Assembly (NCBI GenBank): GCA_964648105.1
Contig: CAZYMH010000001.1
Location: forward strand, 79,999-143,998
From: an uncultured Candidatus Saccharibacteria bacterium
Lineage (GTDB): Bacteria > Patescibacteriota > Saccharimonadia > Saccharimonadales > 2-12-FULL-41-12
Reading direction: 5' to 3'
DNA length: 64,000 bases
Shown: positions 1 to 64,000 of the stretch, piece after piece
How positions within the stretch are numbered: position 1 is the first letter of the stretch
Layout of the letters: each line of letters begins with the position of its first letter
Made by a program: the position numbers and the translations under genes
Notes under the pieces: model-generated
The model's database searches: none
What the model was told of the DNA's origin: nothing
Seen by the model: the letters and a program-made list of their open reading frames with translations, nothing else

Positions 1-121
1 CAAATATTTGACCACCGATTTTAGATTCATGTCTCAGCAAATTTCGATATAATTTTGCTTCTTTGGTCTGATCAGAATCACTATCAGGCAAACCCAAGAT
101 TTTTTTGAATATGGAAGCCAT
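1..121 (-). CDS. hypothetical protein, N-terminal part only (runs off window start)
   Basis: ATG at 121-119 (minus) lies 2 nt after the stop of ORF 123-518. The frame stays open to position 1 (MASIFKKILGLPDSDSDQTKEAKLYRNLL...). It is absent from the ORF track because it is truncated. Confidence 0.35.
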   Translation of the reverse strand, partial: MASIFKKILGLPDSDSDQTKEAKLYRNLLRHESKIGGQIF

Positions 122-122
122 T

Positions 123-518
123 TTAGGCTCCTAGTGCTAAACGAGGATCGTTTTCGCCAGTTTCAATCTCGTTTGTAACCGCGGCTACTCGCTGCCTGGC
201 AATCTCGACAGGAGTTAACTCTGGTTTGACTTCGTTTGTTGGACTATCATTAACTACTGTTGACTCTTCTGGCTGGTTGACAACTGTTTTGACTGCATCA
301 TGAGACATTTCTTGACTAAATTTTGGTAGGTTTTCGGTTGATTGTTGAGCAGATTCTACATACTCAGCATGAGCTGACATATTCGCGGTAGCTTGATCGA
401 CAATATTCATTCTGCGGTAAGCAATTGACACAACTGGATTTTGCTCAAAGCTAATAAACCTACGAGTTTCACCTGCAGTTTCTGGGTTAAAAAACGAGAA
501 AATTCCCTTTGGATTCAT
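123..518 (-). CDS. hypothetical protein
   Basis: 131-aa ORF with an ATG start, in an operon-like series with its neighbours. No recognisable motif. Confidence 0.5.
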   Translation of the reverse strand: MNPKGIFSFFNPETAGETRRFISFEQNPVVSIAYRRMNIVDQATANMSAHAEYVESAQQSTENLPKFSQEMSHDAVKTVVNQPEESTVVNDSPTNEVKPELTPVEIARQRVAAVTNEIETGENDPRLALGA

Positions 519-543
519 AAATTTTAATTATACCTTTGATTAT

Positions 544-1335
544 CTATATGTCAAATAATTTTTTGCAGTTTTCGGTAGTTTGCTTAGCCAATTCTGCTAA
601 ATCTTCACCCCTTAACTCACTCAAAAATTCTGCCGTCAGCCTCACGTGCTTCGGTTCACATATTGTACCACGAAATGGTTTCGGAGTCAAGTATGGAGCA
701 TCTGTTTCAAGTACTAATTTATCGAGTGGGACCTTTTTTGCCATTTCGAGCTGAGATTCATCTTTTGTGAAGGTTAATATGCCATTTAGAGCCACATACA
801 GGCCCCTAGATAAGACTTGATCTAAAACTAATGTATTCGACGTAAAACAATGTACAACGCCTTTTATGGGCTGTTTAGCAGCATAACGGTCATAGATTGG
901 CCAAAATTCATCAAATGCCTCCCTGATATGAAACATGGCTGGCAAATTATATTTAGTGACTAATGCTAGCTGAAGTTCAAGTAGCTTTATCTGTTCACTC
1001 TTTGGCGAGTGCTTATAAAAATAATCTAAACCGAATTCGCCGACCGCTATTATTTTGTCTTTTTTGTGATTATTGAGCAAATTTTCTAACTCATTCAAAT
1101 TTGATTGCTTTTCTAAAAATTTGTTGGCTTCGTGTGGATGTACACCCACAATTGCATAAACGTCTGATTTATGTCTAGCAAACTCAACTGCTCTTTTACT
1201 AGATTCTAGGTCGCAGCCGACAACAAATATTTTATCGACACCAGCGTGTTTTGCCTCTTGCCAAACTGTCTCAGCATCTAATTTATAATCATCAAATTGT
1301 ATATGACAATGTGTATCAACCAATTTTATATTCAT
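544..1335 (-). CDS. tatD: TatD-family metal-dependent hydrolase/DNase
   Basis: N-terminal DTHCH metal motif, internal GEFGLDY, C-terminal LETDAPYL. Length 263 aa is typical of TatD/YabD. Confidence 0.9.
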   Translation of the reverse strand: MNIKLVDTHCHIQFDDYKLDAETVWQEAKHAGVDKIFVVGCDLESSKRAVEFARHKSDVYAIVGVHPHEANKFLEKQSNLNELENLLNNHKKDKIIAVGEFGLDYFYKHSPKSEQIKLLELQLALVTKYNLPAMFHIREAFDEFWPIYDRYAAKQPIKGVVHCFTSNTLVLDQVLSRGLYVALNGILTFTKDESQLEMAKKVPLDKLVLETDAPYLTPKPFRGTICEPKHVRLTAEFLSELRGEDLAELAKQTTENCKKLFDI

Positions 1336-1371
1336 AACTGGGCATATTATGTCATACTTTATCTAAATAAT

Positions 1372-2202
1372 ATGAACTACCAAACTAACTGGCAAAAAGC
1401 CACCAAAAGTCACCCTAATTTCGAAATTAGCGAACTCGGTTGGGAGCAACATGTTCTGATTGATCACAGCAAGAATCTGGTTTATCGCTATCCTAAACAC
1501 CTTAAAGCTCAACAGAAGTTAGAAGATGAAGTAAGCGTCCTAAAAACATTAAAATCAGTTAAATTTAACGTTCAAATTCCGATTATTGTTGACCACACGG
1601 CTAACTACTCTATATACAAATACATTCCTGGCCAAGTACTTACCGACGAAGTTCTAAATTCACTTGATAAAACGCATATTGAGGAAATTGGCCAAGAATT
1701 AGGAAAATTTTTTGCGATCCTACATTCGTTGCCAATTTCAATAATTGACCAAAAAATCCACAAACAAAAACTAAGTTTGAATGACTATTACAGAGATAGA
1801 TTATATAATTCCGAAATTTTGCGACAAAATCGCAAAATAGATAAATATTTGCAAGAAATATCGAAAAGCGATATAAATGTAGTCGTTCATGGCGATTTAC
1901 ATGGCAAAAACATTGTTATTAACCCACTCGACAAAAAACTAGTAGGTATTATCGATTTTAGTGAGCTAGAAATTGGTGACCCCCACCAAGATTTTCGTAA
2001 AATTTTTATGACCGACAGTCGATTGCTCGAGCCAGCTGTCCGACAATACAGCAAATTGACTGATTTAGAGTTATCAAGAAGCAAAATCAAAGCATGGGCC
2101 TATATAAACGAATTTGCTAACTTAGCTTACTTCAATGACAAACCACATAATTTGACCTATATAAGAGCCTATCAAAATCTTAAAAAATGGGATCTAATTT
2201 AG
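1372..2202 (+). CDS. aminoglycoside-phosphotransferase-fold (APH/choline kinase family) kinase
   Basis: Catalytic HGDLHGKNIV and IIDFSELEIGDPHQDF motifs. I chose the ATG at 1372 (MNYQTNW) rather than the track start 1297, which overlaps tatD. Confidence 0.75.
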   Translation: MNYQTNWQKATKSHPNFEISELGWEQHVLIDHSKNLVYRYPKHLKAQQKLEDEVSVLKTLKSVKFNVQIPIIVDHTANYSIYKYIPGQVLTDEVLNSLDKTHIEEIGQELGKFFAILHSLPISIIDQKIHKQKLSLNDYYRDRLYNSEILRQNRKIDKYLQEISKSDINVVVHGDLHGKNIVINPLDKKLVGIIDFSELEIGDPHQDFRKIFMTDSRLLEPAVRQYSKLTDLELSRSKIKAWAYINEFANLAYFNDKPHNLTYIRAYQNLKKWDLI

Positions 2203-2206
2203 TATG

Positions 2207-3676
2207 TTATTTACTAACAGGAGCTGGGCTATCATCTAACCGTGGGAAAAGCGTCCCTTCAATCGGTTGAAGCATACCCTTTTCGAAGATAAACTTAATT
2301 TTTTGAGACGTTACAGGCATAAATGGCTCGAGCATGCTGGAAATTTCTATCAAACAACTGACTATGTAAGCCAGAACTTCTCGTAAATGATCAACATCAT
2401 TGTTTTTAGCTAATGTCCATGGTTTTTCTTCATCTATATACTGATTAAGCCCTCGAACTTGCTGCCAAACTTCTTCTAACGCTCTATCGAAACGGAAATT
2501 AGCCATCGCCTCAATATATTCGGCTATATCATGCTCAGGTTCGGGCGTATCGCCAATTAAATTATTTTGGTATTTTTGTATCATCGCTATTGTGCGATTT
2601 ACAACATTACCTAACTCATTAGCTAGTTCATTGTTGTATACTTCGTCCATTCTTTTCCACGAGAAATCACCATCGTCATACGATGGAACATGTCGCATTA
2701 GATAATACCTCAAAGCATCAACTCCATATTTATCGACAACTTCTTTGGGGTGGATAACATTGCCTAGTGATTTGGAGATTTTTTTACCATCGATATTTAC
2801 AAAACCATGAACATACAAATTTTTGGGCAATTCCAGGCCTAAGCCTAGCAAGATTCCAGGCCAAATTGCGGCATGGAAGCGTGATATATCTTTGCCAACT
2901 ACCTGAACATTTGCAGGCCAAAAATCTTTAAAATCTTGATGTTCAGGGTAACCTAACACCGTAATATAATTCATCAGTGCTTCGAACCAAACATACATAA
3001 CTTGTTTGGAGTCATCTGGCACTGGAATCCCCCAAGCTATTTTATCTTTTGGCCGCGATATACTTATATCGTCTAACCCCTCGTTCATGAACTGCATAAC
3101 CTCGTGCTTGCGACTATCTGGAATTATCTTAAAATCACCGCTTGTGATTGCTTGGCCAATTTTATTTGTAAATGCCGATAACTTGAAAAAGTAATTTTCC
3201 TCGCTCAAAAGTTCATAAGGTTTTTTGTGCAACGGGCAAACATTGTTATTAGCTTTCATCACCGCCTCAGTCACGAACGCTTCACAGCCCATGCAGTAGT
3301 AACCTTGATATTTGTTTTTGTAAATAAAAGGCTTTAATTTCTGCCATATCATGGCCGCACGTTGTTCATGTCCTGGATCGGTCGTCCGAATAAATCTATC
3401 AGCACTAATATTGAGAATCGGACCGATTTCTCGCCATTTATCGCTCATTTCTTTAGCGTACTGGGCAACAGGCTTACCTAGCTCTTTGGCTTTTTCTTCG
3501 ACTTTACCACCATGTTCATCGGTACCTGTACTAAAAATCACTCGCTCGTATTGTTTGCGAGCATATCTGGCAATTACATCAGCCGCTACCATTTCATATG
3601 TGTGACCTAGGTGTGGTTCGCCGTTTATGTAAGGTATCGAAGTAGTTACAAAAAATGTTTTATTTTTTCCATTCAT
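2207..3676 (-). CDS. metG: methionine--tRNA ligase
   Basis: Class I HIGH-type motif PHLGH, KMSKS-type motif KISKSLGN, and a Cys cluster CMGCEAF...CPLH. 489 aa. Confidence 0.95.
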   Translation of the reverse strand: MNGKNKTFFVTTSIPYINGEPHLGHTYEMVAADVIARYARKQYERVIFSTGTDEHGGKVEEKAKELGKPVAQYAKEMSDKWREIGPILNISADRFIRTTDPGHEQRAAMIWQKLKPFIYKNKYQGYYCMGCEAFVTEAVMKANNNVCPLHKKPYELLSEENYFFKLSAFTNKIGQAITSGDFKIIPDSRKHEVMQFMNEGLDDISISRPKDKIAWGIPVPDDSKQVMYVWFEALMNYITVLGYPEHQDFKDFWPANVQVVGKDISRFHAAIWPGILLGLGLELPKNLYVHGFVNIDGKKISKSLGNVIHPKEVVDKYGVDALRYYLMRHVPSYDDGDFSWKRMDEVYNNELANELGNVVNRTIAMIQKYQNNLIGDTPEPEHDIAEYIEAMANFRFDRALEEVWQQVRGLNQYIDEEKPWTLAKNNDVDHLREVLAYIVSCLIEISSMLEPFMPVTSQKIKFIFEKGMLQPIEGTLFPRLDDSPAPVSK

Positions 3677-3738
3677 CTTATATATACTAACAGATTGAGA
3701 AGTTTTGCTAAAGTTTTAGTTCCCTCTAAAACAACTGC

Positions 3739-3906
3739 TTAATATTTGGTAGCCAAATGCCAAACTTTACAATTTTGGCATTTATAAGCTTTGAGTATAG
3801 AACCACGTTGATGTTTTATAGCCACGGCCGAGGCTTCAGCAGCCTTTTTTGAATCAAATTTTAGCTTGTCGTGACATTTTGGCAGGCTGTCTGAGTTGCC
3901 ACTCAA
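3739..3906 (-). CDS. possible small zinc-ribbon protein (55 aa)
   Basis: Below the ORF-track size cutoff. A TTG start overlaps the TGA stop of the upstream gene (gcTTGA). Translation: SGNSDSLPKCHDKLKFDSKKAAEASAVAIKHQRGSILKAYKCQNCKVWHLATKY, with one Cys early in the peptide (KCHD) and a CxxC near the end. Confidence 0.3.
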   Translation of the reverse strand: MSGNSDSLPKCHDKLKFDSKKAAEASAVAIKHQRGSILKAYKCQNCKVWHLATKY

Positions 3907-4940
3907 GCTTTGGACCTCTTGAGTTCGATGTATGATTGCACAATCGCTGTAATCACAAACAGCATACCAACTAGCCCTGTCACGACTTCTGGGATATGAA
4001 CTTTTAGCGACACAAATAATAGCACAGCCAGTACTCCAATGGCATAATGAGCTCCATGCTCTAAATATTTATACTGGTCCAAGACACCATGTTTAAGCAT
4101 GTGAATCGTAATCACTCGCACGTACCAAGCACCAATCCCTAGACCGACGGCGATTATCAAAATCTGGTTAGTTATAGCAAATGCTCCAATTACACCGTCC
4201 AAACTAAAGCTGGCATCGACAATCATCAAGTATATAAATCCAATCAAGCCAGCTCTAAAGGCATGTTTACCACCTTTATTCAAGTTATTTTCAACTCCAG
4301 ATTTATGCAAAATCGTATCAAACGAGACAATTAATAAATAGGTGATTAAACCAAAAAATCCTGCTGTCATGACATCTAAGTGTTCTTCTGTCGGCAAAAA
4401 ACTACTAAAACTTAGCAGAGTAATAGTTGCTAAAATAATGCTCATATTTTGCAGTTTGCCAACACTAGCCAACGCTTTTTCGATTGGTTTGAGCCACTTA
4501 ATTTTGCGTTCTTTGAAGAAGAAATCTAGGAATATCATCATCAAAAACATCCCACCAAAGGCAGCAATAATAGGATGAGCTTCTTCTAACTTATGACCAT
4601 ATTCGGTTGGATTATTTAGAGCTAGATCTAACACTTCTTTTATACCAATTCCTGCTAAGCCCGATACGATTGCTAGCGGCAAAATAACTCTAACACCAAC
4701 TACAGCAACTAAAATTCCAATTGTCAAAAAAGCTTTTTGCCAACCTGCCGACATTTTCTCGAGGATCCGTGCATTGACAACCGCATTATCAACACTAAAG
4801 GTGATTTCTAGAGCGACTAACACTAAAGTAAGGAACAGAGCCGACAGTCCTAATTTCCAGCCGACCAAAAATATCAAAAATACCGACACGATTGTCGACA
4901 ATGCATACAATTTTAACAATGAACCTTTTCCTTTAGACAT
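3903..4940 (-). CDS. integral membrane protein, DUF475/TerC-like
   Basis: About 9 hydrophobic segments. The EITFSVDNAVVNA and DASFSLDGVIGAFA motifs are typical of the DUF475/TerC superfamily. Confidence 0.7.
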   Translation of the reverse strand: MSKGKGSLLKLYALSTIVSVFLIFLVGWKLGLSALFLTLVLVALEITFSVDNAVVNARILEKMSAGWQKAFLTIGILVAVVGVRVILPLAIVSGLAGIGIKEVLDLALNNPTEYGHKLEEAHPIIAAFGGMFLMMIFLDFFFKERKIKWLKPIEKALASVGKLQNMSIILATITLLSFSSFLPTEEHLDVMTAGFFGLITYLLIVSFDTILHKSGVENNLNKGGKHAFRAGLIGFIYLMIVDASFSLDGVIGAFAITNQILIIAVGLGIGAWYVRVITIHMLKHGVLDQYKYLEHGAHYAIGVLAVLLFVSLKVHIPEVVTGLVGMLFVITAIVQSYIELKRSKA

Positions 4941-4972
4941 CTCGGTTAATTATAACAGATCGATTTGCCAAC

Positions 4973-5365
4973 TTACAGCGATTTCCGCAGTAAATAGTTA
5001 GCTATTTCCGTCTCACGTTTAATTCTTTGGTTTCGGATAAAGTTTGCCATGTTTAAGGCAGTGATCGAATAGTTAGTATCGTCTTCGTAAGAATACCTAT
5101 ATAATCGATTTTGAAAAATCTCGAGTGTTGGTATTTCTATAATTCCTGTCACAAAAGCATTGTCTTCCGCTATTTCTATAGCCTTTTCGATTGATGGAAA
5201 TAAACTATCTGCACCGACTCGCTCCAAAAAACCATAATTTTCAAGACCCTCACTTTGAATTTCGGCCATAACGACAATATCGTCATTAACAAATTCGACT
5301 GTTGCAAAACTTTCTCTCATTTTCGAACCAAGTTCTACCCTTCCAAAAACCTGAAAATTTCTCAT
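4973..5365 (-). CDS. hypothetical protein
   Basis: 130-aa ORF with an ATG start. No recognised motif. Confidence 0.5.
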   Translation of the reverse strand: MRNFQVFGRVELGSKMRESFATVEFVNDDIVVMAEIQSEGLENYGFLERVGADSLFPSIEKAIEIAEDNAFVTGIIEIPTLEIFQNRLYRYSYEDDTNYSITALNMANFIRNQRIKRETEIANYLLRKSL

Positions 5366-5413
5366 AGTTTTTAATTATCTATCATCTATGTAGTTTATTG
5401 AACCATTAGCATA

Positions 5414-5442
5414 TTGAAAAATGTTGTAGAATTTGATATAAT
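5414..5442 (+). promoter_or_regulatory. sigma-70-like promoter for tmRNA
   Basis: TTGAAA (5414-5419), 17-nt spacer, TATAAT (5437-5442). This is about 10 nt upstream of the tmRNA 5' end. Confidence 0.45.
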
Positions 5443-5452
5443 ATGTTTACCA

Positions 5453-5839
5453 GGGGCTGAATTTTAAGCTCGACATTGGACTTTTACAACCTAGTTTGCA
5501 TACCGCTTATCAGCGTTATAGATAAAACCTTTTAAATGCAAGTTTGAAAGACCGCATTGCTAGCTTCTTCCAAGTTCCTAGCTTTGCACCAGCTGTAGCT
5601 TAATTTGCTTCAGCCGTAGCTAGCTCATACGCCAATAAGAGCTAACTACGCTATATCTTTGGCTCGATAATTTAGTGTCATCTCTGCACTTTAATATTTA
5701 AATTTTAGGAGATGCTTTTTTGAGTTTTTTGTTTGTTTATATAACTCAAAAACTAAGACCCCTAAAAACAAACTATGTATGTAGACGGCTAGGCACAGTA
5801 AACCGATGGACGTGGGGGCAGTACCCACCAGCTCCACCA
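5453..5839 (+). ncRNA. ssrA: transfer-messenger RNA (tmRNA)
   Basis: The 5' end GGGGCTGA...CTCGAC and the 3' end GGACGTGGGGGCAGTACCCACCAGCTCCACCA form the tRNA-Ala-like acceptor/T-arm. An internal candidate tag ORF ends ...SFAPAVA with TAA at 5601-5603. Length 387 nt. Confidence 0.85.
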
Positions 5840-5842
5840 CAA

Positions 5843-5872
5843 GAGACTTATTATTTTGATAGGTCTTTTTTG
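5843..5872 (+). terminator. Rho-independent terminator after tmRNA
   Basis: AGAGACTTA / TAGGTCT hairpin with one G-U pair, followed by TTTTTT. Confidence 0.5.
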
Positions 5873-5880
5873 TTGGCTAA

Positions 5881-6078
5881 TTAGCAAACGCCACCTTCGC
5901 AGCATTTAGTTTTGTAGTGGCAAGCAGGGCAAATAAAGTGAGCATGCTCAGCTTTGATCGGGAAAAATCCACAATTATCACATACCAAACCTTCTTCGTT
6001 TTCTGACTTAGCTTGAGGATTTGAGTTATCTAAATTATTAGTCATTAAAGCTATTATAATCCAACATTTTACTTGCAT
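5881..6078 (-). CDS. small Cys-rich (zinc-ribbon-like) protein
   Basis: CDNCG...CPACHYKTKCCEGGVC Cys cluster. The start is uncertain (the internal Met at MTNNLDN is also possible). Confidence 0.5.
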   Translation of the reverse strand: MQVKCWIIIALMTNNLDNSNPQAKSENEEGLVCDNCGFFPIKAEHAHFICPACHYKTKCCEGGVC

Positions 6079-6109
6079 AAAGTCAGATTATTATCAAAAA
6101 TAGCTCCTA

Positions 6110-7663
6110 GTGAGCGAAAAAATACTTAAATCTGAACAAGAAAATATTGAGTTATTGAATGATGCTTACGGCCCGAGACCCCTTGCTGTTGCACATCTAG
6201 ATGCTCAAAAACTTGCAGCTCAAGATTTTTACGAAGCTGACAGCCAAATTCATCATGTACCACCATCAGCTATTAGTGGTCATTACCCCCATAATTGGCT
6301 GTGGGACGGAGCCAAGAATGCCGAAGTTTATGCTCGATACGGTTATTTTATGTCAGCTAGTAATCAGGTTAAGTCAATTTTAGCTTCACAACATCCAAAT
6401 GGATTTATCCCAAATATGACTTTTGCAAACGATGGCCGAAAACTAGATATTGAACGACGAACATTTACTAACCCCCATAAATCGAGTGATTATTCACAGC
6501 CTGCAATAATTGCCGAAGCTGTCCGTGAAATCTATGAAGGCTGTAAAGCAAATGGACAAGAACTGGAAGGTAAGGACTTTTTAAGAGAAGTTTATCCTAG
6601 CCTAAAAATGTTCTATCAATATTTTTTACGAGAACGTCAAGTTAGTCCAGAAAACTACTTAATATTCAACATTCACCCTTGTGAAACAGGCCGTGACAGT
6701 GACCCAACTTTCAATTTTATTCAGTACAAAAAACCGTTTTGCAGCAGCGGCGAAGATACTCCAACTTATAAAATCGCGATTAATTCAGCTGCCGACTACA
6801 TTGGTAATGTCGCTTTGGGATTTCGCAACAAAAAACACGGTTGGCAAGCCGACCAAGCTCATCAAACCTTCAAATTTTGCGATGTTATGTTTAATTGTTT
6901 ATTTGCCAAAAATTTACGTGACTTGGCCTTAATTGCTGAAGAAAATAATGAGTTTAGTGATGCTATCGAATTCCATAATCATGCCGAAAAATTATCTCAT
7001 CAAATTCAGCAGAAAATGTATATATTTAACCCAGATGATGAAAAATTTGGGTTTTACGGCATAAACTTAACTGGATTTTCTGAATATGATATAGAAGTCT
7101 ACCAAAATAATAATTTAGAGCCTGGCGATCCAGTTTTTTTCAAATCAATTAGTAATTTATTCCCGCTAGTGCTTGACGGTTTAGAGACTACCAAACTGGC
7201 TCAAATTATTGATTTGATAGAAAAAGAATTTACCGATAATTTTATGATACCGACTGTCTCGACCAAAAGCCCCGATTACGACCCTAACTATCGTGGCAGA
7301 AACATGTGGCAAGGGCCAATTTGGTTGTGGATGAATGATTTTGTGATATCAGGAATCGCCGACCAATTATCTAGGCCAGACGTAAGTAATAATCGTGATT
7401 TAGTCCGTAAACTTTCTAATTTGCACACTAAATTAATGACTTCGTCTAAAGAGTTAGTGACATACAAAAATAACTCGCTACATGATCGTAGTTTTATAAT
7501 CAAAGCAGTTAACAAATTTATACCTCATGCACTGCGTTCGCAATCAAATTACGATGGACCATACCAAAATTTTGCCGAATTTTTCAGCCCCCAAACTGGT
7601 GTTGGCTATCGAACTAGACCATTTGCTGGATCATCAATTGCTTGTCGAAAGAGACAATATTAA
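6110..7663 (+). CDS. (alpha/alpha)6-barrel glycoside hydrolase, GH63/GH37-like (glucosidase / debranching-type)
   Basis: GTG start. Motifs WLWDGAKNA, QHPNGFIPN, ETGRDSDPTF and WQGPIWLWMNDF resemble the GH63/trehalase-like fold. Confidence 0.65.
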   Translation: MSEKILKSEQENIELLNDAYGPRPLAVAHLDAQKLAAQDFYEADSQIHHVPPSAISGHYPHNWLWDGAKNAEVYARYGYFMSASNQVKSILASQHPNGFIPNMTFANDGRKLDIERRTFTNPHKSSDYSQPAIIAEAVREIYEGCKANGQELEGKDFLREVYPSLKMFYQYFLRERQVSPENYLIFNIHPCETGRDSDPTFNFIQYKKPFCSSGEDTPTYKIAINSAADYIGNVALGFRNKKHGWQADQAHQTFKFCDVMFNCLFAKNLRDLALIAEENNEFSDAIEFHNHAEKLSHQIQQKMYIFNPDDEKFGFYGINLTGFSEYDIEVYQNNNLEPGDPVFFKSISNLFPLVLDGLETTKLAQIIDLIEKEFTDNFMIPTVSTKSPDYDPNYRGRNMWQGPIWLWMNDFVISGIADQLSRPDVSNNRDLVRKLSNLHTKLMTSSKELVTYKNNSLHDRSFIIKAVNKFIPHALRSQSNYDGPYQNFAEFFSPQTGVGYRTRPFAGSSIACRKRQY

Positions 7664-8076
7664 AAGCTAGAATGAAGTTTTTGTAATAATGTTTTTAGAT
7701 GCTCAATATCTCTATTCGACAAATTATCAAACTCCGATAAATAAAAGCCATCCAGAGCATTGCTGGCTTTGATAAACATTTCTTGGCCCTTGCGAGTAAT
7801 ATAAATCAGGTGTTTACGATTGTCGCGAGCCTGCCCAATCTCTACCAAGTTTTTGTCAACCAAAATCCCAATTTGACGACTTATACTAGCTTCAGTCTGG
7901 GCCAAATTAGCTGCAATTTCCTTTTGCTGGATACCTGGTTGCTCGTTTAGAACCATCAGCAACCGATATTGAGCCATACTTATGCCATAGCGTTCAAGTA
8001 AAATTTGATCTGATTTATTAGCAAAGTAAATAGCTAGTCGATCGATCAGGTAAGGCACATTTTGTTTATACCCCAT
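7660..8076 (-). CDS. MarR-family transcriptional regulator
   Basis: 138 aa with a winged-HTH pattern (MAQYRLLMVL...QKEIAANLAQTEASISRQIGILVDKNLV...DNRKHLIYITRKG). Confidence 0.85.
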   Translation of the reverse strand: MGYKQNVPYLIDRLAIYFANKSDQILLERYGISMAQYRLLMVLNEQPGIQQKEIAANLAQTEASISRQIGILVDKNLVEIGQARDNRKHLIYITRKGQEMFIKASNALDGFYLSEFDNLSNRDIEHLKTLLQKLHSSF

Positions 8077-8120
8077 AAGCTTACTATATCACAGCCGCTT
8101 TTTTTATTTATAAGAGGGAA

Positions 8121-8138
8121 TACTTAACACGTTAAGTA
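8121..8138 (+). repeat. 18-nt near-palindrome TACTTAACACGTTAAGTA, copy 1
   Basis: Exact 18-mer. It sits 2 nt downstream of the rsmA stop and upstream of marR. See findings. Confidence 0.95.
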
Positions 8139-8139
8139 T

Positions 8140-8934
8140 TTAGTCGAATTTAGTTTCTAGCTCCAGCCACTGGTGGATTGATAACTCCTGCGGCCGTGCA
8201 TTTGGATTAATACTTAACGTGTTAAGTATTTCGGTGATTTCGGCTTTTGACATACTCATACCCGAACTTAGTGAGTTAACCAGCGTTTTACGTTTATTCA
8301 TAAAACTACATTTTAAAATGCGATTAAGATTTTTTTGATTACTGTTCTCATCTAATGAATGCTCTAGCCTATTCATAATCACTACCCTTGAATCAACTTT
8401 AGGCGGCGGCGAAAATTTATCGGCCTTTACAACTATTCCTAGCTGGCAGTCAAAATTCATCTGGCTATACACACTCAAAAGCGACATCTGCCCTGGGCTA
8501 GCACAAATCCGCTCAGCTACTTCTTTTTGAATTAATAGCACAATTACTTTAGGTCGGTTTTCTAAATCTCCTAAAATCCTAATTAATTTAGAAGTTAAAT
8601 AATATGGTATATTAGCCACAACCTTATAATCTTGTTTAACTTGCGAGAAATTAAATTTCAATATATCTTGGTTAACTAACTCTAACTTATCAGCATCTTG
8701 ACCAAATAATTTTTGGCGGGTTTTGTGTAAGTTTTCGTGAAGTTTTGAGTCAAATTCTACTGCTACGACTTTACGAGCTTTTTTGAGTAATTCGCCAGTT
8801 AGAGTACCTAGCCCAGGGCCAACTTCGATAACTAAATCATGATCATTTATCTGAGCGTAGTCGGCAATTTGCTCAAGTATATCTCGATCGGTGAGCCAAT
8901 GTTGACCCAGTGATTTATCAGGTTTATGGTCCAT
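8140..8934 (-). CDS. rsmA: 16S rRNA (adenine1518/1519-N6)-dimethyltransferase
   Basis: SLGQHWL, VIEVGPGLGTLT (SAM site) and NIPYY motifs. I preferred the ATG at 8934, 2 nt after the upstream stop. The track start at 8961 is a TTG. Confidence 0.9.
   Translation of the reverse strand: MDHKPDKSLGQHWLTDRDILEQIADYAQINDHDLVIEVGPGLGTLTGELLKKARKVVAVEFDSKLHENLHKTRQKLFGQDADKLELVNQDILKFNFSQVKQDYKVVANIPYYLTSKLIRILGDLENRPKVIVLLIQKEVAERICASPGQMSLLSVYSQMNFDCQLGIVVKADKFSPPPKVDSRVVIMNRLEHSLDENSNQKNLNRILKCSFMNKRKTLVNSLSSGMSMSKAEITEILNTLSINPNARPQELSIHQWLELETKFD
8211..8228 (-). repeat. 18-nt near-palindrome, copy 2 (inside rsmA, encodes ILNTLS)
   Basis: The plus strand reads TACTTAACGTGTTAAGTA. The sense strand of rsmA reads ATA CTT AAC ACG TTA AGT. 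Confidence 0.95.
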
Positions 8935-8936
8935 TT

Positions 8937-10310
8937 TTACCACCAATGATGTGAAATCCAAAAACTATAAGCACCTTGCCAACCACCATAAGTTCGCTTG
9001 GCATACGAGTTGCACCAGCTTAGTTGAGTAACTGGATTAGTCAAATAATCTCCGCCAGCGGAAGCCATTTTACTAGCAGGTAAAGCCTGGCAAAGTCCAT
9101 AGGCTCCACTGCTGGCATTGCCTGCTCCTGGTCGCCAACCTGATTCGCGACCGACTATATAATCAACCGCTGTGTAGTCACCAGGTGAAATCCCCGCAGC
9201 AGCCATAATACTTGCTTTGTCAGATGAGACATTGACATTCGATGGAACGGTTGGGGCTTTTTTACCGCGAGCAATAACTTTATTGACTGGTTGAGCCAAA
9301 ACAACTTCGTGCAAAATTTTCTTTTGTCCATCTGGCAAAACTTCATAAATTATTGCCCTAATACCATCACTGCCTTCATTTTTCGTGGTAGTTTTACCCA
9401 AATCCGTATTTGGGTCATCGACAGTATCGATTCCTCTTTTGATTAATTCCTGCGAAGAAGCTAGTTGTTTACCTGGTTCGGTTACAAAAACGATTTGGTT
9501 AGTTTGGATTTTGGTTGACGGGTCTGGCAAGATGGACATATTACTAAATGAAATATTACGCTCCTTAGCCAAGTCGGCCACTGTGTCGGCTCTTGTGCGA
9601 ATATCATATGTGGTGCCATAAAGATTTAGTTTAACAGGTAGCGAACGATCAAGCTTAATTTGCGTCCCTAAAATACCGTCTTTGATTGATTCATTTGGAC
9701 TAATAACGTCCAGCTTATCCTCTGGGTAAACCGTGTAGCCAGCTTTTTTGGCGATAACTACTGGCAATGTATCGGCTGTTTTTAGGACTGTTTTTTTGCC
9801 TGTATCATCGATCAAGGTCGTCAATTTTGCTTTGTAGACATTTATACTGAATTTCTCGCTGACAATCTGAGTATCAAGACTTGGCTCGACTAAATCACCG
9901 TCATTAATTTTTACATCTGTGCGGTCTAGAAACTCTTTTACTGTCGTTGCTCGGGTTGGCACAAACTGACTTTTGCCGTCGATAGAATATTGAATAATCC
10001 GCGAATCGGTTGGCTTAACCGATTGACCACCAAAGGCCAAAAAACCAACAATCGACGCCAAAAACAAAAAAATAATTGTTACTAACGGCACTACAAAAGG
10101 ATGCCGATCATTAAACGACTTTTTTATGTTACTTATTTTGACTGGTGGCAAATTTTTTAGGACTGGTCGAAGTTTATTGTTTGTCGATATTACACTAGTC
10201 GGCCTAATCACCAAACCTCTCTTCGGTTTTTTGGTAGAAATAATATCGAGCGTTTTGCCCGAAACTATAGAAGACACGGATTTAGAGTTTTTTGCAGATT
10301 TTTTGGCCAA
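8937..10310 (-). CDS. secreted cell-wall hydrolase, YabE/RpfB-like (DUF348 repeats, G5, lysozyme-like Apf-type C-terminal domain)
   Basis: TTG start preceded by GAGGTAAGG. An N-terminal TM anchor is followed by repeated beta-rich modules. The C-terminus reads GRESGW...SSGAYGLCQ...YGGWQGAYSFWISHHWW. Position next to rsmA matches the Firmicute yabE-ksgA synteny. Confidence 0.7.
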   Translation of the reverse strand: MAKKSAKNSKSVSSIVSGKTLDIISTKKPKRGLVIRPTSVISTNNKLRPVLKNLPPVKISNIKKSFNDRHPFVVPLVTIIFLFLASIVGFLAFGGQSVKPTDSRIIQYSIDGKSQFVPTRATTVKEFLDRTDVKINDGDLVEPSLDTQIVSEKFSINVYKAKLTTLIDDTGKKTVLKTADTLPVVIAKKAGYTVYPEDKLDVISPNESIKDGILGTQIKLDRSLPVKLNLYGTTYDIRTRADTVADLAKERNISFSNMSILPDPSTKIQTNQIVFVTEPGKQLASSQELIKRGIDTVDDPNTDLGKTTTKNEGSDGIRAIIYEVLPDGQKKILHEVVLAQPVNKVIARGKKAPTVPSNVNVSSDKASIMAAAGISPGDYTAVDYIVGRESGWRPGAGNASSGAYGLCQALPASKMASAGGDYLTNPVTQLSWCNSYAKRTYGGWQGAYSFWISHHWW

Positions 10311-10384
10311 ACCTTACCTCAATAATTTAGTTAATACGTTCGTACATTGTAGCATTTTACAGATTAGATGTATAGGCCAGTTGC

Positions 10385-12511
10385 TTAAATTTTACTAATC
10401 GGAGCAATTGATAAACTAAGCTTTTTTAGTCCAATTTTTGGAAAATAAATGGCTGCTAAATCACCATTAACTTCCATTACCGTTCCTTCACCAAAAGTTT
10501 GATGCTTTATTCTGTCGCCCTCAAAAAATTCTTCAATATATTTTACTTCGGATGAACTTTGGTAAGTAGCGTAATCTTGATTGAAATAATTATTCAAAGG
10601 TTGAGTCTCACCATCAATTTCAGATATAAACCTTGAAGGTGGATTGTGTTGCATACCACCATAAAGCAGTCTAGACGAACAATGTAACATGTGTAGTTCC
10701 TCTTTGGCTCGGGTCATGCCTACATAACACAGTCGTCGTTCTTCTTCCATTTCATGTTGGTCATACAAGGCCCTTGAATGCGGGAAAATCGACTCTTCCA
10801 TACCAACCATAAAAACTATTGGGAATTCCAAACCTTTGGCCGAGTGGACAGTCATCAGCGTGATTGCTTGTCCATTATTATGGCTAGCATCGGCTCCAGC
10901 AATCAAAGCAACCTCTTCCAGAAATCCATCTAACCCGCTTTCACGGTATTCTTGGGCCACACTTAGTAATTCTTTTACGTTTTCTTTGCGAGCTTCGCCT
11001 TGAGGAGTTTTATCGTCTAAATAGTCGTAATAATCTAGTCTTTTTATTAGTGAATTGATTAATTCTTCAGGCTGTAGATTGTCTAAATTTTGTCGAAAAT
11101 CAAATATTATACTAGCTAGTTCACTTAAACCTTTTCTAGCACGAGGCGTTAAATCATTGATTTCATCAATTCGAGTTAGAGCCTCAGACAAAAAAACCGA
11201 ATTAGTGTCTTGCCAACTAAAAAATGTTTGCATACTTTTGCTACCTAATCCGCGAGTCGGAACATTGGCAATTCTCTCAAAACTTATTCGGTCATCGGGC
11301 TGATAAATCAACCTGACATAGGCCAAAATATCTTTAATTTCTTTGCGATCATAAAACCGCACGCCACCGACAATTCGATAAGCAAGCCCATATCGAATAA
11401 AAACTTCTTCTAAGCTTCGGCTTTGAGCATTTGTTCGGTACAAAACTGCAAAGTCATTTAATTGTCGGCTACCCGAATCAACTTGATACTTTACACGTTT
11501 AACAATCGTTTCGCCTTCGGCTCGATCGTTCAATAATGGATAAATTTGGACAGCCATGCCATCATTTTTGGTTGTCCATAATTTTTTGTCTGAACGATTT
11601 TGATTTTTGGCGATTACTTTGTGAGCAGCGTCCAAAATTGGTTTTGTGCTTCGATAATTTTGTTCGAGCTTGATGACAGTTACATTTTTATAATCAGTCT
11701 CGAACCGCAAAATATTACGGAAATCTGCTCCACGCCAACCGTAGATTGATTGCCAATCATCACCGATCGCGGCAATATTTTGGCGTTCACCTAAAAGTAA
11801 TTTCAATAAATTGTACTGAGCAGCATTGGTGTCTTGGTACTCATCAATCATAATGTATTTAAATTGGCTTTGATATTTGCCCCGAACTTCTGCTGAGCTT
11901 TTTAATAATTCGACAGTTTGCCAAATTAAATCATCAAAATCCAATGCCCCAGTTTCTCTTAATAATTTTTGATAAGCAGCATAAATCTCTGCAACAATTT
12001 CAGCCATAGGGCCTCTAGCGGTCGCAAGATATTCACTTGGGCCAATCAACTCGTTTTTTGCACTACTAATCATGCTGGCGATTTGTCGGGCAGGAAACTG
12101 CTTTTCGTCAATGTGCTTAGCTTTAGCAATTTGCTTGACAGCAGCTAGCCTATCAGCCTCATCAAAAATTACAAAATTACTTGGTATACCAATGTTGCTA
12201 CCATCCCGCCGAAGTATCCGAACACATATGCTATGAAATGTCCCCATAAATGGCATGAACGATAAATTTTGATCGTATCCCAACAAACTTGCTAGTCGCT
12301 GACGCATTTCTTTGGCGGCTTTGTTAGTGAAAGTTACTGCCAAAATTTGTCCAGGAAAAGCTAAATTAGTCATCAGTATATACGCTATCCGATGAGTCAA
12401 AGTTTTAGTTTTGCCACTACCAGCCCCAGCCTGAATCAGCAAAGGACCTTCGGTAGTTTTGACCGCCTTAATTTGGTCAGGATTTAAACCATCAAAAATA
12501 ATATCAACCAC
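10385..12511 (-). CDS. pcrA: ATP-dependent DNA helicase PcrA/UvrD
   Basis: GTG start. SF1 motifs AGAGSGKTKTLT, MIDEYQDTN, GDDWQSIYGWRGA, YRS, TVHSAKGLEF, YVGMTRA. 708 aa. Confidence 0.93.
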   Translation of the reverse strand: MVDIIFDGLNPDQIKAVKTTEGPLLIQAGAGSGKTKTLTHRIAYILMTNLAFPGQILAVTFTNKAAKEMRQRLASLLGYDQNLSFMPFMGTFHSICVRILRRDGSNIGIPSNFVIFDEADRLAAVKQIAKAKHIDEKQFPARQIASMISSAKNELIGPSEYLATARGPMAEIVAEIYAAYQKLLRETGALDFDDLIWQTVELLKSSAEVRGKYQSQFKYIMIDEYQDTNAAQYNLLKLLLGERQNIAAIGDDWQSIYGWRGADFRNILRFETDYKNVTVIKLEQNYRSTKPILDAAHKVIAKNQNRSDKKLWTTKNDGMAVQIYPLLNDRAEGETIVKRVKYQVDSGSRQLNDFAVLYRTNAQSRSLEEVFIRYGLAYRIVGGVRFYDRKEIKDILAYVRLIYQPDDRISFERIANVPTRGLGSKSMQTFFSWQDTNSVFLSEALTRIDEINDLTPRARKGLSELASIIFDFRQNLDNLQPEELINSLIKRLDYYDYLDDKTPQGEARKENVKELLSVAQEYRESGLDGFLEEVALIAGADASHNNGQAITLMTVHSAKGLEFPIVFMVGMEESIFPHSRALYDQHEMEEERRLCYVGMTRAKEELHMLHCSSRLLYGGMQHNPPSRFISEIDGETQPLNNYFNQDYATYQSSSEVKYIEEFFEGDRIKHQTFGEGTVMEVNGDLAAIYFPKIGLKKLSLSIAPISKI

Positions 12512-12531
12512 TATAATCTATTTTAACAAAA

Positions 12532-13860
12532 CTATTTCTCTTTTAATGAAGTAGTTAGTATTTTTTTGAGTTCAGCTAAATTTTTGCCCTGTTTATAATT
12601 TTCTAATTTCATTGATACACCATTTTCTTGTGCAAGAGCAATATCTCTTTGAGCAGTACCGTTTTTGAGTAAATATGCATCGCTATAGACATACTCAGCG
12701 TAAATTACATATGTGTTTTTCTTTGTAGACAGTTGGATTTTGTCGTTTGAATTAAACAGAGTTCCAGATTTTTGGCAAACATCACTAGCTAACGCTGTTC
12801 GGGTAACATAAGGGTCAGGTTGAGCAAAACTGAGATAAATAAATTGCAAAGGAGTGTTAGTGATAATAATATCTTCGCTGGAGCAGTTTTTCATATTTAT
12901 TAGCTCGTTCTTGTATTTTTTGGTATCGGTAGTATTCTCCTGATAAATTTTTGCTCTCAAAAATACTTCTGCATCTACAGGCGACGGACTAGTAGCAGTC
13001 GATACATTTAGGTTTTCGACTGGACTAATTAATGTAATCAGATTTTTTTCAGGAAATTTAGTGTCTGGGGCAGAAGTAACTTTCCAGGTGTCTAAATAGC
13101 TAAAATTAAGATTAGATTTGGTTTCGTTAAAATCTTTATATATTGGTTGTTTTGGAGTTGGGTTTGCTTGGGTATTAGATGCGGCAACTGGAGCGGTGGC
13201 TTGAGGAGTCGGAGTAGTGGTTTTTTTCGGCAAATTAATCATGCCCTTGCCTGGCCCAACCAAAAAATACCACAATGCAGCCGCCAAAATTAAGATACCA
13301 ACCAAAAAAACTAACCATCTAAAATTCGAGACACTATCGGGCGACTTAGTTTTGACATAATATTTTTTAGAATTTATCATTTTCTGAATTTGCTCACTGG
13401 CCTGCATTTCGGCCATTTCTTTATCTTGGCGGTCTTTACTGAGCGTGACATTGCCAGCAATTTCGTCAATTACAGCTGAACTTTCAGTGTCGGCTTCGTT
13501 TGTATCATTATCACTAGACTGTTCAGCGTTTTCAGCAGGAGCAACTTCTTCTTCGACTTCAGTTTCGGCTTGCTTGCTCGGTTCCTCAGCCACTTCATTA
13601 GTAGCTGCCTGAGGTTGTTCTTCGGCTTTTGGTGCCTCAACTTCAGGTTCTTGGCTAACTGATGTCTCAGGAGCCTCGGTTTGGATTTCAATTTTATCGG
13701 AATCGGAATTTGATAATATCGGATCAGCATTTATGGTGTTTGTATGGCCAACTATTACAGGTTTTGAGGTAGCCGAAGGCACAGGTTTACCAGGGGTCGT
13801 GATATCCATTACACGCGTACCTTTTTTGATTACTTTAGGGGTTGGTTTTTCTTCAGCCAT
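12532..13860 (-). CDS. hypothetical membrane-anchored protein with acidic N-terminal region
   Basis: 442 aa: an E/A/P-rich acidic stretch, one TM segment (WLVFLVGILILAAALWYFLV), then an extracytoplasmic domain. The start overlaps the tpiA stop by 8 nt. Confidence 0.6.
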   Translation of the reverse strand: MAEEKPTPKVIKKGTRVMDITTPGKPVPSATSKPVIVGHTNTINADPILSNSDSDKIEIQTEAPETSVSQEPEVEAPKAEEQPQAATNEVAEEPSKQAETEVEEEVAPAENAEQSSDNDTNEADTESSAVIDEIAGNVTLSKDRQDKEMAEMQASEQIQKMINSKKYYVKTKSPDSVSNFRWLVFLVGILILAAALWYFLVGPGKGMINLPKKTTTPTPQATAPVAASNTQANPTPKQPIYKDFNETKSNLNFSYLDTWKVTSAPDTKFPEKNLITLISPVENLNVSTATSPSPVDAEVFLRAKIYQENTTDTKKYKNELINMKNCSSEDIIITNTPLQFIYLSFAQPDPYVTRTALASDVCQKSGTLFNSNDKIQLSTKKNTYVIYAEYVYSDAYLLKNGTAQRDIALAQENGVSMKLENYKQGKNLAELKKILTTSLKEK

Positions 13861-14650
13861 TACTTTTTTCCCGATTTAGTTTATAAGCTTGCTCAACAAT
13901 GCTACTAAACTTATGGGCATTCAGGCTTGCACTACCAACTAGCACCCCGTCACAGCCGTCAATCGCCAAAAAGCCACTGACATTATGATTATCTACACTA
14001 CCACCATATAACACCCTGACTGACCTAGCAACTCGTTCGCCAAAAAAATCATGAATTTGCCCACGAATATAGTTGATTATTTTGGCGATATCGTCGGGGT
14101 AAGCAATTTTACCACCCAAATTAGAGATCGCCCAAACTGGCTCATAAGCAATCACAACATCTTCAATTTCATCTGGTGTAAGATTACTTAGGGCTACCGA
14201 CATTTGATCATGAATTACCCGTTTGGTTTGTCCATCACTTTTTTCTGAGGCAGTTTCACCGACACAAATCACTGGAATAATCCGATTCCTTACAGCTGCC
14301 GCTACTTTGTCACGAACTAGCTCGTTTGTCTCGCCGAAATATATTCGTCGCTCGGAGTGTCCGATAATTCCATAGTCAACCAGACCTCTTAACATTGCAA
14401 AAGATGTTTCGCCAGTGAAGCCACCTTGGTCTTTGTGATAAGCGTTTTGGCTAGCTAAGCGGAACCGTCGCCGATCAACCTCAAGTGACAATGGCTGAAT
14501 TGATAAGTTATTCGGTGCCAAAACTACTTCGACATCATGATGACCTCTGATATTTTTGTGCAAATTGGCCGATAAATGACTAGCTTGGGCAACCGTTAGG
14601 TGCATTTTCCAGTTGCCGATGACTAAGTTTTTTCTGTTTAAAATATTCAT
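13853..14650 (-). CDS. tpiA: triosephosphate isomerase
   Basis: NWKMH, IIGHSERR, AYEPVWAI and YGGSV motifs. Confidence 0.95.
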   Translation of the reverse strand: MNILNRKNLVIGNWKMHLTVAQASHLSANLHKNIRGHHDVEVVLAPNNLSIQPLSLEVDRRRFRLASQNAYHKDQGGFTGETSFAMLRGLVDYGIIGHSERRIYFGETNELVRDKVAAAVRNRIIPVICVGETASEKSDGQTKRVIHDQMSVALSNLTPDEIEDVVIAYEPVWAISNLGGKIAYPDDIAKIINYIRGQIHDFFGERVARSVRVLYGGSVDNHNVSGFLAIDGCDGVLVGSASLNAHKFSSIVEQAYKLNREKSNG

Positions 14651-15945
14651 GATTTATCTACTAAAGCCTCCACGCCTGGTAATTTTTTGCCACTCATCAG
14701 ATCCATACTCGCTCCGCCACCAGTCGATACATGATCAAAACAATCAACTAATTTACGGTCTTCAATGTAGCCCACGGTATCGCCGCCGCCAACCACTGTT
14801 TTAGGCTTGTGACCAAACTGTCCCATCATGGCTTCAACAATTAGCTCTGTCCCATGCGAAAATGGCCCTACGGCGTGACGCAAACCTTCTACTTCAGTTA
14901 CACCCATTGCTCCATTCCAAACCACGGTGTTAGCAAGCTGCATACTGCCAGCAATAAATGCCCCTGAAAATGGACCAATATCGAGTATCATTTCGTCTTC
15001 TGCGACCTCACTGTCCAACTTTGTAGGTAATTTGGGATAATTCTCAATTTCGGCGATTGAATGAGTACCCCAGTCGACTATTCGAGTTTTGACACCCTCT
15101 TTCATCTCTTTGGTTACCACGCCATCTTGCGGAACATAAAATACAAACCGACTATTTTTGGCCTTGTCTCGAGCTTTATCAATAATTTCTCTGGCCAAAG
15201 GAACATCGTCGTGATCAACTAAGCTTTTGCCGATTTTGTGACCACTGGCTAACAAAAACGTATTGGCCATCGCTCCTCCCACAACCACAATATCTGCCAT
15301 ATCAATAAATCTTCTCAGCAAGTCTATTTTGTCGCTAATTTTGGCACCACCGACAATTGCCATCAAGGGCTTGTCAGGGTTGTCCATTACTTGGGTAATA
15401 GATGACACTTCATTTTCAACTAGCAAGCCTGCTACTGAATGAATATGACGAGTGATTGCTTCAGTCGAAGCATGTCCGCGGTGGACTACTCCGAAGCCAT
15501 CCTGGACAAAATAATCACAGCCTTCGGCTAATCTTTTAGCAAAATCATCATTATTTTCTTCTTCTTGTTTATAAAAACGGAGGTTTTCAAGCAACAAGAT
15601 TTGGCCCTCATGCAAATTGTCGATTTTTTGTTTGGCAGAATCACTAATACAATCTGTATCAAACTGCACATCACTATGTAGCATCTCGCCCAAACGCTTG
15701 GCACAAACTGCTAAGGAGCAGCTTTTATCTTCTGGCCCGCTTGGTCGACCTAAGTGCGAAATTAAAACAATTTTACAGTTTTTACTACGTAAATATTCAA
15801 TCGTCGGCAAAGACTTTTTGATTCGATAATCATCTGTTATTACACCATTTTTTAATGGCACATTATAGTCGACCCGTACCAAAACTGTTTTGTTATCCAA
15901 ATTTACATCTTTGATTGTTTGTTTATTAAACACCTGTTGATCCAC
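14647..15945 (-). CDS. pgk: phosphoglycerate kinase
   Basis: GTG start. RVDYNVP, SHLGRP, VGGAKISDKI and STGGGAS motifs. 4-nt overlap with tpiA. Confidence 0.95.
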   Translation of the reverse strand: MDQQVFNKQTIKDVNLDNKTVLVRVDYNVPLKNGVITDDYRIKKSLPTIEYLRSKNCKIVLISHLGRPSGPEDKSCSLAVCAKRLGEMLHSDVQFDTDCISDSAKQKIDNLHEGQILLLENLRFYKQEEENNDDFAKRLAEGCDYFVQDGFGVVHRGHASTEAITRHIHSVAGLLVENEVSSITQVMDNPDKPLMAIVGGAKISDKIDLLRRFIDMADIVVVGGAMANTFLLASGHKIGKSLVDHDDVPLAREIIDKARDKAKNSRFVFYVPQDGVVTKEMKEGVKTRIVDWGTHSIAEIENYPKLPTKLDSEVAEDEMILDIGPFSGAFIAGSMQLANTVVWNGAMGVTEVEGLRHAVGPFSHGTELIVEAMMGQFGHKPKTVVGGGDTVGYIEDRKLVDCFDHVSTGGGASMDLMSGKKLPGVEALVDKS

Positions 15946-15996
15946 CTTTTATAACCAAATTTTAGCATAAGCAACACATTTTAAGCAAAATATATG

Positions 15997-17424
15997 CTAT
16001 ATGACACGAACTTTGATTGTATCTGTAGAGCCAACCACACCTGGATATTGACCAGAGGCAGTTACAATCGTATCGCCTTTGTTTAAAACTTTGTTCTTTT
16101 GCAGCCAGTTAGATAATTTGGTAGCCTGAAACTTTTCGTCTGGTCGCACATAAGATTTGATTCCATAAACGAGAGCAAGTTGTTGAGCAGTTTGCTTCGA
16201 TGAAGTCACCGCCAAGATCGGCATATCAGGCCGAGCAGCCGCTATATACAATGCAGTTGCCCCAGACCTAGTTTCGGCGACAATAGCAATTGCTTTCATT
16301 TGTTTAGCTAGTTCAATAACAGCTAGTGAAATTGCCCGAGATTTAGAATCTTTGATTTCCATATTGGTTACTGACAATGGATGGAGAGCATGGCTTTGAG
16401 TATAGTTGATTACTCGTTTCATAACAGCTACCGATTCAATCGGATATTGGCCATTGGCTGTTTCGTCGCTTAGCATAATTGCATCGGCACCCAAAAGTAC
16501 GGCTGTTGCCACATCTGAAACTTCAGCTCGCGTTGGCTCAGGTGATTCAGTCATGGTGGCTAACATTTGGGTAGCTACAATTGTTGGTTTAGCGTATTTC
16601 ATACCCAGCTCGATAATCTGCCGTTGCACAATTGGCACCGATTCTGGCGATACTTCTGTTGCCATATCACCTCTAGCCACCATTACACCATCAGATACTT
16701 TAATAATTTCTTCTAAATTCTCGATAGCTTTTTTGGTCTCTATTTTGGCCACAATTTTGGCACTCGATCCCAAATTAGTTAGTAAGCGTCGAAGTTTTTT
16801 GATATCATCAGGGGTTTGAACAAAACTTAAAGCCACATAATCAATGTCTTTATCTGACCCATAGGCGATGTCCTTTTTATCTTTAGCCGTAATAATATCT
16901 CCGCCAAAATCAGTGTCAGGCACATTAATCCCTTTTCGTTTGATCAATATTCCGGCATTCTCGGCTTTTACATGGACCAAGCCATTTGCTACCGATGTAA
17001 CGGTAGTTTTTATCTTGCCATCAAATAGCGACATTTGCTCGCCACGCTTAACTTTTTTACTCAAATCGTACTGAGTAGGAATATAACCTGTTTTTTCATA
17101 ATCCGTTTTGTAGCCAAAAGTTAAACTTTGACCTTTTGATACATTAATTATTCCCTCAAAATCACCCAAACGTATTTTTGGACCCTGCAAATCTTGCAGA
17201 ATAGCCACAGGTTTGCCACATTCTTTTGATGCTTTGCGTATCTCAGGGATTTGTCTGTCGCGTTCCTCGTGCGACCCGTGACTAAAATTCAAACGAATGC
17301 CATTAGCACCGCTCTCAATCATCTTTTTTATGCCGTCGTAAGTATCAGTTGATGGACCCAAAGTTGCCAAAATTTTGGTTTTTTTGAACTGTCTGATCGG
17401 TAATTTTGGCAAAGTATTTGTCAC
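15997..17424 (-). CDS. pyk: pyruvate kinase
   Basis: GTG start preceded by AAGGAGA. KILATLGP, NFSHG, MVARGDM and ATQMLATM motifs. Confidence 0.95.
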   Translation of the reverse strand: MTNTLPKLPIRQFKKTKILATLGPSTDTYDGIKKMIESGANGIRLNFSHGSHEERDRQIPEIRKASKECGKPVAILQDLQGPKIRLGDFEGIINVSKGQSLTFGYKTDYEKTGYIPTQYDLSKKVKRGEQMSLFDGKIKTTVTSVANGLVHVKAENAGILIKRKGINVPDTDFGGDIITAKDKKDIAYGSDKDIDYVALSFVQTPDDIKKLRRLLTNLGSSAKIVAKIETKKAIENLEEIIKVSDGVMVARGDMATEVSPESVPIVQRQIIELGMKYAKPTIVATQMLATMTESPEPTRAEVSDVATAVLLGADAIMLSDETANGQYPIESVAVMKRVINYTQSHALHPLSVTNMEIKDSKSRAISLAVIELAKQMKAIAIVAETRSGATALYIAAARPDMPILAVTSSKQTAQQLALVYGIKSYVRPDEKFQATKLSNWLQKNKVLNKGDTIVTASGQYPGVVGSTDTIKVRVI

Positions 17425-17617
17425 GTTTTTCTCCTTATGCTTACATTTTACAACAATACAAAACTAAATAAATAATAAATCTGTAGAAGTTGTGATGTGT
17501 ATAATTTTTATTTAATAATCTGCAAAGCTTCGGCAATAAATGCCATTACAAAGTCTAAGTATACTCCCAAATCAAATAAACATGCAACTATAAAGATGAT
17601 AAAAATGCTCTCAGAAA

Positions 17618-17643
17618 ATGAAAAAAGTCCCAAAAATGGGACT
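17618..17643 (-). terminator. Rho-independent (bidirectional-looking) terminator
   Basis: AGTCCC-aaaaat-GGGACT hairpin followed on the minus strand by a T run. It lies downstream of the 17741-18400 gene. Confidence 0.5.
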
Positions 17644-17740
17644 CTTTTCATGGTGAAAGGAATCTCGATAGACTGGAATCAGTTGAAAAGTGAGCTTATT
17701 GCATTTGGTGAGCTTTATAAACGTGCTGTCACATCTGGGG

Positions 17741-18400
17741 CTAGCCCTTCATTAAATTGAGAACACCTAGGAAGAATATGCTGGCTAGGATATAGCCAAC
17801 TACGAACAGGAGGAGCCCAACGAGCCTAGCAGCCTTACTTAGTCTGTCATAAAGAGATTCTTTCTTCTTGGTTCTCTTAGTTGCATCCTGAGTGAGCTTA
17901 TACTGACGTTCGCCATCTTTTACAATCTTCACGAGTTCTTGGTCGGTGAAATTCTCTAATGTGTCCGCAGAAACGATATTTGGGTAGTTTTTATATAGCT
18001 CTATTTCAGCCTTTGTCTTTCGTTCTAATGCACCCAAGTAGTGAACATGGACACTGTGCGAAAGATATGTCGCCTCATACCATCTTGATAGCAGCAAGAG
18101 GATAATCGAAATTAACCACGAAGTTATGGCAACAACCACAAAATAGTAGTGTAGATGCGTTACGTCACGTGTGCTATTAAATAGGATTCCAACAAAAGTT
18201 AACAAGAGGGAGATTGAACCCGCTGACAGGAGTATAATCTTCTCGTCAATTGATTTCACCGTAGACCTATAAAGCTCACTGAAGGTGTTGTGATTCTTCA
18301 TTTCTTCTTGAACCTGTTTGCTAGCAGAATCGACTGTATCAGCCAGGTTTTTCATCATCAGTGGATCAGGTATTCTAGGACTCATATTAAAATTGTACAA
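17741..18400 (-). CDS. hypothetical 3-TM membrane protein downstream of the helicase gene
   Basis: Three hydrophobic helices (ILLSAGSISLLLTFVGILF, FVVVAITSWLISIILLLL, LVGLLLFVVGYILASIFFLGV). The track start 18400 is a TTG; the ATG at 18385 (MSPRIPD) is an alternative. Confidence 0.55.
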   Translation of the reverse strand: MYNFNMSPRIPDPLMMKNLADTVDSASKQVQEEMKNHNTFSELYRSTVKSIDEKIILLSAGSISLLLTFVGILFNSTRDVTHLHYYFVVVAITSWLISIILLLLSRWYEATYLSHSVHVHYLGALERKTKAEIELYKNYPNIVSADTLENFTDQELVKIVKDGERQYKLTQDATKRTKKKESLYDRLSKAARLVGLLLFVVGYILASIFFLGVLNLMKG

Positions 18401-18533
18401 CTGTCATGCATATTTAAACAGCTAACAGGGGTGATAGTGCTCAACACTTGCTGTGTCTCTACACGAGTGAAAGCATACCCCCACCTTCTCTTTGTATTAT
18501 TCATTCTCTGTACTCGATGCTCGTATAAAATTT

Positions 18534-20753
18534 TTACTTTCTAGGTTCGTGCACAATACTGACTTGCATAGGGACTCCAAATACTTTGTCAGCAGCAACT
18601 TTTATAATTTGCTCATGTGCTGTGGTGCCAAATCTCTTTTTATGAAACATGAATTTGAAACTCACTAAAAGCGTCCCACCCTCTATCCTTGCCGTACTCA
18701 TACGAAGAATGTTACCTAACATTCGATCTACAGAGCCAACACTTTCCCATACAGGCTTCCATTCATCTAGACTCAGTGCTCTGTCGCTAACTGTTTCTGC
18801 AATCTGTACGCTTATTTGTCTCTGCGAGCCCGAAAGCAAGGTTTGCCATTTTTGATCATCTGAGGCAACTGCTATCCATAAGCTCTGGGCAGCTCGAGAC
18901 ATTGCAACATACTGAATCCTCTTACTTTCACATTCAAGCATGTCGTGCCCAGCGATCTTCAGGTTTAAATTTGTCGAATTTTTAGGACACCCGCAAGCAA
19001 GTGTCTTTTCTCGAAATGCGTAAAGGACACCATCATATGTTTCACCTTTAACACCGTGAATAGTTGAGAATACCAATCTGACGTTTTTATGAACTGGATG
19101 ATAGTCAACTGGTTTTTCGTTTTGAACTACAAGCATATTGGCGATAGGTTGATCGTTAGTTGCGGCAACAGTGTAATCATTCTTGATATCGATCGTGACG
19201 TCACTTGAGAGTGCCTTAAGTTGCCATTGATCTATTTTAGAAAGTTGAGAAATTGTTGGCTCCTCGCCAGACAATTGAGCCTCAATTATCTGTAAGTCGG
19301 TATAAAGAACTTTTCTATAGCTATAGGCGTAGCTCTCATCAAGACCGAGCTTACTGAGTAGCTCCGTTTTCATAGCTTCAAGGGTCTGTGCATCGCTGAG
19401 TTTGTACAACATCCTCTCATACGCCTTAAAGGCATTGTATTTATCTCCAGTTGTAACAAAATAAGCAACTTTTAATATTCCCCTTGAATGAGGATGGTCA
19501 AACTCGACTGGCTCAACTTTTAGATTGGGGCTCTCTATACAAAAGGCTCGATATTGAGCCGCGTCTTCTTTGCTTCTTGCTAATACGGCTAAACGTAGTT
19601 CATCGTAATTGTGCGGGTCTTTGGTTGAAATATGTTGAGCGAAGCCATCCACAATTGCCTTGAATTGTAAGCCTGCATCATCGTCTTTAATACTCCAGTT
19701 TATAATCCCAACATCATCGGTGTAATTTAAGCTCTTAGACCCCTCAGCGGGCTTGATATTACCAGTTATCGTATGAGAGTTGAGTGCTTTGCAGATATTT
19801 TGACTATTCCTGAAAGTTCCTGCAATTTCATGATCTAACCAATTATCGTCAGCAACCTTTTGCGTAAAAAGTTCTGGACGAGCAGTATTCCATTCATAAA
19901 TTGCTTGCTGCTCATCTCCAATCATCACGACATTCTCGAGACCGTTATCTATCAAATGATCAAGAATTGCATGCTGTACCTCGGTCATGTCCTGAGCCTC
20001 GTCAATAATGAACACGGGGTAACGTTTGATGATGCTTTTAGTAAGATGGTCGGAGCTGGTCAATGCTTTATACGCAAAATAGTTAGCGTCTGCTTGCGAG
20101 ACCAAGCCTTCCTTATGCTTTGTTTCCTTATAAGCTCTGAGTGCCTGCACGTACTTTGACTCAGTGCCACCATTATTGAACCAAGGGATACTGGCAGCTT
20201 TATCGCCCTTGCGAATAGCTACCGTCATCTTGCCATTATCGCCATGCTTCACATGCCCAAAGTTTGGATATATCCTGCCGTCAATTCCATAATATGTTTT
20301 GTCAAAAATGAATCCGTAATCTAAGTTACTCACACCGCCAAACTGATTGATAACAGTACTGTCTTTTGCCTTAAAAGTACTGAAGGGTTCCCCGACAAGT
20401 TTTGGCCGACCCTCAGGGAATCCCATGTAGACTCCGCCATGCAACAAGAAAAGTTTTTTATTTAAGAATGAGTCTATAGTTTCAATAGAATGAGGGTGGT
20501 TAACTAAGCTAGTGTTACCTCGTGATTTTTGTAGCTTAGTTTTTATTTCGTCTTTAGCAACATTTGTATAAGAGACCATCGCCATTCCTTGCCATGGCTT
20601 GAATGTGGCCTGCCACTTGTCTGCAATACTAATGCAGTATTCGGTGATAAGCGTTGTTTTACCAGTTCCTGCTCTTGCCGATATTATCTGCAACCCAAAG
20701 CGAGGTAATCCGGAACTCCAAAGACTATCAGTCTGTTCTGTCGTTAGCTTCAT
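18534..20753 (-). CDS. UvrD/Rep-type SF1 helicase, GajB-like, with C-terminal extension
   Basis: Walker A ARAGTGKTT, Walker B FIIDEAQDM, GDEQQAIYEW, FRNSQNI, TIHGVKGETYDGV, YVAMSRAAQSLWI. ATG at 20753 (the track start 20756 is a TTG). It overlaps the upstream OLD gene by 26 nt. Confidence 0.8.
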   Translation of the reverse strand: MKLTTEQTDSLWSSGLPRFGLQIISARAGTGKTTLITEYCISIADKWQATFKPWQGMAMVSYTNVAKDEIKTKLQKSRGNTSLVNHPHSIETIDSFLNKKLFLLHGGVYMGFPEGRPKLVGEPFSTFKAKDSTVINQFGGVSNLDYGFIFDKTYYGIDGRIYPNFGHVKHGDNGKMTVAIRKGDKAASIPWFNNGGTESKYVQALRAYKETKHKEGLVSQADANYFAYKALTSSDHLTKSIIKRYPVFIIDEAQDMTEVQHAILDHLIDNGLENVVMIGDEQQAIYEWNTARPELFTQKVADDNWLDHEIAGTFRNSQNICKALNSHTITGNIKPAEGSKSLNYTDDVGIINWSIKDDDAGLQFKAIVDGFAQHISTKDPHNYDELRLAVLARSKEDAAQYRAFCIESPNLKVEPVEFDHPHSRGILKVAYFVTTGDKYNAFKAYERMLYKLSDAQTLEAMKTELLSKLGLDESYAYSYRKVLYTDLQIIEAQLSGEEPTISQLSKIDQWQLKALSSDVTIDIKNDYTVAATNDQPIANMLVVQNEKPVDYHPVHKNVRLVFSTIHGVKGETYDGVLYAFREKTLACGCPKNSTNLNLKIAGHDMLECESKRIQYVAMSRAAQSLWIAVASDDQKWQTLLSGSQRQISVQIAETVSDRALSLDEWKPVWESVGSVDRMLGNILRMSTARIEGGTLLVSFKFMFHKKRFGTTAHEQIIKVAADKVFGVPMQVSIVHEPRK

Positions 20754-22710
20754 CAACTGTACCTGCCTCTGGTTCTGGATCTGGTGTTATCACAAACTCT
20801 ATTGCATCCCGTATGTACTTGGGAACTGTAAATTCAGTTTGGTCAGTCTTGGATAGCAATGCTTCGTGTAGATAGTATGCGTAGTCAGATTTTGAAGTTA
20901 AAAACGCACTATTTGTTCTTGAGCCACCAGACCATTCGGCATCATTAACTAAAAGTGACTTTCCAGCTGGTGCAGTAGCAAATTTTTGTTTCATTTTTTT
21001 GTAGCTGAGTAGTGGGTTTGAAAAATCTAAGTAATCACTGACGAAATCGCTATTAACCTGAGTCTCACTTGAATTTCGAGCCTTGCTCAGGCTGTCAGTT
21101 AATATGGTTTGCATATTTGTATTACCGACTGCACTCAGTAAGAGTTCAAACTCAAATGTACCAAGTCCCTTAAAAGTTTTCAGTGTGTTTGTACCTGTGA
21201 TGCTGGTAACTTCAGTCTTCTTGATGAGATCATCTGCAGTCGCAGGCATAGTATCTGGTTTGGCGTCATCGTCCGTAATGAAGGCACAACGTAAAGGCAG
21301 TCCACCTTCACCAAACAAAGCCTCGAAATGGCTAAAACCGCCTTTAGCACCCAATATCACAATCTCAACACCATTTTCTCTCAAGCCACATCCGATCATC
21401 TCGGAAAAACGCTCAAGTAGAAGGGCTTCGGTTACGCCTTCAACAAAAATGACAGAATTAGCAAAGAGTAATTGGGATCGAGTCACATCTAAGAACTTAT
21501 GCAAATACCTCTTATCATCGTCTTCGATTATCTCAGATAGATGAGAGGGCTGGCCTCCAACATCTTGCTGGGGGTGGCTCATAACAATAATTTTCTCCAC
21601 GTCACTCTTTGCGGTAATTGTTGGCGAGTGTGATGTTACGAATATCTGGTGAGAAGTGATCTTGTTTAACTCTTGGAAGAAGGAATCCTGCAGCTGGGGG
21701 TGTAGGTGGGCTTCGGGCTCTTCGATCAAAAAGAAGCGGTGAACGTGAGCGGTTTCTTCACTTGTGCGAGATAAAACGATACTTGAGTATATGAGATTGT
21801 TAATCCCTAACCCATTACTTGAGAGATTGAGCTTTGAAGCACCGTGGATCCCATGCTCTAAAACGGCTTCTAGCGATCTTAGTAATTCGTCGTTCAAGTT
21901 TGTGGGTGCGAAGTGCAATACATTGTCTGGGAATTTATAGGCACTTGCATACTTGGCAAAATTCTTCCCAGCAGCATCCTCGTGTTTATTACCATCGGTG
22001 GCTTTCTCAAGTAATTCTCTTGCTTTCTCTTTTAGCTCGGGCGGAATCTCTTTTAACTTTTTATGGTCACCATGTCCATAGAGTAATCGCTCTATCTCAA
22101 GACCAATCCGTCTTCGATCAGTACTAAGATCACGTAAAGGTTCAAGGTATATCGATTTCATATAGTCCAATGACTCAGGACTAACGGGATGAGAGAAATC
22201 TTTACCTCCACTAATATCTCGCGACTTATAGCTAAATCTTTTCTTTACGTCATCAAAACCGAAGTTAACTTGATACCTAAGCTTGAATACACCATATTCT
22301 TCGTCATCCTCAGAATCCTCATTGGTATCGATGTCATAGAACATCCCAGGGACGTCGGTATTTTTTCGGCCATGAAAAGTGGCGTCAAACGATACGGTAG
22401 CTGTATCCACATCGCCAAGAAGTCTAGATACATCCTTGTGCTGGATTCGTATTAGGTCTTCTTTTTCTTCATATGTTCCGATGCTGAAAATCAATCGTAG
22501 TGCGTCGACTAACGCACTCTTACCACCATTATTTGGGCCGACAATAACATTTAGGCTTGGGTTAAAGTTGAACGTAGCATCCTTTAAAACGCGGAATCCT
22601 TTTACAGTAAGCTGGCTTAAATAGAAATCAGGCTTAGTGCGTAATACTGCCTCTTCAGCCCCGTCTGGTACGTTTAATTCTTCCGCATTTGGTGTTTCAA
22701 TGTCAGCCAT
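20728..22710 (-). CDS. OLD-family ATP-dependent endonuclease (ABC-type ATPase + TOPRIM), GajA-like
   Basis: Walker A GPNNGGKSALVDAL, Walker B/D-loop FFLIEEPEAHLHPQLQ, TOPRIM Glu VIFVEGVTEALLL and acidic FITDDD. 660 aa. Confidence 0.8.
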   Translation of the reverse strand: MADIETPNAEELNVPDGAEEAVLRTKPDFYLSQLTVKGFRVLKDATFNFNPSLNVIVGPNNGGKSALVDALRLIFSIGTYEEKEDLIRIQHKDVSRLLGDVDTATVSFDATFHGRKNTDVPGMFYDIDTNEDSEDDEEYGVFKLRYQVNFGFDDVKKRFSYKSRDISGGKDFSHPVSPESLDYMKSIYLEPLRDLSTDRRRIGLEIERLLYGHGDHKKLKEIPPELKEKARELLEKATDGNKHEDAAGKNFAKYASAYKFPDNVLHFAPTNLNDELLRSLEAVLEHGIHGASKLNLSSNGLGINNLIYSSIVLSRTSEETAHVHRFFLIEEPEAHLHPQLQDSFFQELNKITSHQIFVTSHSPTITAKSDVEKIIVMSHPQQDVGGQPSHLSEIIEDDDKRYLHKFLDVTRSQLLFANSVIFVEGVTEALLLERFSEMIGCGLRENGVEIVILGAKGGFSHFEALFGEGGLPLRCAFITDDDAKPDTMPATADDLIKKTEVTSITGTNTLKTFKGLGTFEFELLLSAVGNTNMQTILTDSLSKARNSSETQVNSDFVSDYLDFSNPLLSYKKMKQKFATAPAGKSLLVNDAEWSGGSRTNSAFLTSKSDYAYYLHEALLSKTDQTEFTVPKYIRDAIEFVITPDPEPEAGTVDEANDRTD

Positions 22711-22886
22711 GTTTGATTAATTCCTATCACCATTGCGAAAGACGTCTTGCATAGTAATCATAGAAGTTATTATAACATCGTATGAGCATCATTTTACTTC
22801 TTGGGATTCGAGCTGAGCTTCTATTTCCGCTAGAAGCTCAAAATACTCGCAAAGTATCTTTAAAGATTCCTCGTCAAGCTTGGGCA

Positions 22887-23444
22887 TCAGAGATTCTGCT
22901 GAACATAAATTTCGTAATCACTCGCAGTATAAAGCATCTTTGCTTGGGTGTTCGTAGGGTACTGAAGCGATTTTGGTTCGTACTCTTGATAAAGGCTAAA
23001 TATTGGACTGGGTCGAGATGCAACTTCGGCTTTTTTGCCCATTATTTTATCTAGTTTCGACAGTCGATATTCGGCGGCTTCTTTCCTATGTTGGACGTAT
23101 AAATTATAACGATCCTCATACGTCTTAAGTACAGCAGTACACTCCTTTTCGTACTTAACCTTGAATTGTGACTCAATTAACTCTAGTTTTTCTTTGGACA
23201 CGCCTTGGTTGTAGAGACGATTCGTGACCGTAGCGACACTAAAGTCACTATTTGATTTAACTGTATGATAGCAGTCGGCATATTTTTCTTCGTTTGAGGA
23301 CAAATAGCTTACGTCCTCACTAACAGTCGATTCGGCCTTATTAGCAAAAGAAGGTGTCGCACTCAGATAATAGTAACCACCTATTGCCACAATCAAGAGG
23401 CTGACCCCTACCGCTGGAAACAAATAATCAAAGACTTTATCCAT
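22887..23444 (-). CDS. hypothetical N-terminally anchored protein
   Basis: 185 aa with a single N-terminal TM (LFPAVGVSLLIVAIGGYYYL). Divergent from the XRE gene. Confidence 0.5.
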   Translation of the reverse strand: MDKVFDYLFPAVGVSLLIVAIGGYYYLSATPSFANKAESTVSEDVSYLSSNEEKYADCYHTVKSNSDFSVATVTNRLYNQGVSKEKLELIESQFKVKYEKECTAVLKTYEDRYNLYVQHRKEAAEYRLSKLDKIMGKKAEVASRPSPIFSLYQEYEPKSLQYPTNTQAKMLYTASDYEIYVQQNL

Positions 23445-23514
23445 ATAGTAATATTATCACAAACTCTATGTTTACTCTGTAGATGTTAACTCTGCAATTC
23501 TTTGTAATGGGTGT

Positions 23515-23769
23515 ATGGCTCATAAAGTTATATCCATCAAAGAAAAAGCAGACAAAGAACGCTTTGCAAAATCATTTGGCAAGATTCTCAGTGATGCTCG
23601 GAAAAAAGCAGGATTAACCCAAGAACAACTCGCAGACAAAGCAGATTTCCATCGAACCTATATTGGATTCATGGAACAAGGAGTCTATTCACCCAATCTT
23701 TACTCTCTGACAAAAATTGCCAAAGCTCTAAATATGAAGCTCTCAGACTTGGTAAAGAAATTAGATTAG
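23515..23769 (+). CDS. XRE-family HTH transcriptional regulator
   Basis: 84 aa with the classic Cro/C1 HTH (ARKKAGLTQEQLADKADFHRTYIGFMEQG). Confidence 0.85.
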   Translation: MAHKVISIKEKADKERFAKSFGKILSDARKKAGLTQEQLADKADFHRTYIGFMEQGVYSPNLYSLTKIAKALNMKLSDLVKKLD

Positions 23770-23779
23770 AGCATTAAAC

Positions 23780-24538
23780 ATGCTCAGCCCAGACGCTTAC
23801 GAAAAATCTTACGGTGACCAAAAATATCTAGAGGCTAGAGATCACACGGATCTAATTACTGCACTTGCTGAAGAGCTAGAAGATATCGAAGCCGAATATG
23901 CTTACCGAAAGTACGACAAACGCAAAAGATCTTTTGATAAAAACGATGCAGATCAGTCTACTCTGCACGCTACTGCTTTACCGCTTGAGTACCAGCTTGA
24001 TGCTGCAGTAAAAAGCGTGCAAAGCATATCTCCCGCACCCAGGGAAAAAAGTCTGATTGATAAAACTTACAAGAAACACCTAAAAGTGGGCTGGAGCAAT
24101 ACTGCAGCGAACCGACTAGAACTAAAGATTAGAAATACACGACGAATAATTCTATGGTTTAAGAATAGTTACTCAATAGAATTACGTAAGCGATACTGGT
24201 ATGAGGATAGTTCGATTTATATCGGATACGGTAAATATGCAGACCTACCAGAGAATACTTTCACCTCGTCGTTGGCTAAGCTACTTTTTAATGATCCCCG
24301 TAAAATCTGGCTTATGAGTGACCTAATTGATGAGCTCGCCAAAGATAAAAACATCACATTCGAAACTAGAGAATACGATGACATAGATTACCTGTTGATT
24401 AAACGATGTTGTCAGTCAATAAACGACAAAGTCAGTGCAGTAAAAGGCTCAAAGATAAAGCTTGTCGATTGCACTATTAGTCGGGTTAAACTCAACACCA
24501 AATTATTCCACGTACTCGATCGAATCACGGTAGAATAG
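23780..24538 (+). CDS. hypothetical protein (element-borne)
   Basis: 252-aa ORF, 10 nt after the XRE gene. No recognised motif. Confidence 0.5.
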   Translation: MLSPDAYEKSYGDQKYLEARDHTDLITALAEELEDIEAEYAYRKYDKRKRSFDKNDADQSTLHATALPLEYQLDAAVKSVQSISPAPREKSLIDKTYKKHLKVGWSNTAANRLELKIRNTRRIILWFKNSYSIELRKRYWYEDSSIYIGYGKYADLPENTFTSSLAKLLFNDPRKIWLMSDLIDELAKDKNITFETREYDDIDYLLIKRCCQSINDKVSAVKGSKIKLVDCTISRVKLNTKLFHVLDRITVE

Positions 24539-24572
24539 TTTTTTCTACAGATACAAGCTCAGGTGCTTTCAG

Positions 24573-25130
24573 GTGCCGAGGGCTTTATATGATGTAGCTA
24601 TGGAAGAAATGCGACGAGGTAAATCAGCCCGACAGAAGAGCTTAATCAAACTCTTCTGCGGGAAGCCTCCAACTTTATATCAGGCGGGCTTAGTTAGAGT
24701 CTTTGGCTTCCAGCTCGGTCTATTACTATCGAAGCTCGCATATTGGGAGGGTAAGCAGTCCAGTAGTGGAGGCTGGATATATAAAACTGCAAAGGATTTA
24801 GAAGACGAGACTGGCTTAACCGCGGCTAATCAAAAACATGCTATCCGTATTGGTAAAAAACTTGGTGTCATCGAAATGACATACCGCCAAGTCCCTCGTA
24901 AACGACATTACAAAGTTCTGTGGAAAAAAGTCGCTGAAATAGTGGAATTTGAAGCACCAAAGCACGGACTGAAAGTATCAAAATCACTCATGGAGTTGGG
25001 CGACAATAACCCGACTATTACAAAGACTACACAAAACACTACTACAAAGAACAGCCTATCGAAGAATTCAGTTGGAAATATCTTAAAGAATAGCTACACA
25101 CAATTACTCAGACATCGAGGTAGAAAATGA
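24573..25130 (+). CDS. hypothetical protein, possible winged-helix replication/organiser-like protein
   Basis: 185 aa with a GTG start (ATG alternative at 24600). The pattern KTAKDLEDETGLTAANQKHAIRIGKKLGVIE suggests a wHTH. The functional call is weak. Confidence 0.4.
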   Translation: MPRALYDVAMEEMRRGKSARQKSLIKLFCGKPPTLYQAGLVRVFGFQLGLLLSKLAYWEGKQSSSGGWIYKTAKDLEDETGLTAANQKHAIRIGKKLGVIEMTYRQVPRKRHYKVLWKKVAEIVEFEAPKHGLKVSKSLMELGDNNPTITKTTQNTTTKNSLSKNSVGNILKNSYTQLLRHRGRK

Positions 25131-25327
25131 GTCTTGAACTCGATAATGAGATCATGACTGTCAATGAGGCCAGGGAGATCATGCATGAGTCAACTACTGG
25201 CATGTCTGAGTATGAGGTTGAGGATCTTATCAATAACATGCACCTACTGGCACGAGCCTTTATAGAAACGGTTCAAAAAGATGAAGAATTCAGAGTAAAC
25301 ATAGCGTATAATAGAGGTGATAAGTAG
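25127..25327 (+). CDS. hypothetical small protein
   Basis: 66 aa, 4-nt overlap with the upstream ORF, immediately upstream of the recombinase. Confidence 0.45.
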   Translation: MSLELDNEIMTVNEAREIMHESTTGMSEYEVEDLINNMHLLARAFIETVQKDEEFRVNIAYNRGDK

Positions 25328-25342
25328 GAGAAATGGTTCTAA

Positions 25343-26887
25343 ATGTTTTCGATTGCATATATTCGAGTGTCTACAGAAGAGCAAGTATTTGGCACTAGCC
25401 TAGAGAGCCAGGAACAAGCGTGTATTGAGTATGCAAAGAAAAATGGCCTACGATTGAGCAAGGAACATATATTTCGAGAAGAAGGCGAATCAGCAAAGCT
25501 ATTAGACAGAACACAACTCCAAAACATGCTGACTTTTGTAAAGAATAACCGTGGCAAGATAGAGGGCTGTATAGTCTGGAAAGTTGATCGACTTGCCCGC
25601 AAGAGCGAATATCACCATGCGATCAAGGGCGTTCTACTCAAATATGGAGTAAAGCTTAAGTCAGTGACAGAGCCGATTGACGACAGCCCTATGGGCTCAT
25701 TAATGGAAGGTGTCTTAGCCGCATTTGCTCAATTTGATAACGATATTCGCACCACTCGTACAGTCACAGGTATGCGTGCCCGAACCATGCAAGGCGGGTG
25801 GCCTCACAGGGCAACATATGGTTACAGGAATAGTAAAACAGTTACGGGTATTAGTACGATCGAACCAGACGAAAACGCTGAAATCGCTAAAAAGTTTCTT
25901 GAGACTTTCTCTACTGGTGCGTACAACTTAAATCAAGCAATATTGCTAGCTAAAAAGCTAGGGATGATCTCAAAGTTAACTGGAAAACCTTATGGCTGGC
26001 AAGGTGTTAAGCATATTTTAAAAAACCCATTGTACGCAGGTTTCATAAGTTCAAGCTTCACAGACGGGTCTTATCTTAAGGGTGTCCATAAGCCTTTGAT
26101 TAAACCAGATATGCATTACAAGATATTGGCGATCATCGATAAACGATTCGAGAAAAACAGTAAACACGCAAAAGAAGACTGGCCACTAAGGGGAGGATTT
26201 TTGAAATGCTTTTACTGTAAACACCCTTTGACAGGTGGTGTACCTAAGGGTCGTGATAAGCACTATCCTCGATATAGCTGCATGAGATGCAGAAAGGTTG
26301 ACGGAGTCAAAGCTAATAGTATGAGTAGAGACAAAACGCACGAAGACTTTATGTCTCTCTTGGCTCAAATTACGCCACGAGAAGACGTTGCCCAAGGTTT
26401 TCGAGAGATAGTACTCCGAACATGGAATAACGACTACAAAGACGCCATAGGTCATCTAAAACGAATTGATTCACAGATCTCTACACTACAGCAGAAGAGA
26501 TCCAGGATTATTGATTTGTTTATTGAAGATAAGCTTTCAGATGAGATGAAGAATCAAAAGCTAAATGAGATCCAAGACAACCTAGCTGATCTTGAGTTCC
26601 AACGCTCAGAGTCTGGTAATGACGTAGCCGACAAGGAGCAAGTAATAGACAGTGCGGTCATGCTCCTAACTCAAGCTGATAAGTTTTGGAATCTGGGAAA
26701 CCTAGAGGTTAGGAAGCAGATCCAAGACATGGTATTTCCTGAAGGTCTGTACTATAGCTTTACTGACGGTTTTGGAACCGTAACTTTAAGCAAATCACAT
26801 CAGTTAATCGAAAAAGTCACCACGAATGGTGACTTAAATCCTAATTTGGTGATCTCACGGGGAATCGAACCCCGATTGCCAGGATGA
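25343..26887 (+). CDS. large serine recombinase (resolvase/invertase N-domain + recombinase + zinc-ribbon domains)
   Basis: N-terminal IAYIRVSTEEQ catalytic-Ser motif, VWKVDRLAR, a recombinase-domain region, a CFYCKH...CMRC zinc ribbon and a coiled-coil. The last 41 nt run antisense through tRNA-Glu. Confidence 0.85.
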   Translation: MFSIAYIRVSTEEQVFGTSLESQEQACIEYAKKNGLRLSKEHIFREEGESAKLLDRTQLQNMLTFVKNNRGKIEGCIVWKVDRLARKSEYHHAIKGVLLKYGVKLKSVTEPIDDSPMGSLMEGVLAAFAQFDNDIRTTRTVTGMRARTMQGGWPHRATYGYRNSKTVTGISTIEPDENAEIAKKFLETFSTGAYNLNQAILLAKKLGMISKLTGKPYGWQGVKHILKNPLYAGFISSSFTDGSYLKGVHKPLIKPDMHYKILAIIDKRFEKNSKHAKEDWPLRGGFLKCFYCKHPLTGGVPKGRDKHYPRYSCMRCRKVDGVKANSMSRDKTHEDFMSLLAQITPREDVAQGFREIVLRTWNNDYKDAIGHLKRIDSQISTLQQKRSRIIDLFIEDKLSDEMKNQKLNEIQDNLADLEFQRSESGNDVADKEQVIDSAVMLLTQADKFWNLGNLEVRKQIQDMVFPEGLYYSFTDGFGTVTLSKSHQLIEKVTTNGDLNPNLVISRGIEPRLPG

Positions 26888-26921
26888 AAACCTGGTGTCC
26901 TAACCGTTAGACGATGAGACC
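26847..26921 (-). tRNA. tRNA-Glu(UUC)
   Basis: Cloverleaf: GGTCTCA/TGAGATC acceptor, anticodon loop TTTTCAT, T-arm CGGGG-TTCGATT-CCCCG, encoded CCA. 75 nt. Confidence 0.9.
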
Positions 26922-27044
26922 TCTTTATGGTTATTTTAAACTAAAATGTACACTATTGACCAGTTTTCATCTTGAATAATGTGACTACAACCACTATTTT
27001 AAAATTACCTCTGTTATTTTAACATAAAATCATTAATTTGAAAA

Positions 27045-27233
27045 TTAAAGTCCTAATTCTTTTGAATCTATACCAGCCTGGCGTGCAATACCACGTAGAG
27101 TACCTTTCTTTAATTCTTTATGAACAGGAATAACTGTAATTATCTTTTCCGTTTTAGCAATCTTCTTCATGACAACATGTGAACCTTTTTGTCTAGCAAA
27201 TTCGAAGCCGTGACTTTGCAAAATTTTCATCAC
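27045..27233 (-). CDS. hicA: type II toxin HicA (mRNA interferase)
   Basis: 62 aa. ILQSHGFEFARQKGSHVVMKK is the HicA/YcfA signature. Confidence 0.85.
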   Translation of the reverse strand: MMKILQSHGFEFARQKGSHVVMKKIAKTEKIITVIPVHKELKKGTLRGIARQAGIDSKELGL

Positions 27234-27253
27234 TTCTTTGCCACTCAGTAGAA

Positions 27254-27469
27254 TTAAAGACTCACAGTGGTAAGAAAAGATTGATGCGACAAATTGTCCT
27301 CTTGAGACTTATCATCCAATTCCTCAAAATATAGCTTTAAGGCTTCTCTTAAATTATCCACAGCCTCGTTAATATCACTTCCCTGACTAACAATTCCAGT
27401 ATCTGGATTGAGTGATACGAACATACCGTCTTCTTCGGTTAAAACTGCGTTAAAATATCGTTTTTGCAT
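27254..27469 (-). CDS. hicB: HicB-like antitoxin (UPF0150 fold)
   Basis: 71 aa. The pattern YFNAVLTEEDGMFVSLNPDTGIVSQGSDINEAVDNLREAL matches HicB. It lies 20 nt upstream of hicA. Confidence 0.75.
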   Translation of the reverse strand: MQKRYFNAVLTEEDGMFVSLNPDTGIVSQGSDINEAVDNLREALKLYFEELDDKSQEDNLSHQSFLTTVSL

Positions 27470-27694
27470 ATATTTATTATAACGAATATGTACCTATTGA
27501 CAAATTAAAACCGTTAGACGCATTACAATCTAATACGAGCTTTTATACTAGTGTCTAATTTGAGTATATTTGTTTTGTTGTTGCGAGCGATCAGTCATTG
27601 CTCTTTCGTGTTTTTACCATAGCACAAACAAAGCATTTTGACTAGTGTTTATCCACAACAAAATCGAGAATAACGTAATTAACAGGTGCTAGAT

Positions 27695-29134
27695 CTACAC
27701 GTAAACAGTCGCTACACCACCATTAGCCATAACAACATGACCTGCTGGTGTTTTGCTTACTTGTACGCGGCGTAGATTATTAAGACACGGCGAGCCGCTA
27801 GCATCAGTGCCACCGCCTACTTTAAGAAGTATGTCTTGTCCAGACGCAAAGCTAATCTTAAATACTCGCAAATTATCAAAATACTGCACTTTTTCGGTGA
27901 TATTTTTGCCATCATGTATACCTGTATTTGCAAAATTACCACTTACTCTTTGCATACTATACGTTGTTGAGTTGTCTTGAATATGCCGCGTCAAATAATT
28001 TATCAGCCATTTGTGAGAATGTTTGCTCGGGGTGTTAGTCGGTAAGCCAATTGCATCGTTATAACTCGCCAGTGCAACCTCACGACTATTCAATATTCCC
28101 AAGGCATGAGCTTCGGCGATATCTTCAATCGAAATTGTATCAGGCTTAACACCTTCCAGTGAATTTACTTTATTTTTAGCATGCGACACACTTAACTCAT
28201 CATGTTTATCTCTGTTATTCAATATATTTGTATATGCTTGTCTAACAGAAGAACTGTCTATATTTTTGATTGCTTTTACGATATCACCACCACGATTTGA
28301 GTTTAAGTCTGGTATATTGATTCCAGATTGTCTTGGTCGGATATTTTGTGTACTAGGAGGTGTCCCATCGGGAGTTTTAGCCGTAGTTACTGTACTCATA
28401 TTATCTTTTACGACTTTAGCATCGTCTGGCAAGGTATTCTTATCGTTAAATATTTCTGCTACGTTACGTTTTACTTCTTTTAAATTGTCGTTATCACAAC
28501 TACTTAAAGCCCATAAACCAAGTGCAGCTGCACCAATTAACCCGAGTATTACCAATCCTTTTTTGTTCTTCTCTTTTTCTTGCTTAGTCTCTTCTAGCAC
28601 TGCAGTTTGATTACTTTTTTGGTCTTTTCCGACGTATTGTCTTAAAATTGTGTTATCTGGCTGAACCTCATCGACAGTATATTGAGGGTAAACAACTGCC
28701 TGCCACCCCGAATATTGCTTAGCACTTTTTTTGATTTTTTTATCTTTTTTCGATTTAACAGATGGGTCATTTTGGTTTGAAGGCCTATCTTCCACAACCT
28801 CCTCAGGCATTTTTTCATTTTTTACAGTATTGTCAGAATCATCTTTATTTGCTCTTTTTTCTTTTAGTCTGCTAAATATCCCGATAAATTTCCCACCTTC
28901 TTGTTTCTTGGGTGGTTCAGTTGACATTGAGTTATCATCTTCGCCAGTTCCATTATTCTTTTCAATCGGATTATCTGTTACAGAAAAATCACCTTCTTCG
29001 TCTTCGACCATATCTATACCTTCGACTACTGTCGTTTCATCTGGTTCTACATCAATTATTTCAGTTTCATCAGGGTAGTGTATTCTTTCGTCTTCTGGAA
29101 GCTTGGCGTTTAATTTATTAATAATATCGCCCAT
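27695..29134 (-). CDS. hypothetical single-pass membrane protein (acidic N-terminal region, extracytoplasmic C-domain)
   Basis: 479 aa: D/E/K-rich N-terminal half, TM GLVILGLIGAAALGLWAL, then a C-terminal domain. Confidence 0.6.
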   Translation of the reverse strand: MGDIINKLNAKLPEDERIHYPDETEIIDVEPDETTVVEGIDMVEDEEGDFSVTDNPIEKNNGTGEDDNSMSTEPPKKQEGGKFIGIFSRLKEKRANKDDSDNTVKNEKMPEEVVEDRPSNQNDPSVKSKKDKKIKKSAKQYSGWQAVVYPQYTVDEVQPDNTILRQYVGKDQKSNQTAVLEETKQEKEKNKKGLVILGLIGAAALGLWALSSCDNDNLKEVKRNVAEIFNDKNTLPDDAKVVKDNMSTVTTAKTPDGTPPSTQNIRPRQSGINIPDLNSNRGGDIVKAIKNIDSSSVRQAYTNILNNRDKHDELSVSHAKNKVNSLEGVKPDTISIEDIAEAHALGILNSREVALASYNDAIGLPTNTPSKHSHKWLINYLTRHIQDNSTTYSMQRVSGNFANTGIHDGKNITEKVQYFDNLRVFKISFASGQDILLKVGGGTDASGSPCLNNLRRVQVSKTPAGHVVMANGGVATVYV

Positions 29135-29151
29135 TTCACGGTTTTCTTTGC

Positions 29152-29277
29152 CTAGTCGATTTGATCTTTGGCACTATATAATTCTTGTTCTAAAGCACTC
29201 ATACGTGCTTCCATGTCGTTAATTTGCTTCTGCAAACTCTCATCTTTTTTTCTAAAAAATCCAAGCTCTGGTGACAT
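29152..29277 (-). CDS. possible small coiled-coil protein (41 aa)
   Basis: Below the track cutoff. ATG at 29277; sequence MSPELGFFRKKDESLQKQINDMEARMSALEQELYSAKDQID. The stop lies 17 nt upstream of the next start. Confidence 0.35.
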   Translation of the reverse strand: MSPELGFFRKKDESLQKQINDMEARMSALEQELYSAKDQID

Positions 29278-29381
29278 ATAACTCTCCTCTTACTTAGCTA
29301 CATTATATAATTTAACTACATCATACAACCATTATTATACTTAGTCAATTTTATTAAGAAGCATAAGTTTAATAATTTTTT

Positions 29382-29419
29382 ACAAAACAAAAACCCCCCT
29401 ACCTACTTCGGTAGAGGGG
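29382..29419 (-). terminator. Rho-independent terminator
   Basis: On the minus strand, a CCCCTCTACC-gaag-TAGGTAGGGGGG hairpin followed by TTTTTGTTTTG. It lies downstream of gene 29503-30459. Confidence 0.7.
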
Positions 29420-29502
29420 TAATTATTTAGAGCGGTCAGTTTTTAGGATCCTATACCGTTCTTACACTCGGACTGTCCATTTATCGACAAAATTCAGTGG
29501 GT

Positions 29503-30459
29503 TTAAGCACGAATACGTCGAGAAAGAACGTTGTAACCTAGTGCAGCTACACTACTAACTACTATAAAGATAGCAACGACGCTACCTGCACCAGTTTCTG
29601 GCATTGCAGTTGGAGTAGTTGTTGTAGTTGTAGTTGGAGGAGTAACTACTGGTGGAGTAGTTGACTCAAACTTCACATTCTTAGCACATGCATCAGCAGT
29701 CTTCCACTCTGAATTACCATCAGCGTATTTTACCAATACGCTTGCAACAATTCGGTAAGAACCATCTTTTGCATATGTATGACTTGCAGTTTGGCTGTTT
29801 ACAACAGTACCGTCACCAAAGTCGATTTTGTAGTCAACAATAGTTGCATTGTTAACTGAACCACTTACAGTTACTTCAACCTTACGAGTTTTGTCGTAAG
29901 TTTTTACATCGGCTGCTTTACAAACACCAGTAGAAACTGGAGGTTGCTCTTGGCAAGTTACTTTAACTTTGAAGTTCACAAACTCTGTTGTAGAACCAGT
30001 TAATGTACCGATATTTACACCATTTACAATTGTATCTGGCAAAGTTTTAATAGCAGTTGCATTACCATCATAAAGAACAGTAGTACCGTTTATTAAACTT
30101 TGTGTTGCACCGTTAGGCAAACTAACACTTGCCGTGTCGCTTGTACCAGATGCACCGCCTAAATCAGTGGTAGCTGTAGCAGTACTAACACCGCCATTTG
30201 TTGGCAAAGTAGCCTTCAAAATAACGTTATTTAGTCCACCAAATTGGGTGTTGCTTAGTTGCATGCTGTATTTTAGTTCATCACCACAGCTTGCAGATAC
30301 GCTGTTAGAGTATGAACCACCTTTAGTTACATTTTTAACTAGGTAGTTATCACCACCAGCTAATTGGCCTGGGCTACCAGCCAAGGCAGCACCAGAAAAT
30401 GCTAAAACCACAGTATTAAGTACAGCACTGGTCATAGCTAAAGTTTTTAGATTTTTCAT
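29503..30459 (-). CDS. sortase-anchored surface protein with PKD domain (MPETG sorting signal)
   Basis: Signal peptide, PKD motif IDFGDGT...HTYAKDGSY, T/P linker, then a C-terminal MPETG + hydrophobic helix + RRIRA tail. SD AAGGAGA. Confidence 0.8.
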   Translation of the reverse strand: MKNLKTLAMTSAVLNTVVLAFSGAALAGSPGQLAGGDNYLVKNVTKGGSYSNSVSASCGDELKYSMQLSNTQFGGLNNVILKATLPTNGGVSTATATTDLGGASGTSDTASVSLPNGATQSLINGTTVLYDGNATAIKTLPDTIVNGVNIGTLTGSTTEFVNFKVKVTCQEQPPVSTGVCKAADVKTYDKTRKVEVTVSGSVNNATIVDYKIDFGDGTVVNSQTASHTYAKDGSYRIVASVLVKYADGNSEWKTADACAKNVKFESTTPPVVTPPTTTTTTTPTAMPETGAGSVVAIFIVVSSVAALGYNVLSRRIRA

Positions 30460-30568
30460 AACTTATCTCCTTATATAAAATTTAGATATTATTTAGTCTA
30501 GTTTTAGTTATTAAATTATTTATTACTTAACAAACTAGATAGTTACTGGCTTTCAATTTATTTCAGTT

Positions 30569-30688
30569 GGGGGTTGTTACGACTAGCTGATTTTGTTCGA
30601 GAGCGGATGCTCAAGATTAAAATCAGCTAGTCGCCGAGGGGAGTTGGGAGCGTGTCTTGGGTTTAACCAAGCTTGCGTCGACCAACTC
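30569..30688. repeat. structured hairpin module A (homologous to 36593-36739)
   Basis: GGGGGT, then a perfect 15-nt inverted repeat CGACTAGCTGATTTT (30580-30594) / AAAATCAGCTAGTCG (30619-30633), then a nested hairpin GAGTTGG...CCAACTC (30641-30688). Confidence 0.7.
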
Positions 30689-30834
30689 GCCTCACAACCG
30701 ACTATTACTTCAATGGAATCACTTCCTTTCTTTGCTCACAATGTGTGGGCGAAAATGGAATATTGTAGAGTCATAAAGACTCTGCTAGTCCAATGGAACC
30801 ACCCTACCTTTCAAAATCGATTTTTGAAATTACC

Positions 30835-32025
30835 TCACTCGGGACGAGTGGGGTATGTGATCGCGAACGTCTGCGACTTGATGTCGCTGGCGTTGCCGAG
30901 CGAGGCGGTCATGGTGACCATCATGCTGGTGGGCCGAAGCGGGTCCGAGGGTGCGTAAAAGATCACGCAGTGGTCAGAGTTCCCGGCCGGAAGGCTGGAA
31001 AAGGTGACCTCAGCGGTCGGCACGTTGCTATCGCAACGGCTAACCGCTCCGATACCCGGGTCGATCGTGAGTGACCCGTTGGGGTCGCTCGCGTTCACCT
31101 TGATAGTGAAAGGCCCACTCGACTTCCCCGAAGGGATGTCGTTAAGAGTCGTGGAAGCCACGATCTTGATCGACTTCGCCGAAGGGGGCGGATTGACTGG
31201 CGGGGTCGTGGTCGTCTGCGTCGAGCAGATGTTGACAACGTTTCCGTTGTTCTCCTTGTAGACCACCTTCACCGTGCCATCTGCCATGGTCATGGTGACC
31301 ATCGAACAGTTGGCATTGACTTGGACAGTGGTCTGGTTGATGACCGTCGTGTTGTTGTTGACGATCGTGCAGACCGAGCTGTTGTTCCAGGTCCCACCCT
31401 TGGCCTCACAGTCCTGACGAGCGGTCTGTGTCGTGTCGACACTGGCCGTCTGAGAGGACTGGTTACCCTGACAGGCTGCTCCGCTGTTAGCGGGATTGAC
31501 CTGTCCGTTCACGCACGAAGATGCGGGCGTGGGCGTGGGTTGCGGAGTCGGAACGACTCGCGGCTTAGGCTTGGGCCGCTTCGGGACGCGAACGGGAATT
31601 CGTCCGGTCCGAAGGTTACCACAGGTGGTCGCATAGGACATCTTGACGATGCCGTCGGCGGTGTCGGAAGCGTAGGCCCAGATGACCTCACCTTTGCGGT
31701 AAGTGGTCATCCCGACAGGCACAAAACGTCCACCCTTGCAGGTAAAGTTCTGAACTCGGGTTGTCCGAGCCACGGTCACCTTAACAAGGTGCTTTCGCAC
31801 CAGGTCACTGGCAGACCCGTCGAGACGGACCTTGTTGTGGGTCGGCTTCACAACGTCATCCATAACGCCGTGATTCGTCCATCCCTGGACGACTGCCTTG
31901 ACAGTGTTGCCACCGCCACACGCACCGGCCGCCGAGGCGGTTGAGCTGTTCACGAGCCCGAAGGCCATGAACGAACTTGCGATCGCCCCAGAGGCGATCA
32001 GAAAGTGCTTCATATTACGAGCCAT
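30835..32025 (-). CDS. G+C-rich secreted hypothetical protein (foreign composition)
   Basis: 396 aa with AAGGAGG 5 nt upstream of the ATG. Signal peptide MKHFLIASGAIASSFMAFGLV..ASA, Pro-rich linkers (KRPKPKPRVVPTPQPTPTP, TTTTPPVNPPP) and Cys pairs. Shadow ORFs in several frames are typical of high-GC DNA. Confidence 0.75.
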   Translation of the reverse strand: MARNMKHFLIASGAIASSFMAFGLVNSSTASAAGACGGGNTVKAVVQGWTNHGVMDDVVKPTHNKVRLDGSASDLVRKHLVKVTVARTTRVQNFTCKGGRFVPVGMTTYRKGEVIWAYASDTADGIVKMSYATTCGNLRTGRIPVRVPKRPKPKPRVVPTPQPTPTPASSCVNGQVNPANSGAACQGNQSSQTASVDTTQTARQDCEAKGGTWNNSSVCTIVNNNTTVINQTTVQVNANCSMVTMTMADGTVKVVYKENNGNVVNICSTQTTTTPPVNPPPSAKSIKIVASTTLNDIPSGKSSGPFTIKVNASDPNGSLTIDPGIGAVSRCDSNVPTAEVTFSSLPAGNSDHCVIFYAPSDPLRPTSMMVTMTASLGNASDIKSQTFAITYPTRPE

Positions 32026-32334
32026 GACTACCTCCTTTTAGGAGAGATTGGCCATATACGTGGTCATGACGTCACGTACAGACACATTACCCTGATTGGG
32101 CGATGCACACTACTAGCAGTCTAATACTAGCAAAGTGCATCGTCCAAGATGTATTGTCTAAACGTGCTTAGTCATGTTTTGTGATTCATTAAAAATAGTC
32201 GATTGTTATATTAAGGCTTTCTATCGACGAACGAGCTACTAACTACTAGTGTAACTAGAGTAAAAGCTCAAGTTCGGATCAAAAACCCATAACTATCTAG
32301 TTTAAGTACACCATCCCAACTCTCCCAAAAAATC

Positions 32335-32363
32335 CTGTTTCCAAGGACCGTCCTTGGAAACAG
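32335..32363 (+). repeat. REP-like perfect palindrome, copy 1
   Basis: CTGTTTCCAAGGAC-C-GTCCTTGGAAACAG (14-nt arms). Confidence 0.9.
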
Positions 32364-32577
32364 CTAGTGAAAAAGCTATGTAATGGTGTGTTTTTGCCTA
32401 ATTGTTAAGCTGCTACCACCCACCTCGTTTGACAGATCCACCTCTGTTGCCACTATTCGAGCGATACTGTTGATATATTAGCACAAGCGTGCGTTTTTGT
32501 CAATAGTATTATACTAAACTTCCCCTCTCTCAAAAAACATGTTCTTAAACCCCCCACACTCCCCTCAATCCTTTGCT

Positions 32578-32596
32578 TCCAAGGACCGTCCTTGGA
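32578..32596 (+). repeat. REP-like palindrome, copy 2 (shorter arms)
   Basis: TCCAAGGAC-C-GTCCTTGGA, 31 nt upstream of the RAYT start. The flanking C-rich leader resembles that of copy 1. Confidence 0.85.
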
Positions 32597-32626
32597 TACA
32601 AGTTCCACACATGATATTATTCAACT

Positions 32627-33271
32627 ATGCCAAGTCGTAACCGAATAAAAGCTTATTCATCAGACAGCTACTACCACATTTATAATAGAGGTGTAAATAA
32701 ACAAAAAATCTTCATAGATGATGAGGATCATCGAGTTTTCCTAAATTTATTCAAACGTTATCTAAGTAAAGCCCCAGTAAAAGACAATAAGGGTAGAGAG
32801 TACGATTGGCTCTATGAACAACTAAAGCTGCTAAGTTATTGCATCATGCCAAACCACTTCCATTTGTTTATTTTTCAGAACGAATCAACAGCCATGGAGC
32901 GGCTTACCCGTCGTGTATTTACATCTTACACTCAATATTTTAATAAAAAATATCATCGAGTCGGGCCACTTTTCCAGAGCCGATATAAAGCATCATTGAT
33001 CCTATCTGAATCATATCTACTCCATATCTCACGCTACATTCATCGAAATCCAAAAGATTATAGCAACTACAAATATTCTAGCTATAAATATTTTTTAGGT
33101 GTCCATGATTGTCCAGAGTGGCTAAATGCCCAAGCATTACTCGATATGTTCGATAACGATACCTCCCACTATCAAGCTTTTGTAGAGGACTATAAGAATT
33201 ATAAAGAAACATTAAACGAAATCTTGCCAGAACTAGCCAACACACATAACCTACAATCTACAAATCCTTAA
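32627..33271 (+). CDS. IS200-like Y1 HUH transposase, REP-associated tyrosine transposase (RAYT) type
   Basis: YHIYNRG, HUH motif MPNHFHLFI and catalytic-Tyr region SRYIHRNP. 214 aa, bracketed by REP-like palindromes. Confidence 0.8.
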   Translation: MPSRNRIKAYSSDSYYHIYNRGVNKQKIFIDDEDHRVFLNLFKRYLSKAPVKDNKGREYDWLYEQLKLLSYCIMPNHFHLFIFQNESTAMERLTRRVFTSYTQYFNKKYHRVGPLFQSRYKASLILSESYLLHISRYIHRNPKDYSNYKYSSYKYFLGVHDCPEWLNAQALLDMFDNDTSHYQAFVEDYKNYKETLNEILPELANTHNLQSTNP

Positions 33272-33318
33272 ATATATAATACTCCTGCAACTACACTCCT
33301 AAACTACGGGCTTTGTAC

Positions 33319-33343
33319 GTTTCCAAGGACGGTCCTTGGAAAC
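33319..33343 (-). repeat. REP-like palindrome, copy 3 (inverted relative to copies 1-2)
   Basis: GTTTCCAAGGAC-G-GTCCTTGGAAAC. The central G (versus C in copies 1-2) gives the opposite orientation. It lies 48 nt downstream of the RAYT stop. Confidence 0.9.
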
Positions 33344-33442
33344 TATTTCTATTGTCGGGTACAAGAAACAAAAAGAATCCTAAATAAATGAGTATTTAGG
33401 ATTCTTAATTAATATTTATTTTATGTTGACTATTGCTGGACT

Positions 33443-35125
33443 TTAGTAATATCGCCTTGAGGCAAAGACATAGTATCCTACGCCGCTGGCTACGCTAACA
33501 ATCACGAAGACTGCTGCCATGCTACCAGGGCCTGTGTCTGGCATTACACCACTACTAACTACCTGTGTAGTCGGTGTGTAGGTATTAGTCGAGTTGTAGT
33601 AAGTAACTTTTTCGGTGATGACTGTTTTGCAGTCAGGGCTGTCAATTGGCAAGTTTTCTTTACCTGCAACTGGGCAATAAATGACCGATTTTTCGAATTT
33701 GATGGTTTTTTTGCAATCATCTGAGGTTTTGTCGACCTCTGTACCGTTCGCAAGCTTAACCCTGACCGTCCCAACAATCATATAACTGCCGTCTTTGCTA
33801 TAGGCATGAGTGGCCGTTTGATCTGTAGATTTGGCTCCGTCACCCCAGTCGATCTGATAACCAACAATCTGAGCGTTATCGACACTTCCAGTTAGCACTG
33901 CCCTAACTTCTCGTTTGTTCGAATCTACCCCTGTTAAGTTCAATAGGCTACATTTGCCATCAGATACAGGTGGTGGTGGCGTTTCGTAAACTACTGTTTT
34001 GGTGCAAGCCTCGGAAGCATGAGACACTTCTTGACCATTTGCTAGTGTAAAGAAAGCAGTAGCTTTAACTACATATGTGCCGTCTGCTTGGTATTCATGA
34101 GTTTGGCCGACAGGAGTAGCGGTAGTGGTATTGGCTGAGCCATCACCCCAGTTAATGACAGCATTTTTGAAGGTTGCTCCGTTGGCTGTAGTTGTCTCAA
34201 ATTTAGTTACTTTTAGTACTCGACCAGTTTGCTTGGTCACTTCGAGCAAAGTACACTTGTAGTCGGCTGGTGGCGGTGGTGGCGTCTCTATTACAATCGT
34301 TTTTTTGCAAACTTCGCTCGATTTGTCGACCACCGTTCCGTTAGCTAATTTTACCTTGACTGTAGCCGTTACAGTATAAGTACCTGCCTGAGCATAGGTG
34401 TGGTTAGCAGTTTGAGTAGCTGAAGTTGTGCCATCACCCCAGTTTATTACATAGCCGACGATTTCGGCATTAGTTACCGAACCAGATACAGTTGCCGTAA
34501 CTTGCCTACCTTGTTGGCTTACAACTTGTACAGCTAAGCCAGTGCAAGCTCCATCGGACACTGGTGGTGGCGGTGTATCACAGTCTACTTTTGCCTGAAA
34601 GACCACAAACCGAATTTCGTTCAACGATACTCCTACACTACCGATATTAACTCCTGAGCCAATTACTCCATCAGGTAAGCTAGATATCACACCACTATTG
34701 GTATTAAGCAGCTCGGTTGAGCCAGCAATATAATTAAGCTTTTTGGCACTAGATAGGTTAAGTGTAGCCTGTGCAGTTGTGGTGGCTGGTTGCATGTTAG
34801 AACCACTGATAGTCGCTGTAGAGGTGTGAGTCGCACTAACAGTACTTGGCAAGCTAGCCCGAACATTAACATTACCTACTACTCCTGGGCCAGGGTTATG
34901 CAAGCGAATCTTATACTGAACTGTTTCACATGGGTCGGCGGTTTGGACACTGGCGAAACCACTGTTTTTTGTGACATTTTTTATTCGGTATATATCACCG
35001 CCTTCAATTTGGCCTTCGCCGATGGCAAACACTAGTCCGCTTGATAAGCCTGTTAACATACCTACGACTAGGCCGAAAATTGACGCCGTCCGCACCGTTT
35101 TTGCAATTTGTAGTCTTAATCTCAT
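33443..35125 (-). CDS. sortase-anchored surface protein with three PKD-like repeats (MPDTG sorting signal)
   Basis: Signal peptide and an N-domain paralogous to 29503-30459. Three repeats with (I)NWGDG...H.Y...G.Y motifs. C-terminal MPDTG + TM + SRRYY. Confidence 0.8.
   Translation of the reverse strand: MRLRLQIAKTVRTASIFGLVVGMLTGLSSGLVFAIGEGQIEGGDIYRIKNVTKNSGFASVQTADPCETVQYKIRLHNPGPGVVGNVNVRASLPSTVSATHTSTATISGSNMQPATTTAQATLNLSSAKKLNYIAGSTELLNTNSGVISSLPDGVIGSGVNIGSVGVSLNEIRFVVFQAKVDCDTPPPPVSDGACTGLAVQVVSQQGRQVTATVSGSVTNAEIVGYVINWGDGTTSATQTANHTYAQAGTYTVTATVKVKLANGTVVDKSSEVCKKTIVIETPPPPPADYKCTLLEVTKQTGRVLKVTKFETTTANGATFKNAVINWGDGSANTTTATPVGQTHEYQADGTYVVKATAFFTLANGQEVSHASEACTKTVVYETPPPPVSDGKCSLLNLTGVDSNKREVRAVLTGSVDNAQIVGYQIDWGDGAKSTDQTATHAYSKDGSYMIVGTVRVKLANGTEVDKTSDDCKKTIKFEKSVIYCPVAGKENLPIDSPDCKTVITEKVTYYNSTNTYTPTTQVVSSGVMPDTGPGSMAAVFVIVSVASGVGYYVFASRRYY
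33686..34576 (-). repeat. three tandem ~300-nt coding repeats (PKD modules)
   Basis: Each unit starts with PPPP(V/A)(S/D)(D/Y)(G/K)xC and ends with CxKT(I/V)... Boundaries are derived from protein repeat positions and are approximate. Confidence 0.6.
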
Positions 35126-35145
35126 TATTTTCTCCTTAAATTCCC

Positions 35146-36354
35146 TTAAAATGCCCCTGGATTGCCTGGATTATCAGATACAACTGGCCAGTTTATTGTG
35201 TCTTGAGCTTGATTACCCGCTTTGTCGGTAACTACACCAGTTGCAGTTGCCTCTCCGACGACTGTGCCAGCTTTGGCATCTTTGCAATATTCGCCTGTTT
35301 CATCGCCAGCGTAGACATCTGAGACGGCATTTATATCACCACTAAAAGTTATGGTTGGCATGCCTTTTATGTCACCTAGTCCATCTGGATCACTAACATA
35401 TCCACAGATCTGTAAAATACCATTAACTAACATATGCTGAGGTTTAACCATGTCAATTACTGGTGGAGCATTTTTGGGTGGAGTTGGTGGTTTAGGATTC
35501 TCTGGTGGAGTTGGCGGTGGTGGCGAAGGTGGCAGTGGCTTATCAACACACGTTACTTTGGCATATGCTGATGAACTCATTTTGTCTCTGAGGCTAATTA
35601 GTACGGAATTTTTGGTGTCAACATTGACATTCCCCATAAAAGCTCGGTATTCAGCAACGTTTTTTAGGACATTCTTGAGCGAAACTGATTGGTCACCAAC
35701 ACCGCGTGCCGCAGCTTCTGACGAACCAGCGTTACTAACGCAGTTTACTCGGGCAGTAGCCTCACTATGAAGCGTGAATGAGGTGTTAAAAGATGAAACT
35801 TCGACTACTCTACCCTTAATAATTGGAGCTTTGATTACTCGCCTAGCAGGCTTTTTATTAATCATTGGGATGACTACATTATGGCAATCTCTACCAGAGA
35901 AACCACCGCCTCTTTTAACATAACCGGTTGGTGAGTCTTTGTCTTTGCAGGCATAGACATTGCTGTCCATGCGTCGGACTTTTTGACCATATTCGTTTAC
36001 GTAGTAGTTCCAAGCTTTTTTATACCACCTGCAAGCTTTGGCTTCATGGCCAGGCTGATTAGTTTCGTTAATCCGAGTGTCGGCTACAACTGTCGCTTTA
36101 CCATATAATATCTCATCTAAATCAATGTTTTTACTAACCGTGTTTTGGGCTTCGGCAGTCATTGCTACCTCTGTTGGTCCGCTTAAACTAACGGACTTCT
36201 CCGTAGCCGTCGCTACGTTAGGACCAACAAGTGTTGCGGCGACACAAACTGCACCAATTAATCTGGCTTTTGATGAGCCAATCGCCTCGAATATCTGATG
36301 TGATAATTGTTCGTTTGGTTGTGTTTGTATTGGCATTTCTGGTGTTTTTGTCAT
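35146..36354 (-). CDS. secreted hypothetical protein with Pro-rich linker and C-terminal Ig-like domain
   Basis: 402 aa. SD AAGGAGGGG. Signal/anchor ARLIGAVCVAATLVGPNVATA, linker PLPPSPPPPTPPENPKPPTPP, and a C-domain with SDPDG. Confidence 0.65.
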   Translation of the reverse strand: MTKTPEMPIQTQPNEQLSHQIFEAIGSSKARLIGAVCVAATLVGPNVATATEKSVSLSGPTEVAMTAEAQNTVSKNIDLDEILYGKATVVADTRINETNQPGHEAKACRWYKKAWNYYVNEYGQKVRRMDSNVYACKDKDSPTGYVKRGGGFSGRDCHNVVIPMINKKPARRVIKAPIIKGRVVEVSSFNTSFTLHSEATARVNCVSNAGSSEAAARGVGDQSVSLKNVLKNVAEYRAFMGNVNVDTKNSVLISLRDKMSSSAYAKVTCVDKPLPPSPPPPTPPENPKPPTPPKNAPPVIDMVKPQHMLVNGILQICGYVSDPDGLGDIKGMPTITFSGDINAVSDVYAGDETGEYCKDAKAGTVVGEATATGVVTDKAGNQAQDTINWPVVSDNPGNPGAF

Positions 36355-36592
36355 TGTACCCCTCCTTAGTTAAATTATTAGATGGTCTAATATATTCGTT
36401 AAAGTTTAATAACACCTAACCCAGTACTCTTTGCCTCACCCCAGCTAGTCTAAATATATGTACAATACTTATTGTACTCCTATGCAAATTTAATACAAAT
36501 TGTATAAATTGTATAATATACTACATTTTCACGCTACTTTATGCTTATGCTTATGGTTTTTTGTAGCTAAATAGTCACAAATTTTAAATTAT

Positions 36593-36739
36593 GGGGGTAC
36601 GACGGCTGATTCAAATAATAGGAGCTAAAAAGCTCAGGGGACTATTAAAGTGAATCAGCCGATCGATGGGGCGAAATAGCGGGCAAATGAGGAGTATTAC
36701 CAAGAAGGTAATTAGTCTCATTGAGCCATATTACGCCCC
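36593..36739. repeat. structured hairpin module B (homologous to 30569-30688)
   Basis: GGGGGT, then CGACGGCTGATTCA (36600-36613) / TGAATCAGCCGATCG (36651-36665) with one bulge, then a nested hairpin GGGGCG...AATGAG...CTCATT...CGCCCC (36668-36739). Confidence 0.7.
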
Positions 36740-36759
36740 AGCAATCGACCTACTCTAGG

Positions 36760-37668
36760 TCAGCCAGCCACGGGTGTGGGCTGGATGACCTTGGTGGGTA
36801 CCCGCACAACGACGCAAGCGTCGTCGCGTCGGGTGAGGCCCACCCCTGCGACGGCCACCACGTTGCAGAGCTTGCCGCTCCGCACCGTGGTGGTCTGATA
36901 GACGAACCGCTTGCTTGCCCCAGGGGCAAGCGAGACGTTCGCAGTCAAACGGCCGTTCTTGAGCGAGGTCCCCGAAGGGAGCTTGCCCGATAGGACCATG
37001 CCCGAGGGCATGACGTCGCTCAAGCGAAGCTTGAGCGTCACGCCACCAGTGTTCTTCACCACAACGGTGAAGATCACCTTGCCACCCTTGCGAGTAGACT
37101 TCTTGTTCGCGTCCTTGCGAACGACGAAGTTGGCCACAGCGGGCTGCTCCACCGTTACGGTGGGCGGCGGGTTCATGACAACCGTCGGTGGTGGCACCAC
37201 CGGGGTGGCCGGGGTGGCCGTGACGGTCGGCACGGTCGTGGGAGGCTTCGTCTTGTCGACGCAGCCACTCGGCACCGCAGGGACCGACACCATTTTGGTG
37301 TCGACACCCGATCGGCCGTCGGCCCAACGGAGGACGAACTTGGCAGTTCCTCCCCTGTAGGTTGACGATACCGAAACCATCCACATGGCATCCTTGCCAC
37401 CTACGGCCGCAAGGCGGCTGCCTTGCGACTTGCCGTCGAGGAGAGCCTCGACGGTCATGTTGTGCGTGGGACCGTAGGCAGGCTGCTTTTCGCGGTTACC
37501 CGCGGAAAGCGTGACCTGGCCACTGGCCTTGCCATTTGCGTCGTAGACGCAAATGGTCTTGGCTGACTGGACCGTGGTCCAGGCAGCGGCTGGCGATGCC
37601 ACAATAGCACCACCAACGAGAGATGTGGCCACTGACGTGGCTAGGGCGATGTTCCTCAGTCGAGGCAC
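36760..37668 (-). CDS. G+C-rich secreted protein with DUF11/CARDB-like repeat domain (foreign composition)
   Basis: GTG start with AAAGGAGA upstream. Signal peptide ALATSVATSLVGGAIVASPAAA. C-terminal pattern GGKVIFTVVVKNTGGVTLKLRLSDVMPSGM...LAPGASKRFVY...NVVAV is typical of DUF11. Multiple shadow ORFs. Confidence 0.75.
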   Translation of the reverse strand: MPRLRNIALATSVATSLVGGAIVASPAAAWTTVQSAKTICVYDANGKASGQVTLSAGNREKQPAYGPTHNMTVEALLDGKSQGSRLAAVGGKDAMWMVSVSSTYRGGTAKFVLRWADGRSGVDTKMVSVPAVPSGCVDKTKPPTTVPTVTATPATPVVPPPTVVMNPPPTVTVEQPAVANFVVRKDANKKSTRKGGKVIFTVVVKNTGGVTLKLRLSDVMPSGMVLSGKLPSGTSLKNGRLTANVSLAPGASKRFVYQTTTVRSGKLCNVVAVAGVGLTRRDDACVVVRVPTKVIQPTPVAG

Positions 37669-38057
37669 TTCATCTCCTTTACTGGAGTTGACGAATAAGT
37701 ACTATGAATACTACTGGTACTGCAAACTTCTGACTAATTACATAATCAAAACTTTGCAATACCTTAGTACAAAATCACTTAAACTTATGCCTTCACTAAA
37801 CCTACCGAATTTAAAAAGATCGATTGCTATATCTAGGTAATAAAACGAAACAAAACTAATTGTCTCTAGTATTAAAACCTATGACTATTTAGTTAATTAC
37901 ATGTAAAAGTTCAACTTACTACTCAAATAATCTGAGACAAAAATAGAGCAGTAATTACAGATATAATTTTATCACACATAGGCATATTTGTCAATACGCT
38001 TATGTAGTGGCTTTACTGACCTGCAATTACTGCTCATAAAGTGATATAATATAGCAA

Positions 38058-40856
38058 ATGATATTCAAAAATACCGACGTAAACCCACCCGATAAAGGTG
38101 CTGTTCTGCTCTTGCAAGTACCACGTAATAACGAGAAAAAAGAGCTAGCTACTGAGCAAGTTTTGGCGGCCATACATGGGCTACTTACCAAGGCCGAAAC
38201 AATGAGCTTTTTTGCTAGTACAGTTCACGAGAAGATTAGTTTCGAGATTGCTACCTTAAATGGCCGAATCTGCTTCTTTATCTGGACACCCGAACACCTC
38301 AAACAATATGTCCAAGATCAAGTTTATGCCCAATACCCTAGCGTTCACATTTCGGAGGTAGAAGATTACGCTCTGCATAACCAAAATTCGGTCAATATGG
38401 CCTGTGAGCTAAAATTAGCCGCTCCAGACCCTTTGCCTATCAAAACCTTCCCAAGCTTCGAGGTCGACCCATTGGCAGGTGTAACGGCCACTCTAGCTCA
38501 GCTAGACGAAGGCGAAAATGCATGGGTACAAGTGGTCGCTCGGCCCGCCCAGTCTGGCTGGTACAAAAAAAGCGAGCGTTACGCCCAAAATATCAGAGGT
38601 GGAGCTAAGAATAATGGTGCTTACACTGGGCTATGGGGAGCTTTATCGGCCCCACCTGAGCAAAAAAATACCACGACAACTCTTGCTGAGCATGAATCGG
38701 TCCGAGCCAGAGCCGCCGAAGAAAAAAGCCATAAACTGGCCTATCAAACCACTATTCGCATAATTTATAGCGGTAATTCGTCTGAATCTCAAGCCAGAAT
38801 GCGTTTACAATCGGTTATTGCTTCATTTAAACAGTTCAACTCAACATACCTAAACGGTTTTGTAGCTGGCAAAATGACTCAGCGGCACGAGGATATAGTT
38901 GCCTACCAAAACCGAAATTTTAGCCGCAAAACTATGATTCTGAACATCGAAGAGCTAGCGAGCGTCTACCATCTGCCACACACCAATGTTGAGACCCCTA
39001 ATATATTATGGGCCAATGCCACGACCGCCGAGCCACCAGCCAATTTACCAATCAAACTAACCGAAGAAGTTAGCCCAATCGCGGTGACTAATTTTCGGGG
39101 CCATAATACACTATTTGGCTTAACCAGAAACGATCGCGGTAGGCATGTGTATATTATTGGTCAAACTGGCACTGGTAAATCGGGTTTACTCGAGCTTCTT
39201 ACTATCTGTGACATCGATACCAACCATGGATTTGCGGTTATCGACCCGCACGGTGATTATGCTTTGAGTGTGCTACAAAGTATCCCAGAAAGTCGTATGA
39301 ACGACGTAATTTACTTCAACCCCGCCGATAGTCAATTTCCGATCCCCTTTAACCCTTTGGAAGTATCCGACCCTAAGCTCAAAAGTCATACTTGCTCAGA
39401 GCTAATTGGCGTCTTAAAACGAATGTTTGATTCTTGGGGTCCACGGCTAGAATATATCTTAAGGTACAGTATTTTGGCGTTGCTTGATTACCCCGAAGCT
39501 ACCATGCTCGACATCACCAAAATTTTAACCGACAAAAAGTTTCGTAACGATGTCTTGCAGTACGTCAATGACCCAGTTGTCAAGCAGTTTTGGACGGTCG
39601 AATTTGCTAGCTGGAACGATAAATTTGCTGCCGAAGCTGTCGCCCCAGTACTCAATAAAATCGGAGCCTTTACGGCTAACCCTTTGGTACGTAACATTGT
39701 CGGCCAGCCACACGGAAGTTTTAATATCCGCCAAATCATGGACGAAGGCAAAATCTTAATTGTCAATTTGTCGCGAGGTTTGATTGGCGAGGACAACGCC
39801 GCCCTTCTTGGCTCGCTGATGGTTACTAAAATCCAGATGGCCGCCATGTCGCGGGCCGATATCCCCAAAGAAGCTCGTAAGCCATTTTACCTATATGTTG
39901 ACGAATTCCAGAACTTCGCCACCGATAGTTTTGCAACGATTTTGTCAGAAGCACGTAAATATTCGCTTAATTTGACTGTTGCCAACCAATATACCGCCCA
40001 AATGATGCAAAGTGTTCGCGATGCGGTATTTGGCAACGTTGGGACGATCGTTAGCTTCCGTACAAGTGCCGACGATGCCCGTAGTATGCTCAAATATTTC
40101 GAGCCAAAATTTACCGATTACGACTTAGTTCACATGCATAATCGCCATTTTGTGGTTAGCATGACTATCGAGGGCGAAAAAGTTCAAGCCTTTTCGGCCG
40201 TTACCAAAGATTTAACTCCTGTAAACTTTGATAACACTGCAGAGATTATCGCCAAAAGTCGTGAACTTTATGCCACCGATATCGAATCAGTCGAAAAATA
40301 CATTGATAGTCGTTATCACCTCAAACCAACTGTTGGCCAAAAACCTAGTTTTTCTAGCAAAAGACCTTCTAGGCCTAAACCACCTGCCCCTATCGAAGCC
40401 GTAGAGCCTAGCCTTGAACAAACTCCGCCCCCACCTAGCTCCCCAGAAACTAATTTTGAGAAATCTCCCGAAAAATCTTTCGAAACTCTCGATGACAAAC
40501 ACGAAATTACCAAATCAAGCTCCAAACAATCTGTTATTTCGGCTCTAGCTAAACTCGCCGAAAATGCCACCACCAAACCTAGGCGTAAACGCAAACGAAC
40601 CCGAAAAAACAAAAATAAAGTAACATCTGTCGACTCATCACAGCAGCCTCAAAATATCAGTCCTCCCAAATCTGATCTGCCAAAAGCCAAGCCAACTATC
40701 AAAAGTGAGCCTAAAATTGAAGCCTCGAAGCCTCAAAAACAATCACTAGCAGAACCAAAATCTCAAACACCTAAACCAGTTGCCAATAAATCACCTAAAA
40801 AAGACGATATGGTAGACTTCAGCGGCAACGACGAAATCGTAATCAAACTCCGCTAA
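38058..40856 (+). CDS. type IV secretion coupling protein-like (TraD/VirD4/HerA-FtsK superfamily) ATPase with long K/P/S-rich tail
   Basis: Walker A IIGQTGTGKSGL, Walker B FYLYVDEFQNF, and a ~330-aa N-terminal domain of unknown function. The last ~190 aa are low-complexity basic/proline-rich. Confidence 0.65.
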   Translation: MIFKNTDVNPPDKGAVLLLQVPRNNEKKELATEQVLAAIHGLLTKAETMSFFASTVHEKISFEIATLNGRICFFIWTPEHLKQYVQDQVYAQYPSVHISEVEDYALHNQNSVNMACELKLAAPDPLPIKTFPSFEVDPLAGVTATLAQLDEGENAWVQVVARPAQSGWYKKSERYAQNIRGGAKNNGAYTGLWGALSAPPEQKNTTTTLAEHESVRARAAEEKSHKLAYQTTIRIIYSGNSSESQARMRLQSVIASFKQFNSTYLNGFVAGKMTQRHEDIVAYQNRNFSRKTMILNIEELASVYHLPHTNVETPNILWANATTAEPPANLPIKLTEEVSPIAVTNFRGHNTLFGLTRNDRGRHVYIIGQTGTGKSGLLELLTICDIDTNHGFAVIDPHGDYALSVLQSIPESRMNDVIYFNPADSQFPIPFNPLEVSDPKLKSHTCSELIGVLKRMFDSWGPRLEYILRYSILALLDYPEATMLDITKILTDKKFRNDVLQYVNDPVVKQFWTVEFASWNDKFAAEAVAPVLNKIGAFTANPLVRNIVGQPHGSFNIRQIMDEGKILIVNLSRGLIGEDNAALLGSLMVTKIQMAAMSRADIPKEARKPFYLYVDEFQNFATDSFATILSEARKYSLNLTVANQYTAQMMQSVRDAVFGNVGTIVSFRTSADDARSMLKYFEPKFTDYDLVHMHNRHFVVSMTIEGEKVQAFSAVTKDLTPVNFDNTAEIIAKSRELYATDIESVEKYIDSRYHLKPTVGQKPSFSSKRPSRPKPPAPIEAVEPSLEQTPPPPSSPETNFEKSPEKSFETLDDKHEITKSSSKQSVISALAKLAENATTKPRRKRKRTRKNKNKVTSVDSSQQPQNISPPKSDLPKAKPTIKSEPKIEASKPQKQSLAEPKSQTPKPVANKSPKKDDMVDFSGNDEIVIKLR

Positions 40857-40893
40857 AAAATCTCCTAAAGACTCTAAAGACAAAAGATTAGCC

Positions 40894-40922
40894 CTGTTTC
40901 CAAGGACTGTCCTTGGAAACAG
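40894..40922. repeat. REP-like perfect palindrome, copy 4 (between convergent genes)
   Basis: CTGTTTCCAAGGAC-T-GTCCTTGGAAACAG. It could double as a bidirectional terminator hairpin. Confidence 0.9.
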
Positions 40923-40956
40923 TCATAGTCATCGAAGCAAGATTGTAAGGGGAATT

Positions 40957-43119
40957 TTATTTGATTTCGACGGCGTGAGATTTTTTGTCGAATGAAAAGC
41001 CGAATGTGCTGCCCTTGTTCTCTTTGCTATCGAATAAGATATTGCCGCCTTGGGTTTCAACCACCTTTTTGGCCATAAATAGCCCTAGCCCAGTGCCATC
41101 TGGCCGAGCTTCGCGGGCATTCCTAGCACGATAAAATTTCGTAAACATATGCTTTTTCTCGTCATCTGGTACACCAATTCCGTTATCTTTGACCATGAAG
41201 TAAACATTGGTTTTATCATCGCGTAGTTCAACTTCTATTCGCCCGCCACGTGGCGTATAGTACAGGGCATTGTCTGTAAAGTTCATAATAACTTGTCGAA
41301 CTTTATTTTCATCGAGCATCAGATCTATAAAATCTTTTGGTTTATCATAATTTATCTTGATATCTTTTAGGCTAGCTTGTTCGGCTAACTGAGCAATTTC
41401 GCCTTCTACCATGTCGGCCAGATTACACTTTTTATTTTCAATGATAAATTTGCCATATTTTAGCCGAGACACGTTCAAAAGGTCACTTATCAGATAGACC
41501 ATCCGCTGCGAGCTAACAAACGACTGCTCAAGTAGCTTACGCTGAGCATCATTTATTTCGCCAGCATCACCATCAAGCACCATGCTCATATAACCTTTTA
41601 CACTAGTCAAAGGCGTACGAAGCTGATGCGATGCCATGCTGATAAACTCATCTTTTGTAGCATCCATAGCCTTAAGTTTTTCATTGGTCCGTTTCAGCTT
41701 AGTAGTGGCATTATTCACCTTATCTTGCAAAGTAATATTGAATTCCTGTATCTCCTCAAACCTCAATGCATTTTGTATGGCAATTACCAATTCATCAGCA
41801 ATAATTTCGATAATCTTTATATCAGCTTTGCTATATACATTACCCGAACGCTTGTTACCAAAAATCATATAAGCAATAGTTTGTGTTTGTTGATAAGAAG
41901 TTACAGATAAATGTACAAGTGCAGCAATATTATATTTTAGATAGATTTTTTGCAGTTCTTCGTCTGTCGATTCTAAATCTTCGCTAGTAATTATTTTGCT
42001 CCCTAAGCCCACTAGTCGTCCTCGCATGTAACGCGATTCATGCTGCGTATACTCAATGTCTTCGGTGCCGATTACACGATCTTTTTTGCCATCTTCGCTT
42101 GGTATACCGACTTCAACAAAACTAGATTTCATATTCTCTTGAATAACAGTTGTAACTCGTCTAAGCAAAATCCCCACCTCAATATTACTTACAATTGCCT
42201 TGTTAAGTTGGTCTAAAAACTCTTGCGGATCATAAGCATCTCTAAAGAAAATTTTATTTGTAATCTTATCAAAATACCGTTTAATTGGTGGATAGCTAAG
42301 AATGGCTGCCACGAAAATTACAATATTTACAATAATTGGTATATAACCTTTTACACCACTTTGATATATATATCTTGTTAACAATGAAGATGCTATAGCG
42401 AAGAAAATAACTAGAGTGCCAATACTAAAAATATATCCAGCGGCTCGAAAGGCAACTGTTCTAATATCTAAAAGTTTATGCTTAATAATTGCGAATGTCA
42501 TAAATAATGATAAAAATATAACTGATGCAGGACCATAAGCAGCATATTCCCCATATTTAAAGGCAGGTAAAATTGCATTAAATAACAAAGACGGAGTTAA
42601 AGTTAATATAATTCCATAGTAGAAATATTGAATTTGAGTTTTTTCGTAAGAAGATGATGAGCTATGATAGCTCTTAAGACGATATACACTATAAGAAAAA
42701 TAAATTATCAGAACAAAAATTAATATCGGATATATTATTCCCGATTCAAAATTTTTTGAATCAGCATTTTTGACATTCAAGTTCGTAAAAGTAGTAGAGA
42801 TAATCGCAATTACAGGAATGGCAAATATAACCACCTCTTTATTTTTAATTTTCTTTTCAACAAATGAAAGAGAAAATAATAAAAAAAAGAATGGTAATAA
42901 TGCAGCTCCAATTAAAGATAATCTTGCAAATAAAAGTGCATTAGACGGATTATGGTATGAAAAATTAGTCAATATATTAAATAAAAGCCATAAAAATCCA
43001 GACAGTAAGAATAATGATAAGAATATATTTACTACCTTACGCGGATTGCTTACTAATACAACCATAAGAAGAGCAAAAATAATAGTTGAACAGAGTATAA
43101 GTATTATATTTATTAGCAT
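40957..43119 (-). CDS. multi-pass membrane sensor histidine kinase
   Basis: Multiple N-terminal TM helices (about 7-8 by eye), HisKA H-box FISMASHQLRTPLTS, and HATPase N/G boxes (NFTDNALYYTP, DNGIGVP, GTGLGL). Confidence 0.85.
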   Translation of the reverse strand: MLINIILILCSTIIFALLMVVLVSNPRKVVNIFLSLFLLSGFLWLLFNILTNFSYHNPSNALLFARLSLIGAALLPFFFLLFSLSFVEKKIKNKEVVIFAIPVIAIISTTFTNLNVKNADSKNFESGIIYPILIFVLIIYFSYSVYRLKSYHSSSSSYEKTQIQYFYYGIILTLTPSLLFNAILPAFKYGEYAAYGPASVIFLSLFMTFAIIKHKLLDIRTVAFRAAGYIFSIGTLVIFFAIASSLLTRYIYQSGVKGYIPIIVNIVIFVAAILSYPPIKRYFDKITNKIFFRDAYDPQEFLDQLNKAIVSNIEVGILLRRVTTVIQENMKSSFVEVGIPSEDGKKDRVIGTEDIEYTQHESRYMRGRLVGLGSKIITSEDLESTDEELQKIYLKYNIAALVHLSVTSYQQTQTIAYMIFGNKRSGNVYSKADIKIIEIIADELVIAIQNALRFEEIQEFNITLQDKVNNATTKLKRTNEKLKAMDATKDEFISMASHQLRTPLTSVKGYMSMVLDGDAGEINDAQRKLLEQSFVSSQRMVYLISDLLNVSRLKYGKFIIENKKCNLADMVEGEIAQLAEQASLKDIKINYDKPKDFIDLMLDENKVRQVIMNFTDNALYYTPRGGRIEVELRDDKTNVYFMVKDNGIGVPDDEKKHMFTKFYRARNAREARPDGTGLGLFMAKKVVETQGGNILFDSKENKGSTFGFSFDKKSHAVEIK

Positions 43120-43161
43120 CTTTAGTTACTATAATACTTGTTCAAAGAAAAGAATAAAAGC

Positions 43162-44520
43162 TTATGGCTTTAAGGGCTCATTTATAAACCATTTAAGAAG
43201 TTTTGAATTATCTCTTTCCATTGCTTGAACTGCATAATCCAAGTCCATTATATGAGGGGCACACATTCCACCTTGATATTCTACTTCAGGCCCTTTTTGG
43301 AAGAAGTAAAAATTATAAAACCTATTCAATGCCTTTACGCGTTTTGGCTCCATAATAATTCCCCAATTTTTAACACCACGAGTCATGGCATCTCTTCCCG
43401 CTAGCCTCCATAAATTATTTACGATTGCACGATGTTTAGTATCATTCTTTGAGGCACTGGTAGCTAGCTCCTCAGTGATTCCATTTCTATTTTGTTCCGT
43501 AAAAGTTTTCATGTCATCTTCACTATAAAACGACATTGCCGATAGAAGTGGCGGCAACTCCTTACCCTTAGAAAATACTCTTACAGTAGCGACACATTCA
43601 TCACCTTCAAATGCTGCAAAAAAGCGAGTTTGATTTAAATATTTATCATTATATTCTTCAAGGCTACCGTAGCCTTTTTCATTCCATATATCTTGTTCAA
43701 ATCTTAAAACATCTTTAAAACAATCTGATTTTTTATCACTTATGAAATAGTAACCTGTGCCATCTTTATCTGTATCTAATAATATATCTTCTGATGGAAT
43801 ATCTTCTTTTGATGAATTGCTGTTATGTAGTTTCTTTATTAGTGCAATACTTCCCATTCCTGCAACTAAGGCGGTGTATGTTTTCCAATCTCCTGCGACA
43901 TCAATACTTCTTCTTACTACACCCTCATATTTAGTCCCATCTGCTACTGTAAGTAATTTCGATGCACCATAACCTATTCCAGTACTTGCAACAGAAATAC
44001 CTAATGAAGCCTTAAGAGCTGTTATATTATCGTCTTTGCTAGTGCGATTTTCTTCATAAAAATGTCTTCTTGCTACAACTGCTGCTGAACCCACTGTTAA
44101 AGCAAATGCAGTATCTTTAAAAAAACTTTTGCCTGAATATTCAGGCTGAGGATTTACTGGAGAAAAAAACCTTGAAGCAATTTTATCTCTATATTCTCTT
44201 AATTTATTACTGTACCTACGTAAAGCATACGCTGAAGCAACTCCACCTGTAGTTTCTATAAACATAGTAGCAGCACCAACTGCAGCAGCAGAAAGAACAG
44301 GATTGCCTGTTGCTTCTAATGTAGTGACAGCAGCATAGACACGGGTTAGCTCATTGATTGGGCTTTGCTGAAAGGCTAGGCTTGAGACTGCAGCTCCAAT
44401 TGCTAATTTATTACCAACATTTGAAGTAGTGAGTGGAGTTTCATCTTTATTATCATATTTAAGACAATCCAAATGTTTACTAAAAAAGTCTTGATTTTTT
44501 GCTACGGCAACACTACTCAT
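43162..44520 (-). CDS. two-domain protein: hydrophobic N-terminal half + GNAT-fold N-acyltransferase-like (FeeM/LuxI-like) C-terminal half
   Basis: 452 aa. The C-terminal pattern FAAFEGDECVATVRVF...EELATSA...IMEPKRVKALNRFYNFYFFQKGPEVEYQGGMCAPHIMDL resembles N-acyl amino acid synthases. The call is pattern-based only. Confidence 0.45.
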   Translation of the reverse strand: MSSVAVAKNQDFFSKHLDCLKYDNKDETPLTTSNVGNKLAIGAAVSSLAFQQSPINELTRVYAAVTTLEATGNPVLSAAAVGAATMFIETTGGVASAYALRRYSNKLREYRDKIASRFFSPVNPQPEYSGKSFFKDTAFALTVGSAAVVARRHFYEENRTSKDDNITALKASLGISVASTGIGYGASKLLTVADGTKYEGVVRRSIDVAGDWKTYTALVAGMGSIALIKKLHNSNSSKEDIPSEDILLDTDKDGTGYYFISDKKSDCFKDVLRFEQDIWNEKGYGSLEEYNDKYLNQTRFFAAFEGDECVATVRVFSKGKELPPLLSAMSFYSEDDMKTFTEQNRNGITEELATSASKNDTKHRAIVNNLWRLAGRDAMTRGVKNWGIIMEPKRVKALNRFYNFYFFQKGPEVEYQGGMCAPHIMDLDYAVQAMERDNSKLLKWFINEPLKP

Positions 44521-44529
44521 ATATATTTT

Positions 44530-45018
44530 TTATTTTGCTGTTTGCCAAGAAGAAGATTCGTAAACAGCAACCACCATAGCACAAACTGGCATATGAGTAC
44601 ATGTTGTACCAACTACTTCCATGTTAATCGGACCGTAGTCAATATTTCTTGTTGCCATTAAAGCAATTAAACTATCTTTAATATCTCTACGAACTGCTTT
44701 CTCACTATTACCTTCATGCTCAACAAATAAACCTTGGCCAGTTTCAGTGTCTTGAATCCAACCAATACCAGCCCATGCTTCAACATTTGGTGTATCCGCT
44801 CTCATCTCAGCCATAACTACATATAACCTATCCCCCCATTCGCCTTTTGGAGAAACTTTTTGTTTATCACCTAAACTAATAATTTTTGACTTTGGAGGGA
44901 TAACTGAACTAAGCCTTAATAAATTAAAATTGGCTACGCCCGCATTATATAAAGCAGAGTCAAAAGCAGAAAGCTTAGTTGTACCTATACCTAATCCAGT
45001 CGAAAGTTGTATATCCAT
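44530..45018 (-). CDS. pdaD: pyruvoyl-dependent arginine decarboxylase
   Basis: 162 aa. SAFDSALYNAGVANFNLLRLSSVIPP contains the self-cleavage Ser-Ser region. Size and layout are typical of PvlArgDC. Confidence 0.85.
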   Translation of the reverse strand: MDIQLSTGLGIGTTKLSAFDSALYNAGVANFNLLRLSSVIPPKSKIISLGDKQKVSPKGEWGDRLYVVMAEMRADTPNVEAWAGIGWIQDTETGQGLFVEHEGNSEKAVRRDIKDSLIALMATRNIDYGPINMEVVGTTCTHMPVCAMVVAVYESSSWQTAK

Positions 45019-45096
45019 GATCGTTATTTATAAAATTATTATGCTTATATAATACATTAATATTGGTTTTTTGTCAATGTTATTTTTATTTGTTAT

Positions 45097-45130
45097 ATAA
45101 AAAACTCATACGGAGTTTTGCCGTATGAGT
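45097..45130 (-). terminator. Rho-independent terminator
   Basis: ACTCATACGG / CCGTATGAGT hairpin followed by TTTTT on the minus strand. Downstream of the LysM gene. Confidence 0.65.
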
Positions 45131-45220
45131 TTGATCTTATAAATTGCTATCTGCTAAAAAGTAAAATTTACTTTAGCTTGTACTTAAAAAATACCACAAA
45201 AACTAAAACTAGTAAACTTT

Positions 45221-45655
45221 TTAGCCGTTTGAGTTGGTGTTGAAGTTTACGAATTGGACGTAGTAGTTCCAGGCTTGTTTGTCGCTGTCGCTGAGTTTTT
45301 GGGCTTTTTCGATCCACGCTTTGACTGTAGCCTCAGGAATAGACACTTTTTGCCCGACGTTTAGGATAGGTGAGTTAGCTTCTTGGGTTAGGCCTGTTTC
45401 GGCAAATACTATTTGGCTGGTACTTAGGTTAACTTTGTTGACAATACCGTAAGTTTGGATGGCCTTACGAGCTAGAACAGTATAAGAATCGTTTGGTTTA
45501 GCAGTGTAGTCGTATTTATTGGCTTGCGTTTGAGTGTTAGCGGTTGGTTTATTTTGAGTATCTGTGTTGCCTTGAACGGCGGCAGAAGTATTGCCACTGA
45601 GCATTACGCAAACTAGACCCGACAATACTAGTACCAAAGTTAGTATTTTTTTCAT
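45221..45655 (-). CDS. secreted LysM-like domain protein
   Basis: Signal peptide MKKILTLVLVLSGLVCVML, then YTAKPNDSYTVLARKA...LNVGQKVSIP, a LysM-like pattern. Confidence 0.6.
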   Translation of the reverse strand: MKKILTLVLVLSGLVCVMLSGNTSAAVQGNTDTQNKPTANTQTQANKYDYTAKPNDSYTVLARKAIQTYGIVNKVNLSTSQIVFAETGLTQEANSPILNVGQKVSIPEATVKAWIEKAQKLSDSDKQAWNYYVQFVNFNTNSNG

Positions 45656-45777
45656 TTTACCCTCGTTTCACCCACCTTATGTGATTAACATAACTATTTT
45701 AGCATATTGTGGGCATGATGTTCAAAATATGCTATCAATTGACTGATTGCCTACAAGTAATTATGCTAATAAACATA

Positions 45778-46158
45778 ATGCCTGAAAAAGTTAAGCCAAA
45801 AATTTTGATAGTCGAGGACGAGCTTAGTATCCGTGAGATGTACGCATATAAGTTGAGAAGTGCTGGATATCAAATTTTTACAGCTCACGATGGCCAAACG
45901 GGTTTAAATATGGCCAAAAAACATACACCAGATATTATTTTGCTGGATTTGCGGATGCCACACATGTCGGGCGACAAAATGCTCGAAAAATTACGGGAAC
46001 ATGACTGGGGTGCCAATATGCGAGTCGTGGTCATGACAAATATCAGTAAAGAGGAAGCTCCAAGCATACTGAGGTTTTTGAGCGTTGATAGATATGTCGT
46101 TAAGGCCCACACTACGCCAGCCGAAGTCGTAAAAATCGTCCAAGAAATTCTAGGATAA
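45778..46158 (+). CDS. single-domain response regulator (receiver only)
   Basis: KILIVEDE, phospho-acceptor ILLDLRMP, and the T/K region VVMTNIS...VVKA. The start is uncertain (45709/45763/45778 are all in frame). Confidence 0.8.
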   Translation: MPEKVKPKILIVEDELSIREMYAYKLRSAGYQIFTAHDGQTGLNMAKKHTPDIILLDLRMPHMSGDKMLEKLREHDWGANMRVVVMTNISKEEAPSILRFLSVDRYVVKAHTTPAEVVKIVQEILG

Positions 46159-46182
46159 GCCAGAATCTGGTATAGTATAGCT

Positions 46183-46545
46183 ATGGCAAAAGTCGCGATT
46201 ATCGAAGATGATTCTGCAATAAGTCAGATGTACCGCATCAAGTTTGAGGCGGAAGGCTATGATGTCGAAACCGCCGAAAATGGCAAACTTGGACTAGCTT
46301 TAATCGAAAACATGAAACCAGATATTGTCCTATTGGACTTGATGATGCCCGAGATGAACGGCCAAGATATGCTGGAGAAGCTGCGTGAGACCGAAGATGG
46401 CCAAAATATGAAAGTAATTATTCTGACTAATGCTGGCGAGCAAGAAATACCTGAAAAAGTTCGGCAATTTAACCCTGTGGCGGTAATTTTGAAAGCCGAT
46501 ATGACTCCTCGGCAAGTAGCAGATTTAGTAAAATCTCATCTATAA
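46183..46545 (+). CDS. single-domain response regulator (receiver only)
   Basis: VAIIEDD, VLLDLMMPEMNG, ILTNAG, ILKA. 120 aa. Confidence 0.85.
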   Translation: MAKVAIIEDDSAISQMYRIKFEAEGYDVETAENGKLGLALIENMKPDIVLLDLMMPEMNGQDMLEKLRETEDGQNMKVIILTNAGEQEIPEKVRQFNPVAVILKADMTPRQVADLVKSHL

Positions 46546-46547
46546 AT

Positions 46548-47849
46548 ATGAAGATTGCAATTGTCGGCTACGCCACTGAAGGACGAGTGAGTTATGAATT
46601 TTTTAATACTCGTGGGCATGATGTAACAATTTGCGATAAACGTACGGTGCAAGACGCTCCAAAAGGTGCGAAAACTATTTGCGGCGATGATTGGAACAAA
46701 AATTTAAGCCAATATGATGTGATTGTACGTTCGGCTGGTATTAATCCGTCTCTGTTAATCCAGGATAACCCTGATATTGAACACAAAATTACTACGGCGA
46801 TAAATGAATTCTTAAAAGTCTGCCCTACTAAAAATATAATTGGCGTGACTGGCACCAAAGGCAAAGGCACCACCTCTACCCTGATTGCAAAAATGCTCGA
46901 GCAGGCGAACAAAAAAGTTTGGTTAGCTGGTAATATCGGCCGATCACCACTCGAGTTTGTCGACCAAATAACAGATGATGATTATGTTGTCTTAGAACTG
47001 AGCAGTTTTCAGCTATGTGACATAAAATACGCACCACATGTGATGGTCTGTTTGATGGTTGTCCCAGAACATTTGGATTGGCACGAAAATATTGAAGATT
47101 ATTATAATGCCAAAGCCAATGTTTTTGCTCATCAAAAACGCGACGATATCGCAATTTATTTGGCTGAAAATAATAATTCTTATGAAATTGCCAGCAAAAG
47201 CTTGGGTCAAAAAATAGTATATTATGCTCAACCAGGAGCATATATTGAAGATGATCAGATAAAAATTGATAATCAAGTAATATGTAACGTTGCTGACGTA
47301 AAATTATTAGGCGATCATAACCTCCAAAATATATGTGCAGCAATAACAGCAGTCTGGCAAACAAATAATTGCGATATTGTCGCAATAAAAAACGTAATTG
47401 CAAATTTTAGTGGCTTGCCGTATCGCCTTGAGAAAGTTCGAGAGCTACAAGGAGTCAGTTATTATAATGATTCATTCGGCACCACTCCAGAAACCGCTCA
47501 AGTAGCTATAGAGTCGTTTACGCAGCCACTTGTTTTGATTGTCGGAGGTTCAGATAAGGGTGTCTCATTCGATGAACTCGCTCAGACTATAGCTAGCTCA
47601 ACCGTACATACACTAATTACGATAGGTGTAACTGGGCCATGGATTGCCGAAAAAGTTAAGCGATTAAACCCGAATATAAAAATCACCGAAAACCTCAGTA
47701 AAATGCCTGAAATAGTCAAAAAAGCTCAAGAATCATCTACAGAGGGTGACGTTGTTCTGCTATCGTGTGGTTCGGCGAGTTTTGGCTTGTTCGAAAATTA
47801 CAAAGACAGAGGCGATCAGTTTAATCGAGCTGTCCAAGAACTTGTTTAA
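46548..47849 (+). CDS. murD: UDP-N-acetylmuramoylalanine--D-glutamate ligase
   Basis: GVTGTKGKGTTS P-loop and Mur ligase middle/C-domains (GDHNLQN, VGGSDKG). Confidence 0.9.
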   Translation: MKIAIVGYATEGRVSYEFFNTRGHDVTICDKRTVQDAPKGAKTICGDDWNKNLSQYDVIVRSAGINPSLLIQDNPDIEHKITTAINEFLKVCPTKNIIGVTGTKGKGTTSTLIAKMLEQANKKVWLAGNIGRSPLEFVDQITDDDYVVLELSSFQLCDIKYAPHVMVCLMVVPEHLDWHENIEDYYNAKANVFAHQKRDDIAIYLAENNNSYEIASKSLGQKIVYYAQPGAYIEDDQIKIDNQVICNVADVKLLGDHNLQNICAAITAVWQTNNCDIVAIKNVIANFSGLPYRLEKVRELQGVSYYNDSFGTTPETAQVAIESFTQPLVLIVGGSDKGVSFDELAQTIASSTVHTLITIGVTGPWIAEKVKRLNPNIKITENLSKMPEIVKKAQESSTEGDVVLLSCGSASFGLFENYKDRGDQFNRAVQELV

Positions 47850-48492
47850 GTCGATTTACAATCGCGTCTTCTGGTTGAAGGATAGCTATGTTTTCAGACC
47901 CAAGCGTGCGGATATCTTTTTCAATCCAATGATAATGTGTACAACCTAGAACAATTACATCGGCATTTGATTTTTTGATAAATTCGACTGTTTTGGCGAT
48001 TTTGGCGTGACTTATTTGGTTATTTTCTATCATGGCCGCCCACTGACTACAATCTGGCTCAATTATTGTAATGCCTTTTGCATATAAATCTTTAAGCTCC
48101 TGATAGCGTTTACTTTTTAGGGTCGATGGAGTGGCACAAACCGCAATAACTTTGGATTTGGTAAGCAAAGAAGCAGGCTTAATCATTGGTTCGAGTCCAA
48201 TAATCGGCACAGTTATAAACTCCCTTAGATCTTGAATTATGTTAGTGGTAACGGTGTTACAAGCCACAACAATTACGTCACAAGATTTACTTAACGTGTT
48301 AAGTATTGGTAGAACAATCTTCAGTAACTCATCTGGGGATTTATTGCCGTATGGTAAATTTTGAGCGTCTCTCTCGAAAATAACATCTAGGCCTGGAAAA
48401 TTATCAGATATAGCTTTGGCTACCGACTTCCCGCCTACGCCAGAGTCAAATACGCCAACAGTTAGTTTTTTAGGCATTGGTTTTGGCAGCAT
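47821..48492 (-). CDS. murI: glutamate racemase
   Basis: VFDSGVGG, VVACNT and LGCTHY catalytic Cys motifs. Confidence 0.9.
   Translation of the reverse strand: MLPKPMPKKLTVGVFDSGVGGKSVAKAISDNFPGLDVIFERDAQNLPYGNKSPDELLKIVLPILNTLSKSCDVIVVACNTVTTNIIQDLREFITVPIIGLEPMIKPASLLTKSKVIAVCATPSTLKSKRYQELKDLYAKGITIIEPDCSQWAAMIENNQISHAKIAKTVEFIKKSNADVIVLGCTHYHWIEKDIRTLGSENIAILQPEDAIVNRLKQVLGQLD
48288..48305 (-). repeat. 18-nt near-palindrome, copy 3 (inside murI, encodes ILNTLS)
   Basis: The plus strand reads TACTTAACGTGTTAAGTA. The murI sense strand reads ATA CTT AAC ACG TTA AGT. Confidence 0.95.
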
Positions 48493-49273
48493 TTATAACA
48501 TTTTCGAACAAGGCACAAACTGTTAGTGGTCCGACACCGCCTTTTTGAGGAGTAATCGTAATATCAGGCAACTCATACATACTAGAGTGAACATCACCCA
48601 CGGTCTTGCCGTCTTCGCTAGCTACCCCAGCATCGACAATTACTGCCTCTGACTTGACCATATCAGGATATAAAATTGCCGGTGAGCCAGTCGCGGTGAT
48701 AATAACATCAGCTCTTGTAGTGCATTCGGCTAAATTTTGAGTGGCTCTATCGGCTACTTCAACGTTATAACCCGATGATTTCAGAATTTTCTCAAGTGGT
48801 TGACCAACTAATTTACCTCTCCCTATTAATAAAATCTGCTTGCCTACTAGATCTACGTTGTAGCCTGCCAACAGCCACAAAATTGCCATCGGTGTAGCTG
48901 GCTGCATTGTTGAACCAACTCCTAAAGCATCGACGTCTTTGGAAGGTAAAACTTGGTTGCATAACTCATCAGTTTGAGTTGGATCGCTGATAGGTAGTTG
49001 CAAAATAATCCCATGAATATTTTTGTCATTATTAAGTCGTTTAATAACTTCAGACGTATCGACCTGCTCAATCAATAAATGCTCCACTTCTACACCGATA
49101 TCTACGCCGTACTTTTTCTTGAGCCGAACGTATGTGTCAATCACTGGGTCAGGCTTGGTCTGAATAATCGCTAGTTTAGGTGTAATTTTACTGTTAACTA
49201 CCAAGCTTCTGACTTGCTTGGCTTGACGTTCTTTGATAAATCCTGCTAGTTCTAGACCATTCAATAGTTTCAT
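48470..49273 (-). CDS. folD: bifunctional methylenetetrahydrofolate dehydrogenase/cyclohydrolase
   Basis: LAIIQTKPDPVIDTYVRLKKK, GIILQLP, PATP, GRGKLVG, GGVGP. Confidence 0.9.
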   Translation of the reverse strand: MKLLNGLELAGFIKERQAKQVRSLVVNSKITPKLAIIQTKPDPVIDTYVRLKKKYGVDIGVEVEHLLIEQVDTSEVIKRLNNDKNIHGIILQLPISDPTQTDELCNQVLPSKDVDALGVGSTMQPATPMAILWLLAGYNVDLVGKQILLIGRGKLVGQPLEKILKSSGYNVEVADRATQNLAECTTRADVIITATGSPAILYPDMVKSEAVIVDAGVASEDGKTVGDVHSSMYELPDITITPQKGGVGPLTVCALFENVINAAKTNA

Positions 49274-49333
49274 ATCTATCCATTTTACCTCAATAAAATT
49301 AAAGATTCGACTATTTTATGTTAAATTTAAAAT

Positions 49334-49960
49334 ATGAAAATTGCCGTTATTGCCGCCAATGGACGAACGGGCGTAGAATTTGTACAGATGGCTCTCGAGG
49401 CAAATCATGTGGTAAAAGCGGGTATTAGGGGGAAAAATAATCTACCTAAACATCCAAGCCTAGAAGTAGTTAACTGCGATGCAACCGATAAATACGAGGT
49501 ACTTGGGCTAATTTCTGGCGTAGATGCAGTAGCGAGTTTTATTGGTCATACCAAAAATTCGATAGATGACCTACAGACAACAACTATCAAAAACGTTATC
49601 TCAGCCTGCGAAAAAAACCAAGTGAAAAGACTGGTGAGTTTAACAGGCACAGGCGTAAGACAACAAGATGATAAAATCACTTTTTTAGACAAACTGCTCA
49701 ATTTTGGAGTTTTGCTAGTCGATCGAAAGCGAGTTGTCGATGGCAGAGATCATGTCCGTGAACTCGAAAAAAGTGAACTTGATTATACAGTTCTAAGAGT
49801 ACTGAAGCTAACAAATGGCGAATTTAAAGACTATAAATTATCCAAAAATGGCCCAGCTATGAGCTTTGTACCACGTAAAACAGCGGCCAATGCGGCCATG
49901 CGAGTTATAGAAAAGTCACTATATATAAGAGACTTACCGATAATCACCGATAAAAACTAG
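49334..49960 (+). CDS. NAD(P)H-binding Rossmann protein (NmrA/atypical SDR-like)
   Basis: N-terminal MKIAVIAANGRTG glycine-rich loop. 208 aa. Confidence 0.65.
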   Translation: MKIAVIAANGRTGVEFVQMALEANHVVKAGIRGKNNLPKHPSLEVVNCDATDKYEVLGLISGVDAVASFIGHTKNSIDDLQTTTIKNVISACEKNQVKRLVSLTGTGVRQQDDKITFLDKLLNFGVLLVDRKRVVDGRDHVRELEKSELDYTVLRVLKLTNGEFKDYKLSKNGPAMSFVPRKTAANAAMRVIEKSLYIRDLPIITDKN

Positions 49961-50001
49961 ATTTCTATAACCATATGTATAAAAATTAAAGTATTATTTT
50001 T

Positions 50002-50604
50002 TTAAATTTTATTGAGATACAATTTATTAGTCAGAGCATACTTTAAAACATCTGTAGGTAATAAATCTTTATTAATATCATCAAGAATATTTGATCGGAC
50101 AAAACTTGATGAGGCTAAATTTAAAAATTTATTTGGAGAAATTTTCGAAACATATATATTATTCAAAAATGCATTATTTACTTTTTTCTTATTAAAAACT
50201 TGTGTCTGACGAGGGAATATATAAAATTCGGTTAGTTTGGCAAATTTTTCTGCGTCTTTCCATTTTGGAAAGTTAGCAAATGTATCGGACCCCATAATCA
50301 TCATATAGTGATTCTGAGGATATAGTTCTATTAATTCTTTTAGTGCTGAAATATCATAATTTTTGCCATGCTTTTGCATGTCTAATTTATCAACAATCAT
50401 AAAATCATATTTTTTAGTTGCTAATTTTAGCATATTTAGGCGATGACTATAATCGGTCACATTATGTTTAAATTTAGGAGTTAGTTCTGGCAAAAACCAT
50501 ATTTCGTCTAAATTTAGCTCTTTATAAGCAGTCTTAGCAATGAGTATATGCCCATTGTGGACAGGGTCAAAAGTTCCCCCAAATAAACCGATTTTTTTGC
50601 TCAT
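50002..50604 (-). CDS. nadD: nicotinate-nucleotide adenylyltransferase
   Basis: GLFGGTFDPVHNGH nucleotidyltransferase motif and a C-terminal SSSFVR region. Confidence 0.88.
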   Translation of the reverse strand: MSKKIGLFGGTFDPVHNGHILIAKTAYKELNLDEIWFLPELTPKFKHNVTDYSHRLNMLKLATKKYDFMIVDKLDMQKHGKNYDISALKELIELYPQNHYMMIMGSDTFANFPKWKDAEKFAKLTEFYIFPRQTQVFNKKKVNNAFLNNIYVSKISPNKFLNLASSSFVRSNILDDINKDLLPTDVLKYALTNKLYLNKI

Positions 50605-50661
50605 TAGGCTTTATTATATAAAAAAACACCACTTTTTGTGTAAAAGTGATGAAAATAATAT

Positions 50662-50738
50662 TGGTACCCTGGGAGGGACTCGAACCCCCGGCACGCGGGA
50701 TAGAAGCCCGCTGCTCTAATCCACTGAGCTACCAGGGC
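50662..50738 (-). tRNA. tRNA-Arg(UCU)
   Basis: Cloverleaf: D-arm GCTC-AGTGGATTA-GAGC, anticodon loop CTTCTAT, T-arm GGGGG-TTCGAGT-CCCTC, encoded CCA. 77 nt. Confidence 0.88.
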
Positions 50739-50878
50739 ATGCTTGTAAATATTTTAACATAAAACCGGGTGTTCGAGTCGCTGACTCGACTCACGTTTCA
50801 CGCGAGCCCTTCGCCACATCTTTGCAAAATCAGTTTGCAAGAGTGGACTCCCTTGCGATATGCCACAGGCATATCTCA

Positions 50879-50937
50879 CCCCGGCACGCGGGATAGAAGC
50901 CCGCTGCTCTAATCCGTCTCGAGCTACCAGGGCATGC
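50879..50937 (-). pseudogene. truncated second copy of tRNA-Arg(UCU) (5' two-thirds plus 4 nt of upstream flank)
   Basis: Matches the 50662-50738 gene from the 5' flank GCAT through acceptor, D-arm (D-loop diverged: GAGACGGATTA), anticodon arm and variable loop up to CCGGGG. No matching 3' acceptor strand follows. Confidence 0.6.
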
Positions 50938-50952
50938 CGATAATAATTATTG

Positions 50953-51027
50953 TGGTGCGGGTGGCGGGAGTCTAACCCGCGTCGCCTGCTTGGAAGGCAG
51001 GAATAATAAACGTTATACCACACCCGC
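50953..51027 (-). tRNA. tRNA-Gly(UCC), atypical D- and T-loops
   Basis: GCGGGTG/CACCCGC acceptor, anticodon arm CCTGC-CTTCCAA-GCAGG, T-arm GCGGG-TTAGACT-CCCGC, encoded CCA. The D-region TGGTATAACGTTTATTATT lacks the GG dinucleotide. Confidence 0.75.
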
Positions 51028-51078
51028 ATAGGTAATGGGATTTTTCAATTGTAACACAATTACCTCTGTAAATAAAAA

Positions 51079-52101
51079 TTAATATCCACCGATTAGTGCA
51101 ATTAGTATGCCTAAATACGCACAAAATAAGCCAAGTACCCAAAACCGCATGGTGACTTTAGTCTTTGGCCAGCCAAGAGCCTCTAAATGATGATGGATTG
51201 GTGCCGCGATAAAAACTTTTCGGCCTCGATACTTCTTGGATAAAATCTGAATTAAACTTGTACCAGCTTCCATAACAAATACAAAACCGATGATTGGCAG
51301 TAAAAATATTGTATCTGTTAGCATGGCTACAACTCCCAAAGATGTTCCCAGTGCAAATGACCCTACATCGCCCATAAAGAAGCGAGCTGGCGGGATGTTA
51401 AACCAAACATACGACATCAATGCACCAGTGACAGTTAAACAATATGCAGCAATGCCTATATTGCCTTGTAAAGCCGCAATAATCCCAAAAGCAGTGTAGG
51501 AAATCATTAATAATCCACCAGCAAGCCCATCGAGGCCGTCGCTGATATTTACAGCGTTAGAAGTACTAACTACTGCTAAAACGAATAGAGGCATAATCAA
51601 CCAACCTAATCCAAAATCGCCTACATAAGGCAAGTGAATCGAGTCATAACCTAGTTTATAGAAGAAAAACCAAGCTCCCAAAATGCCAACAATCGTTATC
51701 AGACCAAATTTTAATTTAGAATGCAAACCAGCTACACCAGTACCGTCACTTCTTACGTTAATAATATCGTCTAAAAGTCCAACAAATCCGCCGCCAATAA
51801 GTGCAGCTAGTGGTAGCCAAGTTTGCTCACGAGACGAATTAAAAATCAAAGTCAATAATGCAACCGATATAACTACAATTAACCCCGCCATATTTGGCAC
51901 ATTGTTTCTACCCAAACTTTGCTTAGCGATGACAGTTAGCTTCTCGCCAGTTACAGCGGTTGTGCGACCCTTTTTCCACCACTTATATTTAAATGCAAAC
52001 ATAGTATAAAGTGGTGTAATCGTCATGGAAATAAGAAAGCCTAGCGTACCTAAAATCAAGGCTTTGACTAAGCCATCTGTCAAAATACTATTATCAATCA
52101 T
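51079..52101 (-). CDS. mraY: phospho-N-acetylmuramoyl-pentapeptide transferase
   Basis: Ten-TM-like profile. Motifs NAVNISDGLDGLA, FMGDVGS and APIHHH. Confidence 0.92.
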   Translation of the reverse strand: MIDNSILTDGLVKALILGTLGFLISMTITPLYTMFAFKYKWWKKGRTTAVTGEKLTVIAKQSLGRNNVPNMAGLIVVISVALLTLIFNSSREQTWLPLAALIGGGFVGLLDDIINVRSDGTGVAGLHSKLKFGLITIVGILGAWFFFYKLGYDSIHLPYVGDFGLGWLIMPLFVLAVVSTSNAVNISDGLDGLAGGLLMISYTAFGIIAALQGNIGIAAYCLTVTGALMSYVWFNIPPARFFMGDVGSFALGTSLGVVAMLTDTIFLLPIIGFVFVMEAGTSLIQILSKKYRGRKVFIAAPIHHHLEALGWPKTKVTMRFWVLGLFCAYLGILIALIGGY

Positions 52102-52176
52102 TTATTATGTTCATTATTCGATTACTAAAACTCATTTTTTTATTCTAGCATAAGCTAATAAAATCGTTGCTAACAA

Positions 52177-53700
52177 TTATATCCCAGTCATTATGTCGAT
52201 TTTTGCACCCAAACTATTCAGTCGTTTGGCAATATCTTCATAACCTCTGTTGATCACATAAACATTCCTGAGCATCGAGACACCATCAGCACACAACATG
52301 CCGATTAATAGCAAGCTAGCAGGACGTAACGCTGGTGGGCAAATAACATCGGCGTTAAGCCATTTGGTTGGACCATTGATATAAATCCTATGCCGATCAG
52401 CTAATTCAACATTCATACCAACTTTCGACATTTCGGTATAGTAAATTGCTCGGTTTTCAAACATCCAGTCATGAATCAATACTCGGCCCTTCGACGTACC
52501 GCAAATTGGAACAAAATATGGGATATTATCTGGGTTGATACCTGGCCATAAATTAGGATGAAGTTTCTCGGCAGGTGACTTAAGTTTATGATTGTGTTTC
52601 AAAATTTTAATATCAGCTAATTCAGTTGAGCCATTATCAGACATATAGGTGTTTAAAATTTTGTATTCTAAGCCCATTTTTTTAAGTTTTAAAAGCTCCA
52701 AACCAATCCAGCGGTGCGGTGTCTTTTTGATAGTAATCGATGAATTTGTAGCGATCGCTGCCGAGATAAAAAACATAGCTTCGATTGGATCTTCGGTGTG
52801 AGAAAAATCAACATTTCGCTTAATATTTTTTTTGCCAGTAATTTTGAGGACTGGCGTACCAATACCCTCAATCTTGACACCTAAAGCCACTAAGAAATGA
52901 CATAAATCTTGGACCATATAGTCAGCACTAGCTCCCTGTATAGTGGTAGTTGCTTCGCAACCCGCGGCAGCGATAAGAGCATTGTTAGTCACGGTATTGC
53001 CAGCTTCGTATAAAACAATATAGCCTGGATTTTTGAGTTTTTTGACATGAGCATGATAAAAATCGTTTTTTGTATCTACCTCTAAACCAAACTCTTCGAG
53101 AGCATACAGATGAGGCCGAACAGTTCGATCGCCTAATTTACAACCACCAGCGTATGGCAATTTGAAATCTTTGTACTGTTGCATGAGCGGCCCAAGCAAC
53201 ATAATTATACTTCGAGTTTTTTTAGCCGATTCGATATTGATATTTTCTAGATTTAGTTTTTGTGGCCGCCGAAGTTCAAGATCAGAATCATTCCATTTGA
53301 CTGTAATCCCAATACTCTCTAAAACTTCCAAAATCCGATAAACTTCCTCAATTTTAGGCACTGATCTAAGTTTAGTTGTACCGAAGTTTAGTAAGCTAGC
53401 ACACAAAATCGCTACAGCCGAATTTTTACTCTTTTTTAATTCAACGCTACCGCTTAGCTCAGTTTTACCAGTTATTCTCAAGCTGACCGAACCACTACGA
53501 TTTATGCTTATCAATTGCTTATTCAAAACATCGCTAATTCGGCCTAAAGTTTCTAGACTTAGATTTTGCTGACCTTTTTCGATCCGATTTATAGCTGACT
53601 GACTTGTTCCCAGTCGTCTAGCAAATTCTGCTTGTGTCAAACCACGTTCTTGTCTTATTTGATAAATTAATTGGCCAATTTTTTCATTTGAGTAGTTCAT
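52177..53700 (-). CDS. murA: XRE-type HTH domain fused to UDP-N-acetylglucosamine 1-carboxyvinyltransferase
   Basis: Residues 1-65 form a Cro/C1 HTH (RQERGLTQAEFARRLGTSQSAINRIEKGQQN). The rest is MurA (KSKNSAVAILCASLL, active-site loop YAGGCKLGDRTVRPH with Cys retained). 507 aa. Confidence 0.85.
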   Translation of the reverse strand: MNYSNEKIGQLIYQIRQERGLTQAEFARRLGTSQSAINRIEKGQQNLSLETLGRISDVLNKQLISINRSGSVSLRITGKTELSGSVELKKSKNSAVAILCASLLNFGTTKLRSVPKIEEVYRILEVLESIGITVKWNDSDLELRRPQKLNLENINIESAKKTRSIIMLLGPLMQQYKDFKLPYAGGCKLGDRTVRPHLYALEEFGLEVDTKNDFYHAHVKKLKNPGYIVLYEAGNTVTNNALIAAAGCEATTTIQGASADYMVQDLCHFLVALGVKIEGIGTPVLKITGKKNIKRNVDFSHTEDPIEAMFFISAAIATNSSITIKKTPHRWIGLELLKLKKMGLEYKILNTYMSDNGSTELADIKILKHNHKLKSPAEKLHPNLWPGINPDNIPYFVPICGTSKGRVLIHDWMFENRAIYYTEMSKVGMNVELADRHRIYINGPTKWLNADVICPPALRPASLLLIGMLCADGVSMLRNVYVINRGYEDIAKRLNSLGAKIDIMTGI

Positions 53701-53844
53701 ATAGTGCTTATTATATCATTTATGGTCAAGCTAACCATCTTTACTTACGTTGTATTTGTCTATTATTTTAAGCTATAATATTAGCTATTATGGTATAACT
53801 AGAAAATCAAATTTATAGAAACTTACCAAACAAAGGAGACAACC

Positions 53845-55122
53845 ATGACTGATAAACAAGTTGCAGATTTGATTATAAAAGAACAAAAACGCCAAAACGA
53901 AGGTTTAGAATTAATTCCTAGCGAAAATTATGTCAGTAGTGATGTGTTGGAAGCGATGGGCAGTATTTTCACTAACAAATATTCGGAAGGTTACCCAAAT
54001 AAACGCTACTATGGCGGCCAAGAAAATACTGATGCCCTAGAACAATTAGCGATTGATCGAGCCAAAAAACTTTTTGGAGCCGACCATGCTAACGTGCAGC
54101 CCCACTCAGGAGCTCAAGCCAATGAGGCTGTCTATCATGCTTGGCTAGAACCGGGCGATAATGTTTTGGCCATGGATTTAAGCCACGGCGGACACCTAAC
54201 CCACGGAAGTCCTGTAACGGTTTTGGCTCGAACCTATAACTTTATACGATACAAAATGAAGGACCCTGCCACTGGCGAAATTGATTATGAAGAGTTACGC
54301 CGACTGGCCAAAAAGCATAAACCTAAAATTATTCTGGCAGGTTTTAGTGCATACCCTCGGGAGCTCGATTATCAAAAATTTGCCGAAATTGGCAATGAAG
54401 TAGGAGCCTTGCTGGTGGCCGATATGGCTCATGTTGCTGGTTTGATTGCTGGTGGCGTCGCCAAAAACCCGTTTGACTGTGGCTTTCATGTTATCACCGC
54501 AACAACCCATAAAACTCTGCGAGGGCCTAGAGGTGGATTGATTTTGTCGAAAGGCACCGTGTCTAATCCACTAAAAAAACCAGAGAAAACCATCGATAAT
54601 ATTCCAACTTTGATCGACCGCACGGTATTTCCGGGCGTTCAAGGTGGACCTCACATGCATATTATTGCAGCGAAGGCAGTAGCTTTTGGCGAGGCACTAC
54701 AGCCAGAATTTAAGGCGTATGCGGAGCAAACTGTAAAGAATGCCTATGTTTTGGCTGAGGAGCTAAAAAAGCGTGGCTTCAAATTAATTACTGGTGGCAC
54801 GTCTAATCACTTAATTTTGTGTGATATTTATTCTAGTTTTGGGATTGATGGTGATGTAGCCGAAAAAGCACTCGATAAAATCGGTTTAACGCTCAATAAA
54901 AACACTATTGCCGATGACCCTTTGCCGCCATTTAGACCTAGTGGTATTAGGCTAGGAACACCTGCTATAACTACTCGCGGTATGACCGATAAAGACATGA
55001 TTAAAATTGCCGAATGGATGGAAACTGCTATCAAAAATCGCGATAATGAAAAAATACTTAACACGTTAAGTAAAAATGTAAAAGAATTTGCCACGCAATT
55101 TCCTTTGCCAAATACCAAATAA
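53845..55122 (+). CDS. glyA: serine hydroxymethyltransferase
   Basis: LIPSENY, YYGG, SHGGHLTHG, TTHKTLRGPRGG (PLP Lys). SD AAAGGAGA. Confidence 0.95.
   Translation: MTDKQVADLIIKEQKRQNEGLELIPSENYVSSDVLEAMGSIFTNKYSEGYPNKRYYGGQENTDALEQLAIDRAKKLFGADHANVQPHSGAQANEAVYHAWLEPGDNVLAMDLSHGGHLTHGSPVTVLARTYNFIRYKMKDPATGEIDYEELRRLAKKHKPKIILAGFSAYPRELDYQKFAEIGNEVGALLVADMAHVAGLIAGGVAKNPFDCGFHVITATTHKTLRGPRGGLILSKGTVSNPLKKPEKTIDNIPTLIDRTVFPGVQGGPHMHIIAAKAVAFGEALQPEFKAYAEQTVKNAYVLAEELKKRGFKLITGGTSNHLILCDIYSSFGIDGDVAEKALDKIGLTLNKNTIADDPLPPFRPSGIRLGTPAITTRGMTDKDMIKIAEWMETAIKNRDNEKILNTLSKNVKEFATQFPLPNTK
55055..55072 (+). repeat. 18-nt near-palindrome, copy 4 (inside glyA, encodes ILNTLS)
   Basis: Exact TACTTAACACGTTAAGTA, read in frame as ATA CTT AAC ACG TTA AGT. 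Confidence 0.95.
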
Positions 55123-55123
55123 T

Positions 55124-56158
55124 CTAAACTAGTTCTGGCTCTTGAACTAAATCGATATTGAACTTTTCTTTTACCGATTTTACGACGGCATCACGAAATG
55201 CCAATAGTTGTGCCGTCTGTGTGGCCTTTTCGTTAATAAAGACTAATGCTTGTTTATCCCATACAGCCATTCCTGTGTTGGGTTCGTGGTAGCCTTTAAG
55301 TCCAAGTTGTTCAAGTAACCACCCAGCAGCTACCTTCGCTTCATCTTCGCCGACTGGCCAATACACAACACTCGGATATTTTTCGCGGATTGGCTCAAGA
55401 TCCATCATGCTAATAATCGGGTTATGGAAAAACGATCCACAATTTGGAATTTGGCTGGGGTCTGGCAATTTTTCTTGGCGAATATCGACAACTGCTTGCC
55501 GCAAAATTTGTGATGTAACTTGCCCATGAGGGATTTTTCGCTCGTCTAAATAGGCCGTCACCGAATTATAAAATGGTGGCATTGGTTTATTTTTAGTTAG
55601 CGACAGAGTAATTGAGGTTATTAAGAAACGATCTTTGTCGTCGGTTTTGAATCGGCTTGTTCGATAGCCAAAGCCACAATTAGATTTCGGTATAACCACC
55701 ATTTGTTTATTTTCTAAATCGTATGCCTGTACGCATACTAATACATCAGCAATTTCTCGGCCGTAAGCTCCGACATTTTGGACTGGTGTAGCTCCAGCAG
55801 TACCTGGAATCAGAGATAATTGTTCAATGCCTGACATGCCTGCTTCGACCGATCTAGCGACTACTGAGTCCCAATTTTCGCCTGCTCCAACCACTATAAA
55901 TTGTTGCTCGCCTTGATCTTGTACATCGTAGCCAGGGATTTTGTTGACAATTACTACTCCTGGGTAGCCAGCATCCGACCAAATAATATTACTGCCTGAA
56001 CCAATCATTTTTATCGGTAGATTATTGGCTTTAGCGAACTCAGCAATTGTTGCAATGTCATGATAATCCTGTACTTCGCACAAATACCTAGCATTACCAC
56101 CAAGTCGCATAGTTGAGTAATTTTTGAGTGAAACGTTTTGTTTAAGTCCTTCGAGCAT
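55124..56158 (-). CDS. murB: UDP-N-acetylenolpyruvoylglucosamine reductase
   Basis: LKNYSTMRLGGNARY, GSGSN, IPGTAGATPVQNVGAYG and GYRTSRFK motifs. Confidence 0.92.
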   Translation of the reverse strand: MLEGLKQNVSLKNYSTMRLGGNARYLCEVQDYHDIATIAEFAKANNLPIKMIGSGSNIIWSDAGYPGVVIVNKIPGYDVQDQGEQQFIVVGAGENWDSVVARSVEAGMSGIEQLSLIPGTAGATPVQNVGAYGREIADVLVCVQAYDLENKQMVVIPKSNCGFGYRTSRFKTDDKDRFLITSITLSLTKNKPMPPFYNSVTAYLDERKIPHGQVTSQILRQAVVDIRQEKLPDPSQIPNCGSFFHNPIISMMDLEPIREKYPSVVYWPVGEDEAKVAAGWLLEQLGLKGYHEPNTGMAVWDKQALVFINEKATQTAQLLAFRDAVVKSVKEKFNIDLVQEPELV

Positions 56159-56212
56159 AAGTACTATTATATATGACTTTAATTAGACAAAAAAGCGAGT
56201 ATAATATATCTA

Positions 56213-56752
56213 ATGAGTGAGAATAATCAACCCTACAAAAATTTTGGAGATCGAATAAAGTTTTTGCGTGAGCAATGGCAACAATCGATTGAGGAAATGT
56301 CGTATGCCCTTGAGATTAGTGAAAGCTCACTAATTGCTATAGAAGATGGGCTAGAGCTACCAGAACCAGAAACATTTGAAATGATGGTCAATCACTTTTT
56401 GCTAACCGATGATCAAGCCGAAGATTTACGTTCACTGGCTTACTTTGACCAACCCAAAAACTCTAGCAAGCTACCACCCTTACTTGATGAATCAGTAATT
56501 AAACAATTACTGGTCATGACCACTACCGAAAACCGCATCGCCTACACCGACGGAATGCACGCCAATGTCAATGATCATGGTGTAATCCTGCATTTTACTC
56601 AAAATAATCCTGGGGTAAAGAACCTTGTGACTGTTAGCAAAATTGGCATGAGTCATCAACATGCCAAAAAAATCATCGAAGTACTCGAAAAAACAATTGC
56701 CGAATACGAAAAAAATAAATCTCCTAAACAACTGCCCGACGAAAAAAACTAA
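56213..56752 (+). CDS. HTH domain protein with DUF3467-like C-terminal domain
   Basis: N-terminal FGDRIKFLREQWQQSIEEMSYALEISESSLIAIEDG (HTH-like). The C-terminal ANVNDHGVILHFTQ pattern is DUF3467-like. Confidence 0.55.
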   Translation: MSENNQPYKNFGDRIKFLREQWQQSIEEMSYALEISESSLIAIEDGLELPEPETFEMMVNHFLLTDDQAEDLRSLAYFDQPKNSSKLPPLLDESVIKQLLVMTTTENRIAYTDGMHANVNDHGVILHFTQNNPGVKNLVTVSKIGMSHQHAKKIIEVLEKTIAEYEKNKSPKQLPDEKN

Positions 56753-56761
56753 ACTTATTGC

Positions 56762-57061
56762 TTAAATTTTTTCGACTACTTTATTAGCGATTTTTTCTGG
56801 TAGTTTTTTGGTGAGAACTTCGGCTTTTTCTGACTCTTCGAGTTGTTTTACTTCCACCCTAGCAGCTTGCCAAGCCGACCAATGCCCCGACACTAATGCC
56901 CATAGCGATAGAGCTGATACATATGTTACGCTATCAAGCCAATGTAATTTATAAGAAACAGGAATCATGACTATCCAAAAAACTGTAAACCAACCATTTA
57001 CCCGTCTCATAAATACTGGATCACCTTGCACCGACGCCCATAATGATTTTACTAATTGCAT
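56762..57061 (-). CDS. small membrane protein
   Basis: 99 aa with two hydrophobic helices. Confidence 0.5.
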   Translation of the reverse strand: MQLVKSLWASVQGDPVFMRRVNGWFTVFWIVMIPVSYKLHWLDSVTYVSALSLWALVSGHWSAWQAARVEVKQLEESEKAEVLTKKLPEKIANKVVEKI

Positions 57062-57186
57062 AAACTAACTCGCTTTCTTTTCGTATATAATATCATCATT
57101 CGTTGACATCTGAATATCATATAAATGCACCCTAAATTCCAATACTAGCATAAATGAAAAAACCGCCAGAGTGGGCGGTGCTTTCA

Positions 57187-57263
57187 TGGAGGGCCATCTG
57201 GGACTCGAACCCAGGACACGCGGCTTAAGAGGCCGCTGCTCTAACCAGCTGAGCTAATGGCCC
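57187..57263 (-). tRNA. tRNA-Lys(CUU)
   Basis: GGGCCAT/ATGGCCC acceptor, anticodon loop CTCTTAA, T-arm CTGGG-TTCGAGT-CCCAG, encoded CCA. 77 nt. Confidence 0.9.
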
Positions 57264-57285
57264 ATAAAATTTATGGTCGATGTAC

Positions 57286-57975
57286 CTAGATTTTAATATA
57301 ATTACCCCTGTTTGTAAATAATTTGTCTTTGTTGGCGTCTTGTTCTACGTGTTGAAATATTCCAGGTGCATTGCTATAAACTAATGCTTTATGTGCATTT
57401 AAGGCTTTTGTAATCGTGGGAATTAATTTTATATCAAAATTAGATTTTCGACCTTTGGTGCGTCGCCAAATTAAACCTGACACTACTTCCATATCATCAT
57501 AGTTTGGTAAGCTAGATTCGAAGCGTTGTATTAATTTGATAATTTTCATTGAGTAGCCTTTGACAGGATAAGCTAATAATCTTTTTTCGCAACTCCCAAT
57601 AGTTTGGCCAAAATCATCAACCAAATTCGGATATCGATTTACGATATAGCCGTCTAACATCAAATCTGTTCCAATCTCGTTTACTACTCTAGCCGTATTA
57701 TCATCAATAGCTGGATATTCTGCCTGAACATTTTGTCTGAAGGTTTGCTTTAATTGACTAACTTTTGCTAAGCCATTCATCGCTGCGTCACAGGCAAGAT
57801 GATAATCCACTCCCTTTTGGACATCACGGTGAGAAGCATCTAAACAATCACGATTTGCAGGAGAAATACGATGTAAACGCTGGCCAACCATGCCCACAAA
57901 ATCTGGTGCCATGCTACCAAGTTTAAATTCTGGCGAAGCATCACCTGCTAAATATAAGTGTCCCAAAAAATTCAT
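57286..57975 (-). CDS. acyl carrier protein phosphodiesterase (AcpH)-like protein
   Basis: The N-terminal MNFLGHLYLAG...MAPDF motif is characteristic of the AcpH family. 229 aa. Confidence 0.55.
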   Translation of the reverse strand: MNFLGHLYLAGDASPEFKLGSMAPDFVGMVGQRLHRISPANRDCLDASHRDVQKGVDYHLACDAAMNGLAKVSQLKQTFRQNVQAEYPAIDDNTARVVNEIGTDLMLDGYIVNRYPNLVDDFGQTIGSCEKRLLAYPVKGYSMKIIKLIQRFESSLPNYDDMEVVSGLIWRRTKGRKSNFDIKLIPTITKALNAHKALVYSNAPGIFQHVEQDANKDKLFTNRGNYIKI

Positions 57976-58046
57976 TGTGTAACTAATTATCTAACACTTG
58001 TTTGTTTGCTGCAAACTATAATAAATGTTAAAATCGACTGATATAA

Positions 58047-58123
58047 GCGCGTGTAGCTCAGTGGATTAGAGCATCGGTCTTCGGAACCGAGTGTCGTAGG
58101 TTCGAGTCCTACCACGCGTACCA
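58047..58123 (+). tRNA. tRNA-Arg(UCG)
   Basis: GCGCGTG/CACGCGT acceptor, anticodon loop CTTCGGA, T-arm GTAGG-TTCGAGT-CCTAC, encoded CCA. 77 nt. Confidence 0.9.
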
Positions 58124-58162
58124 TCGATCTATACTTTATATGCTAAGCAATTAGCATATTTT

Positions 58163-58684
58163 TTATTTTAAATTATCGAGTAAAAACATGGCTTTTTTGC
58201 GGACAGATTTAGATTTGTGGTTAGTCTGTATCTCAAACAAAGCCATAAGTTCGTCTACATGAATTTGATGTTGCTCATAAAAATGTTGCATCGCTTTCAT
58301 TACGTTAACTGAAACTATCCAATCAACATTAAGTGAAGAAACTTTAGATTTTAGCCAAGCAACTGCTTTATCTGACTGTGGTTTGGTGAGCTTTATTTCA
58401 ATAAATAATTGAGCTAAATGCCACTGGATTGAAGCTTGATTACTTTTTGTCAGATCATTTATGAGTTCATTAACATACGGTTGTGCCAATCTAGGTTCGT
58501 CACGCACTAATTTTTCGAAGCTATCAATTGCTCGCATTCTCACCCAAGCATCTAGCGAGTAAATACATTTAAATAATTCATCGAGCTTAGTTGGGTCAGA
58601 CTTAACAATTTGGAGGACTTCGTTAGCTCGCCCGAGCGAATTGGTATGACCACCAACAGACAAAATTTCTTCAAATGATTCCAC
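58163..58684 (-). CDS. hypothetical all-helical (HEAT-like) protein
   Basis: 173 aa with a GTG start and helical repeat character. No firm motif. Confidence 0.45.
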   Translation of the reverse strand: MESFEEILSVGGHTNSLGRANEVLQIVKSDPTKLDELFKCIYSLDAWVRMRAIDSFEKLVRDEPRLAQPYVNELINDLTKSNQASIQWHLAQLFIEIKLTKPQSDKAVAWLKSKVSSLNVDWIVSVNVMKAMQHFYEQHQIHVDELMALFEIQTNHKSKSVRKKAMFLLDNLK

Positions 58685-58735
58685 AAGATTAGTATAACAC
58701 TGATGTGATCAGCTCAATTTATTCAAAGTACTAGC

Positions 58736-59359
<624 letters not shown>

Positions 59360-59615
59360 TCACCTTCCTTACCCCATAAAACTAAAAATTTAATTAATAT
59401 TTAAGAAATTTATTTTCTAAATAGTTATTATGGATTCCCTGCAAATTACCTCCACGTAAATTGCATGAAACTTCAGAATAATAAGAACTTTGATTTGCGT
59501 CAACATGTTGTTGAATTAGTTGTATTTAATTCAAAAGTGTTTTTAACTATAAATTTTTAGGCGTTGTAAAATTTATTGGTTATGTTTTTTGCTTGCTAAC
59601 CATTGTCTCCAAATC

Positions 59616-59644
59616 TTGCTAAAAACTCCCCCGCAATCTATAAT
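59616..59644 (+). promoter_or_regulatory. sigma-70-like promoter for tRNA-His/proB
   Basis: TTGCTA (59616-59621), 17-nt spacer, TATAAT (59639-59644), 18 nt before the tRNA. Confidence 0.5.
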
Positions 59645-59662
59645 AAATTTAGTCAATATTTG

Positions 59663-59740
59663 GTGGCTGTAGCTCAGTCGGTTAGAGCGTCTGATTGTGG
59701 TCCAGAAGGTCGCCGGTTCAATTCCGGTCAGCCACCCCAA
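59663..59740 (+). tRNA. tRNA-His(GUG) with encoded G-1
   Basis: An extra 5' G (59663) opposite discriminator C. Acceptor GTGGCTG/CAGCCAC, anticodon loop TTGTGGT, T-arm GCCGG-TTCAATT-CCGGT, encoded CCA. Confidence 0.88.
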
Positions 59741-59777
59741 TTTTAATGATTTGAAATTATTACAGAAGCATGGACAA

Positions 59778-60587
59778 ATGAACAGACAAGAATTGGTATC
59801 TCCAGAATTAGATACATACATAATAAAATTAGGAACGTCGGCAATCGCCGATGTATTTGTTGATGGCACTGAGCAAATCAACCCTACAGCGATACACAGT
59901 ATTGGTAAACAAGTTGTAAAATTATCTGAAAACGAGGACAAAAATGTTATTATCGTTTCTTCAGGAGCAATCGCTGCTGCAATTGGTGCCTCGCGTCCAA
60001 GCTGCACCAGACCAACCGATCTTAAGCATCTACAGTCTTTATCGAGTATCGGCAATCGACTTTTACTTAATGCATGGGAAATGGCTCTGCCAAGTCACTT
60101 GATTGCTCAAAACTTAATAACAAATAATGAGCTGAAATCCGATAAAGAAAAAGACAATATTTTGGGAGTCTTAAAATTTCAATTATTTTCGTCGAACAAA
60201 AAAATAATTCCAATTATTAACGAAAACGATGTGGTCGCAACCGAAGATTTAACATTCGGCGACAATGATATTTTGGCTAGTCAGTTAGCCGTGTGCATGC
60301 AACAATCAAAATCTTTTGGCAAAATCGGTTTATTTTTGTTAACTAATGTCGACGGTGTACTCAATGAAAAAAATGAATTGATAAAAGTTATCAAAAACCC
60401 AAGCGATTATAAATTTTTGGACAGCCACAAAAGTTCATGCGGCAAAGGCGGAATGGTTAGTAAAATGCAAGCTGCTAGTACATGTAAATCGAACGACATT
60501 CCAATGTGGATAGCTCACGGCAGAACACCAAACTGTATCGAGTTAGCTCATGCGGGCCAAGTCGGAACATACATTCCGATTTATTAG
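59778..60587 (+). CDS. proB: glutamate 5-kinase (amino-acid kinase family)
   Basis: IIKLGTSAIAD, VSSGAIAAA, FGDNDILASQLA, LLTNVDGVL. I chose the ATG at 59778 because the longer track ORF (59697) starts inside tRNA-His. Confidence 0.8.
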   Translation: MNRQELVSPELDTYIIKLGTSAIADVFVDGTEQINPTAIHSIGKQVVKLSENEDKNVIIVSSGAIAAAIGASRPSCTRPTDLKHLQSLSSIGNRLLLNAWEMALPSHLIAQNLITNNELKSDKEKDNILGVLKFQLFSSNKKIIPIINENDVVATEDLTFGDNDILASQLAVCMQQSKSFGKIGLFLLTNVDGVLNEKNELIKVIKNPSDYKFLDSHKSSCGKGGMVSKMQAASTCKSNDIPMWIAHGRTPNCIELAHAGQVGTYIPIY

Positions 60588-60603
60588 CTTGTATAATTAG
60601 ATA

Positions 60604-61137
60604 ATGAATTTGCTATATGTAACAGGCAACAAAAATAAAGCCAAATTTATAAGACAGAATTTTGATTTTGATTTCGAAGTTTATGACTTGTCTTTGGACG
60701 AAATTCAATCGCTTAATCCTGATGATATTATCAAACATAAAGTTATCCAAGCCTACAAGCATATCAAGCAGCCTGTGTTTGTCGAAGACACTTGTTTGTT
60801 TATAAATGAACTCGGTAATTTACCAGGGCCATTTATCAAATTCTTTATAAATGAGTTAGGCCTAAACAAAATTTGTGACATGATAAATAACGATCGTAGT
60901 GCAAAAGCAGTAAGCACAATCGGTTATTATGATGGCAAAAATCTACATATTTTTCAGCGAGAATTAGCAGGCCAAATTAGCTTATCGCCAAAAGGCCAAA
61001 ATGGATTTGGTTGGGACAAAATTTTTATTATTAACGGCCAAAAACAAACTAATGCTCAATTAACAGATAGAAATTATCTTAATTTCTATAAATCACTCAA
61101 ACCATTTGACGAACTAAAAAATTACTTAACACGTTAA
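60604..61137 (+). CDS. rdgB: non-canonical purine NTP pyrophosphatase (HAM1/RdgB family)
   Basis: LLYVTGNKNK, VEDTCL and GFGWDKIF motifs. 177 aa. Confidence 0.8.
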   Translation: MNLLYVTGNKNKAKFIRQNFDFDFEVYDLSLDEIQSLNPDDIIKHKVIQAYKHIKQPVFVEDTCLFINELGNLPGPFIKFFINELGLNKICDMINNDRSAKAVSTIGYYDGKNLHIFQRELAGQISLSPKGQNGFGWDKIFIINGQKQTNAQLTDRNYLNFYKSLKPFDELKNYLTR

Positions 61138-61140
61138 GTA
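61123..61140 (+). repeat. 18-nt near-palindrome, copy 5 (spans rdgB stop, abuts convergent gene stop)
   Basis: Exact TACTTAACACGTTAAGTA. Here it is read as TAC TTA ACA CGT TAA, so the motif supplies the stop codon. Confidence 0.95.
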
Positions 61141-61770
61141 TTATATTGTTAGTAAATACAAACAAGCGATTGGGATCAAAAAATTGTCTATGCCATACCA
61201 CGACAAACTTTCGATTATCGTTAGCACTATTGGCACCAAAATCACCAAATACCAAAAGCTATATTCGTTGCGATGAGTCACATACGCACTAAGCATAATC
61301 AAAACTGAAGTTACAAAAAAAGCTAAATTGCCGTGCAGTGATTTTTTGTTGCCCAGGATTGAATAGCTGGTAAGTTTGCCCCACTTTACCCCGACAAGTG
61401 CAGCCGCCGAATCAGCTACCGCCAGGTGCAAAATCGAGATTGTAAATATCCAAACTTTTGGCTCGAGTAAAGCCAACAGAACGATTGCCAACGCAAACAA
61501 AATTTCTCCGATTGTTACTCGCTCGACTGCGTGAATTGAACGAAAAATACCGACTTTTTTGCTAATCAAAATTACCAGCACAAAAGCAATTCCTAAAATT
61601 TGAATTTCTAACCAACTAGCAAAAAATGGCATAAAAGCAACGATTATACCTGACAAAACATGAACTAACTTTCGGCTAAGTTCGGTACTGGCTAATTTTT
61701 TGTGATGCAAAAATTCTGAGAAAATCAGTACACCAAATATGGCAACACAAACAATTAGCAAATTAATCAT
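61141..61770 (-). CDS. polytopic membrane protein, dolichol/phytol kinase-CdsA superfamily-like
   Basis: 209 aa, 6-7 TM. SRKLVHVLSG and DSAAALVG motifs resemble the CTP-dependent polyprenol kinase family. Confidence 0.5.
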   Translation of the reverse strand: MINLLIVCVAIFGVLIFSEFLHHKKLASTELSRKLVHVLSGIIVAFMPFFASWLEIQILGIAFVLVILISKKVGIFRSIHAVERVTIGEILFALAIVLLALLEPKVWIFTISILHLAVADSAAALVGVKWGKLTSYSILGNKKSLHGNLAFFVTSVLIMLSAYVTHRNEYSFWYLVILVPIVLTIIESLSWYGIDNFLIPIACLYLLTI

Positions 61771-61818
61771 TAACCTATACTATAGACCTAATATTTTCCC
61801 GAGACAATCTTGATGTAA

Positions 61819-63645
61819 TTAATATAAACTTTTCTTGGACAAACCGCCCCATTCGACAACTGTAAAGCCATTTCGCTGTGGAGCGTTGAATGTTTGGGGC
61901 TGTAATTTTATCGGATTATCCAGCCCATCAAAATCTAAGAATACTCGTATCATAGTTTGTGGTTTGGGAGTTATTTTGAGCGGGGCGAGTTGATTCATTT
62001 GTTCGGTATTGAGCCACGAAAGACGAGTGTATGGCTTGGTTGGTAAATTTGGTTGCCAATAGTCTACGAAGTCATTTATTTCTTGAGTATTTAAGCCTTG
62101 TTGAGCGAGTTGGGACTTAATAGTTGCTACTGCTTCTCGTGTTGGCACAACAACACCTTTATCGACGAATGGATACTGGCCATAGCCAGGCCCTTCCCAA
62201 AATAATGATCTATATGTTTTGCCTTGGTAGCTAAGAAGTCCACTCGGGCTAGCAAGCACGTTTTGCCAGCCCGAAGCTGGATCATATAATGGCTCAGAAA
62301 CTTTTACATCGGCACCAACTTTTAGGTTAATTAGTTGCTCGGTCTCGGGATATAAATAAACTACTGGTTTAGCACAACCAATCGCAGGACGAAATTCGTC
62401 TTGGACATAAGCTAATATCTTACCATCGACGTCTTTATATATAATTATGGCATGATTTTTGGCAAAATCATCTTGCGTCATGCTGGCTTTGTATTTTTGC
62501 TCGGTATCGGTTTTATAAAAATCGATAAATTCTTGGTAGGCTTTCACAAAAAGTTCGTGTTTAGTACTTGTTAAGGCATAGATTTTCTTACCTGAAGTTG
62601 ATTGGCCAGCCTCTTCGAGGTCGCTACTTGCAACGTTATTGGCTTCGGTGACCGCTGGCGTTAAACTACCGCAGCCTTTAGTAATTGGTGAGATTTTGCC
62701 ATTTGTAGATGATAAGCCAATCTTCCATTTATAACCCGAAATATCGGTTTCTATCGGTTCATAAACTAGACCAACTTTATTATTAATTGGAGTGTTTATT
62801 TCGTAGCTAACAGAGCTTAGCTTGGTTTCATTTGATGTATAAGCTGTTTTTGTTAGTGTGCTTTGGCCGAGTTTTTTTAGTTCAGTTATTATCGGTTTAG
62901 CCGAATTTGGGTTTTGCTCTTCTTTTGGCTGGCCTAAAATGCTAAATTGTGGACGTTTAGCAACCATATTATTGCCAAGGTCAATCTTGTCGGGAATTGT
63001 TAGTGAATCATAAGACACTTTGTCATCAAAAGTAACTTTCGAAGCAATTGAGTCACGTTGGGAATTTAGTTCGTCGTTATTAATAACCATTTTGGCATCG
63101 GGCTTAACAATGTAGACGGTCTTACCTGCCTGATCTTGCTCGAAAATATCCGTCATAGGAGTTATTATAAAGTAAGTAGATTTTATTATTTTTTTGCCAG
63201 CCCGCGAACCAACTTCATAATATTTTGCCTCTATGTCGCTTGGGTAAAGTTTGAGATCGGGCAGAGCTTTCGGTTGGCTAAGCCATGTTTCGCCAGTAGT
63301 TGGATTGATAAACTTTTCTAGCTCTGGATTTAACGGCTTTTTATCGGTATTAATCGATTTATTTTGGTCTGGTTGCGATACTTGTGGAGATGAATTTGTG
63401 TTAGTTTTTTTATTTTGAGTCAGAAAGTACCATACCCCGACAGCCAAAACTATCACCAGAATCGTTGCCAAAATTAATAATAATTTCTTCTTGGATTTTT
63501 TGGGGTGTTCGTCGATATAATCGCCAATTGTGTGTCTATTTAAATCACTTGAGGGAGTGCTAGGCGGGGTATCTTGCTGGATTGGCTGCTCAGTTATCGG
63601 TTCGCTTGATTCATTATTATTTAAATCATTTTGTTCTTGCTGCAT
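61819..63645 (-). CDS. hypothetical N-terminally anchored extracytoplasmic protein
   Basis: 608 aa with TM LLLILATILVIVLAVGVWYFL after a polar N-terminal region. No recognised catalytic motif. Confidence 0.6.
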   Translation of the reverse strand: MQQEQNDLNNNESSEPITEQPIQQDTPPSTPSSDLNRHTIGDYIDEHPKKSKKKLLLILATILVIVLAVGVWYFLTQNKKTNTNSSPQVSQPDQNKSINTDKKPLNPELEKFINPTTGETWLSQPKALPDLKLYPSDIEAKYYEVGSRAGKKIIKSTYFIITPMTDIFEQDQAGKTVYIVKPDAKMVINNDELNSQRDSIASKVTFDDKVSYDSLTIPDKIDLGNNMVAKRPQFSILGQPKEEQNPNSAKPIITELKKLGQSTLTKTAYTSNETKLSSVSYEINTPINNKVGLVYEPIETDISGYKWKIGLSSTNGKISPITKGCGSLTPAVTEANNVASSDLEEAGQSTSGKKIYALTSTKHELFVKAYQEFIDFYKTDTEQKYKASMTQDDFAKNHAIIIYKDVDGKILAYVQDEFRPAIGCAKPVVYLYPETEQLINLKVGADVKVSEPLYDPASGWQNVLASPSGLLSYQGKTYRSLFWEGPGYGQYPFVDKGVVVPTREAVATIKSQLAQQGLNTQEINDFVDYWQPNLPTKPYTRLSWLNTEQMNQLAPLKITPKPQTMIRVFLDFDGLDNPIKLQPQTFNAPQRNGFTVVEWGGLSKKSLY

Positions 63646-63667
63646 TTGCCCCTCCGTTTTACATTTA

Positions 63668-64000
63668 CTAAATTAGTGTTTGCCAATAATACCAAAATCG
63701 ATACAAAATAAAGCCAATTATTAGCAAAATAATACCTACATATACATCAGCATGATGTTTCTGAGCAAAATTGACAATTTTTTGATATTTTTTGGGTACA
63801 TCTAAGTATTTTTCGGTAAGCATATAAAGTGTGGTATACCAAAATAGTAAGATGGTTGTCGCCCAAACGCTCATACAATATGGACATAAACTTTTAATGA
63901 CAAAAAAGCTTTGATACATAAGATATAAGACAAAAAATAATCCAAATATTGTGCCTGCCCAGACTAAACGCCAAAACCACCGCTTAAAGCTTGCCCCCGC
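63668..64000 (-). CDS. vitamin K epoxide reductase (VKOR)-family membrane protein, C-terminal part (gene continues beyond window end)
   Basis: CPYCMSVW redox CxxC at a TM boundary. The reading frame stays open upstream of the track Met through position 64000. Confidence 0.6.
   Translation of the reverse strand, partial: AGASFKRWFWRLVWAGTIFGLFFVLYLMYQSFFVIKSLCPYCMSVWATTILLFWYTTLYMLTEKYLDVPKKYQKIVNFAQKHHADVYVGIILLIIGFILYRFWYYWQTLI

Follow-up and report, generated by a model that had tools for sequence, protein, structure and literature searches.

The palindrome TACTTAACACGTTAAGTA, present in five exact copies in the 64-kb stretch of DNA that was analysed (the window), is a motif specific to the Saccharibacteria clade. 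It is under selection at the level of DNA, and it is linked to the gene of a MarR-family regulator. Judged from sequence, it is fairly probable that the motif is the DNA site of a homodimeric winged-helix protein, most probably the MarR encoded at 7660-8076 of the window.

The architecture of the motif is simple. Two perfect 8-bp inverted arms enclose an asymmetric 2-bp centre, and the codon TAA is present in four of the six reading frames across the motif. In dinucleotide-preserving shuffles of the window, 0.04 +/- 0.20 matches are expected, and the ten strand-matches observed were reached in 0 of 100 shuffles. The initial annotation had held that five exact copies are beyond chance, and the comparison of five with about 0.04 bears this out. 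No further matches at one to three mismatches are found in the window, and the 14-bp core CTTAACNNGTTAAG occurs at the same five sites and at no others. The AC centre lies on the plus strand at 8121, 55055 and 61123 and on the minus strand at 8211 and 48288. The sites and the genes that carry or adjoin them, together with two further genes that are considered below as candidate binders, are as follows.

7660-8076, minus strand: marR, a 138-aa MarR-family winged-helix regulator (Pfam and NCBIfam)
8121-8138, plus strand: motif copy 1, intergenic, 1 nt past the rsmA stop codon (8140-8142) and 44 bp before the marR ATG (8076)
8140-8961, minus strand: rsmA (Pfam and NCBIfam)
8211-8228, minus strand: motif copy 2, in the 3' region of rsmA, read ILNTLS, 134 bp before the marR ATG
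47821-48492, minus strand: murI (Pfam and NCBIfam; TIGR00067 at 159.8, over its cut-off)
48288-48305, minus strand: motif copy 3, within murI (glutamate racemase), codons 62-68, read ILNTLS
52177-53700: gene for an XRE-HTH domain fused to MurA, a candidate binder
53845-55122, plus strand: glyA (Pfam and NCBIfam)
55055-55072, plus strand: motif copy 4, at the 3' end of glyA about 20 codons before the stop, read ILNTLS
56213-56752: gene for an HTH_19-DUF3467 protein, a candidate binder
60604-61137, plus strand: Ham1/rdgB (Pfam and NCBIfam)
61123-61140, plus strand: motif copy 5, whose positions 13-15 are the TAA stop codon (61135-61137) of Ham1/rdgB

Copies 1 and 2 are 90 bp apart from centre to centre; a comparable pair, with a spacing of 88 bp, is found in locus L055. 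Copy 5 abuts the stop of the convergent ORF at 61141-61770, and the convergent murB starts 2 bp past the end of glyA. Apart from richness in A on the 5' side and in T on the 3' side, the flanks of the five copies are unrelated. Much of the initial annotation holds at this level: Pfam and NCBIfam agree with its calls of rsmA, marR, murI, glyA and rdgB, all three intragenic copies are read ILNTLS as it had stated, the copy at 61123 does supply the rdgB stop and adjoin that of the convergent gene, and the unrelated flanks bear out its view that the copies do not belong to a larger repeat. It had also placed copy 1 correctly between rsmA and marR, with the rsmA stop 2 nt away instead of the actual 1 nt.

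The distribution of the motif beyond the window follows taxonomy. Among contigs taken from one genome per species (596 Gb), the exact 18-mer was found in 90 stretches from 60 assemblies, and 51 of these are labelled Candidatus Saccharibacteria, Saccharimonadales or Patescibacteria. About six of the exact matches are GC-rich, which is the number that chance predicts for 596 Gb. Single assemblies hold 1-7 exact copies, and contigs of 373-776 kb hold 1-3. Near-variants in related loci differ chiefly at the central dinucleotide. When the centre was left free and the arms were kept exact, a metagenome scan returned AA/TT at least 60 times, AT at least 36, TA at least 13 and AC/GT at least 5. The three positions next to the motif are rich in A at its 5' end and in T at its 3' end, both inside and outside genes; A occupies 50-70% of positions -3 to -1 inside genes and 60-80% outside. 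The full consensus is thus aAA-TACTTAAC-NN-GTTAAGTA-TTt, approximately 24 bp long. About 50 related species share this generalised motif, in the same neighbourhoods, so that conservation at orthologous positions in relatives, which the initial annotation had named as a check on its reading, is now documented. The motif may also serve as a practical marker for contigs of the Saccharibacteria clade, including misbinned ones.

The same neighbourhoods recur around the sites, as revealed by clustering of the ORFs that flank all of them. A site lies at the 3' end of glyA or in the glyA-murB gap in 11 genome loci and at least 5 metagenome loci. At least 17 loci of other species have one in the folD/murI neighbourhood, placed either in murI itself or in folD, which lies upstream; the rsmA stop, upstream of marR, is another recurrent position. 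Other recurrent hosts are recX, an AspRS-like gene (aspS), rluB, alaS, tilS, tsaC and alkA, along with rsmD, apbE, metG, murJ and rdgB; a site at an rdgB homologue is also found in locus L048. Finally, the origin cluster dnaA-(dnaN)-rnpA-yidC-jag hosts sites in L002, L034, L079 and at least 4 metagenome loci.

The sites are orthologous yet floating, in that the exact position shifts inside a shared neighbourhood from one species to another. For instance, species differ in whether folD or murI holds the site, and in whether it is inside glyA or directly past it. In the origin cluster it may stand before rnpA, at the end of rnpA or after jag. Among 199 classifiable sites, 112 are intragenic and are distributed evenly along the genes, 47 lie between tandem genes (mostly 1-20 bp past the upstream stop codon), 32 between convergent genes and 8 between divergent ones. 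With so few divergent sites, promoters are evidently avoided, that of marR excepted. Such a majority of non-promoter sites is atypical for a MarR regulon.

Evidence for selection on the DNA itself comes from the copies inside genes. The motif occurs both ways round in ORFs, giving 44 instances of LNTLS against 18 of LNVLS. The central codon varies (K, T, M, R, L or V) and the arm codons are fixed. Among the 120 closest GlyA homologues, LNxLS stands at the aligned position in 46 and LNxLR in most of the others. Homologues with and without the site have equal length and are aligned without indels, and the glyA site must therefore have arisen by substitution, not insertion. Three further glyA loci (L218, L219 and L220) were picked by protein alone and come from genomes of 52-53% GC. 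All three retain CTT-AAC-NNG-TTA-AG(T/G) in glyA, by way of rare synonymous codons; the probability of these codons under local codon usage is 1e-4 to 9e-4 per genome. Even the LNKLR form of the site keeps the 14-bp core. Because rare synonymous codons preserve the site, selection acts on the DNA and not on the peptide. Taken together, the two orientations, the codon retention, the lack of indels and the weakness of the corresponding RNA hairpins indicate a double-stranded DNA recognition site with two-fold symmetry. This is an unusually clear case of selection for a DNA sequence overriding codon preference in essential genes, here glyA, folD/murI and rsmA.

A protein that could recognise such a site is encoded next to copy 1. 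The marR product scores above the cut-offs of the Pfam models MarR and MarR_2 and has 28 MarR-family sequence matches in the PDB. Its recognition helix, QTEASISRQ (residues 60-68), was located by alignment to the 'LDKAAVSRTV' helix of PDB entry 3nrv. It belongs to a block, QQKEIA..L.QTEASISRQIG, that is invariant in MarR homologues. The form QTEAS(I/V)SRQ does not vary among 13 homologues of 31-82% identity, while the remaining protein diverges to about 31%; of the 150 best representatives of 50%-identity clusters, 109 have it. An invariant reading head together with an invariant operator is the pattern expected of a cognate pair. Some members of the subfamily have a C-terminal tail rich in Cys and His, and in some cases (L232) a gene for an MFS transporter comes after marR.

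The genes and the sites also travel together. A MarR-subfamily HMM identified 19 MarR ORFs in the sampled loci, and nearly all have the motif just upstream; in all 19 the site or a symmetric variant lies 5-47 bp before the start, or further upstream. The position before marR is occupied by the site in L006, L023, L039, L041, L058, L070, L155, L160, L197, L210, L216 and L231, and by variants in L215, L051, L232 and L234. Five of these loci (L215, L216, L231, L232 and L234) were fetched through the MarR or RsmA protein instead of the motif, and L051 through another motif site. Their sites are the following.

L216: exact arms with a GC centre, 40 bp before the marR ATG
L231: exact site, 39 bp before the marR ATG
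L215: TACTTAGC-AA-GCTAAGTG, the two arms altered symmetrically, 47 bp before the marR ATG
L232: two mismatches, 5 bp before the marR ATG
L234: two mismatches, 20 bp before the marR ATG
L051: two mismatches, upstream of marR

MarR is the sole gene family that is recurrently downstream of the motif, with 13 loci against at most 5 for any other family. Conversely, two loci picked by RsmA in which no marR follows rsmA, L233 and L235, contain neither the 18-mer (up to three mismatches) nor the core (up to one) in about 20 kb; on the L233 contig the glyA site is absent as well. Within this comparison, which covers a handful of loci of about 20 kb, the motif and marR are present or absent together after rsmA. 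An 18-bp palindrome near the regulator's own promoter is found here and in every MarR locus sampled. The initial annotation had proposed a set of binding sites for a dimeric protein, with the adjacent MarR among its candidates. The general proposal is supported, and MarR is favoured by the site before its gene in every lineage sampled, by the invariant helix and by the joint presence and absence; the ParB/Noc and uptake readings that were offered alongside it are not supported. The link is one of position, and marR could be a target of the binding protein rather than its source.

That possibility leads to a rival explanation, in which a different dimeric DNA-binding protein binds the site and marR is one of its targets. 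A dedicated architectural protein would explain why most copies are outside promoters. Two HTH genes, those for the XRE-HTH-MurA fusion and the HTH_19-DUF3467 protein, are syntenic with the glyA site, the most conserved site family, and flank it in every species. However, neither has the motif in its promoter, and both are present in L220 and in S. epibionticum whatever the state of the site. A consistent adjacency of gene and site, combined with an invariant helix, is seen for MarR only, and a different binder is therefore rather unlikely. Another rival is a lineage-specific centromere, that is, a parS variant that loads ParB or recruits SMC and whose copies mark a chromosomal domain. The palindrome is of parS-like size, has few copies per genome and is tolerated in genes, and the five window copies are all perfect with no weaker ones beside them. 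Copies also cluster, with 5 in 53 kb in the window and 3 in 46 kb of one 538-kb contig, and some stand beside dnaA-rnpA-yidC-jag, in the seven or more origin-cluster loci described above. Saccharibacteria do encode ParA and ParB (SEML1_0183/0184 in S. epibionticum, classed as essential or growth-defective), and canonical parS, at up to one mismatch, is absent from 1.47 Mb of related loci. These last two observations are the reason for retaining this explanation at all. On the other side, no ParB or ParA gene was found in the loci around some 215 sites by tblastn of L001-L212 (about 1.4 Mb) with B. subtilis Spo0J and Soj queries; DnaA, the control in the same search, was found in 3 genome loci and at least 3 metagenome loci. 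The 64-kb window contains no ParB, ParA or DnaA, no switch of GC skew, and no match to parS (TGTTNCACGTGAAACA) better than two mismatches, which is the chance level. The motif differs from parS in length and in its arms. In the complete genome of S. epibionticum, whose size of about 864 kb is inferred from the coordinates of the last listed genes, most of the site-bearing genes are 136-224 kb from dnaA and rsmD is near the terminus. The individual positions of the host genes relative to dnaA are -2, +50, -136, -144, -161, -165, -198, -204, -221, -224 and -391 kb; parAB is at +180 kb, and the region of the window maps about 200-220 kb from dnaA. A sequence needed for segregation should occur in every genome, but in two relatives about 20 kb around rsmA yielded no copy, and the motif tracks marR instead of ParB. 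A literature search on Saccharibacteria with ParB or parS returned nothing relevant. A ParB/Noc-type site, as the initial annotation had suggested, thus has little probability: no parB or parA accompanies the sites, their sequence is not that of parS, and most of their host genes map far from the origin in the complete relative.

The remaining rivals treat the motif as something other than a protein-bound landmark or operator. It might act as an RNA hairpin, either a bidirectional intrinsic terminator or a REP-like stabiliser of mRNA 3' ends. Intergenic copies are indeed mostly directly after stop codons and between convergent genes, and the A- and T-tracts often extend the palindrome, by 3.4 bp on average and by at least 7 bp in 18 of 108 cases. 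But the hairpin, rich in A and U, has little stability (-3.5 to -7.7 kcal/mol, z-scores of -1.9 to +0.1, no better than shuffles), more than half of the copies are within ORFs and evenly spread along them, and terminators do not keep the sequence of their stems from species to species. Ordinary GC-rich terminators occur elsewhere in the window, the terminator scan omits the motif sites, and Rfam has no family there. A hairpin function is accordingly very improbable. Less probable still is a DNA uptake sequence or a small mobile palindrome, such as REP/RAYT, a MITE or an in-frame insert of the Rickettsia-palindromic-element type. Known uptake sequences occur roughly once per kb, with hundreds to thousands of copies per genome. 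Saccharibacteria do have natural competence (PMC10633639), and the window has a gene for a Y1 (IS200-like) transposase at 32627-33271. Against this, there are only 1-7 exact copies per genome, and so low a number gives no support to the uptake signal proposed earlier. The nearest motif copy is more than 15 kb from the Y1 gene, the GlyA alignments have no insertion and the site positions are orthologous across species; an in-frame mobile insert is rejected because those alignments are gap-free. A scan of viral contigs gave 10 single matches, about the estimated chance rate, and an origin from phages or plasmids is rejected for that reason. Three other candidates were also discarded. The asymmetric central dinucleotide and a recombinase at 25343-26887 had brought up a serine-recombinase crossover site, which fails because the sites are orthologous in species without the recombinase island and because essential genes would be lost or inverted if the sites recombined with one another. 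A LacI/CcpA-type operator does not fit a palindrome that is not centred on CG, nor does a LexA box fit sites that are mostly outside promoters.

For MarR as the binder, its autoregulation and the role of the intragenic copies, we infer the following mechanism. The recognition helix of each monomer would read one 8-bp arm (TACTTAAC). Since the arms are centred 10 bp apart, both would be presented on one face of the DNA helix, with the 2-bp centre largely free to vary and the wings of MarR touching the A/T-rich flanks. Copy 1 is proposed to be the autoregulatory operator of marR, and copy 2 is possibly a second one. Bound at 8121, probably with help from 8211, over or beside the marR promoter, the protein would repress its own gene until a ligand or a redox signal relieved the repression. 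The copies in murI, in glyA and at the rdgB stop would be equally strong sites, kept by the selection on DNA. There, past stop codons and where convergent genes end, bound protein might block or delimit transcription conditionally, as a roadblock or boundary, or it might serve as a fixed landmark on the chromosome.

The non-promoter copies do not look like classical promoter operators, and where the sites lie speaks more for a role as roadblock, boundary or landmark than for classical repression. Likewise, five perfect copies in the window without any weak ones look more like loading or landmark sites than like a graded regulon. It is conceivable, if somewhat unlikely, that the MarR of Saccharimonadales was recruited as a chromosome-landmark or transcription-boundary factor with about 5-15 perfect sites, of which its own promoter would be just one. 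Such a factor would, on the same tentative footing, be a functional analogue of systems of the ParB, Noc, MatP and SlmA type, with its sites, in essential housekeeping genes and where convergent genes end, kept by selection on synonymous codons.

Saccharibacteria and other Patescibacteria are largely uncultured, and we know of no experimentally defined regulator-operator pair among them. The analysis yields a concrete pair that can be tested, namely the QTEAS(I/V)SRQ subfamily of MarR and its 24-bp consensus. If the intragenic copies are functional, they would show by what means the minimal genome of an epibiont, with very few DNA-binding proteins, brings order to its transcription or nucleoid.

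Several known systems resemble the motif in part. Like the sites of ParB (parS), Noc (NBS), SlmA (SBS) and MatP (matS), it is a short palindrome with few to tens of copies, conserved in genes, often absent from promoters and nearly all-or-none in copy quality. Unlike those of parS/ParB-type systems, its sites are not associated with a ParB gene and are not confined to the origin in the relative that was mapped. The uptake sequences of Neisseria (DUS) and Pasteurellaceae (USS) and the REP/RAYT elements are likewise short motifs scattered over a genome, and REPs share with the present motif a preference for gene 3' ends and convergent gaps. They differ in that the copy number here is lower by orders of magnitude and the positions are orthologous; in addition, unlike with REP/RAYT, the RNA or ssDNA hairpin is weak and no RAYT is associated.

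The closest match in sequence is found within the MarR family. AdcR and ZitR are zinc-responsive repressors of streptococci and lactococci. These MarR-family proteins bind, as homodimers of the MarR fold, TTAACYRGTTAA, which consists of two 5-bp inverted repeats with a 2-bp spacer, and their operators overlap the -35 and -10 boxes, with one or two copies at the regulator's own promoter (PMC6372160). The core TTAAC-N2-GTTAA is identical here, positions 4-15 of the motif being TTAACACGTTAA. The initial annotation knew of no described motif with this sequence; this is still so for the full 18-mer, which was not found described in a literature search, and no longer so for its core, which is that of the published AdcR/ZitR operator. 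In contrast to that operator, the conserved arms here are 8 bp long and have A/T flanks, and the centre is not YR, being mostly A-containing or R-Y (AC in the window). The copies here fall mostly within genes or at their 3' ends, and no connection with zinc is apparent. The MarR of the window is not an AdcR equivalog, as it scores 16.6 bits against a cut-off of 175 with NCBIfam NF038251; it is a generic member of the family.

Among other MarR-family systems, the operator of HucR has 8-bp half-sites 2 bp apart. As with the operators of MarR (marO), OhrR and HucR, the motif is a pseudo-palindrome of 16-20 bp placed right before the regulator's own gene and sometimes duplicated, and like generic MarR operators it would be read by a winged-helix dimer, if the candidate binder is the right one. 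Unlike in generic MarR systems, the site and the recognition helix are frozen across the clade in a protein that otherwise falls to about 31% identity, and selection on synonymous codons preserves additional perfect copies within coding DNA. The pair would be a new member of the MarR regulator-operator class, one that stands out for its clade-frozen operator and for the perfect copies of it that codon-level selection maintains in housekeeping genes.

The segment between about 18500 and 45000 of the window is probably an integrated mobile island. Its GC content is 44-47%, compared with about 38% in the rest of the window, and it contains no copy of the 18-bp motif. PKD/DUF11 surface proteins are among its genes, together with the following features:

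25343-26887, large serine recombinase, its 3' end overlapping tRNA-Glu
26847-26921, tRNA-Glu
32627-33271, IS200-like Y1 transposase
38058-40856, VirD4/HerA-like ATPase

A complete Gabija defence pair (18534-22710) is also situated within the island:

18534-20756, minus strand, GajB, UvrD-like (PADLOC, E=5e-93)
20728-22710, minus strand, GajA, OLD-type ATPase-TOPRIM (PADLOC, E=2e-91)

The stretches 45709-46545 and 40957-43119 together hold two neighbouring stand-alone response-regulator receiver genes, both lacking an output domain, and beside them a histidine kinase whose N-terminal domain is of the 7TM type. A tmRNA gene was found by Rfam at 5453-5839 on the plus strand (73.6 bits); it is absent from the ARAGORN output for the same window.

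Two genes encoding HTH proteins lie around glyA and murB:

52177-53700, minus strand, MurA fused at its N-terminus to an XRE-type HTH domain (HTH_3, E=7e-17)
56213-56752, plus strand, HTH_19/HTH_31 and DUF3467 protein, divergent from murB

The HTH-MurA fusion is kept in every relative examined and also in S. epibionticum (SEML1_0687). Synteny of the block HTH-murA / glyA / murB / HTH gene extends over the clade (loci L218-L220).

The motif is also carried by contigs labelled as other taxa, namely Candidatus Binatia (L089), "bacterium" (L038 and L079), and Mucilaginibacter (L060). In these contigs it occurs together with Saccharibacteria-type genes or synteny (the glyA site, rsmA-marR, and dnaA-rnpA-yidC-jag). 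Probably, then, the contigs belong to Saccharibacteria and were misbinned or given the wrong label.

An example of a variant operator is found upstream of marR in locus L215 (9936-9953), where both arms carry a mirrored substitution (TACTTAGC-AA-GCTAAGTG). Unlike this operator, two further L215 sites retain TTAAC. The mirrored change may mean that autoregulatory binding is weakened here or that specificity has shifted.

In one branch of the MarR subfamily (homologues P0010-P0013; locus L232), the protein is extended at its C-terminus by a Cys/His-rich segment. The L232 gene of this branch (5332-7107) is followed in tandem by genes for an MFS transporter and a short-chain dehydrogenase. The extension and these neighbours hint that the signal is redox-, metal- or efflux-linked.

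Follow-up and report, generated by a model that had tools for sequence, protein, structure and literature searches.

Both G+C-rich genes in a 64-kb stretch of Saccharibacteria DNA (the window) are followed by a double hairpin and bracketed by a pair of inverted repeats (IRs), a layout that is undescribed but conserved in Saccharibacteria. In hp1, the hairpin that recurs at the related loci, structure and not just sequence is conserved, and the module to which it belongs is part of no described RNA family. For the double hairpins, a role as signals in RNA stability or processing is the most likely one, rather than one as mobile-element ends. As an overall explanation we favour an intercistronic/3′-UTR RNA structure beside a long-range 5′–3′ processing stem or clamp, and we put its chances at about even. 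From the sequence we infer that the elements act as RNA, and in which roles, and likewise the strand, the transcript ends and any cleavage.

Double hairpins in the window

The initial annotation had reported two homologous two-hairpin modules, and folding confirmed both. Module A spans 30569–30699 and module B 36593–36749 (parts in Table 1). Their MFE on the + strand is −72.7 and −64.4 kcal/mol, with fold z of −9.2 and −7.5 on the + strand and −8.7 and −8.9 on the − strand, and none of 200 shuffles folded as stably as either module. The pattern ACGAC-N1-2-GCTGATT-N15-45-AATCAGC occurs exactly twice in the 64 kb (0 expected, from 100 shuffles), and outside the two G+C-rich ORFs no 70-nt fold of the window is more stable than the hp1 hairpins. 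Module A has a closing helix, GGTTGT/ACAACC, at 30572–30577/30694–30699, and its hp1 is followed on the sense strand by the tail GUCGUAACAACCCCC; module B holds the conserved CAATCGAC at 36742–36749. The distal stem pairs are TT:AA in one copy and CA:TG in the other, a compensatory change just as first described. An Rfam search of the whole window at gathering thresholds found only tmRNA and six tRNAs, and one of 30300–38100 with E up to 1 returned just two chance matches, both below threshold and to lncRNA models of eukaryotes, in keeping with the earlier failure to recognise a known family.

The strand had been read the wrong way: the genes lie on the − strand, and the layout as originally drawn is the antisense of their 3′ UTR. 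On the + strand both modules start with GGGGG (30569–30573 and 36593–36597), from which an antisense or independent small RNA might begin, and the window copies fold as well or better in that direction (whole 3′ region, antisense versus sense, −115.6 versus −99.2 and −75.1 versus −73.8 kcal/mol). We consider such an RNA highly improbable, given that promoter-like sites are not found at a constant distance upstream, the IR-to-GGG spacing being 10–35 nt, that no + strand terminator follows and that the sense strand is favoured in relatives.

Table 1. Features of the two G+C-rich units in the window
Feature	Position	Strand	Remarks
Unit 1, promoter	32475..32503	−	sigma-70-like, TTGACA-17-TGcTAATAT; outside upstream IR
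Unit 1, 5′ IR copy	32277..32304	−	+ strand sequence GATCAAAAACCCATAACTATCTAGTTTA
Unit 1, structured 5′ leader	32026..32276	−	includes conserved hairpin, ~32100–32150
g1, G+C-rich ORF	30835..32025	−	396 aa, GC 0.594, GC3 0.74
Unit 1, extra small 3′-UTR hairpins	30700..30834	−	g1 stop codon to module A
Module A, hp2	30636..30693	−	G+C-rich, sequence varying among lineages
Module A, hp1	30579..30634	−	16 bp lower stem, apical GAGC-loop-GCUC mini-stem; z −9.4
Unit 1, 3′ IR copy	30531..30558	−	sense strand AAUUGAAAGCCAGUAACUAUCUAGUUUG
Unit 1, downstream cistron	29503..30459	−	PKD-domain protein with MPETG sorting motif
Canonical terminator after unit 1 downstream cistron	29393–29420
Unit 2, promoter	37966..37994	−	sigma-70-like, TTGACA-17-TAAAAT with TG; 11/12 consensus positions; outside upstream IR
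Unit 2, 5′ IR copy	37869..37896	−	+ strand sequence GTATTAAAACCTATGACTATTTAGTTAA
g2, G+C-rich ORF	36760..37668	−	302 aa, GC 0.636, GC3 0.76
Module B, hp2	36668..36739	−	GGGGCG...CGCCCC; similar base helix in L026
Module B, hp1	36600..36665	−	z −8.6
Unit 2, 3′ IR copy	36563..36590	−

G+C-rich genes and their neighbours

The window is ~39% G+C with two G+C-rich islands, which coincide exactly with the − strand ORFs g1 and g2; GC3 of the genes adjoining them is 0.22–0.43. Both encode proteins with a signal peptide, joined in g1 to a C-terminal Ig-like/CLIPPER-like beta-sandwich and in g2 to a DUF11/CLIPPER domain. Protein database searches returned no g2 homologue except one identical copy; for g1 they returned 8 clusters when indexed and 99 representative clusters when exhaustive. 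The g1 family is variable in its N-terminal part and conserved in the C-terminal beta-sandwich of ~115 aa, the only domain for which structure prediction is confident and whose fold matches are generic Ig-like.

The two genes had been called foreign in composition, and a recent acquisition is not supported. Positional homologues of g1 occur in at least seven other Saccharibacteria contigs, where they too are G+C-rich within the ORF only (GC 0.52–0.65 against 0.39–0.49 for their own contigs; GC3 0.56–0.82). A fine composition profile of the window shows the G+C excess ending at the start and stop codons, and in L012 a coarser profile rises and falls likewise around the G+C-rich ORF. Since every g1 homologue is G+C-rich and the excess is limited to the ORF, high GC3 is a trait of the gene family or of the slot that it occupies. 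The leaders and 3′ UTRs of g1-type units, moreover, are native-like and hold conserved elements common to several genomes. Neither G+C-rich gene is thus a recent insertion of foreign DNA; in this family of 99 representative clusters the odd composition is a family trait and no sign of recent transfer, which counsels caution with composition-based calls of horizontal gene transfer.

For comparison we fetched contigs encoding g1 homologues (L012, L016, L018, L019, L023 and L026), with L008 as a second strain carrying g2. Each of the six has the g1 homologue, then 200–300 nt, then a PKD-type gene on the same strand. The PKD proteins of the window carry MPETG/MPDTG sorting motifs, which suits an origin in Saccharibacteria. 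Module B had also been placed directly before a surface-protein gene, and here the claim failed: the gene that follows it encodes 402 aa and is not a PKD surface protein.

Several other genes lie close to the units. A type-IV coupling protein (T4CP) gene is found near unit 2 (38058–40856), with homologues annotated as Saccharimonadales/Saccharibacteria; three loci with T4CP homologues (L009–L011) have neither a G+C-rich unit nor an IR. Adjoining unit 1 is a Y1 (IS200-like) transposase gene (32627–33271), which is flanked by an unrelated palindrome of its own (GTTTCCAAGGAC..., 3 copies). A large serine recombinase gene lies at 25343–26887, ~5 kb away.

hp1 in related genomes

Every g1 homologue has hp1 on its 3′ side, and the 8 units yielded 9 copies, all in the same location after the G+C-rich ORF and 10–45 nt before the 3′ IR. 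Read in the sense direction, the first half of the intergenic region runs from one or more variable hairpins through hp1 to a (UUUU)AC(A)CCC tail; after the tail come the 10–45 nt spacer, the conserved IR motif and the ribosome-binding site of the next gene. The apex of hp1 is usually a GAGC-loop-GCUCC mini-stem, and z ranges from −5.9 to −9.4 per copy (n = 9).

That the structure rather than the sequence alone is conserved had been proposed from the comparison of A with B, and the 9 copies from relatives bear it out far more strongly. The lower stems have a mean identity of 37%, yet in a base-anchored alignment, built with the structure in mind, 72 of 72 cells are paired, with compensatory double changes in 8/8 columns and 18 extra pair types. 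Column shuffles left 54% paired and slid partners 17–43%. RNAalifold, given a plain, unsupervised MAFFT alignment, returned the same helix with 12 of its 15 pairs compensatory. The copy of module B in L008 (B′) has an altered apex and retains the pairing.

A covariance model of hp1 scanned over 176 kb recovered known copies only and missed the divergent one of L023. In the window the model found no third copy. L026, L018 and L019 have a two-hairpin form resembling A and B, and hp1 stands alone in L012 and L016. Within species the comparison is uninformative, L012, L013 and L014 differing by 0–1 bases. The pattern GCTGATT-N20-48-AATCAGCYRRTCG-N2-4-GGGG, searched in one genome per GTDB species, in JGI metagenomes and in IMG/VR, gave chance matches only, in coding DNA of high-GC organisms and in one phage; since the stems covary, an exact pattern is too specific for public scans.

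The sense strand of hp1 is slightly more stable in 6 of the 9 copies (summed energy −271.7 versus −254.0 kcal/mol for the antisense; 8 versus 4 G.U pairs). Because the lower stems are almost pure Watson-Crick palindromes, they would fold just as well on the antisense strand or as DNA. The tail is U4-5 followed by ACCC in five copies (L008, L012, L016, L019 and L026); A, B, L018 and L023 have no U run, and the tail of A and B is GUCGUA.

Inverted repeats and leaders

A 26–28 nt motif with the outward consensus TTAAAAACCMRTGWCTATCTAGTTTG flanks every unit on both sides, in inverted orientation. One option considered at the outset was that the hairpin module marks a cassette boundary or recombination site; it survives only in modified form, with the real boundaries at these IR pairs, which the first reading had not seen. 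Equivalent pairs are present in all seven other loci irrespective of the upstream neighbour, which may be a T4CP gene (in either orientation), LepA or another gene. Throughout 236 kb of related DNA, every occurrence of the IR core is at a G+C-rich unit and in an outward-facing pair, and no target-site duplications or direct repeats were found outside the IRs. We dropped two simple roles for the repeats: as transposon ends, because target-site duplications are lacking and the downstream neighbour is constant, and as a promoter shared by PKD and T4CP genes, because in L016, L019, L023 and L026 the upstream copy faces the 3′ end of a co-oriented gene. A literature search on inverted repeats, phase variation or GC-rich genes in Saccharibacteria found nothing relevant.

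The module had also been listed as a possible mobile-element end, whether an IS200/IS605 or REP/RAYT hairpin end, a MITE with cargo or an integron attC site. Hairpins and IRs do bracket a gene of odd composition, and unit 1 does have the Y1 gene beside it. The palindrome of that gene is unrelated, however, and modules and IRs occur at 7 other loci without a Y1 gene. We give this explanation only a very slim chance, since target-site duplications are absent, copies are few (one or two per locus, with one unit per locus and two in the 64-kb window), the synteny downstream is constant and neither plasmid nor phage nor viral collections gave a match to the element. Nor were R″/R′ integron core sites, a cassette array or an integrase seen.

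The sequence of the IRs is conserved far beyond the needs of pairing. L019, L023 and L026 share one and the same 15-nt core, a sign of recognition by a sequence-specific protein, possibly a DNA recombinase or a regulator, and the IR core holds an internal 5-2-5 dyad, AACTA-NN-TAGTT. The inner part of the IR (ATCAAAAACC) resembles a Hin hix half-site; the other half-site is unmatched, and we count the resemblance as a lead only.

Superimposed on this conservation, the two copies of one unit have unit-specific variants in common, spread across the whole repeat (TAAC in winA and TATTTAG in winB, both in the window; CTACC in L018, GCTTG in L012 and GTCT in L016). The true pairings have the highest identity among all 40,320 permutations (p = 2.5e-5), and even within one genome the copies of A and B differ. 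Of the differences between copies, 22 are G.U-compatible in the sense direction against 5 in the antisense, with 29 against 47 mismatches; this bias is partly non-independent, one position being common to 5 units, and it could reflect strand-biased mutation. The predicted IR–IR duplex has a dG of −23.5 to −34.6 kcal/mol and is part of the global MFE structure of the predicted full transcript in 7 of 8 units. Between the 5′ IR and the ORF the leaders of all units, 150–350 nt long, are packed with stable hairpins, and the leader hairpin of unit 1, GGACGAUGC...GCAUCGCCC, is also found in L012 and L016.

If the IRs worked as DNA, they could be recombinase sites at which a promoterless G+C-rich segment is inverted, as in phase variation, or exchanged behind a fixed promoter, with the hairpin module as an accessory site or, in the inverted state, as a transcription block. 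Such a cassette would suit repeats that are strongly conserved in sequence at both ends, inverted and evolving in concert within each unit, and a promoter that is in every unit external to the IR, an arrangement also known from some invertible switches. It would also suit the presence of the unrelated ORFs g1 and g2 in the same framework within one genome, the short contigs that in some cases terminate at or near IRs, the serine recombinase gene ~5 kb away in the window, and a tract (36652–38400) that is 100% identical to a strain with 70–85% identical flanks and that has one end within hp1. The other end of that tract, however, falls within the T4CP gene and resembles ordinary homologous recombination. 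The unit-specific variants span the whole IR instead of one side of a crossover point, and the sense-strand G.U bias is unexpected for a DNA site. No recombinase is encoded within 4–10 kb of the units in L012, L019 and L023, and the antisense strand has no U-tract terminator after the hairpins. All 8 independent units, and the L012-type contigs listed, face the same way with respect to promoter and downstream gene, although failure to see the second orientation is a weak test because assemblies report only the majority state. We regard both the cassette and these accessory roles for the hairpins as unlikely; a role at the DNA level is nevertheless the chief rival of the RNA reading. As for a dedicated Saccharibacteria gene-cassette system, in which a fixed promoter and framework would host interchangeable high-GC3, host-like genes for adhesin-like secreted proteins, we think it rather improbable, and the same goes for its corollary that the genes are inverted or swapped as DNA through the repeats, with the hairpins as recombination or expression-insulation machinery.

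Promoters and terminators

Each of the 8 units has a sigma-70-like promoter, located 69–170 nt beyond the upstream IR. Its −35 element is a perfect TTGACA in 8/8, the spacer is 16–17 nt and the −10 is extended (TG) in 7/8. From the 3′ IR to the start of the next gene there are 32–72 nt, or 209 nt in unit 2, and no comparable promoter was found in this interval, only two marginal candidates (9/12) in winB and L012; weak promoters of the second gene could escape notice in the AT-rich spacers. The initial annotation had set each module between the 3′ end of a G+C-rich gene and the promoter region of the next gene: the first half of this statement stands, and a convincing promoter for the next gene is missing. 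Because the promoter is external and none comparable precedes the second gene, both IR copies and the module should share one transcript.

As an intrinsic terminator we counted a G+C-rich stem-loop with a U-rich tract of ~7–9 nt directly after it. In the window, L018 and L019, canonical terminators with hairpin and U tract lie behind the second gene, and a terminator scan called canonical ones after PKD318 and PKD560 and did not call hp1. With its short or missing U tract, as against the canonical terminators nearby, hp1 fits an internal, leaky element.

A plainer account would make hp1 a weak intrinsic terminator and the IRs two operators of one DNA-binding regulator, unrelated to the hairpins. 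The U4-5 run after hp1 in L008, L012, L016, L019 and L026 would agree with this, as would the dyad in the IR core, which is typical of dimeric regulators. The U tract is absent, however, from A, B, L018 and L023, where the real terminators have long ones, and a strong terminator would silence the second gene, which has no convincing promoter. A single regulator, in turn, leaves unexplained both the unit-specific co-variation of IRs within one genome and the fixed outward orientation of an asymmetric 26–28 nt repeat. We judge this account to be improbable.

The simplest reading of the layout is one operon, ordered as promoter, 5′ IR, leader, G+C-rich gene, hp2/hp1, 3′ IR, second gene and terminator. 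It places a stable hairpin after one cistron and before a promoterless next one, as befits an intercistronic or 3′ stabiliser, and two complementary segments able to pair over ~20 bp or more on the same predicted transcript, as befits a long-range duplex.

Proposed function

Among the options first listed for the module, a shared 3′-UTR/terminator or an unannotated structured RNA fits best. Transcription of the − strand would start at the strong sigma-70-type promoter and run through both genes to the terminator. The module is probably a set of intercistronic stem-loops in the mRNA that protect a 3′ end or terminate leakily; hp1, with hp2 where present, would do one or both and so set how much first cistron there is relative to the second.

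Across ~1.7 kb, the two IR copies could pair into a duplex of 24–26 bp with a conserved internal mismatch, which might act as an RNase III-type processing stem or as a 5′–3′ clamp. The RNase III-type stem we put forward tentatively, as a possibility with rather less than even chances. After cleavage, the G+C-rich cistron would keep hp1/hp2 at its 3′ end and the leader hairpins at its 5′ end. No RNase III gene (rnc) is present in the 64 kb, which is uninformative, this being only part of the genome.

The locus presents a compact, conserved architecture around genes whose products are secreted or anchored to the cell wall and are likely to serve in attachment to the host. To our knowledge, almost nothing is known of cis-regulatory RNA and mRNA processing in Saccharibacteria or other CPR bacteria.

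Comparison with known systems

Like integron attC cassettes, the units combine an ORF of atypical composition with an imperfect palindrome at its 3′ end. Unlike attC, the module has two separate hairpins and not a single bottom-strand fold with extrahelical bases; inspection found no RYYYAAC/GTTRRRY cores at the helix bases, no array and no adjacent tyrosine recombinase. Each unit has a long leader and a promoter context of its own, unlike integron cassettes, and units are separated by native genes, unlike integron arrays.

Stem-loops that stabilise parts of operons are known from Rhodobacter puf, from the REP between malE and malF and from the 3′ 'positive retroregulator' of cry1Aa. These resemble hp1 in being very stable, in lying right after one cistron and before a promoterless one and in having no efficient U tract, and the expected effect is alike, namely that the RNA is protected against 3′ exonucleases and that the two cistrons are expressed at different levels. 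They differ in that hp1 is positionally conserved, has an apical mini-stem conserved in sequence and a (UUUU)ACCC tail, and is tied to a flanking IR instead of being a dispersed repeat.

Pairing of a leader with the 3′ UTR of the same mRNA has been described for icaR of Staphylococcus aureus (PMC3868564) and hbs of Bacillus subtilis (PMC5737220), where it governs mRNA stability, translation or the access of ribonucleases. The pairing there is short and located at the ribosome-binding region or the 5′ end, whereas the duplex predicted here comprises 24–26 bp, lies 150–350 nt before the start codon and is intercistronic, not terminal.

In invertons, DNA segments flanked by IRs are flipped by invertases, as in the hsdS invertons (PMC7672463). 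The units share with them the IRs of ~20–30 bp, a segment of ~1.3–1.9 kb, the fixed outside promoter, a surface-protein gene as cargo and two repeats evolving in concert; they differ in showing one orientation only in 8 units, in having no invertase within 4–10 kb in L012, L019 or L023 and in the wobble-compatible differences, which point to RNA. If the IRs are DNA sites, the units would form a cassette system for surface variation, of a new kind in an episymbiont.

The 16S and 23S rRNAs of rRNA operons are bracketed by RNase III stems (PMC6582327). There as here, complements lie 1.5–3 kb apart and form a predicted duplex of at least 20 bp with internal mismatches, so that the part of the polycistronic transcript between them is looped out. 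Unlike in the rRNA stems, the bracketed segment is a protein-coding cistron, the cleavage is a prediction and the IR sequence is conserved across genomes beyond what pairing needs. If the IRs do form an RNA processing stem, they would be an mRNA counterpart of the rRNA maturation stems.

G+C content of the slot ORFs

GC3 is 0.56-0.82 in every ORF occupying the slot at the head of these two-gene surface-protein operons, against ~40-48% G+C for the genomes that carry them, and in the window the G+C excess is limited to the span from start to stop codon. High GC3 is a conserved family trait of the slot ORFs rather than a mark of recent horizontal transfer.

Features of the window and of related Saccharibacteria contigs (L numbers)
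Feature	Location	Strand
Slot ORFs g1, g2	window 30835-32025, 36760-37668	-
Slot ORFs, relatives	L012 8265-9470; L016 4001-5239; L018 650-1927; L019 4001-5311; L023 4001-5428; L026 1993-3282	
Long leader hairpin	window 32100-32150	-
Long leader hairpin, relatives	L012 9555-9605; L016 leader	
Second-gene 3′-UTR motif	window 29420-29500; L012 about 6950-7070; L016 6424-6520; L018 2950-2975; L019 6647-6675; L023 6649-6740	
Serine recombinase gene	window 25343-26887	+
tRNA-Glu	window 26847-26921	-
HicA/HicB pair	window 27045-27469	-
Y1/IS200-like transposase gene	window 32627-33271	+
Palindrome copies (n=3)	window 32335-32363, 32574-32600, 33318-33344	

Recombination and possible element boundaries

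Window 36652-38400 is 100% identical to positions 1890-3640 of L008, a second strain carrying g2, while the flanks are only 70-85% identical; it is a recent recombination tract. The tract takes in g2 with its leader, as well as the initial 340 nt of the neighbouring type-IV coupling protein (T4CP) gene, whose product is 84% identical between the strains at the protein level. Its left boundary falls within hp1, the conserved 3′-UTR hairpin of module B, at whose apex the two strains differ in sequence with pairing preserved. An extended -10, TGATATAAT (window 38040-38060), precedes the T4CP gene and stops 7 nt short of its ATG, a spacing that suggests a leaderless mRNA.

On its 3′ side, tRNA-Glu overlaps a large serine recombinase gene (Resolvase and Recombinase domains), beyond which lies a HicA/HicB toxin-antitoxin pair; an element has probably integrated here at the tRNA gene. 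L012 (6570-6640 and 6790-6850) has, adjoining the PKD gene, tRNA-Glu and after it an incomplete second copy of the 3′ portion of this tRNA gene, which looks like an att-site remnant. The window also holds a tmRNA gene (5453-5839; Rfam RF00023, 73.6 bits), missed by ARAGORN.

Three short contigs with G+C-rich ORFs (L001, taken whole, L017 and L025) start or end in or beside the inverted repeats (IRs) that bracket G+C-rich units, L001 extending almost exactly between the inner edges of its two copies. Such ends may stem from repeat heterogeneity or from nothing more than coverage effects.

Leaders, 3′ UTRs and a palindrome system

Stable hairpins crowd all leaders (150-350 nt). One long hairpin, GGACGAUGC...GCAUCGCCC, is conserved and sits 60-100 nt 5′ of the start codon in g1-type genes. 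The second (PKD-type) gene has at every locus a conserved 3′-UTR motif, CUGACCGCUC, often with a hairpin 5′ of it, ahead of the canonical terminator.

Beside unit 1, a 25-27 nt palindrome, GTTTCCAAGGACCGTCCTTGGAAAC, occurs on both sides of a Y1/IS200-like transposase gene (PF01797), a system found in none of the related loci. A third copy lies within the g1 leader, between the 5′ IR and the g1 promoter; read on the minus strand, it is followed by the terminator-like GATTTTTTGG, and could therefore attenuate g1. Together, the Y1 gene and its flanking palindromes look like a RAYT/REP-like system.

Follow-up and report, generated by a model that had tools for sequence, protein, structure and literature searches.

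A family-wide pairing of a Y1 HUH gene with flanking palindromes in Patescibacteria that resembles REPtrons and TIRtrons

RAYT/REP and TIRYT systems, in which a Y1 transposase-like gene is associated with short repeats, have so far been described almost entirely from Proteobacteria, Cyanobacteria, Bacteroidetes, and a few other phyla. Within the TnpA-Y1 enzymes, subclass 2.1 is recognized by the signature NH[YF]H / FQ / Y[IV]HLNP / SS (Quentin et al. 2018, PMC6006769, Table 1). The same survey reported no REP-like sequences for this subclass and did not mention Patescibacteria (PMC6006769). TIRYT genes are accompanied by repeats with the motif GGGGWSAS (Di Nocera et al. 2013, PMC3733652), and among the six RAYT groups, Group 1 is one of two rated as most similar to insertion sequences (Bertels et al. 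2017, PMC5581495). Here, TIRYT/TIRtron, TnpA-Y1 subclass 2.1, and RAYT Group 1 are equated with one another. For another class of dispersed repeats, the CGTC-type that includes RPE-4 and RPE-6, the literature gives no dedicated transposase. A search of the literature on RAYT, REP, or IS200 in Patescibacteria, CPR, or Saccharibacteria returned nothing relevant.

The gene considered here lies at 32627..33271 on the plus strand of a 64-kb stretch of DNA, the whole of which was analysed and is referred to below as the window. It encodes a 214-aa protein that contains, in this order, YHIYNRG, PNHFHLF (the HUH motif, with NHFH at residues 76-79), FQ (116-117), YIHRNP (137-142, beginning with Tyr137), and YSS (SS at 151-152), followed by a helical C-terminal tail. 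Residues N76, H77, H79, Y137, N141, and P142, as well as the SS pair, are invariant in alignments of 14 and of 48 homologs; the family consensus at the tyrosine motif is YIHLNP, while the window protein has YIHRNP. The Pfam model Y1_Tnp matches with 33.6 bits against a cut-off of 23. The HUH and tyrosine motifs pointed out in the initial annotation are confirmed. An AlphaFold2 model of the protein (pLDDT 90) finds its best Foldseek match in the PDB in 4ER8, a complex of E. coli TnpA-REP with a REP hairpin (E 1.2e-6, TM 0.65 over the target), with the ISDra2 and IS608 TnpA structures ranked below. A sequence search of the protein against the PDB gave no match, and a profile search against solved Y1 enzymes gave only weak ones (E 0.03-0.08). 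Judged by its motifs and its modelled fold, the product is a class-2 (Y---NP) Y1 HUH protein. A word-indexed search counted 3769 homologs, and at least 204 homolog clusters were obtained at 50% identity (E<=1e-30). In the window, the gene is present in one copy with no fragments.

Four palindromes of the pattern GTTTCCAAGGAC-N-GTCCTTGGAAAC occur in the 64 kb, where none is expected (100 shuffles), and a scan of the window with a relaxed motif found no copy beyond these four. All are predicted to fold into DNA hairpins, with dG from -7.9 to -13.4 kcal/mol and z from -4.6 to -8, and three of the four are perfect. The first in order of position is the distal upstream copy (32335..32363, core 32337-32361), a perfect 29-nt CTGTTTCCAAGGAC-C-GTCCTTGGAAACAG located 263 nt ahead of the ATG (dG -13.4, z -7.7), just as originally described; it is followed by a T-run on the minus strand and passes a simple terminator scan. 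The second, gene-proximal copy (32575..32599, GCTTCCAAGGAC-C-GTCCTTGGATAC, in full GCTTCCAAGGACCGTCCTTGGATAC) is situated between divergent genes directly 5′ of the start codon. It had been annotated as perfect and 31 nt upstream of the ORF; its centre is indeed C, but there are two arm mismatches, with pairing confined to the inner 9 bp of each arm (dG -7.9), and 27 nt separate its end (32599) from the ATG. The 40 nt from its centre to the ATG represent the common distance class in the family. The third, downstream copy (33319..33343, dG -10.6) is perfect, has centre G, and is the reverse complement of the upstream copies, being 100% complementary to 32337-32361; it begins 47 nt, not 48 nt, after the stop codon and is terminator-like on the plus strand. 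The fourth is a perfect 29-nt solo palindrome with centre T (40894..40922, core 40896-40920), found as described between the convergent genes 38058..40856(+) and 40957..43119(-), 34 nt past the 3′ end of the latter, a histidine-kinase gene. Thus, three of the four copies are at the Y1 gene, and one is truly dispersed in 64 kb.

The outer flanks of the four copies read CCTG/TTTG/GTAC/CCTG + TTTCC, and neither GTAG nor GTGG is present at any of the four hairpin feet. A C-rich leader common to both upstream copies does exist, though with modest similarity (ACTCTCCC...AATCCT versus ACTCCCC...AATCCT). An additional, AT-rich hairpin, AAGAATCCTAAATA...TATTTAGGATTCTT (33373..33406), separates the Y1 gene from a convergent PKD-protein gene; it is terminator-like on both strands, stands outside the palindrome family, and forms part of the 3′ boundary of the module.

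The bracketing of the gene by its own palindrome is seen in the window and far beyond it. At about 85 Patescibacterial homolog loci, a lineage-specific palindrome CA(A/G)GG-N5-CC(Y)TG flanks the gene on both sides, at a frequency far above background. A de novo search for hairpins in 80 homolog loci from metagenomes showed that nearly all carry their own palindrome on both sides, with GG and CC at >=80% in the consensus and a half-site (A/G)GG-W-C-N-G. The exact CCAAGGAC palindrome is present at only 2-3 of the 80 loci, and the absence of association first read from this rarity was discarded once the de novo search revealed that each lineage has its own variant. A strict symmetric motif missed part of the association, and the counts given here come from a relaxed one: it occurs within 100 nt upstream in 52 of 83 loci and within the same distance downstream in 44 of 78 (background 0.007 per flank), and loci negative for it have variants with asymmetric centres that are visible by eye. 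The same 11-mer core is found on both flanks at 44 of 52 loci. Different loci share a half-site in only ~25% of pairs, and in 67% once the proteins are >=60% identical. The two flanks, therefore, evolve in concert, and the gene with its cognate palindrome constitutes a family-wide module in Patescibacteria. In five GTDB genomes with homologs 31-59% identical, the same CCAAGGAC palindrome precedes the start codon by 9-33 nt and follows the stop codon by 1-49 nt, and a 19-21-nt core is retained in Saccharibacteria, Paceibacterota, Zambryskibacteria, and Ryanbacteria despite proteins that are just 31-35% identical. CTAC...GTAG occurs within the arms in some distant members of the family, an arrangement unlike the REP foot. 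As to the "inverted" orientation of the flanks, the downstream window copy is the reverse complement of the upstream ones, but this rests on a single centre base, and across the family direct and inverted pairs are equally frequent (22 versus 22 of 52 loci).

The locus had initially been taken for a REP/RAYT system, and part of this assignment stands. Like canonical REP/RAYT enzymes (E. coli TnpA-REP/YafM, 4ER8; subclasses 2.2, 2.4, 2.5, 2.7, and 2.8), the window protein is of the class-2 Y---NP type with 4ER8 as the closest solved fold; its gene occurs once in the window and lies between cognate palindromes, and palindrome and protein co-vary between lineages. Doublets of the palindrome resemble REPINs, and its intragenic copies, including those in DNA-repair genes, have precedents. 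However, the protein scores 39.5 bits with the NCBIfam model REP_Tyr_transpos (NF047646), under the equivalog cut-off of 80. Moreover, the window palindromes are devoid of the 5′ GT[AG]G guide tetranucleotide, stems are perfect with no bulge, there is no sign of the tens to hundreds of copies per genome, and the flanks in the family are direct as often as inverted. The window protein is not a canonical REP/RAYT enzyme.

The TIRYT/TIRtron group appears to fit better than the REP-associated subclasses, as judged by the motifs and the type of flanking repeat. The window protein exhibits the NHFH, FQ, Y[IV]H-NP, and SS pattern of subclass 2.1, and its best homologs in cultured bacteria (Legionella, P. 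aeruginosa, R. rubrum) are of the TIRYT type. As in TIRYT systems, the flanking inverted or self-complementary repeats stand at a short, fairly constant distance from the gene, copy number is low, some repeats occur as dimers, and the core GG-W-C-N-G resembles GGGGWSAS. The window half-site AAGGAC-N-G agrees with GGGGWSAS at six of eight positions (GGWS-S). The P. aeruginosa homolog is flanked by inverted AAAGGGGACAGATCT, which is the published motif GGGGWSAS. In R. rubrum, the plasmid homolog is flanked by AAAGGGGTCAGACCCCTT and GGGGTCTGACCCC, with GGGGTCAGACCCC on both sides, and its palindromes GGGGTCAG/GGGGTCTG bridge the AAGG-type and GGGG-type repeats. Unlike TIRYT proteins, the Patescibacterial protein is short (204-218 aa against a median of 238) and has no detectable distal helix-turn-helix domain: the Pfam models for such a C-terminal domain (Bac_DnaA_C / HTH_23 / HTH_28) match neither the window protein nor a divergent Patescibacterial homolog, while the Legionella homolog gives weak Bac_DnaA_C and HTH matches. 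The Patescibacterial repeat is also more AT-rich (AAGG for GGGG) and a near-perfect palindrome, its core is the same across phylum-level divergence, and in related genomes it has in-frame copies in housekeeping genes. Since Quentin et al. found no repeats for subclass 2.1, this assignment rests partly on our own comparison.

Taken together, the data favour, with a probability of roughly 0.6, a REPtron/TIRtron-like module in which a single-copy class-2 Y1 HUH enzyme of the TIRYT/subclass 2.1/Group 1 kind, as its motifs and model indicate, is encoded between palindromes that it most likely recognizes. Such a system is real and new for the phylum; we infer its biochemistry. For binding and cleavage, E. 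coli TnpA-REP and IS608 serve as the models, and mobilization by the Y1 enzyme as well as autoregulation are likewise putative.

An autonomous insertion sequence of the IS200/IS605 type appears improbable. According to this explanation, the palindromes are the end hairpins of a unit that transposes as a whole, and solo copies and doublets are its MITE-like deletion derivatives. The resemblance to IS200/IS605 TnpA (IS608, ISDra2; subclass 1.1) comprises the HUH/Y1 fold, the subterminal hairpins flanking the gene, and a presumed single-stranded-DNA mechanism. The unit is compact (~0.7-1.0 kb) with hairpins at both ends in every locus, homologs occur on plasmids, and, as noted, Group 1 is IS-like among RAYTs (PMC5581495). 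Its position also varies between related genomes. In L009 and L079, the whole palindrome-Y1-palindrome module is directly 3′ of the orthologous histidine kinase; in L044, it has a response-regulator gene on one side and a Mur-ligase gene on the other, two genes that adjoin each other in the window; in L113, it separates ruvA from ruvC. In the window, it lies in the surface-protein block, with PKD/DUF11 proteins as neighbours. The earlier phrase "inside the variable surface locus" is descriptive only, and in relatives the module is found elsewhere. The enzyme itself, however, has Y---NP instead of Y---Q, and with 214 aa and an extra 70-aa tail it exceeds the ~150 aa of IS200/IS605 TnpA; its closest fold is TnpA-REP, tnpB is absent, and one copy with no fragments was found in the window. 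Identity to the nearest relative in the databases is just 63%, and nearly all clusters listed consist of one to a few sequences. One homolog, P0042 of wastewater Saccharibacteria, is present in identical form on 14 contigs, and all six places shown, which come from independent samples, are between ruvA and ruvC; the chromosomal position is thus fixed within one species. In five Saccharibacteria, the module stays within the same ~15-kb neighbourhood, and viral contigs gave no matches.

Compared with L009, the Y1 gene of the window has the opposite orientation and is 7.5 kb away from the histidine kinase; the intervening block has palindromes at its two ends. This comparison suggests a palindrome-mediated inversion, which is not claimed here since the window contains no homolog of the gene that follows Y1 in L009.

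Other representative genomes contain 1-5 exact cores of the palindrome each, and outside the window in-frame copies have been found inside 12 genes, namely those for RsmA, MnmA, TsaD, a SecF-like protein, PolA, RluD, HolA, LigA, RecX, UvrA, a glycosyltransferase, and PurL. An inverted doublet in LigA accounts for a 15-aa insertion that neither the PDB ligases nor 119 homologs possess. No close LigA relative that would represent a recent empty site was found, and as the best homolog is only ~60% identical, the insertion can be called lineage-specific, not recent. The copy in MnmA amounts to a clean insertion of 6 aa. At UvrA (+4 aa) and PurL, the net gain in length is small or nil. In 5 of 5 tight doublets, the centres are complementary, as if the two module ends had collapsed together. 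No remnants of a Y1 gene were seen beside solo copies, nor did the 8-kb stretches examined from genomes with intragenic copies include a Y1 gene. The solo copies and the inverted doublets in housekeeping genes suggest that the palindrome is mobile. None of its six reading frames contains a stop codon, which by our estimate happens by chance in ~40% of 21-nt palindromes; this is a precondition for in-frame survival and not evidence of design. Similar behaviour is known for Rickettsia palindromic elements and intragenic REPs, short palindromes that reside in frame within conserved genes without disrupting them. In contrast to RPEs, the Patescibacterial inserts are much shorter (21-45 nt) and are seen in related genomes only, and the gene for a candidate cognate enzyme carries the same palindrome at both its ends.

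Several candidate observations were rejected. A "solo" copy in L013/L025 that looked like a clean transposition belongs to a 309-nt segmental duplication (94% identity), which includes the 5′ end of the neighbouring gene and the last 20 nt of Y1. A phage origin is not supported: a scan of viral contigs for the 19-mer core returned 0 matches, and a phage protein search yielded one weak partial match. Two matches to non-Patescibacterial records (Nevskiaceae, Omnitrophota) are within the range expected from chance or mis-binning.

A promoter-like site on the plus strand (32593..32620), not significant by consensus scan alone and identified together with the family-wide geometry, has a -35-like TGGATA/TTGGAT inside the right arm of the palindrome 32575..32599, a spacer of 16-17 nt, and a -10 TATTAT. 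The putative promoter thus overlaps the palindrome at its -35 element. The -10 element ends 6 nt ahead of the ATG, implying a leaderless mRNA, so that the promoter is probably leaderless. Across the family, TANNNT ending 5-10 nt before the start was found at 60 of 85 loci (background 0.15), and at the same spacing in 16 of 17 loci of the class with 40 nt between the palindrome centre and the ATG.

These features are what would be expected if the palindromes were mainly regulatory or structural, serving as the Y1 operator and -35 element, as terminators, or as sites for a dimeric double-strand binder, and if they were dispersed by something other than Y1. The upstream palindrome-start distance is fixed, the palindromes have the near-perfect dyad symmetry and 1-nt centre that sites for dimeric double-strand DNA binders typically show, and the centre orientation is unconstrained. 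Copies 1 and 3 pass the terminator-like scan, and the solo copy is situated between convergent genes. Copies 2 and 4, on the other hand, have no T-run, and the AT-rich hairpin 33373-33406 already provides a terminator-like element. With two of four copies passing the scan, one copy between divergent genes, and in-frame genic copies elsewhere, the palindromes are not merely a terminator family, a possibility that had been raised at the outset. Conservation of the core on both sides of the gene over phylum-level distances, the inverted doublets, and the in-frame copies in 12 housekeeping genes, with lineage-specific insertions in LigA and MnmA, would all be left unexplained. A mainly regulatory or structural role is, therefore, about as improbable as an autonomous IS.

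Reversed causality, with the Y1 gene as a mobile cassette inserting between or beside pre-existing palindromes or doublets like a REP-targeting IS, is the least probable reading by a clear step: tight inverted doublets with no gene do exist, and the window solo palindrome occupies, 3′ of the histidine kinase, the very site of the module in relatives, but palindromes are nowhere abundant enough to be a target pool in the regions examined, and the palindrome variant tracks the protein lineage with homogenized flanks, which fits enzyme-substrate co-evolution better than opportunistic targeting.

Within the favoured REPtron/TIRtron-like reading, the following mechanism can be proposed. In single-stranded DNA, for instance at replication, the palindrome CCAAGGAC-N-GTCCTTGG would fold into a hairpin and be bound by the Y1 enzyme, whose HUH-bound metal and Tyr137 would cut and rejoin the adjacent single-stranded DNA. 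Over evolutionary time, single palindromes and inverted doublets might be copied to new sites, a doublet corresponding to the two module ends minus the gene, and the same Y1 activity would keep the two flanking copies identical. Since the upstream palindrome overlaps the -35 of what is probably a leaderless promoter for the Y1 gene itself, enzyme binding would feed back on expression. The downstream palindrome may aid transcription termination.

A more far-reaching version is tentative, and we consider it a possibility well short of even odds. It supposes an ancient, phylum-wide pairing in Patescibacteria of a short Y1 HUH enzyme with a palindrome free of stops in six frames, which has spread into surface loops of essential proteins, as singles of 21 nt and inverted doublets of 45 nt, perhaps because intergenic space is all but missing from these tiny genomes. 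LigA, PolA, UvrA, MnmA, TsaD, and SecF are examples of proteins to which the surface-loop reading refers. The palindrome would then be an in-frame element of the RPE kind with a cognate enzyme, and its arms, doubling as the -35 element, would form a feedback loop.

For annotation, it follows that such genes should not bear the name of an IS200 transposase. Group 1/subclass 2.1 is the largest group, and a large Patescibacterial clade now shows a near-universal association of gene and palindrome. The 25-nt perfect hairpin represents a clean, minimal substrate for testing how such enzymes act. Short palindromes also explain some of the odd 7-15-aa inserts in conserved Patescibacterial proteins. 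If the enzyme does mobilize the palindrome, the in-frame copies would provide a marker for strain-level tracking, and selfish DNA would be reshaping replication and repair proteins in some of the smallest bacterial genomes.

The palindrome GTTTCCAAGGAC-N-GTCCTTGGAAAC occurs four times in the 64-kb window, against none expected from 100 shuffles, and a relaxed scan of the window revealed no RGG-N5-CCY palindrome beyond these four. Copy 1 (32337-32361, centre C), copy 3 (33319-33343, centre G; the exact reverse complement of copy 1), and copy 4 (40896-40920, centre T) are perfect, with copies 1 and 4 extending to 29 nt (32335-32363 in the case of copy 1). Copy 2 (32575-32599, centre C) bears two arm mismatches (GCTTCC...GGATAC), so the four palindromes reported in the initial annotation are real but not all of them perfect. 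As single-stranded DNA, all four copies fold into hairpins (dG -7.9 to -13.4 kcal/mol, z -4.6 to -8). Copies 2 and 3 enclose the ORF 32627-33271(+), hereafter the Y1 gene, at 27 nt before its ATG and 47 nt after its stop; its neighbours encode PKD- and DUF11-domain proteins with signal and anchor segments. Copy 1 is located 238 nt further upstream than copy 2, and copy 4 is 7.6 kb distant, between the convergent genes for a VirD4/TrwB-like ATPase and a histidine kinase.

The 214-aa Y1 product carries the motifs YHIYNRG, NHFH (HUH), FQ, YIHRNP, and YSS. It passes the Pfam Y1_Tnp model (33.6 bits at a cut-off of 23) and does not reach the NCBIfam equivalog for REP-associated tyrosine transposases (39.5 bits vs. 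80). Comparison with the PDB by sequence alone gave only weak matches; a confident AlphaFold2 model built with 48 homologs (pLDDT 90, pTM 0.82) has as its top fold match the E. coli REP-associated transposase with a REP hairpin (4ER8, E 1.2e-6), followed by ISDra2, IS608, and archaeal IS200 transposases. The Y---NP motif defines class 2 (TnpA-REP-like), IS200 transposases having Y---Q, and within this class the signature of subclass 2.1 is NH[YF]H / FQ / Y[IV]HLNP / SS (Quentin et al., PMC6006769). Subclass 2.1 corresponds to Group 1 of Bertels et al. (PMC5581495) and most of the TIRYTs of Di Nocera et al. (PMC3733652). The best matches of the Y1 protein in cultured bacteria agree with this assignment; they are "transposases" encoded on plasmids of Legionella, P. 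aeruginosa, R. rubrum, Sporomusa, and Skermanella (28-37% identity), and the Legionella homolog has a weak DnaA_C/HTH tail, as described for the subclass. This distal domain is missing from the window protein and its relatives, which are shorter.

The association of gene and palindrome extends far beyond the window. Scanning species-representative genomes for TTCCAAGGAC-N-GTCCTTGGAA yielded 29 stretches, nearly all from Patescibacteria of several classes (Saccharibacteria, Paceibacterota/Parcubacteria, Zambryskibacteria, Ryanbacteria). Five of them contain a Y1 homolog only 31-59% identical to the window protein, and all five have the palindrome on both sides, 9-33 nt ahead of the start and 1-49 nt past the stop. 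Two stretches not labelled as Patescibacteria, L008 (Nevskiaceae, 557-kb contig) and L010 (Omnitrophota), bear the exact 21-mer once each, a number in line with chance or possibly a result of mis-binning. In a further sample of 80 metagenome homolog loci (38-55% identity), the exact window palindrome is mostly missing, but a de novo hairpin search found that nearly all of them have a short palindrome of their own on both flanks, e.g., CAAGGTC-N-GACCTTG, CAGGGTC-N-GACCCTG, CCAAGGTT-C-AACCTTGG, or CAGGG-CGAGA-CCCTG, some as inverted doublets. Their centre-aligned consensus is TT-n-CA(A/G)GG(W)C-N-G(W)CC(Y)TG-n-AA, in which GG and CC reach at least 80%. A relaxed motif occurs in the nearest 100 nt on the upstream side of 52 of 83 loci and on the downstream side of 44 of 78 (background 0.007 per flank), and asymmetric-centre variants are visible in the flanks of the negative loci. 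In 44 of 52 loci, both flanks of a gene share the same 11-mer core. Between loci, a half-site is common to only about one pair in four, except where the two proteins reach 60% identity or more. The flanks are therefore homogenised within a genome and turned over between lineages, which is how an enzyme and its substrate would be expected to behave. The inverted arrangement described initially holds for the window, but across the family direct pairs are equally common (22 vs. 22). The module characterises the family and is no accident of one locus; at 50% identity, the clade comprises at least 204 clusters.

The homologs from cultured bacteria connect this module with known elements. In R. rubrum, the plasmid homolog has AAAGGGGTCAGACCCCTT on its upstream and GGGGTCTGACCCC on its downstream side, and in P. 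aeruginosa the homolog lies between inverted AAAGGGGACAGATCT repeats; both match GGGGWSAS, the motif of the "TIRtron" inverted repeats, some of which are self-complementary and form small dispersed families, also as dimers (Di Nocera et al., PMC3733652). The Patescibacterial half-site AAGG-W-C-N-G resembles an AT-richer form of this motif. No REP-like sequences were found for subclass 2.1 by Quentin et al. (PMC6006769), and for the Patescibacterial clade the palindrome data disagree with that statement. The REP/RAYT system proposed initially stands in so far as a Y1 enzyme gene lies between copies of its cognate palindrome, but it is not canonical, having no GTAG tag and few copies in the window and in the genomes scanned; the module is best classed with the TIRYT/TIRtron type (subclass 2.1), as a variant found in Patescibacteria. 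We infer that the Y1 enzyme binds, cleaves, and mobilises the palindrome.

The upstream palindrome probably overlaps the predicted promoter of the Y1 gene. In 60 of 85 loci (background 0.15), a -10-like TANNNT stops 5-10 nt short of the start codon, a spacing which makes the mRNA probably leaderless. Distances from palindrome centre to start codon cluster at about 25 nt and about 40 nt. The window belongs to the 40-nt class, where the -10 is present in 16 of 17 loci and where the palindrome's right arm contributes TTGNAA as the -35, separated by a 17-nt spacer. The promoter-like site of the window (TTGGAT-17-TATTAT, within 32593-32626) ends 6 nt before the ATG. Such an overlap suggests feedback control of the Y1 gene. 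As for termination, a simple terminator scan was passed by copy 1 (minus strand) and copy 3 (plus strand) and not by copies 2 and 4, and a separate AT-rich hairpin at 33373-33406 is a stronger candidate than the palindromes.

The window also bears an unrelated palindrome family, (A)ATACTTAAC-RY-GTTAAGTAT(T), in five copies (8119-8140, 8209-8230, 48286-48307, 55053-55074, 61121-61142), mostly at or near gene ends, two of them flanking the start region of an RsmA-like gene (8140..8961); its members may serve as terminators or as binding sites of a regulator. An isolated perfect palindrome with 11-bp arms, CCATTTGCGTC-GTA-GACGCAAATGG (37532-37556), lies within the 5' part of the DUF11-protein ORF 36760..37668(-). 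In addition, the 3' part of a tRNA gene is partially duplicated at 50868-50924, about 190 nt from the intact tRNA (50665-50738(-)) and beside another tRNA (50956-51027), a pattern typical of an old integration site.

Apart from the module, the window holds one solo palindrome and one extra upstream copy; in other genomes, palindromes are often found away from any Y1 gene, and some half of these sit within long conserved ORFs, in frame in every case. The genes concerned, all in other genomes, encode RsmA, MnmA, PurL, TsaD, a SecF-like protein, PolA, a glycosyltransferase, RluD, HolA, LigA, RecX, and UvrA, with FQG.SLE, SKD.PWK, or PRTVLG as the encoded peptide depending on the frame. The LigA insert is a 45-nt inverted doublet (centres C and G) adding 15 residues just before the KxDG motif, an insertion found neither in PDB ligases nor in any of 119 database homologs. 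Other Patescibacterial LigA proteins (alignment A3) have different insertions in the same loop, e.g., ...SPFKKGEMEGD... and ...PHPALRATFSPKGEKENSE..., which hints at other short inserted elements there. The palindrome is a clean 6-residue insertion in MnmA, adds only 4 residues in UvrA, and gives no net insertion in PurL. Rickettsia RPEs and intragenic REPs, including those in uvrA and uvrB, are precedents for in-frame palindromic insertion. All five tight doublets have complementary centres, as would result from joining both ends of a module with the gene left out, and no Y1 pseudogene fragments were found beside solo palindromes. In one genome (CAZFPJ01), a 309-nt duplication with 94% identity (L013:1140-1447 and L025:2442-2750) takes in the palindrome together with the final 20 nt of the Y1 gene and the neighbouring gene's 5' part, so segmental duplication, not independent movement, accounts for the spread of some "solo" copies. 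Four palindromes crowd within 530 nt of another contig (L012:2973-3501, JAPUDS010000034.1) that has no Y1 gene there, adjoining a Bro-N/antirepressor-like ORF fragment and an assembly run of N.

The distribution of the Y1 gene itself would fit a resident gene with occasional relocation. In favour of residence, it is present once in the window, its nearest relative in a search of 5.8 billion proteins shares 63% identity with it, and nearly all clusters among the matches listed consist of one to a few sequences. One homolog, P0042, occurs with identical sequence on 14 contigs, lying between ruvA and ruvC in all six places shown, from independent samples; its upstream flank is GTTTCCAAGGAG-C-CTCCTTGGAAAC, and its downstream flank differs from this only in having G as the centre. 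The module of a widespread Saccharibacteria species (L113; JGI Ga0558719_00012, 1.25-Mb contig), with palindromes at 2949-2973 and 3615-3639, splits the ruvC-ruvA pair and is on the opposite strand; the downstream palindrome begins within the stop codon, and the called ruvA start is inside the upstream one. Two loci (L009, L079) have the module directly 3' of the ortholog of the window histidine kinase, at the exact site of the solo palindrome in the window, which also favours residence. Occasional relocation is suggested by two others (L044, L039), where it adjoins orthologs of window genes at 46-49 kb, in L044 between response-regulator and Mur-ligase genes that are 2 nt apart in the window. 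Hence, the Saccharibacteria gene has been kept in one neighbourhood while its slot changed, and the whole palindrome-Y1-palindrome unit may rarely transpose.

None of the literature searched describes such a gene-palindrome system in Patescibacteria. What is new is the phylum, the near-universal linkage of gene and palindrome in a clade of at least 204 clusters, the 19-21-nt palindrome core kept across classes, the palindrome overlapping the predicted promoter, and the in-frame palindromes in housekeeping genes of related genomes.
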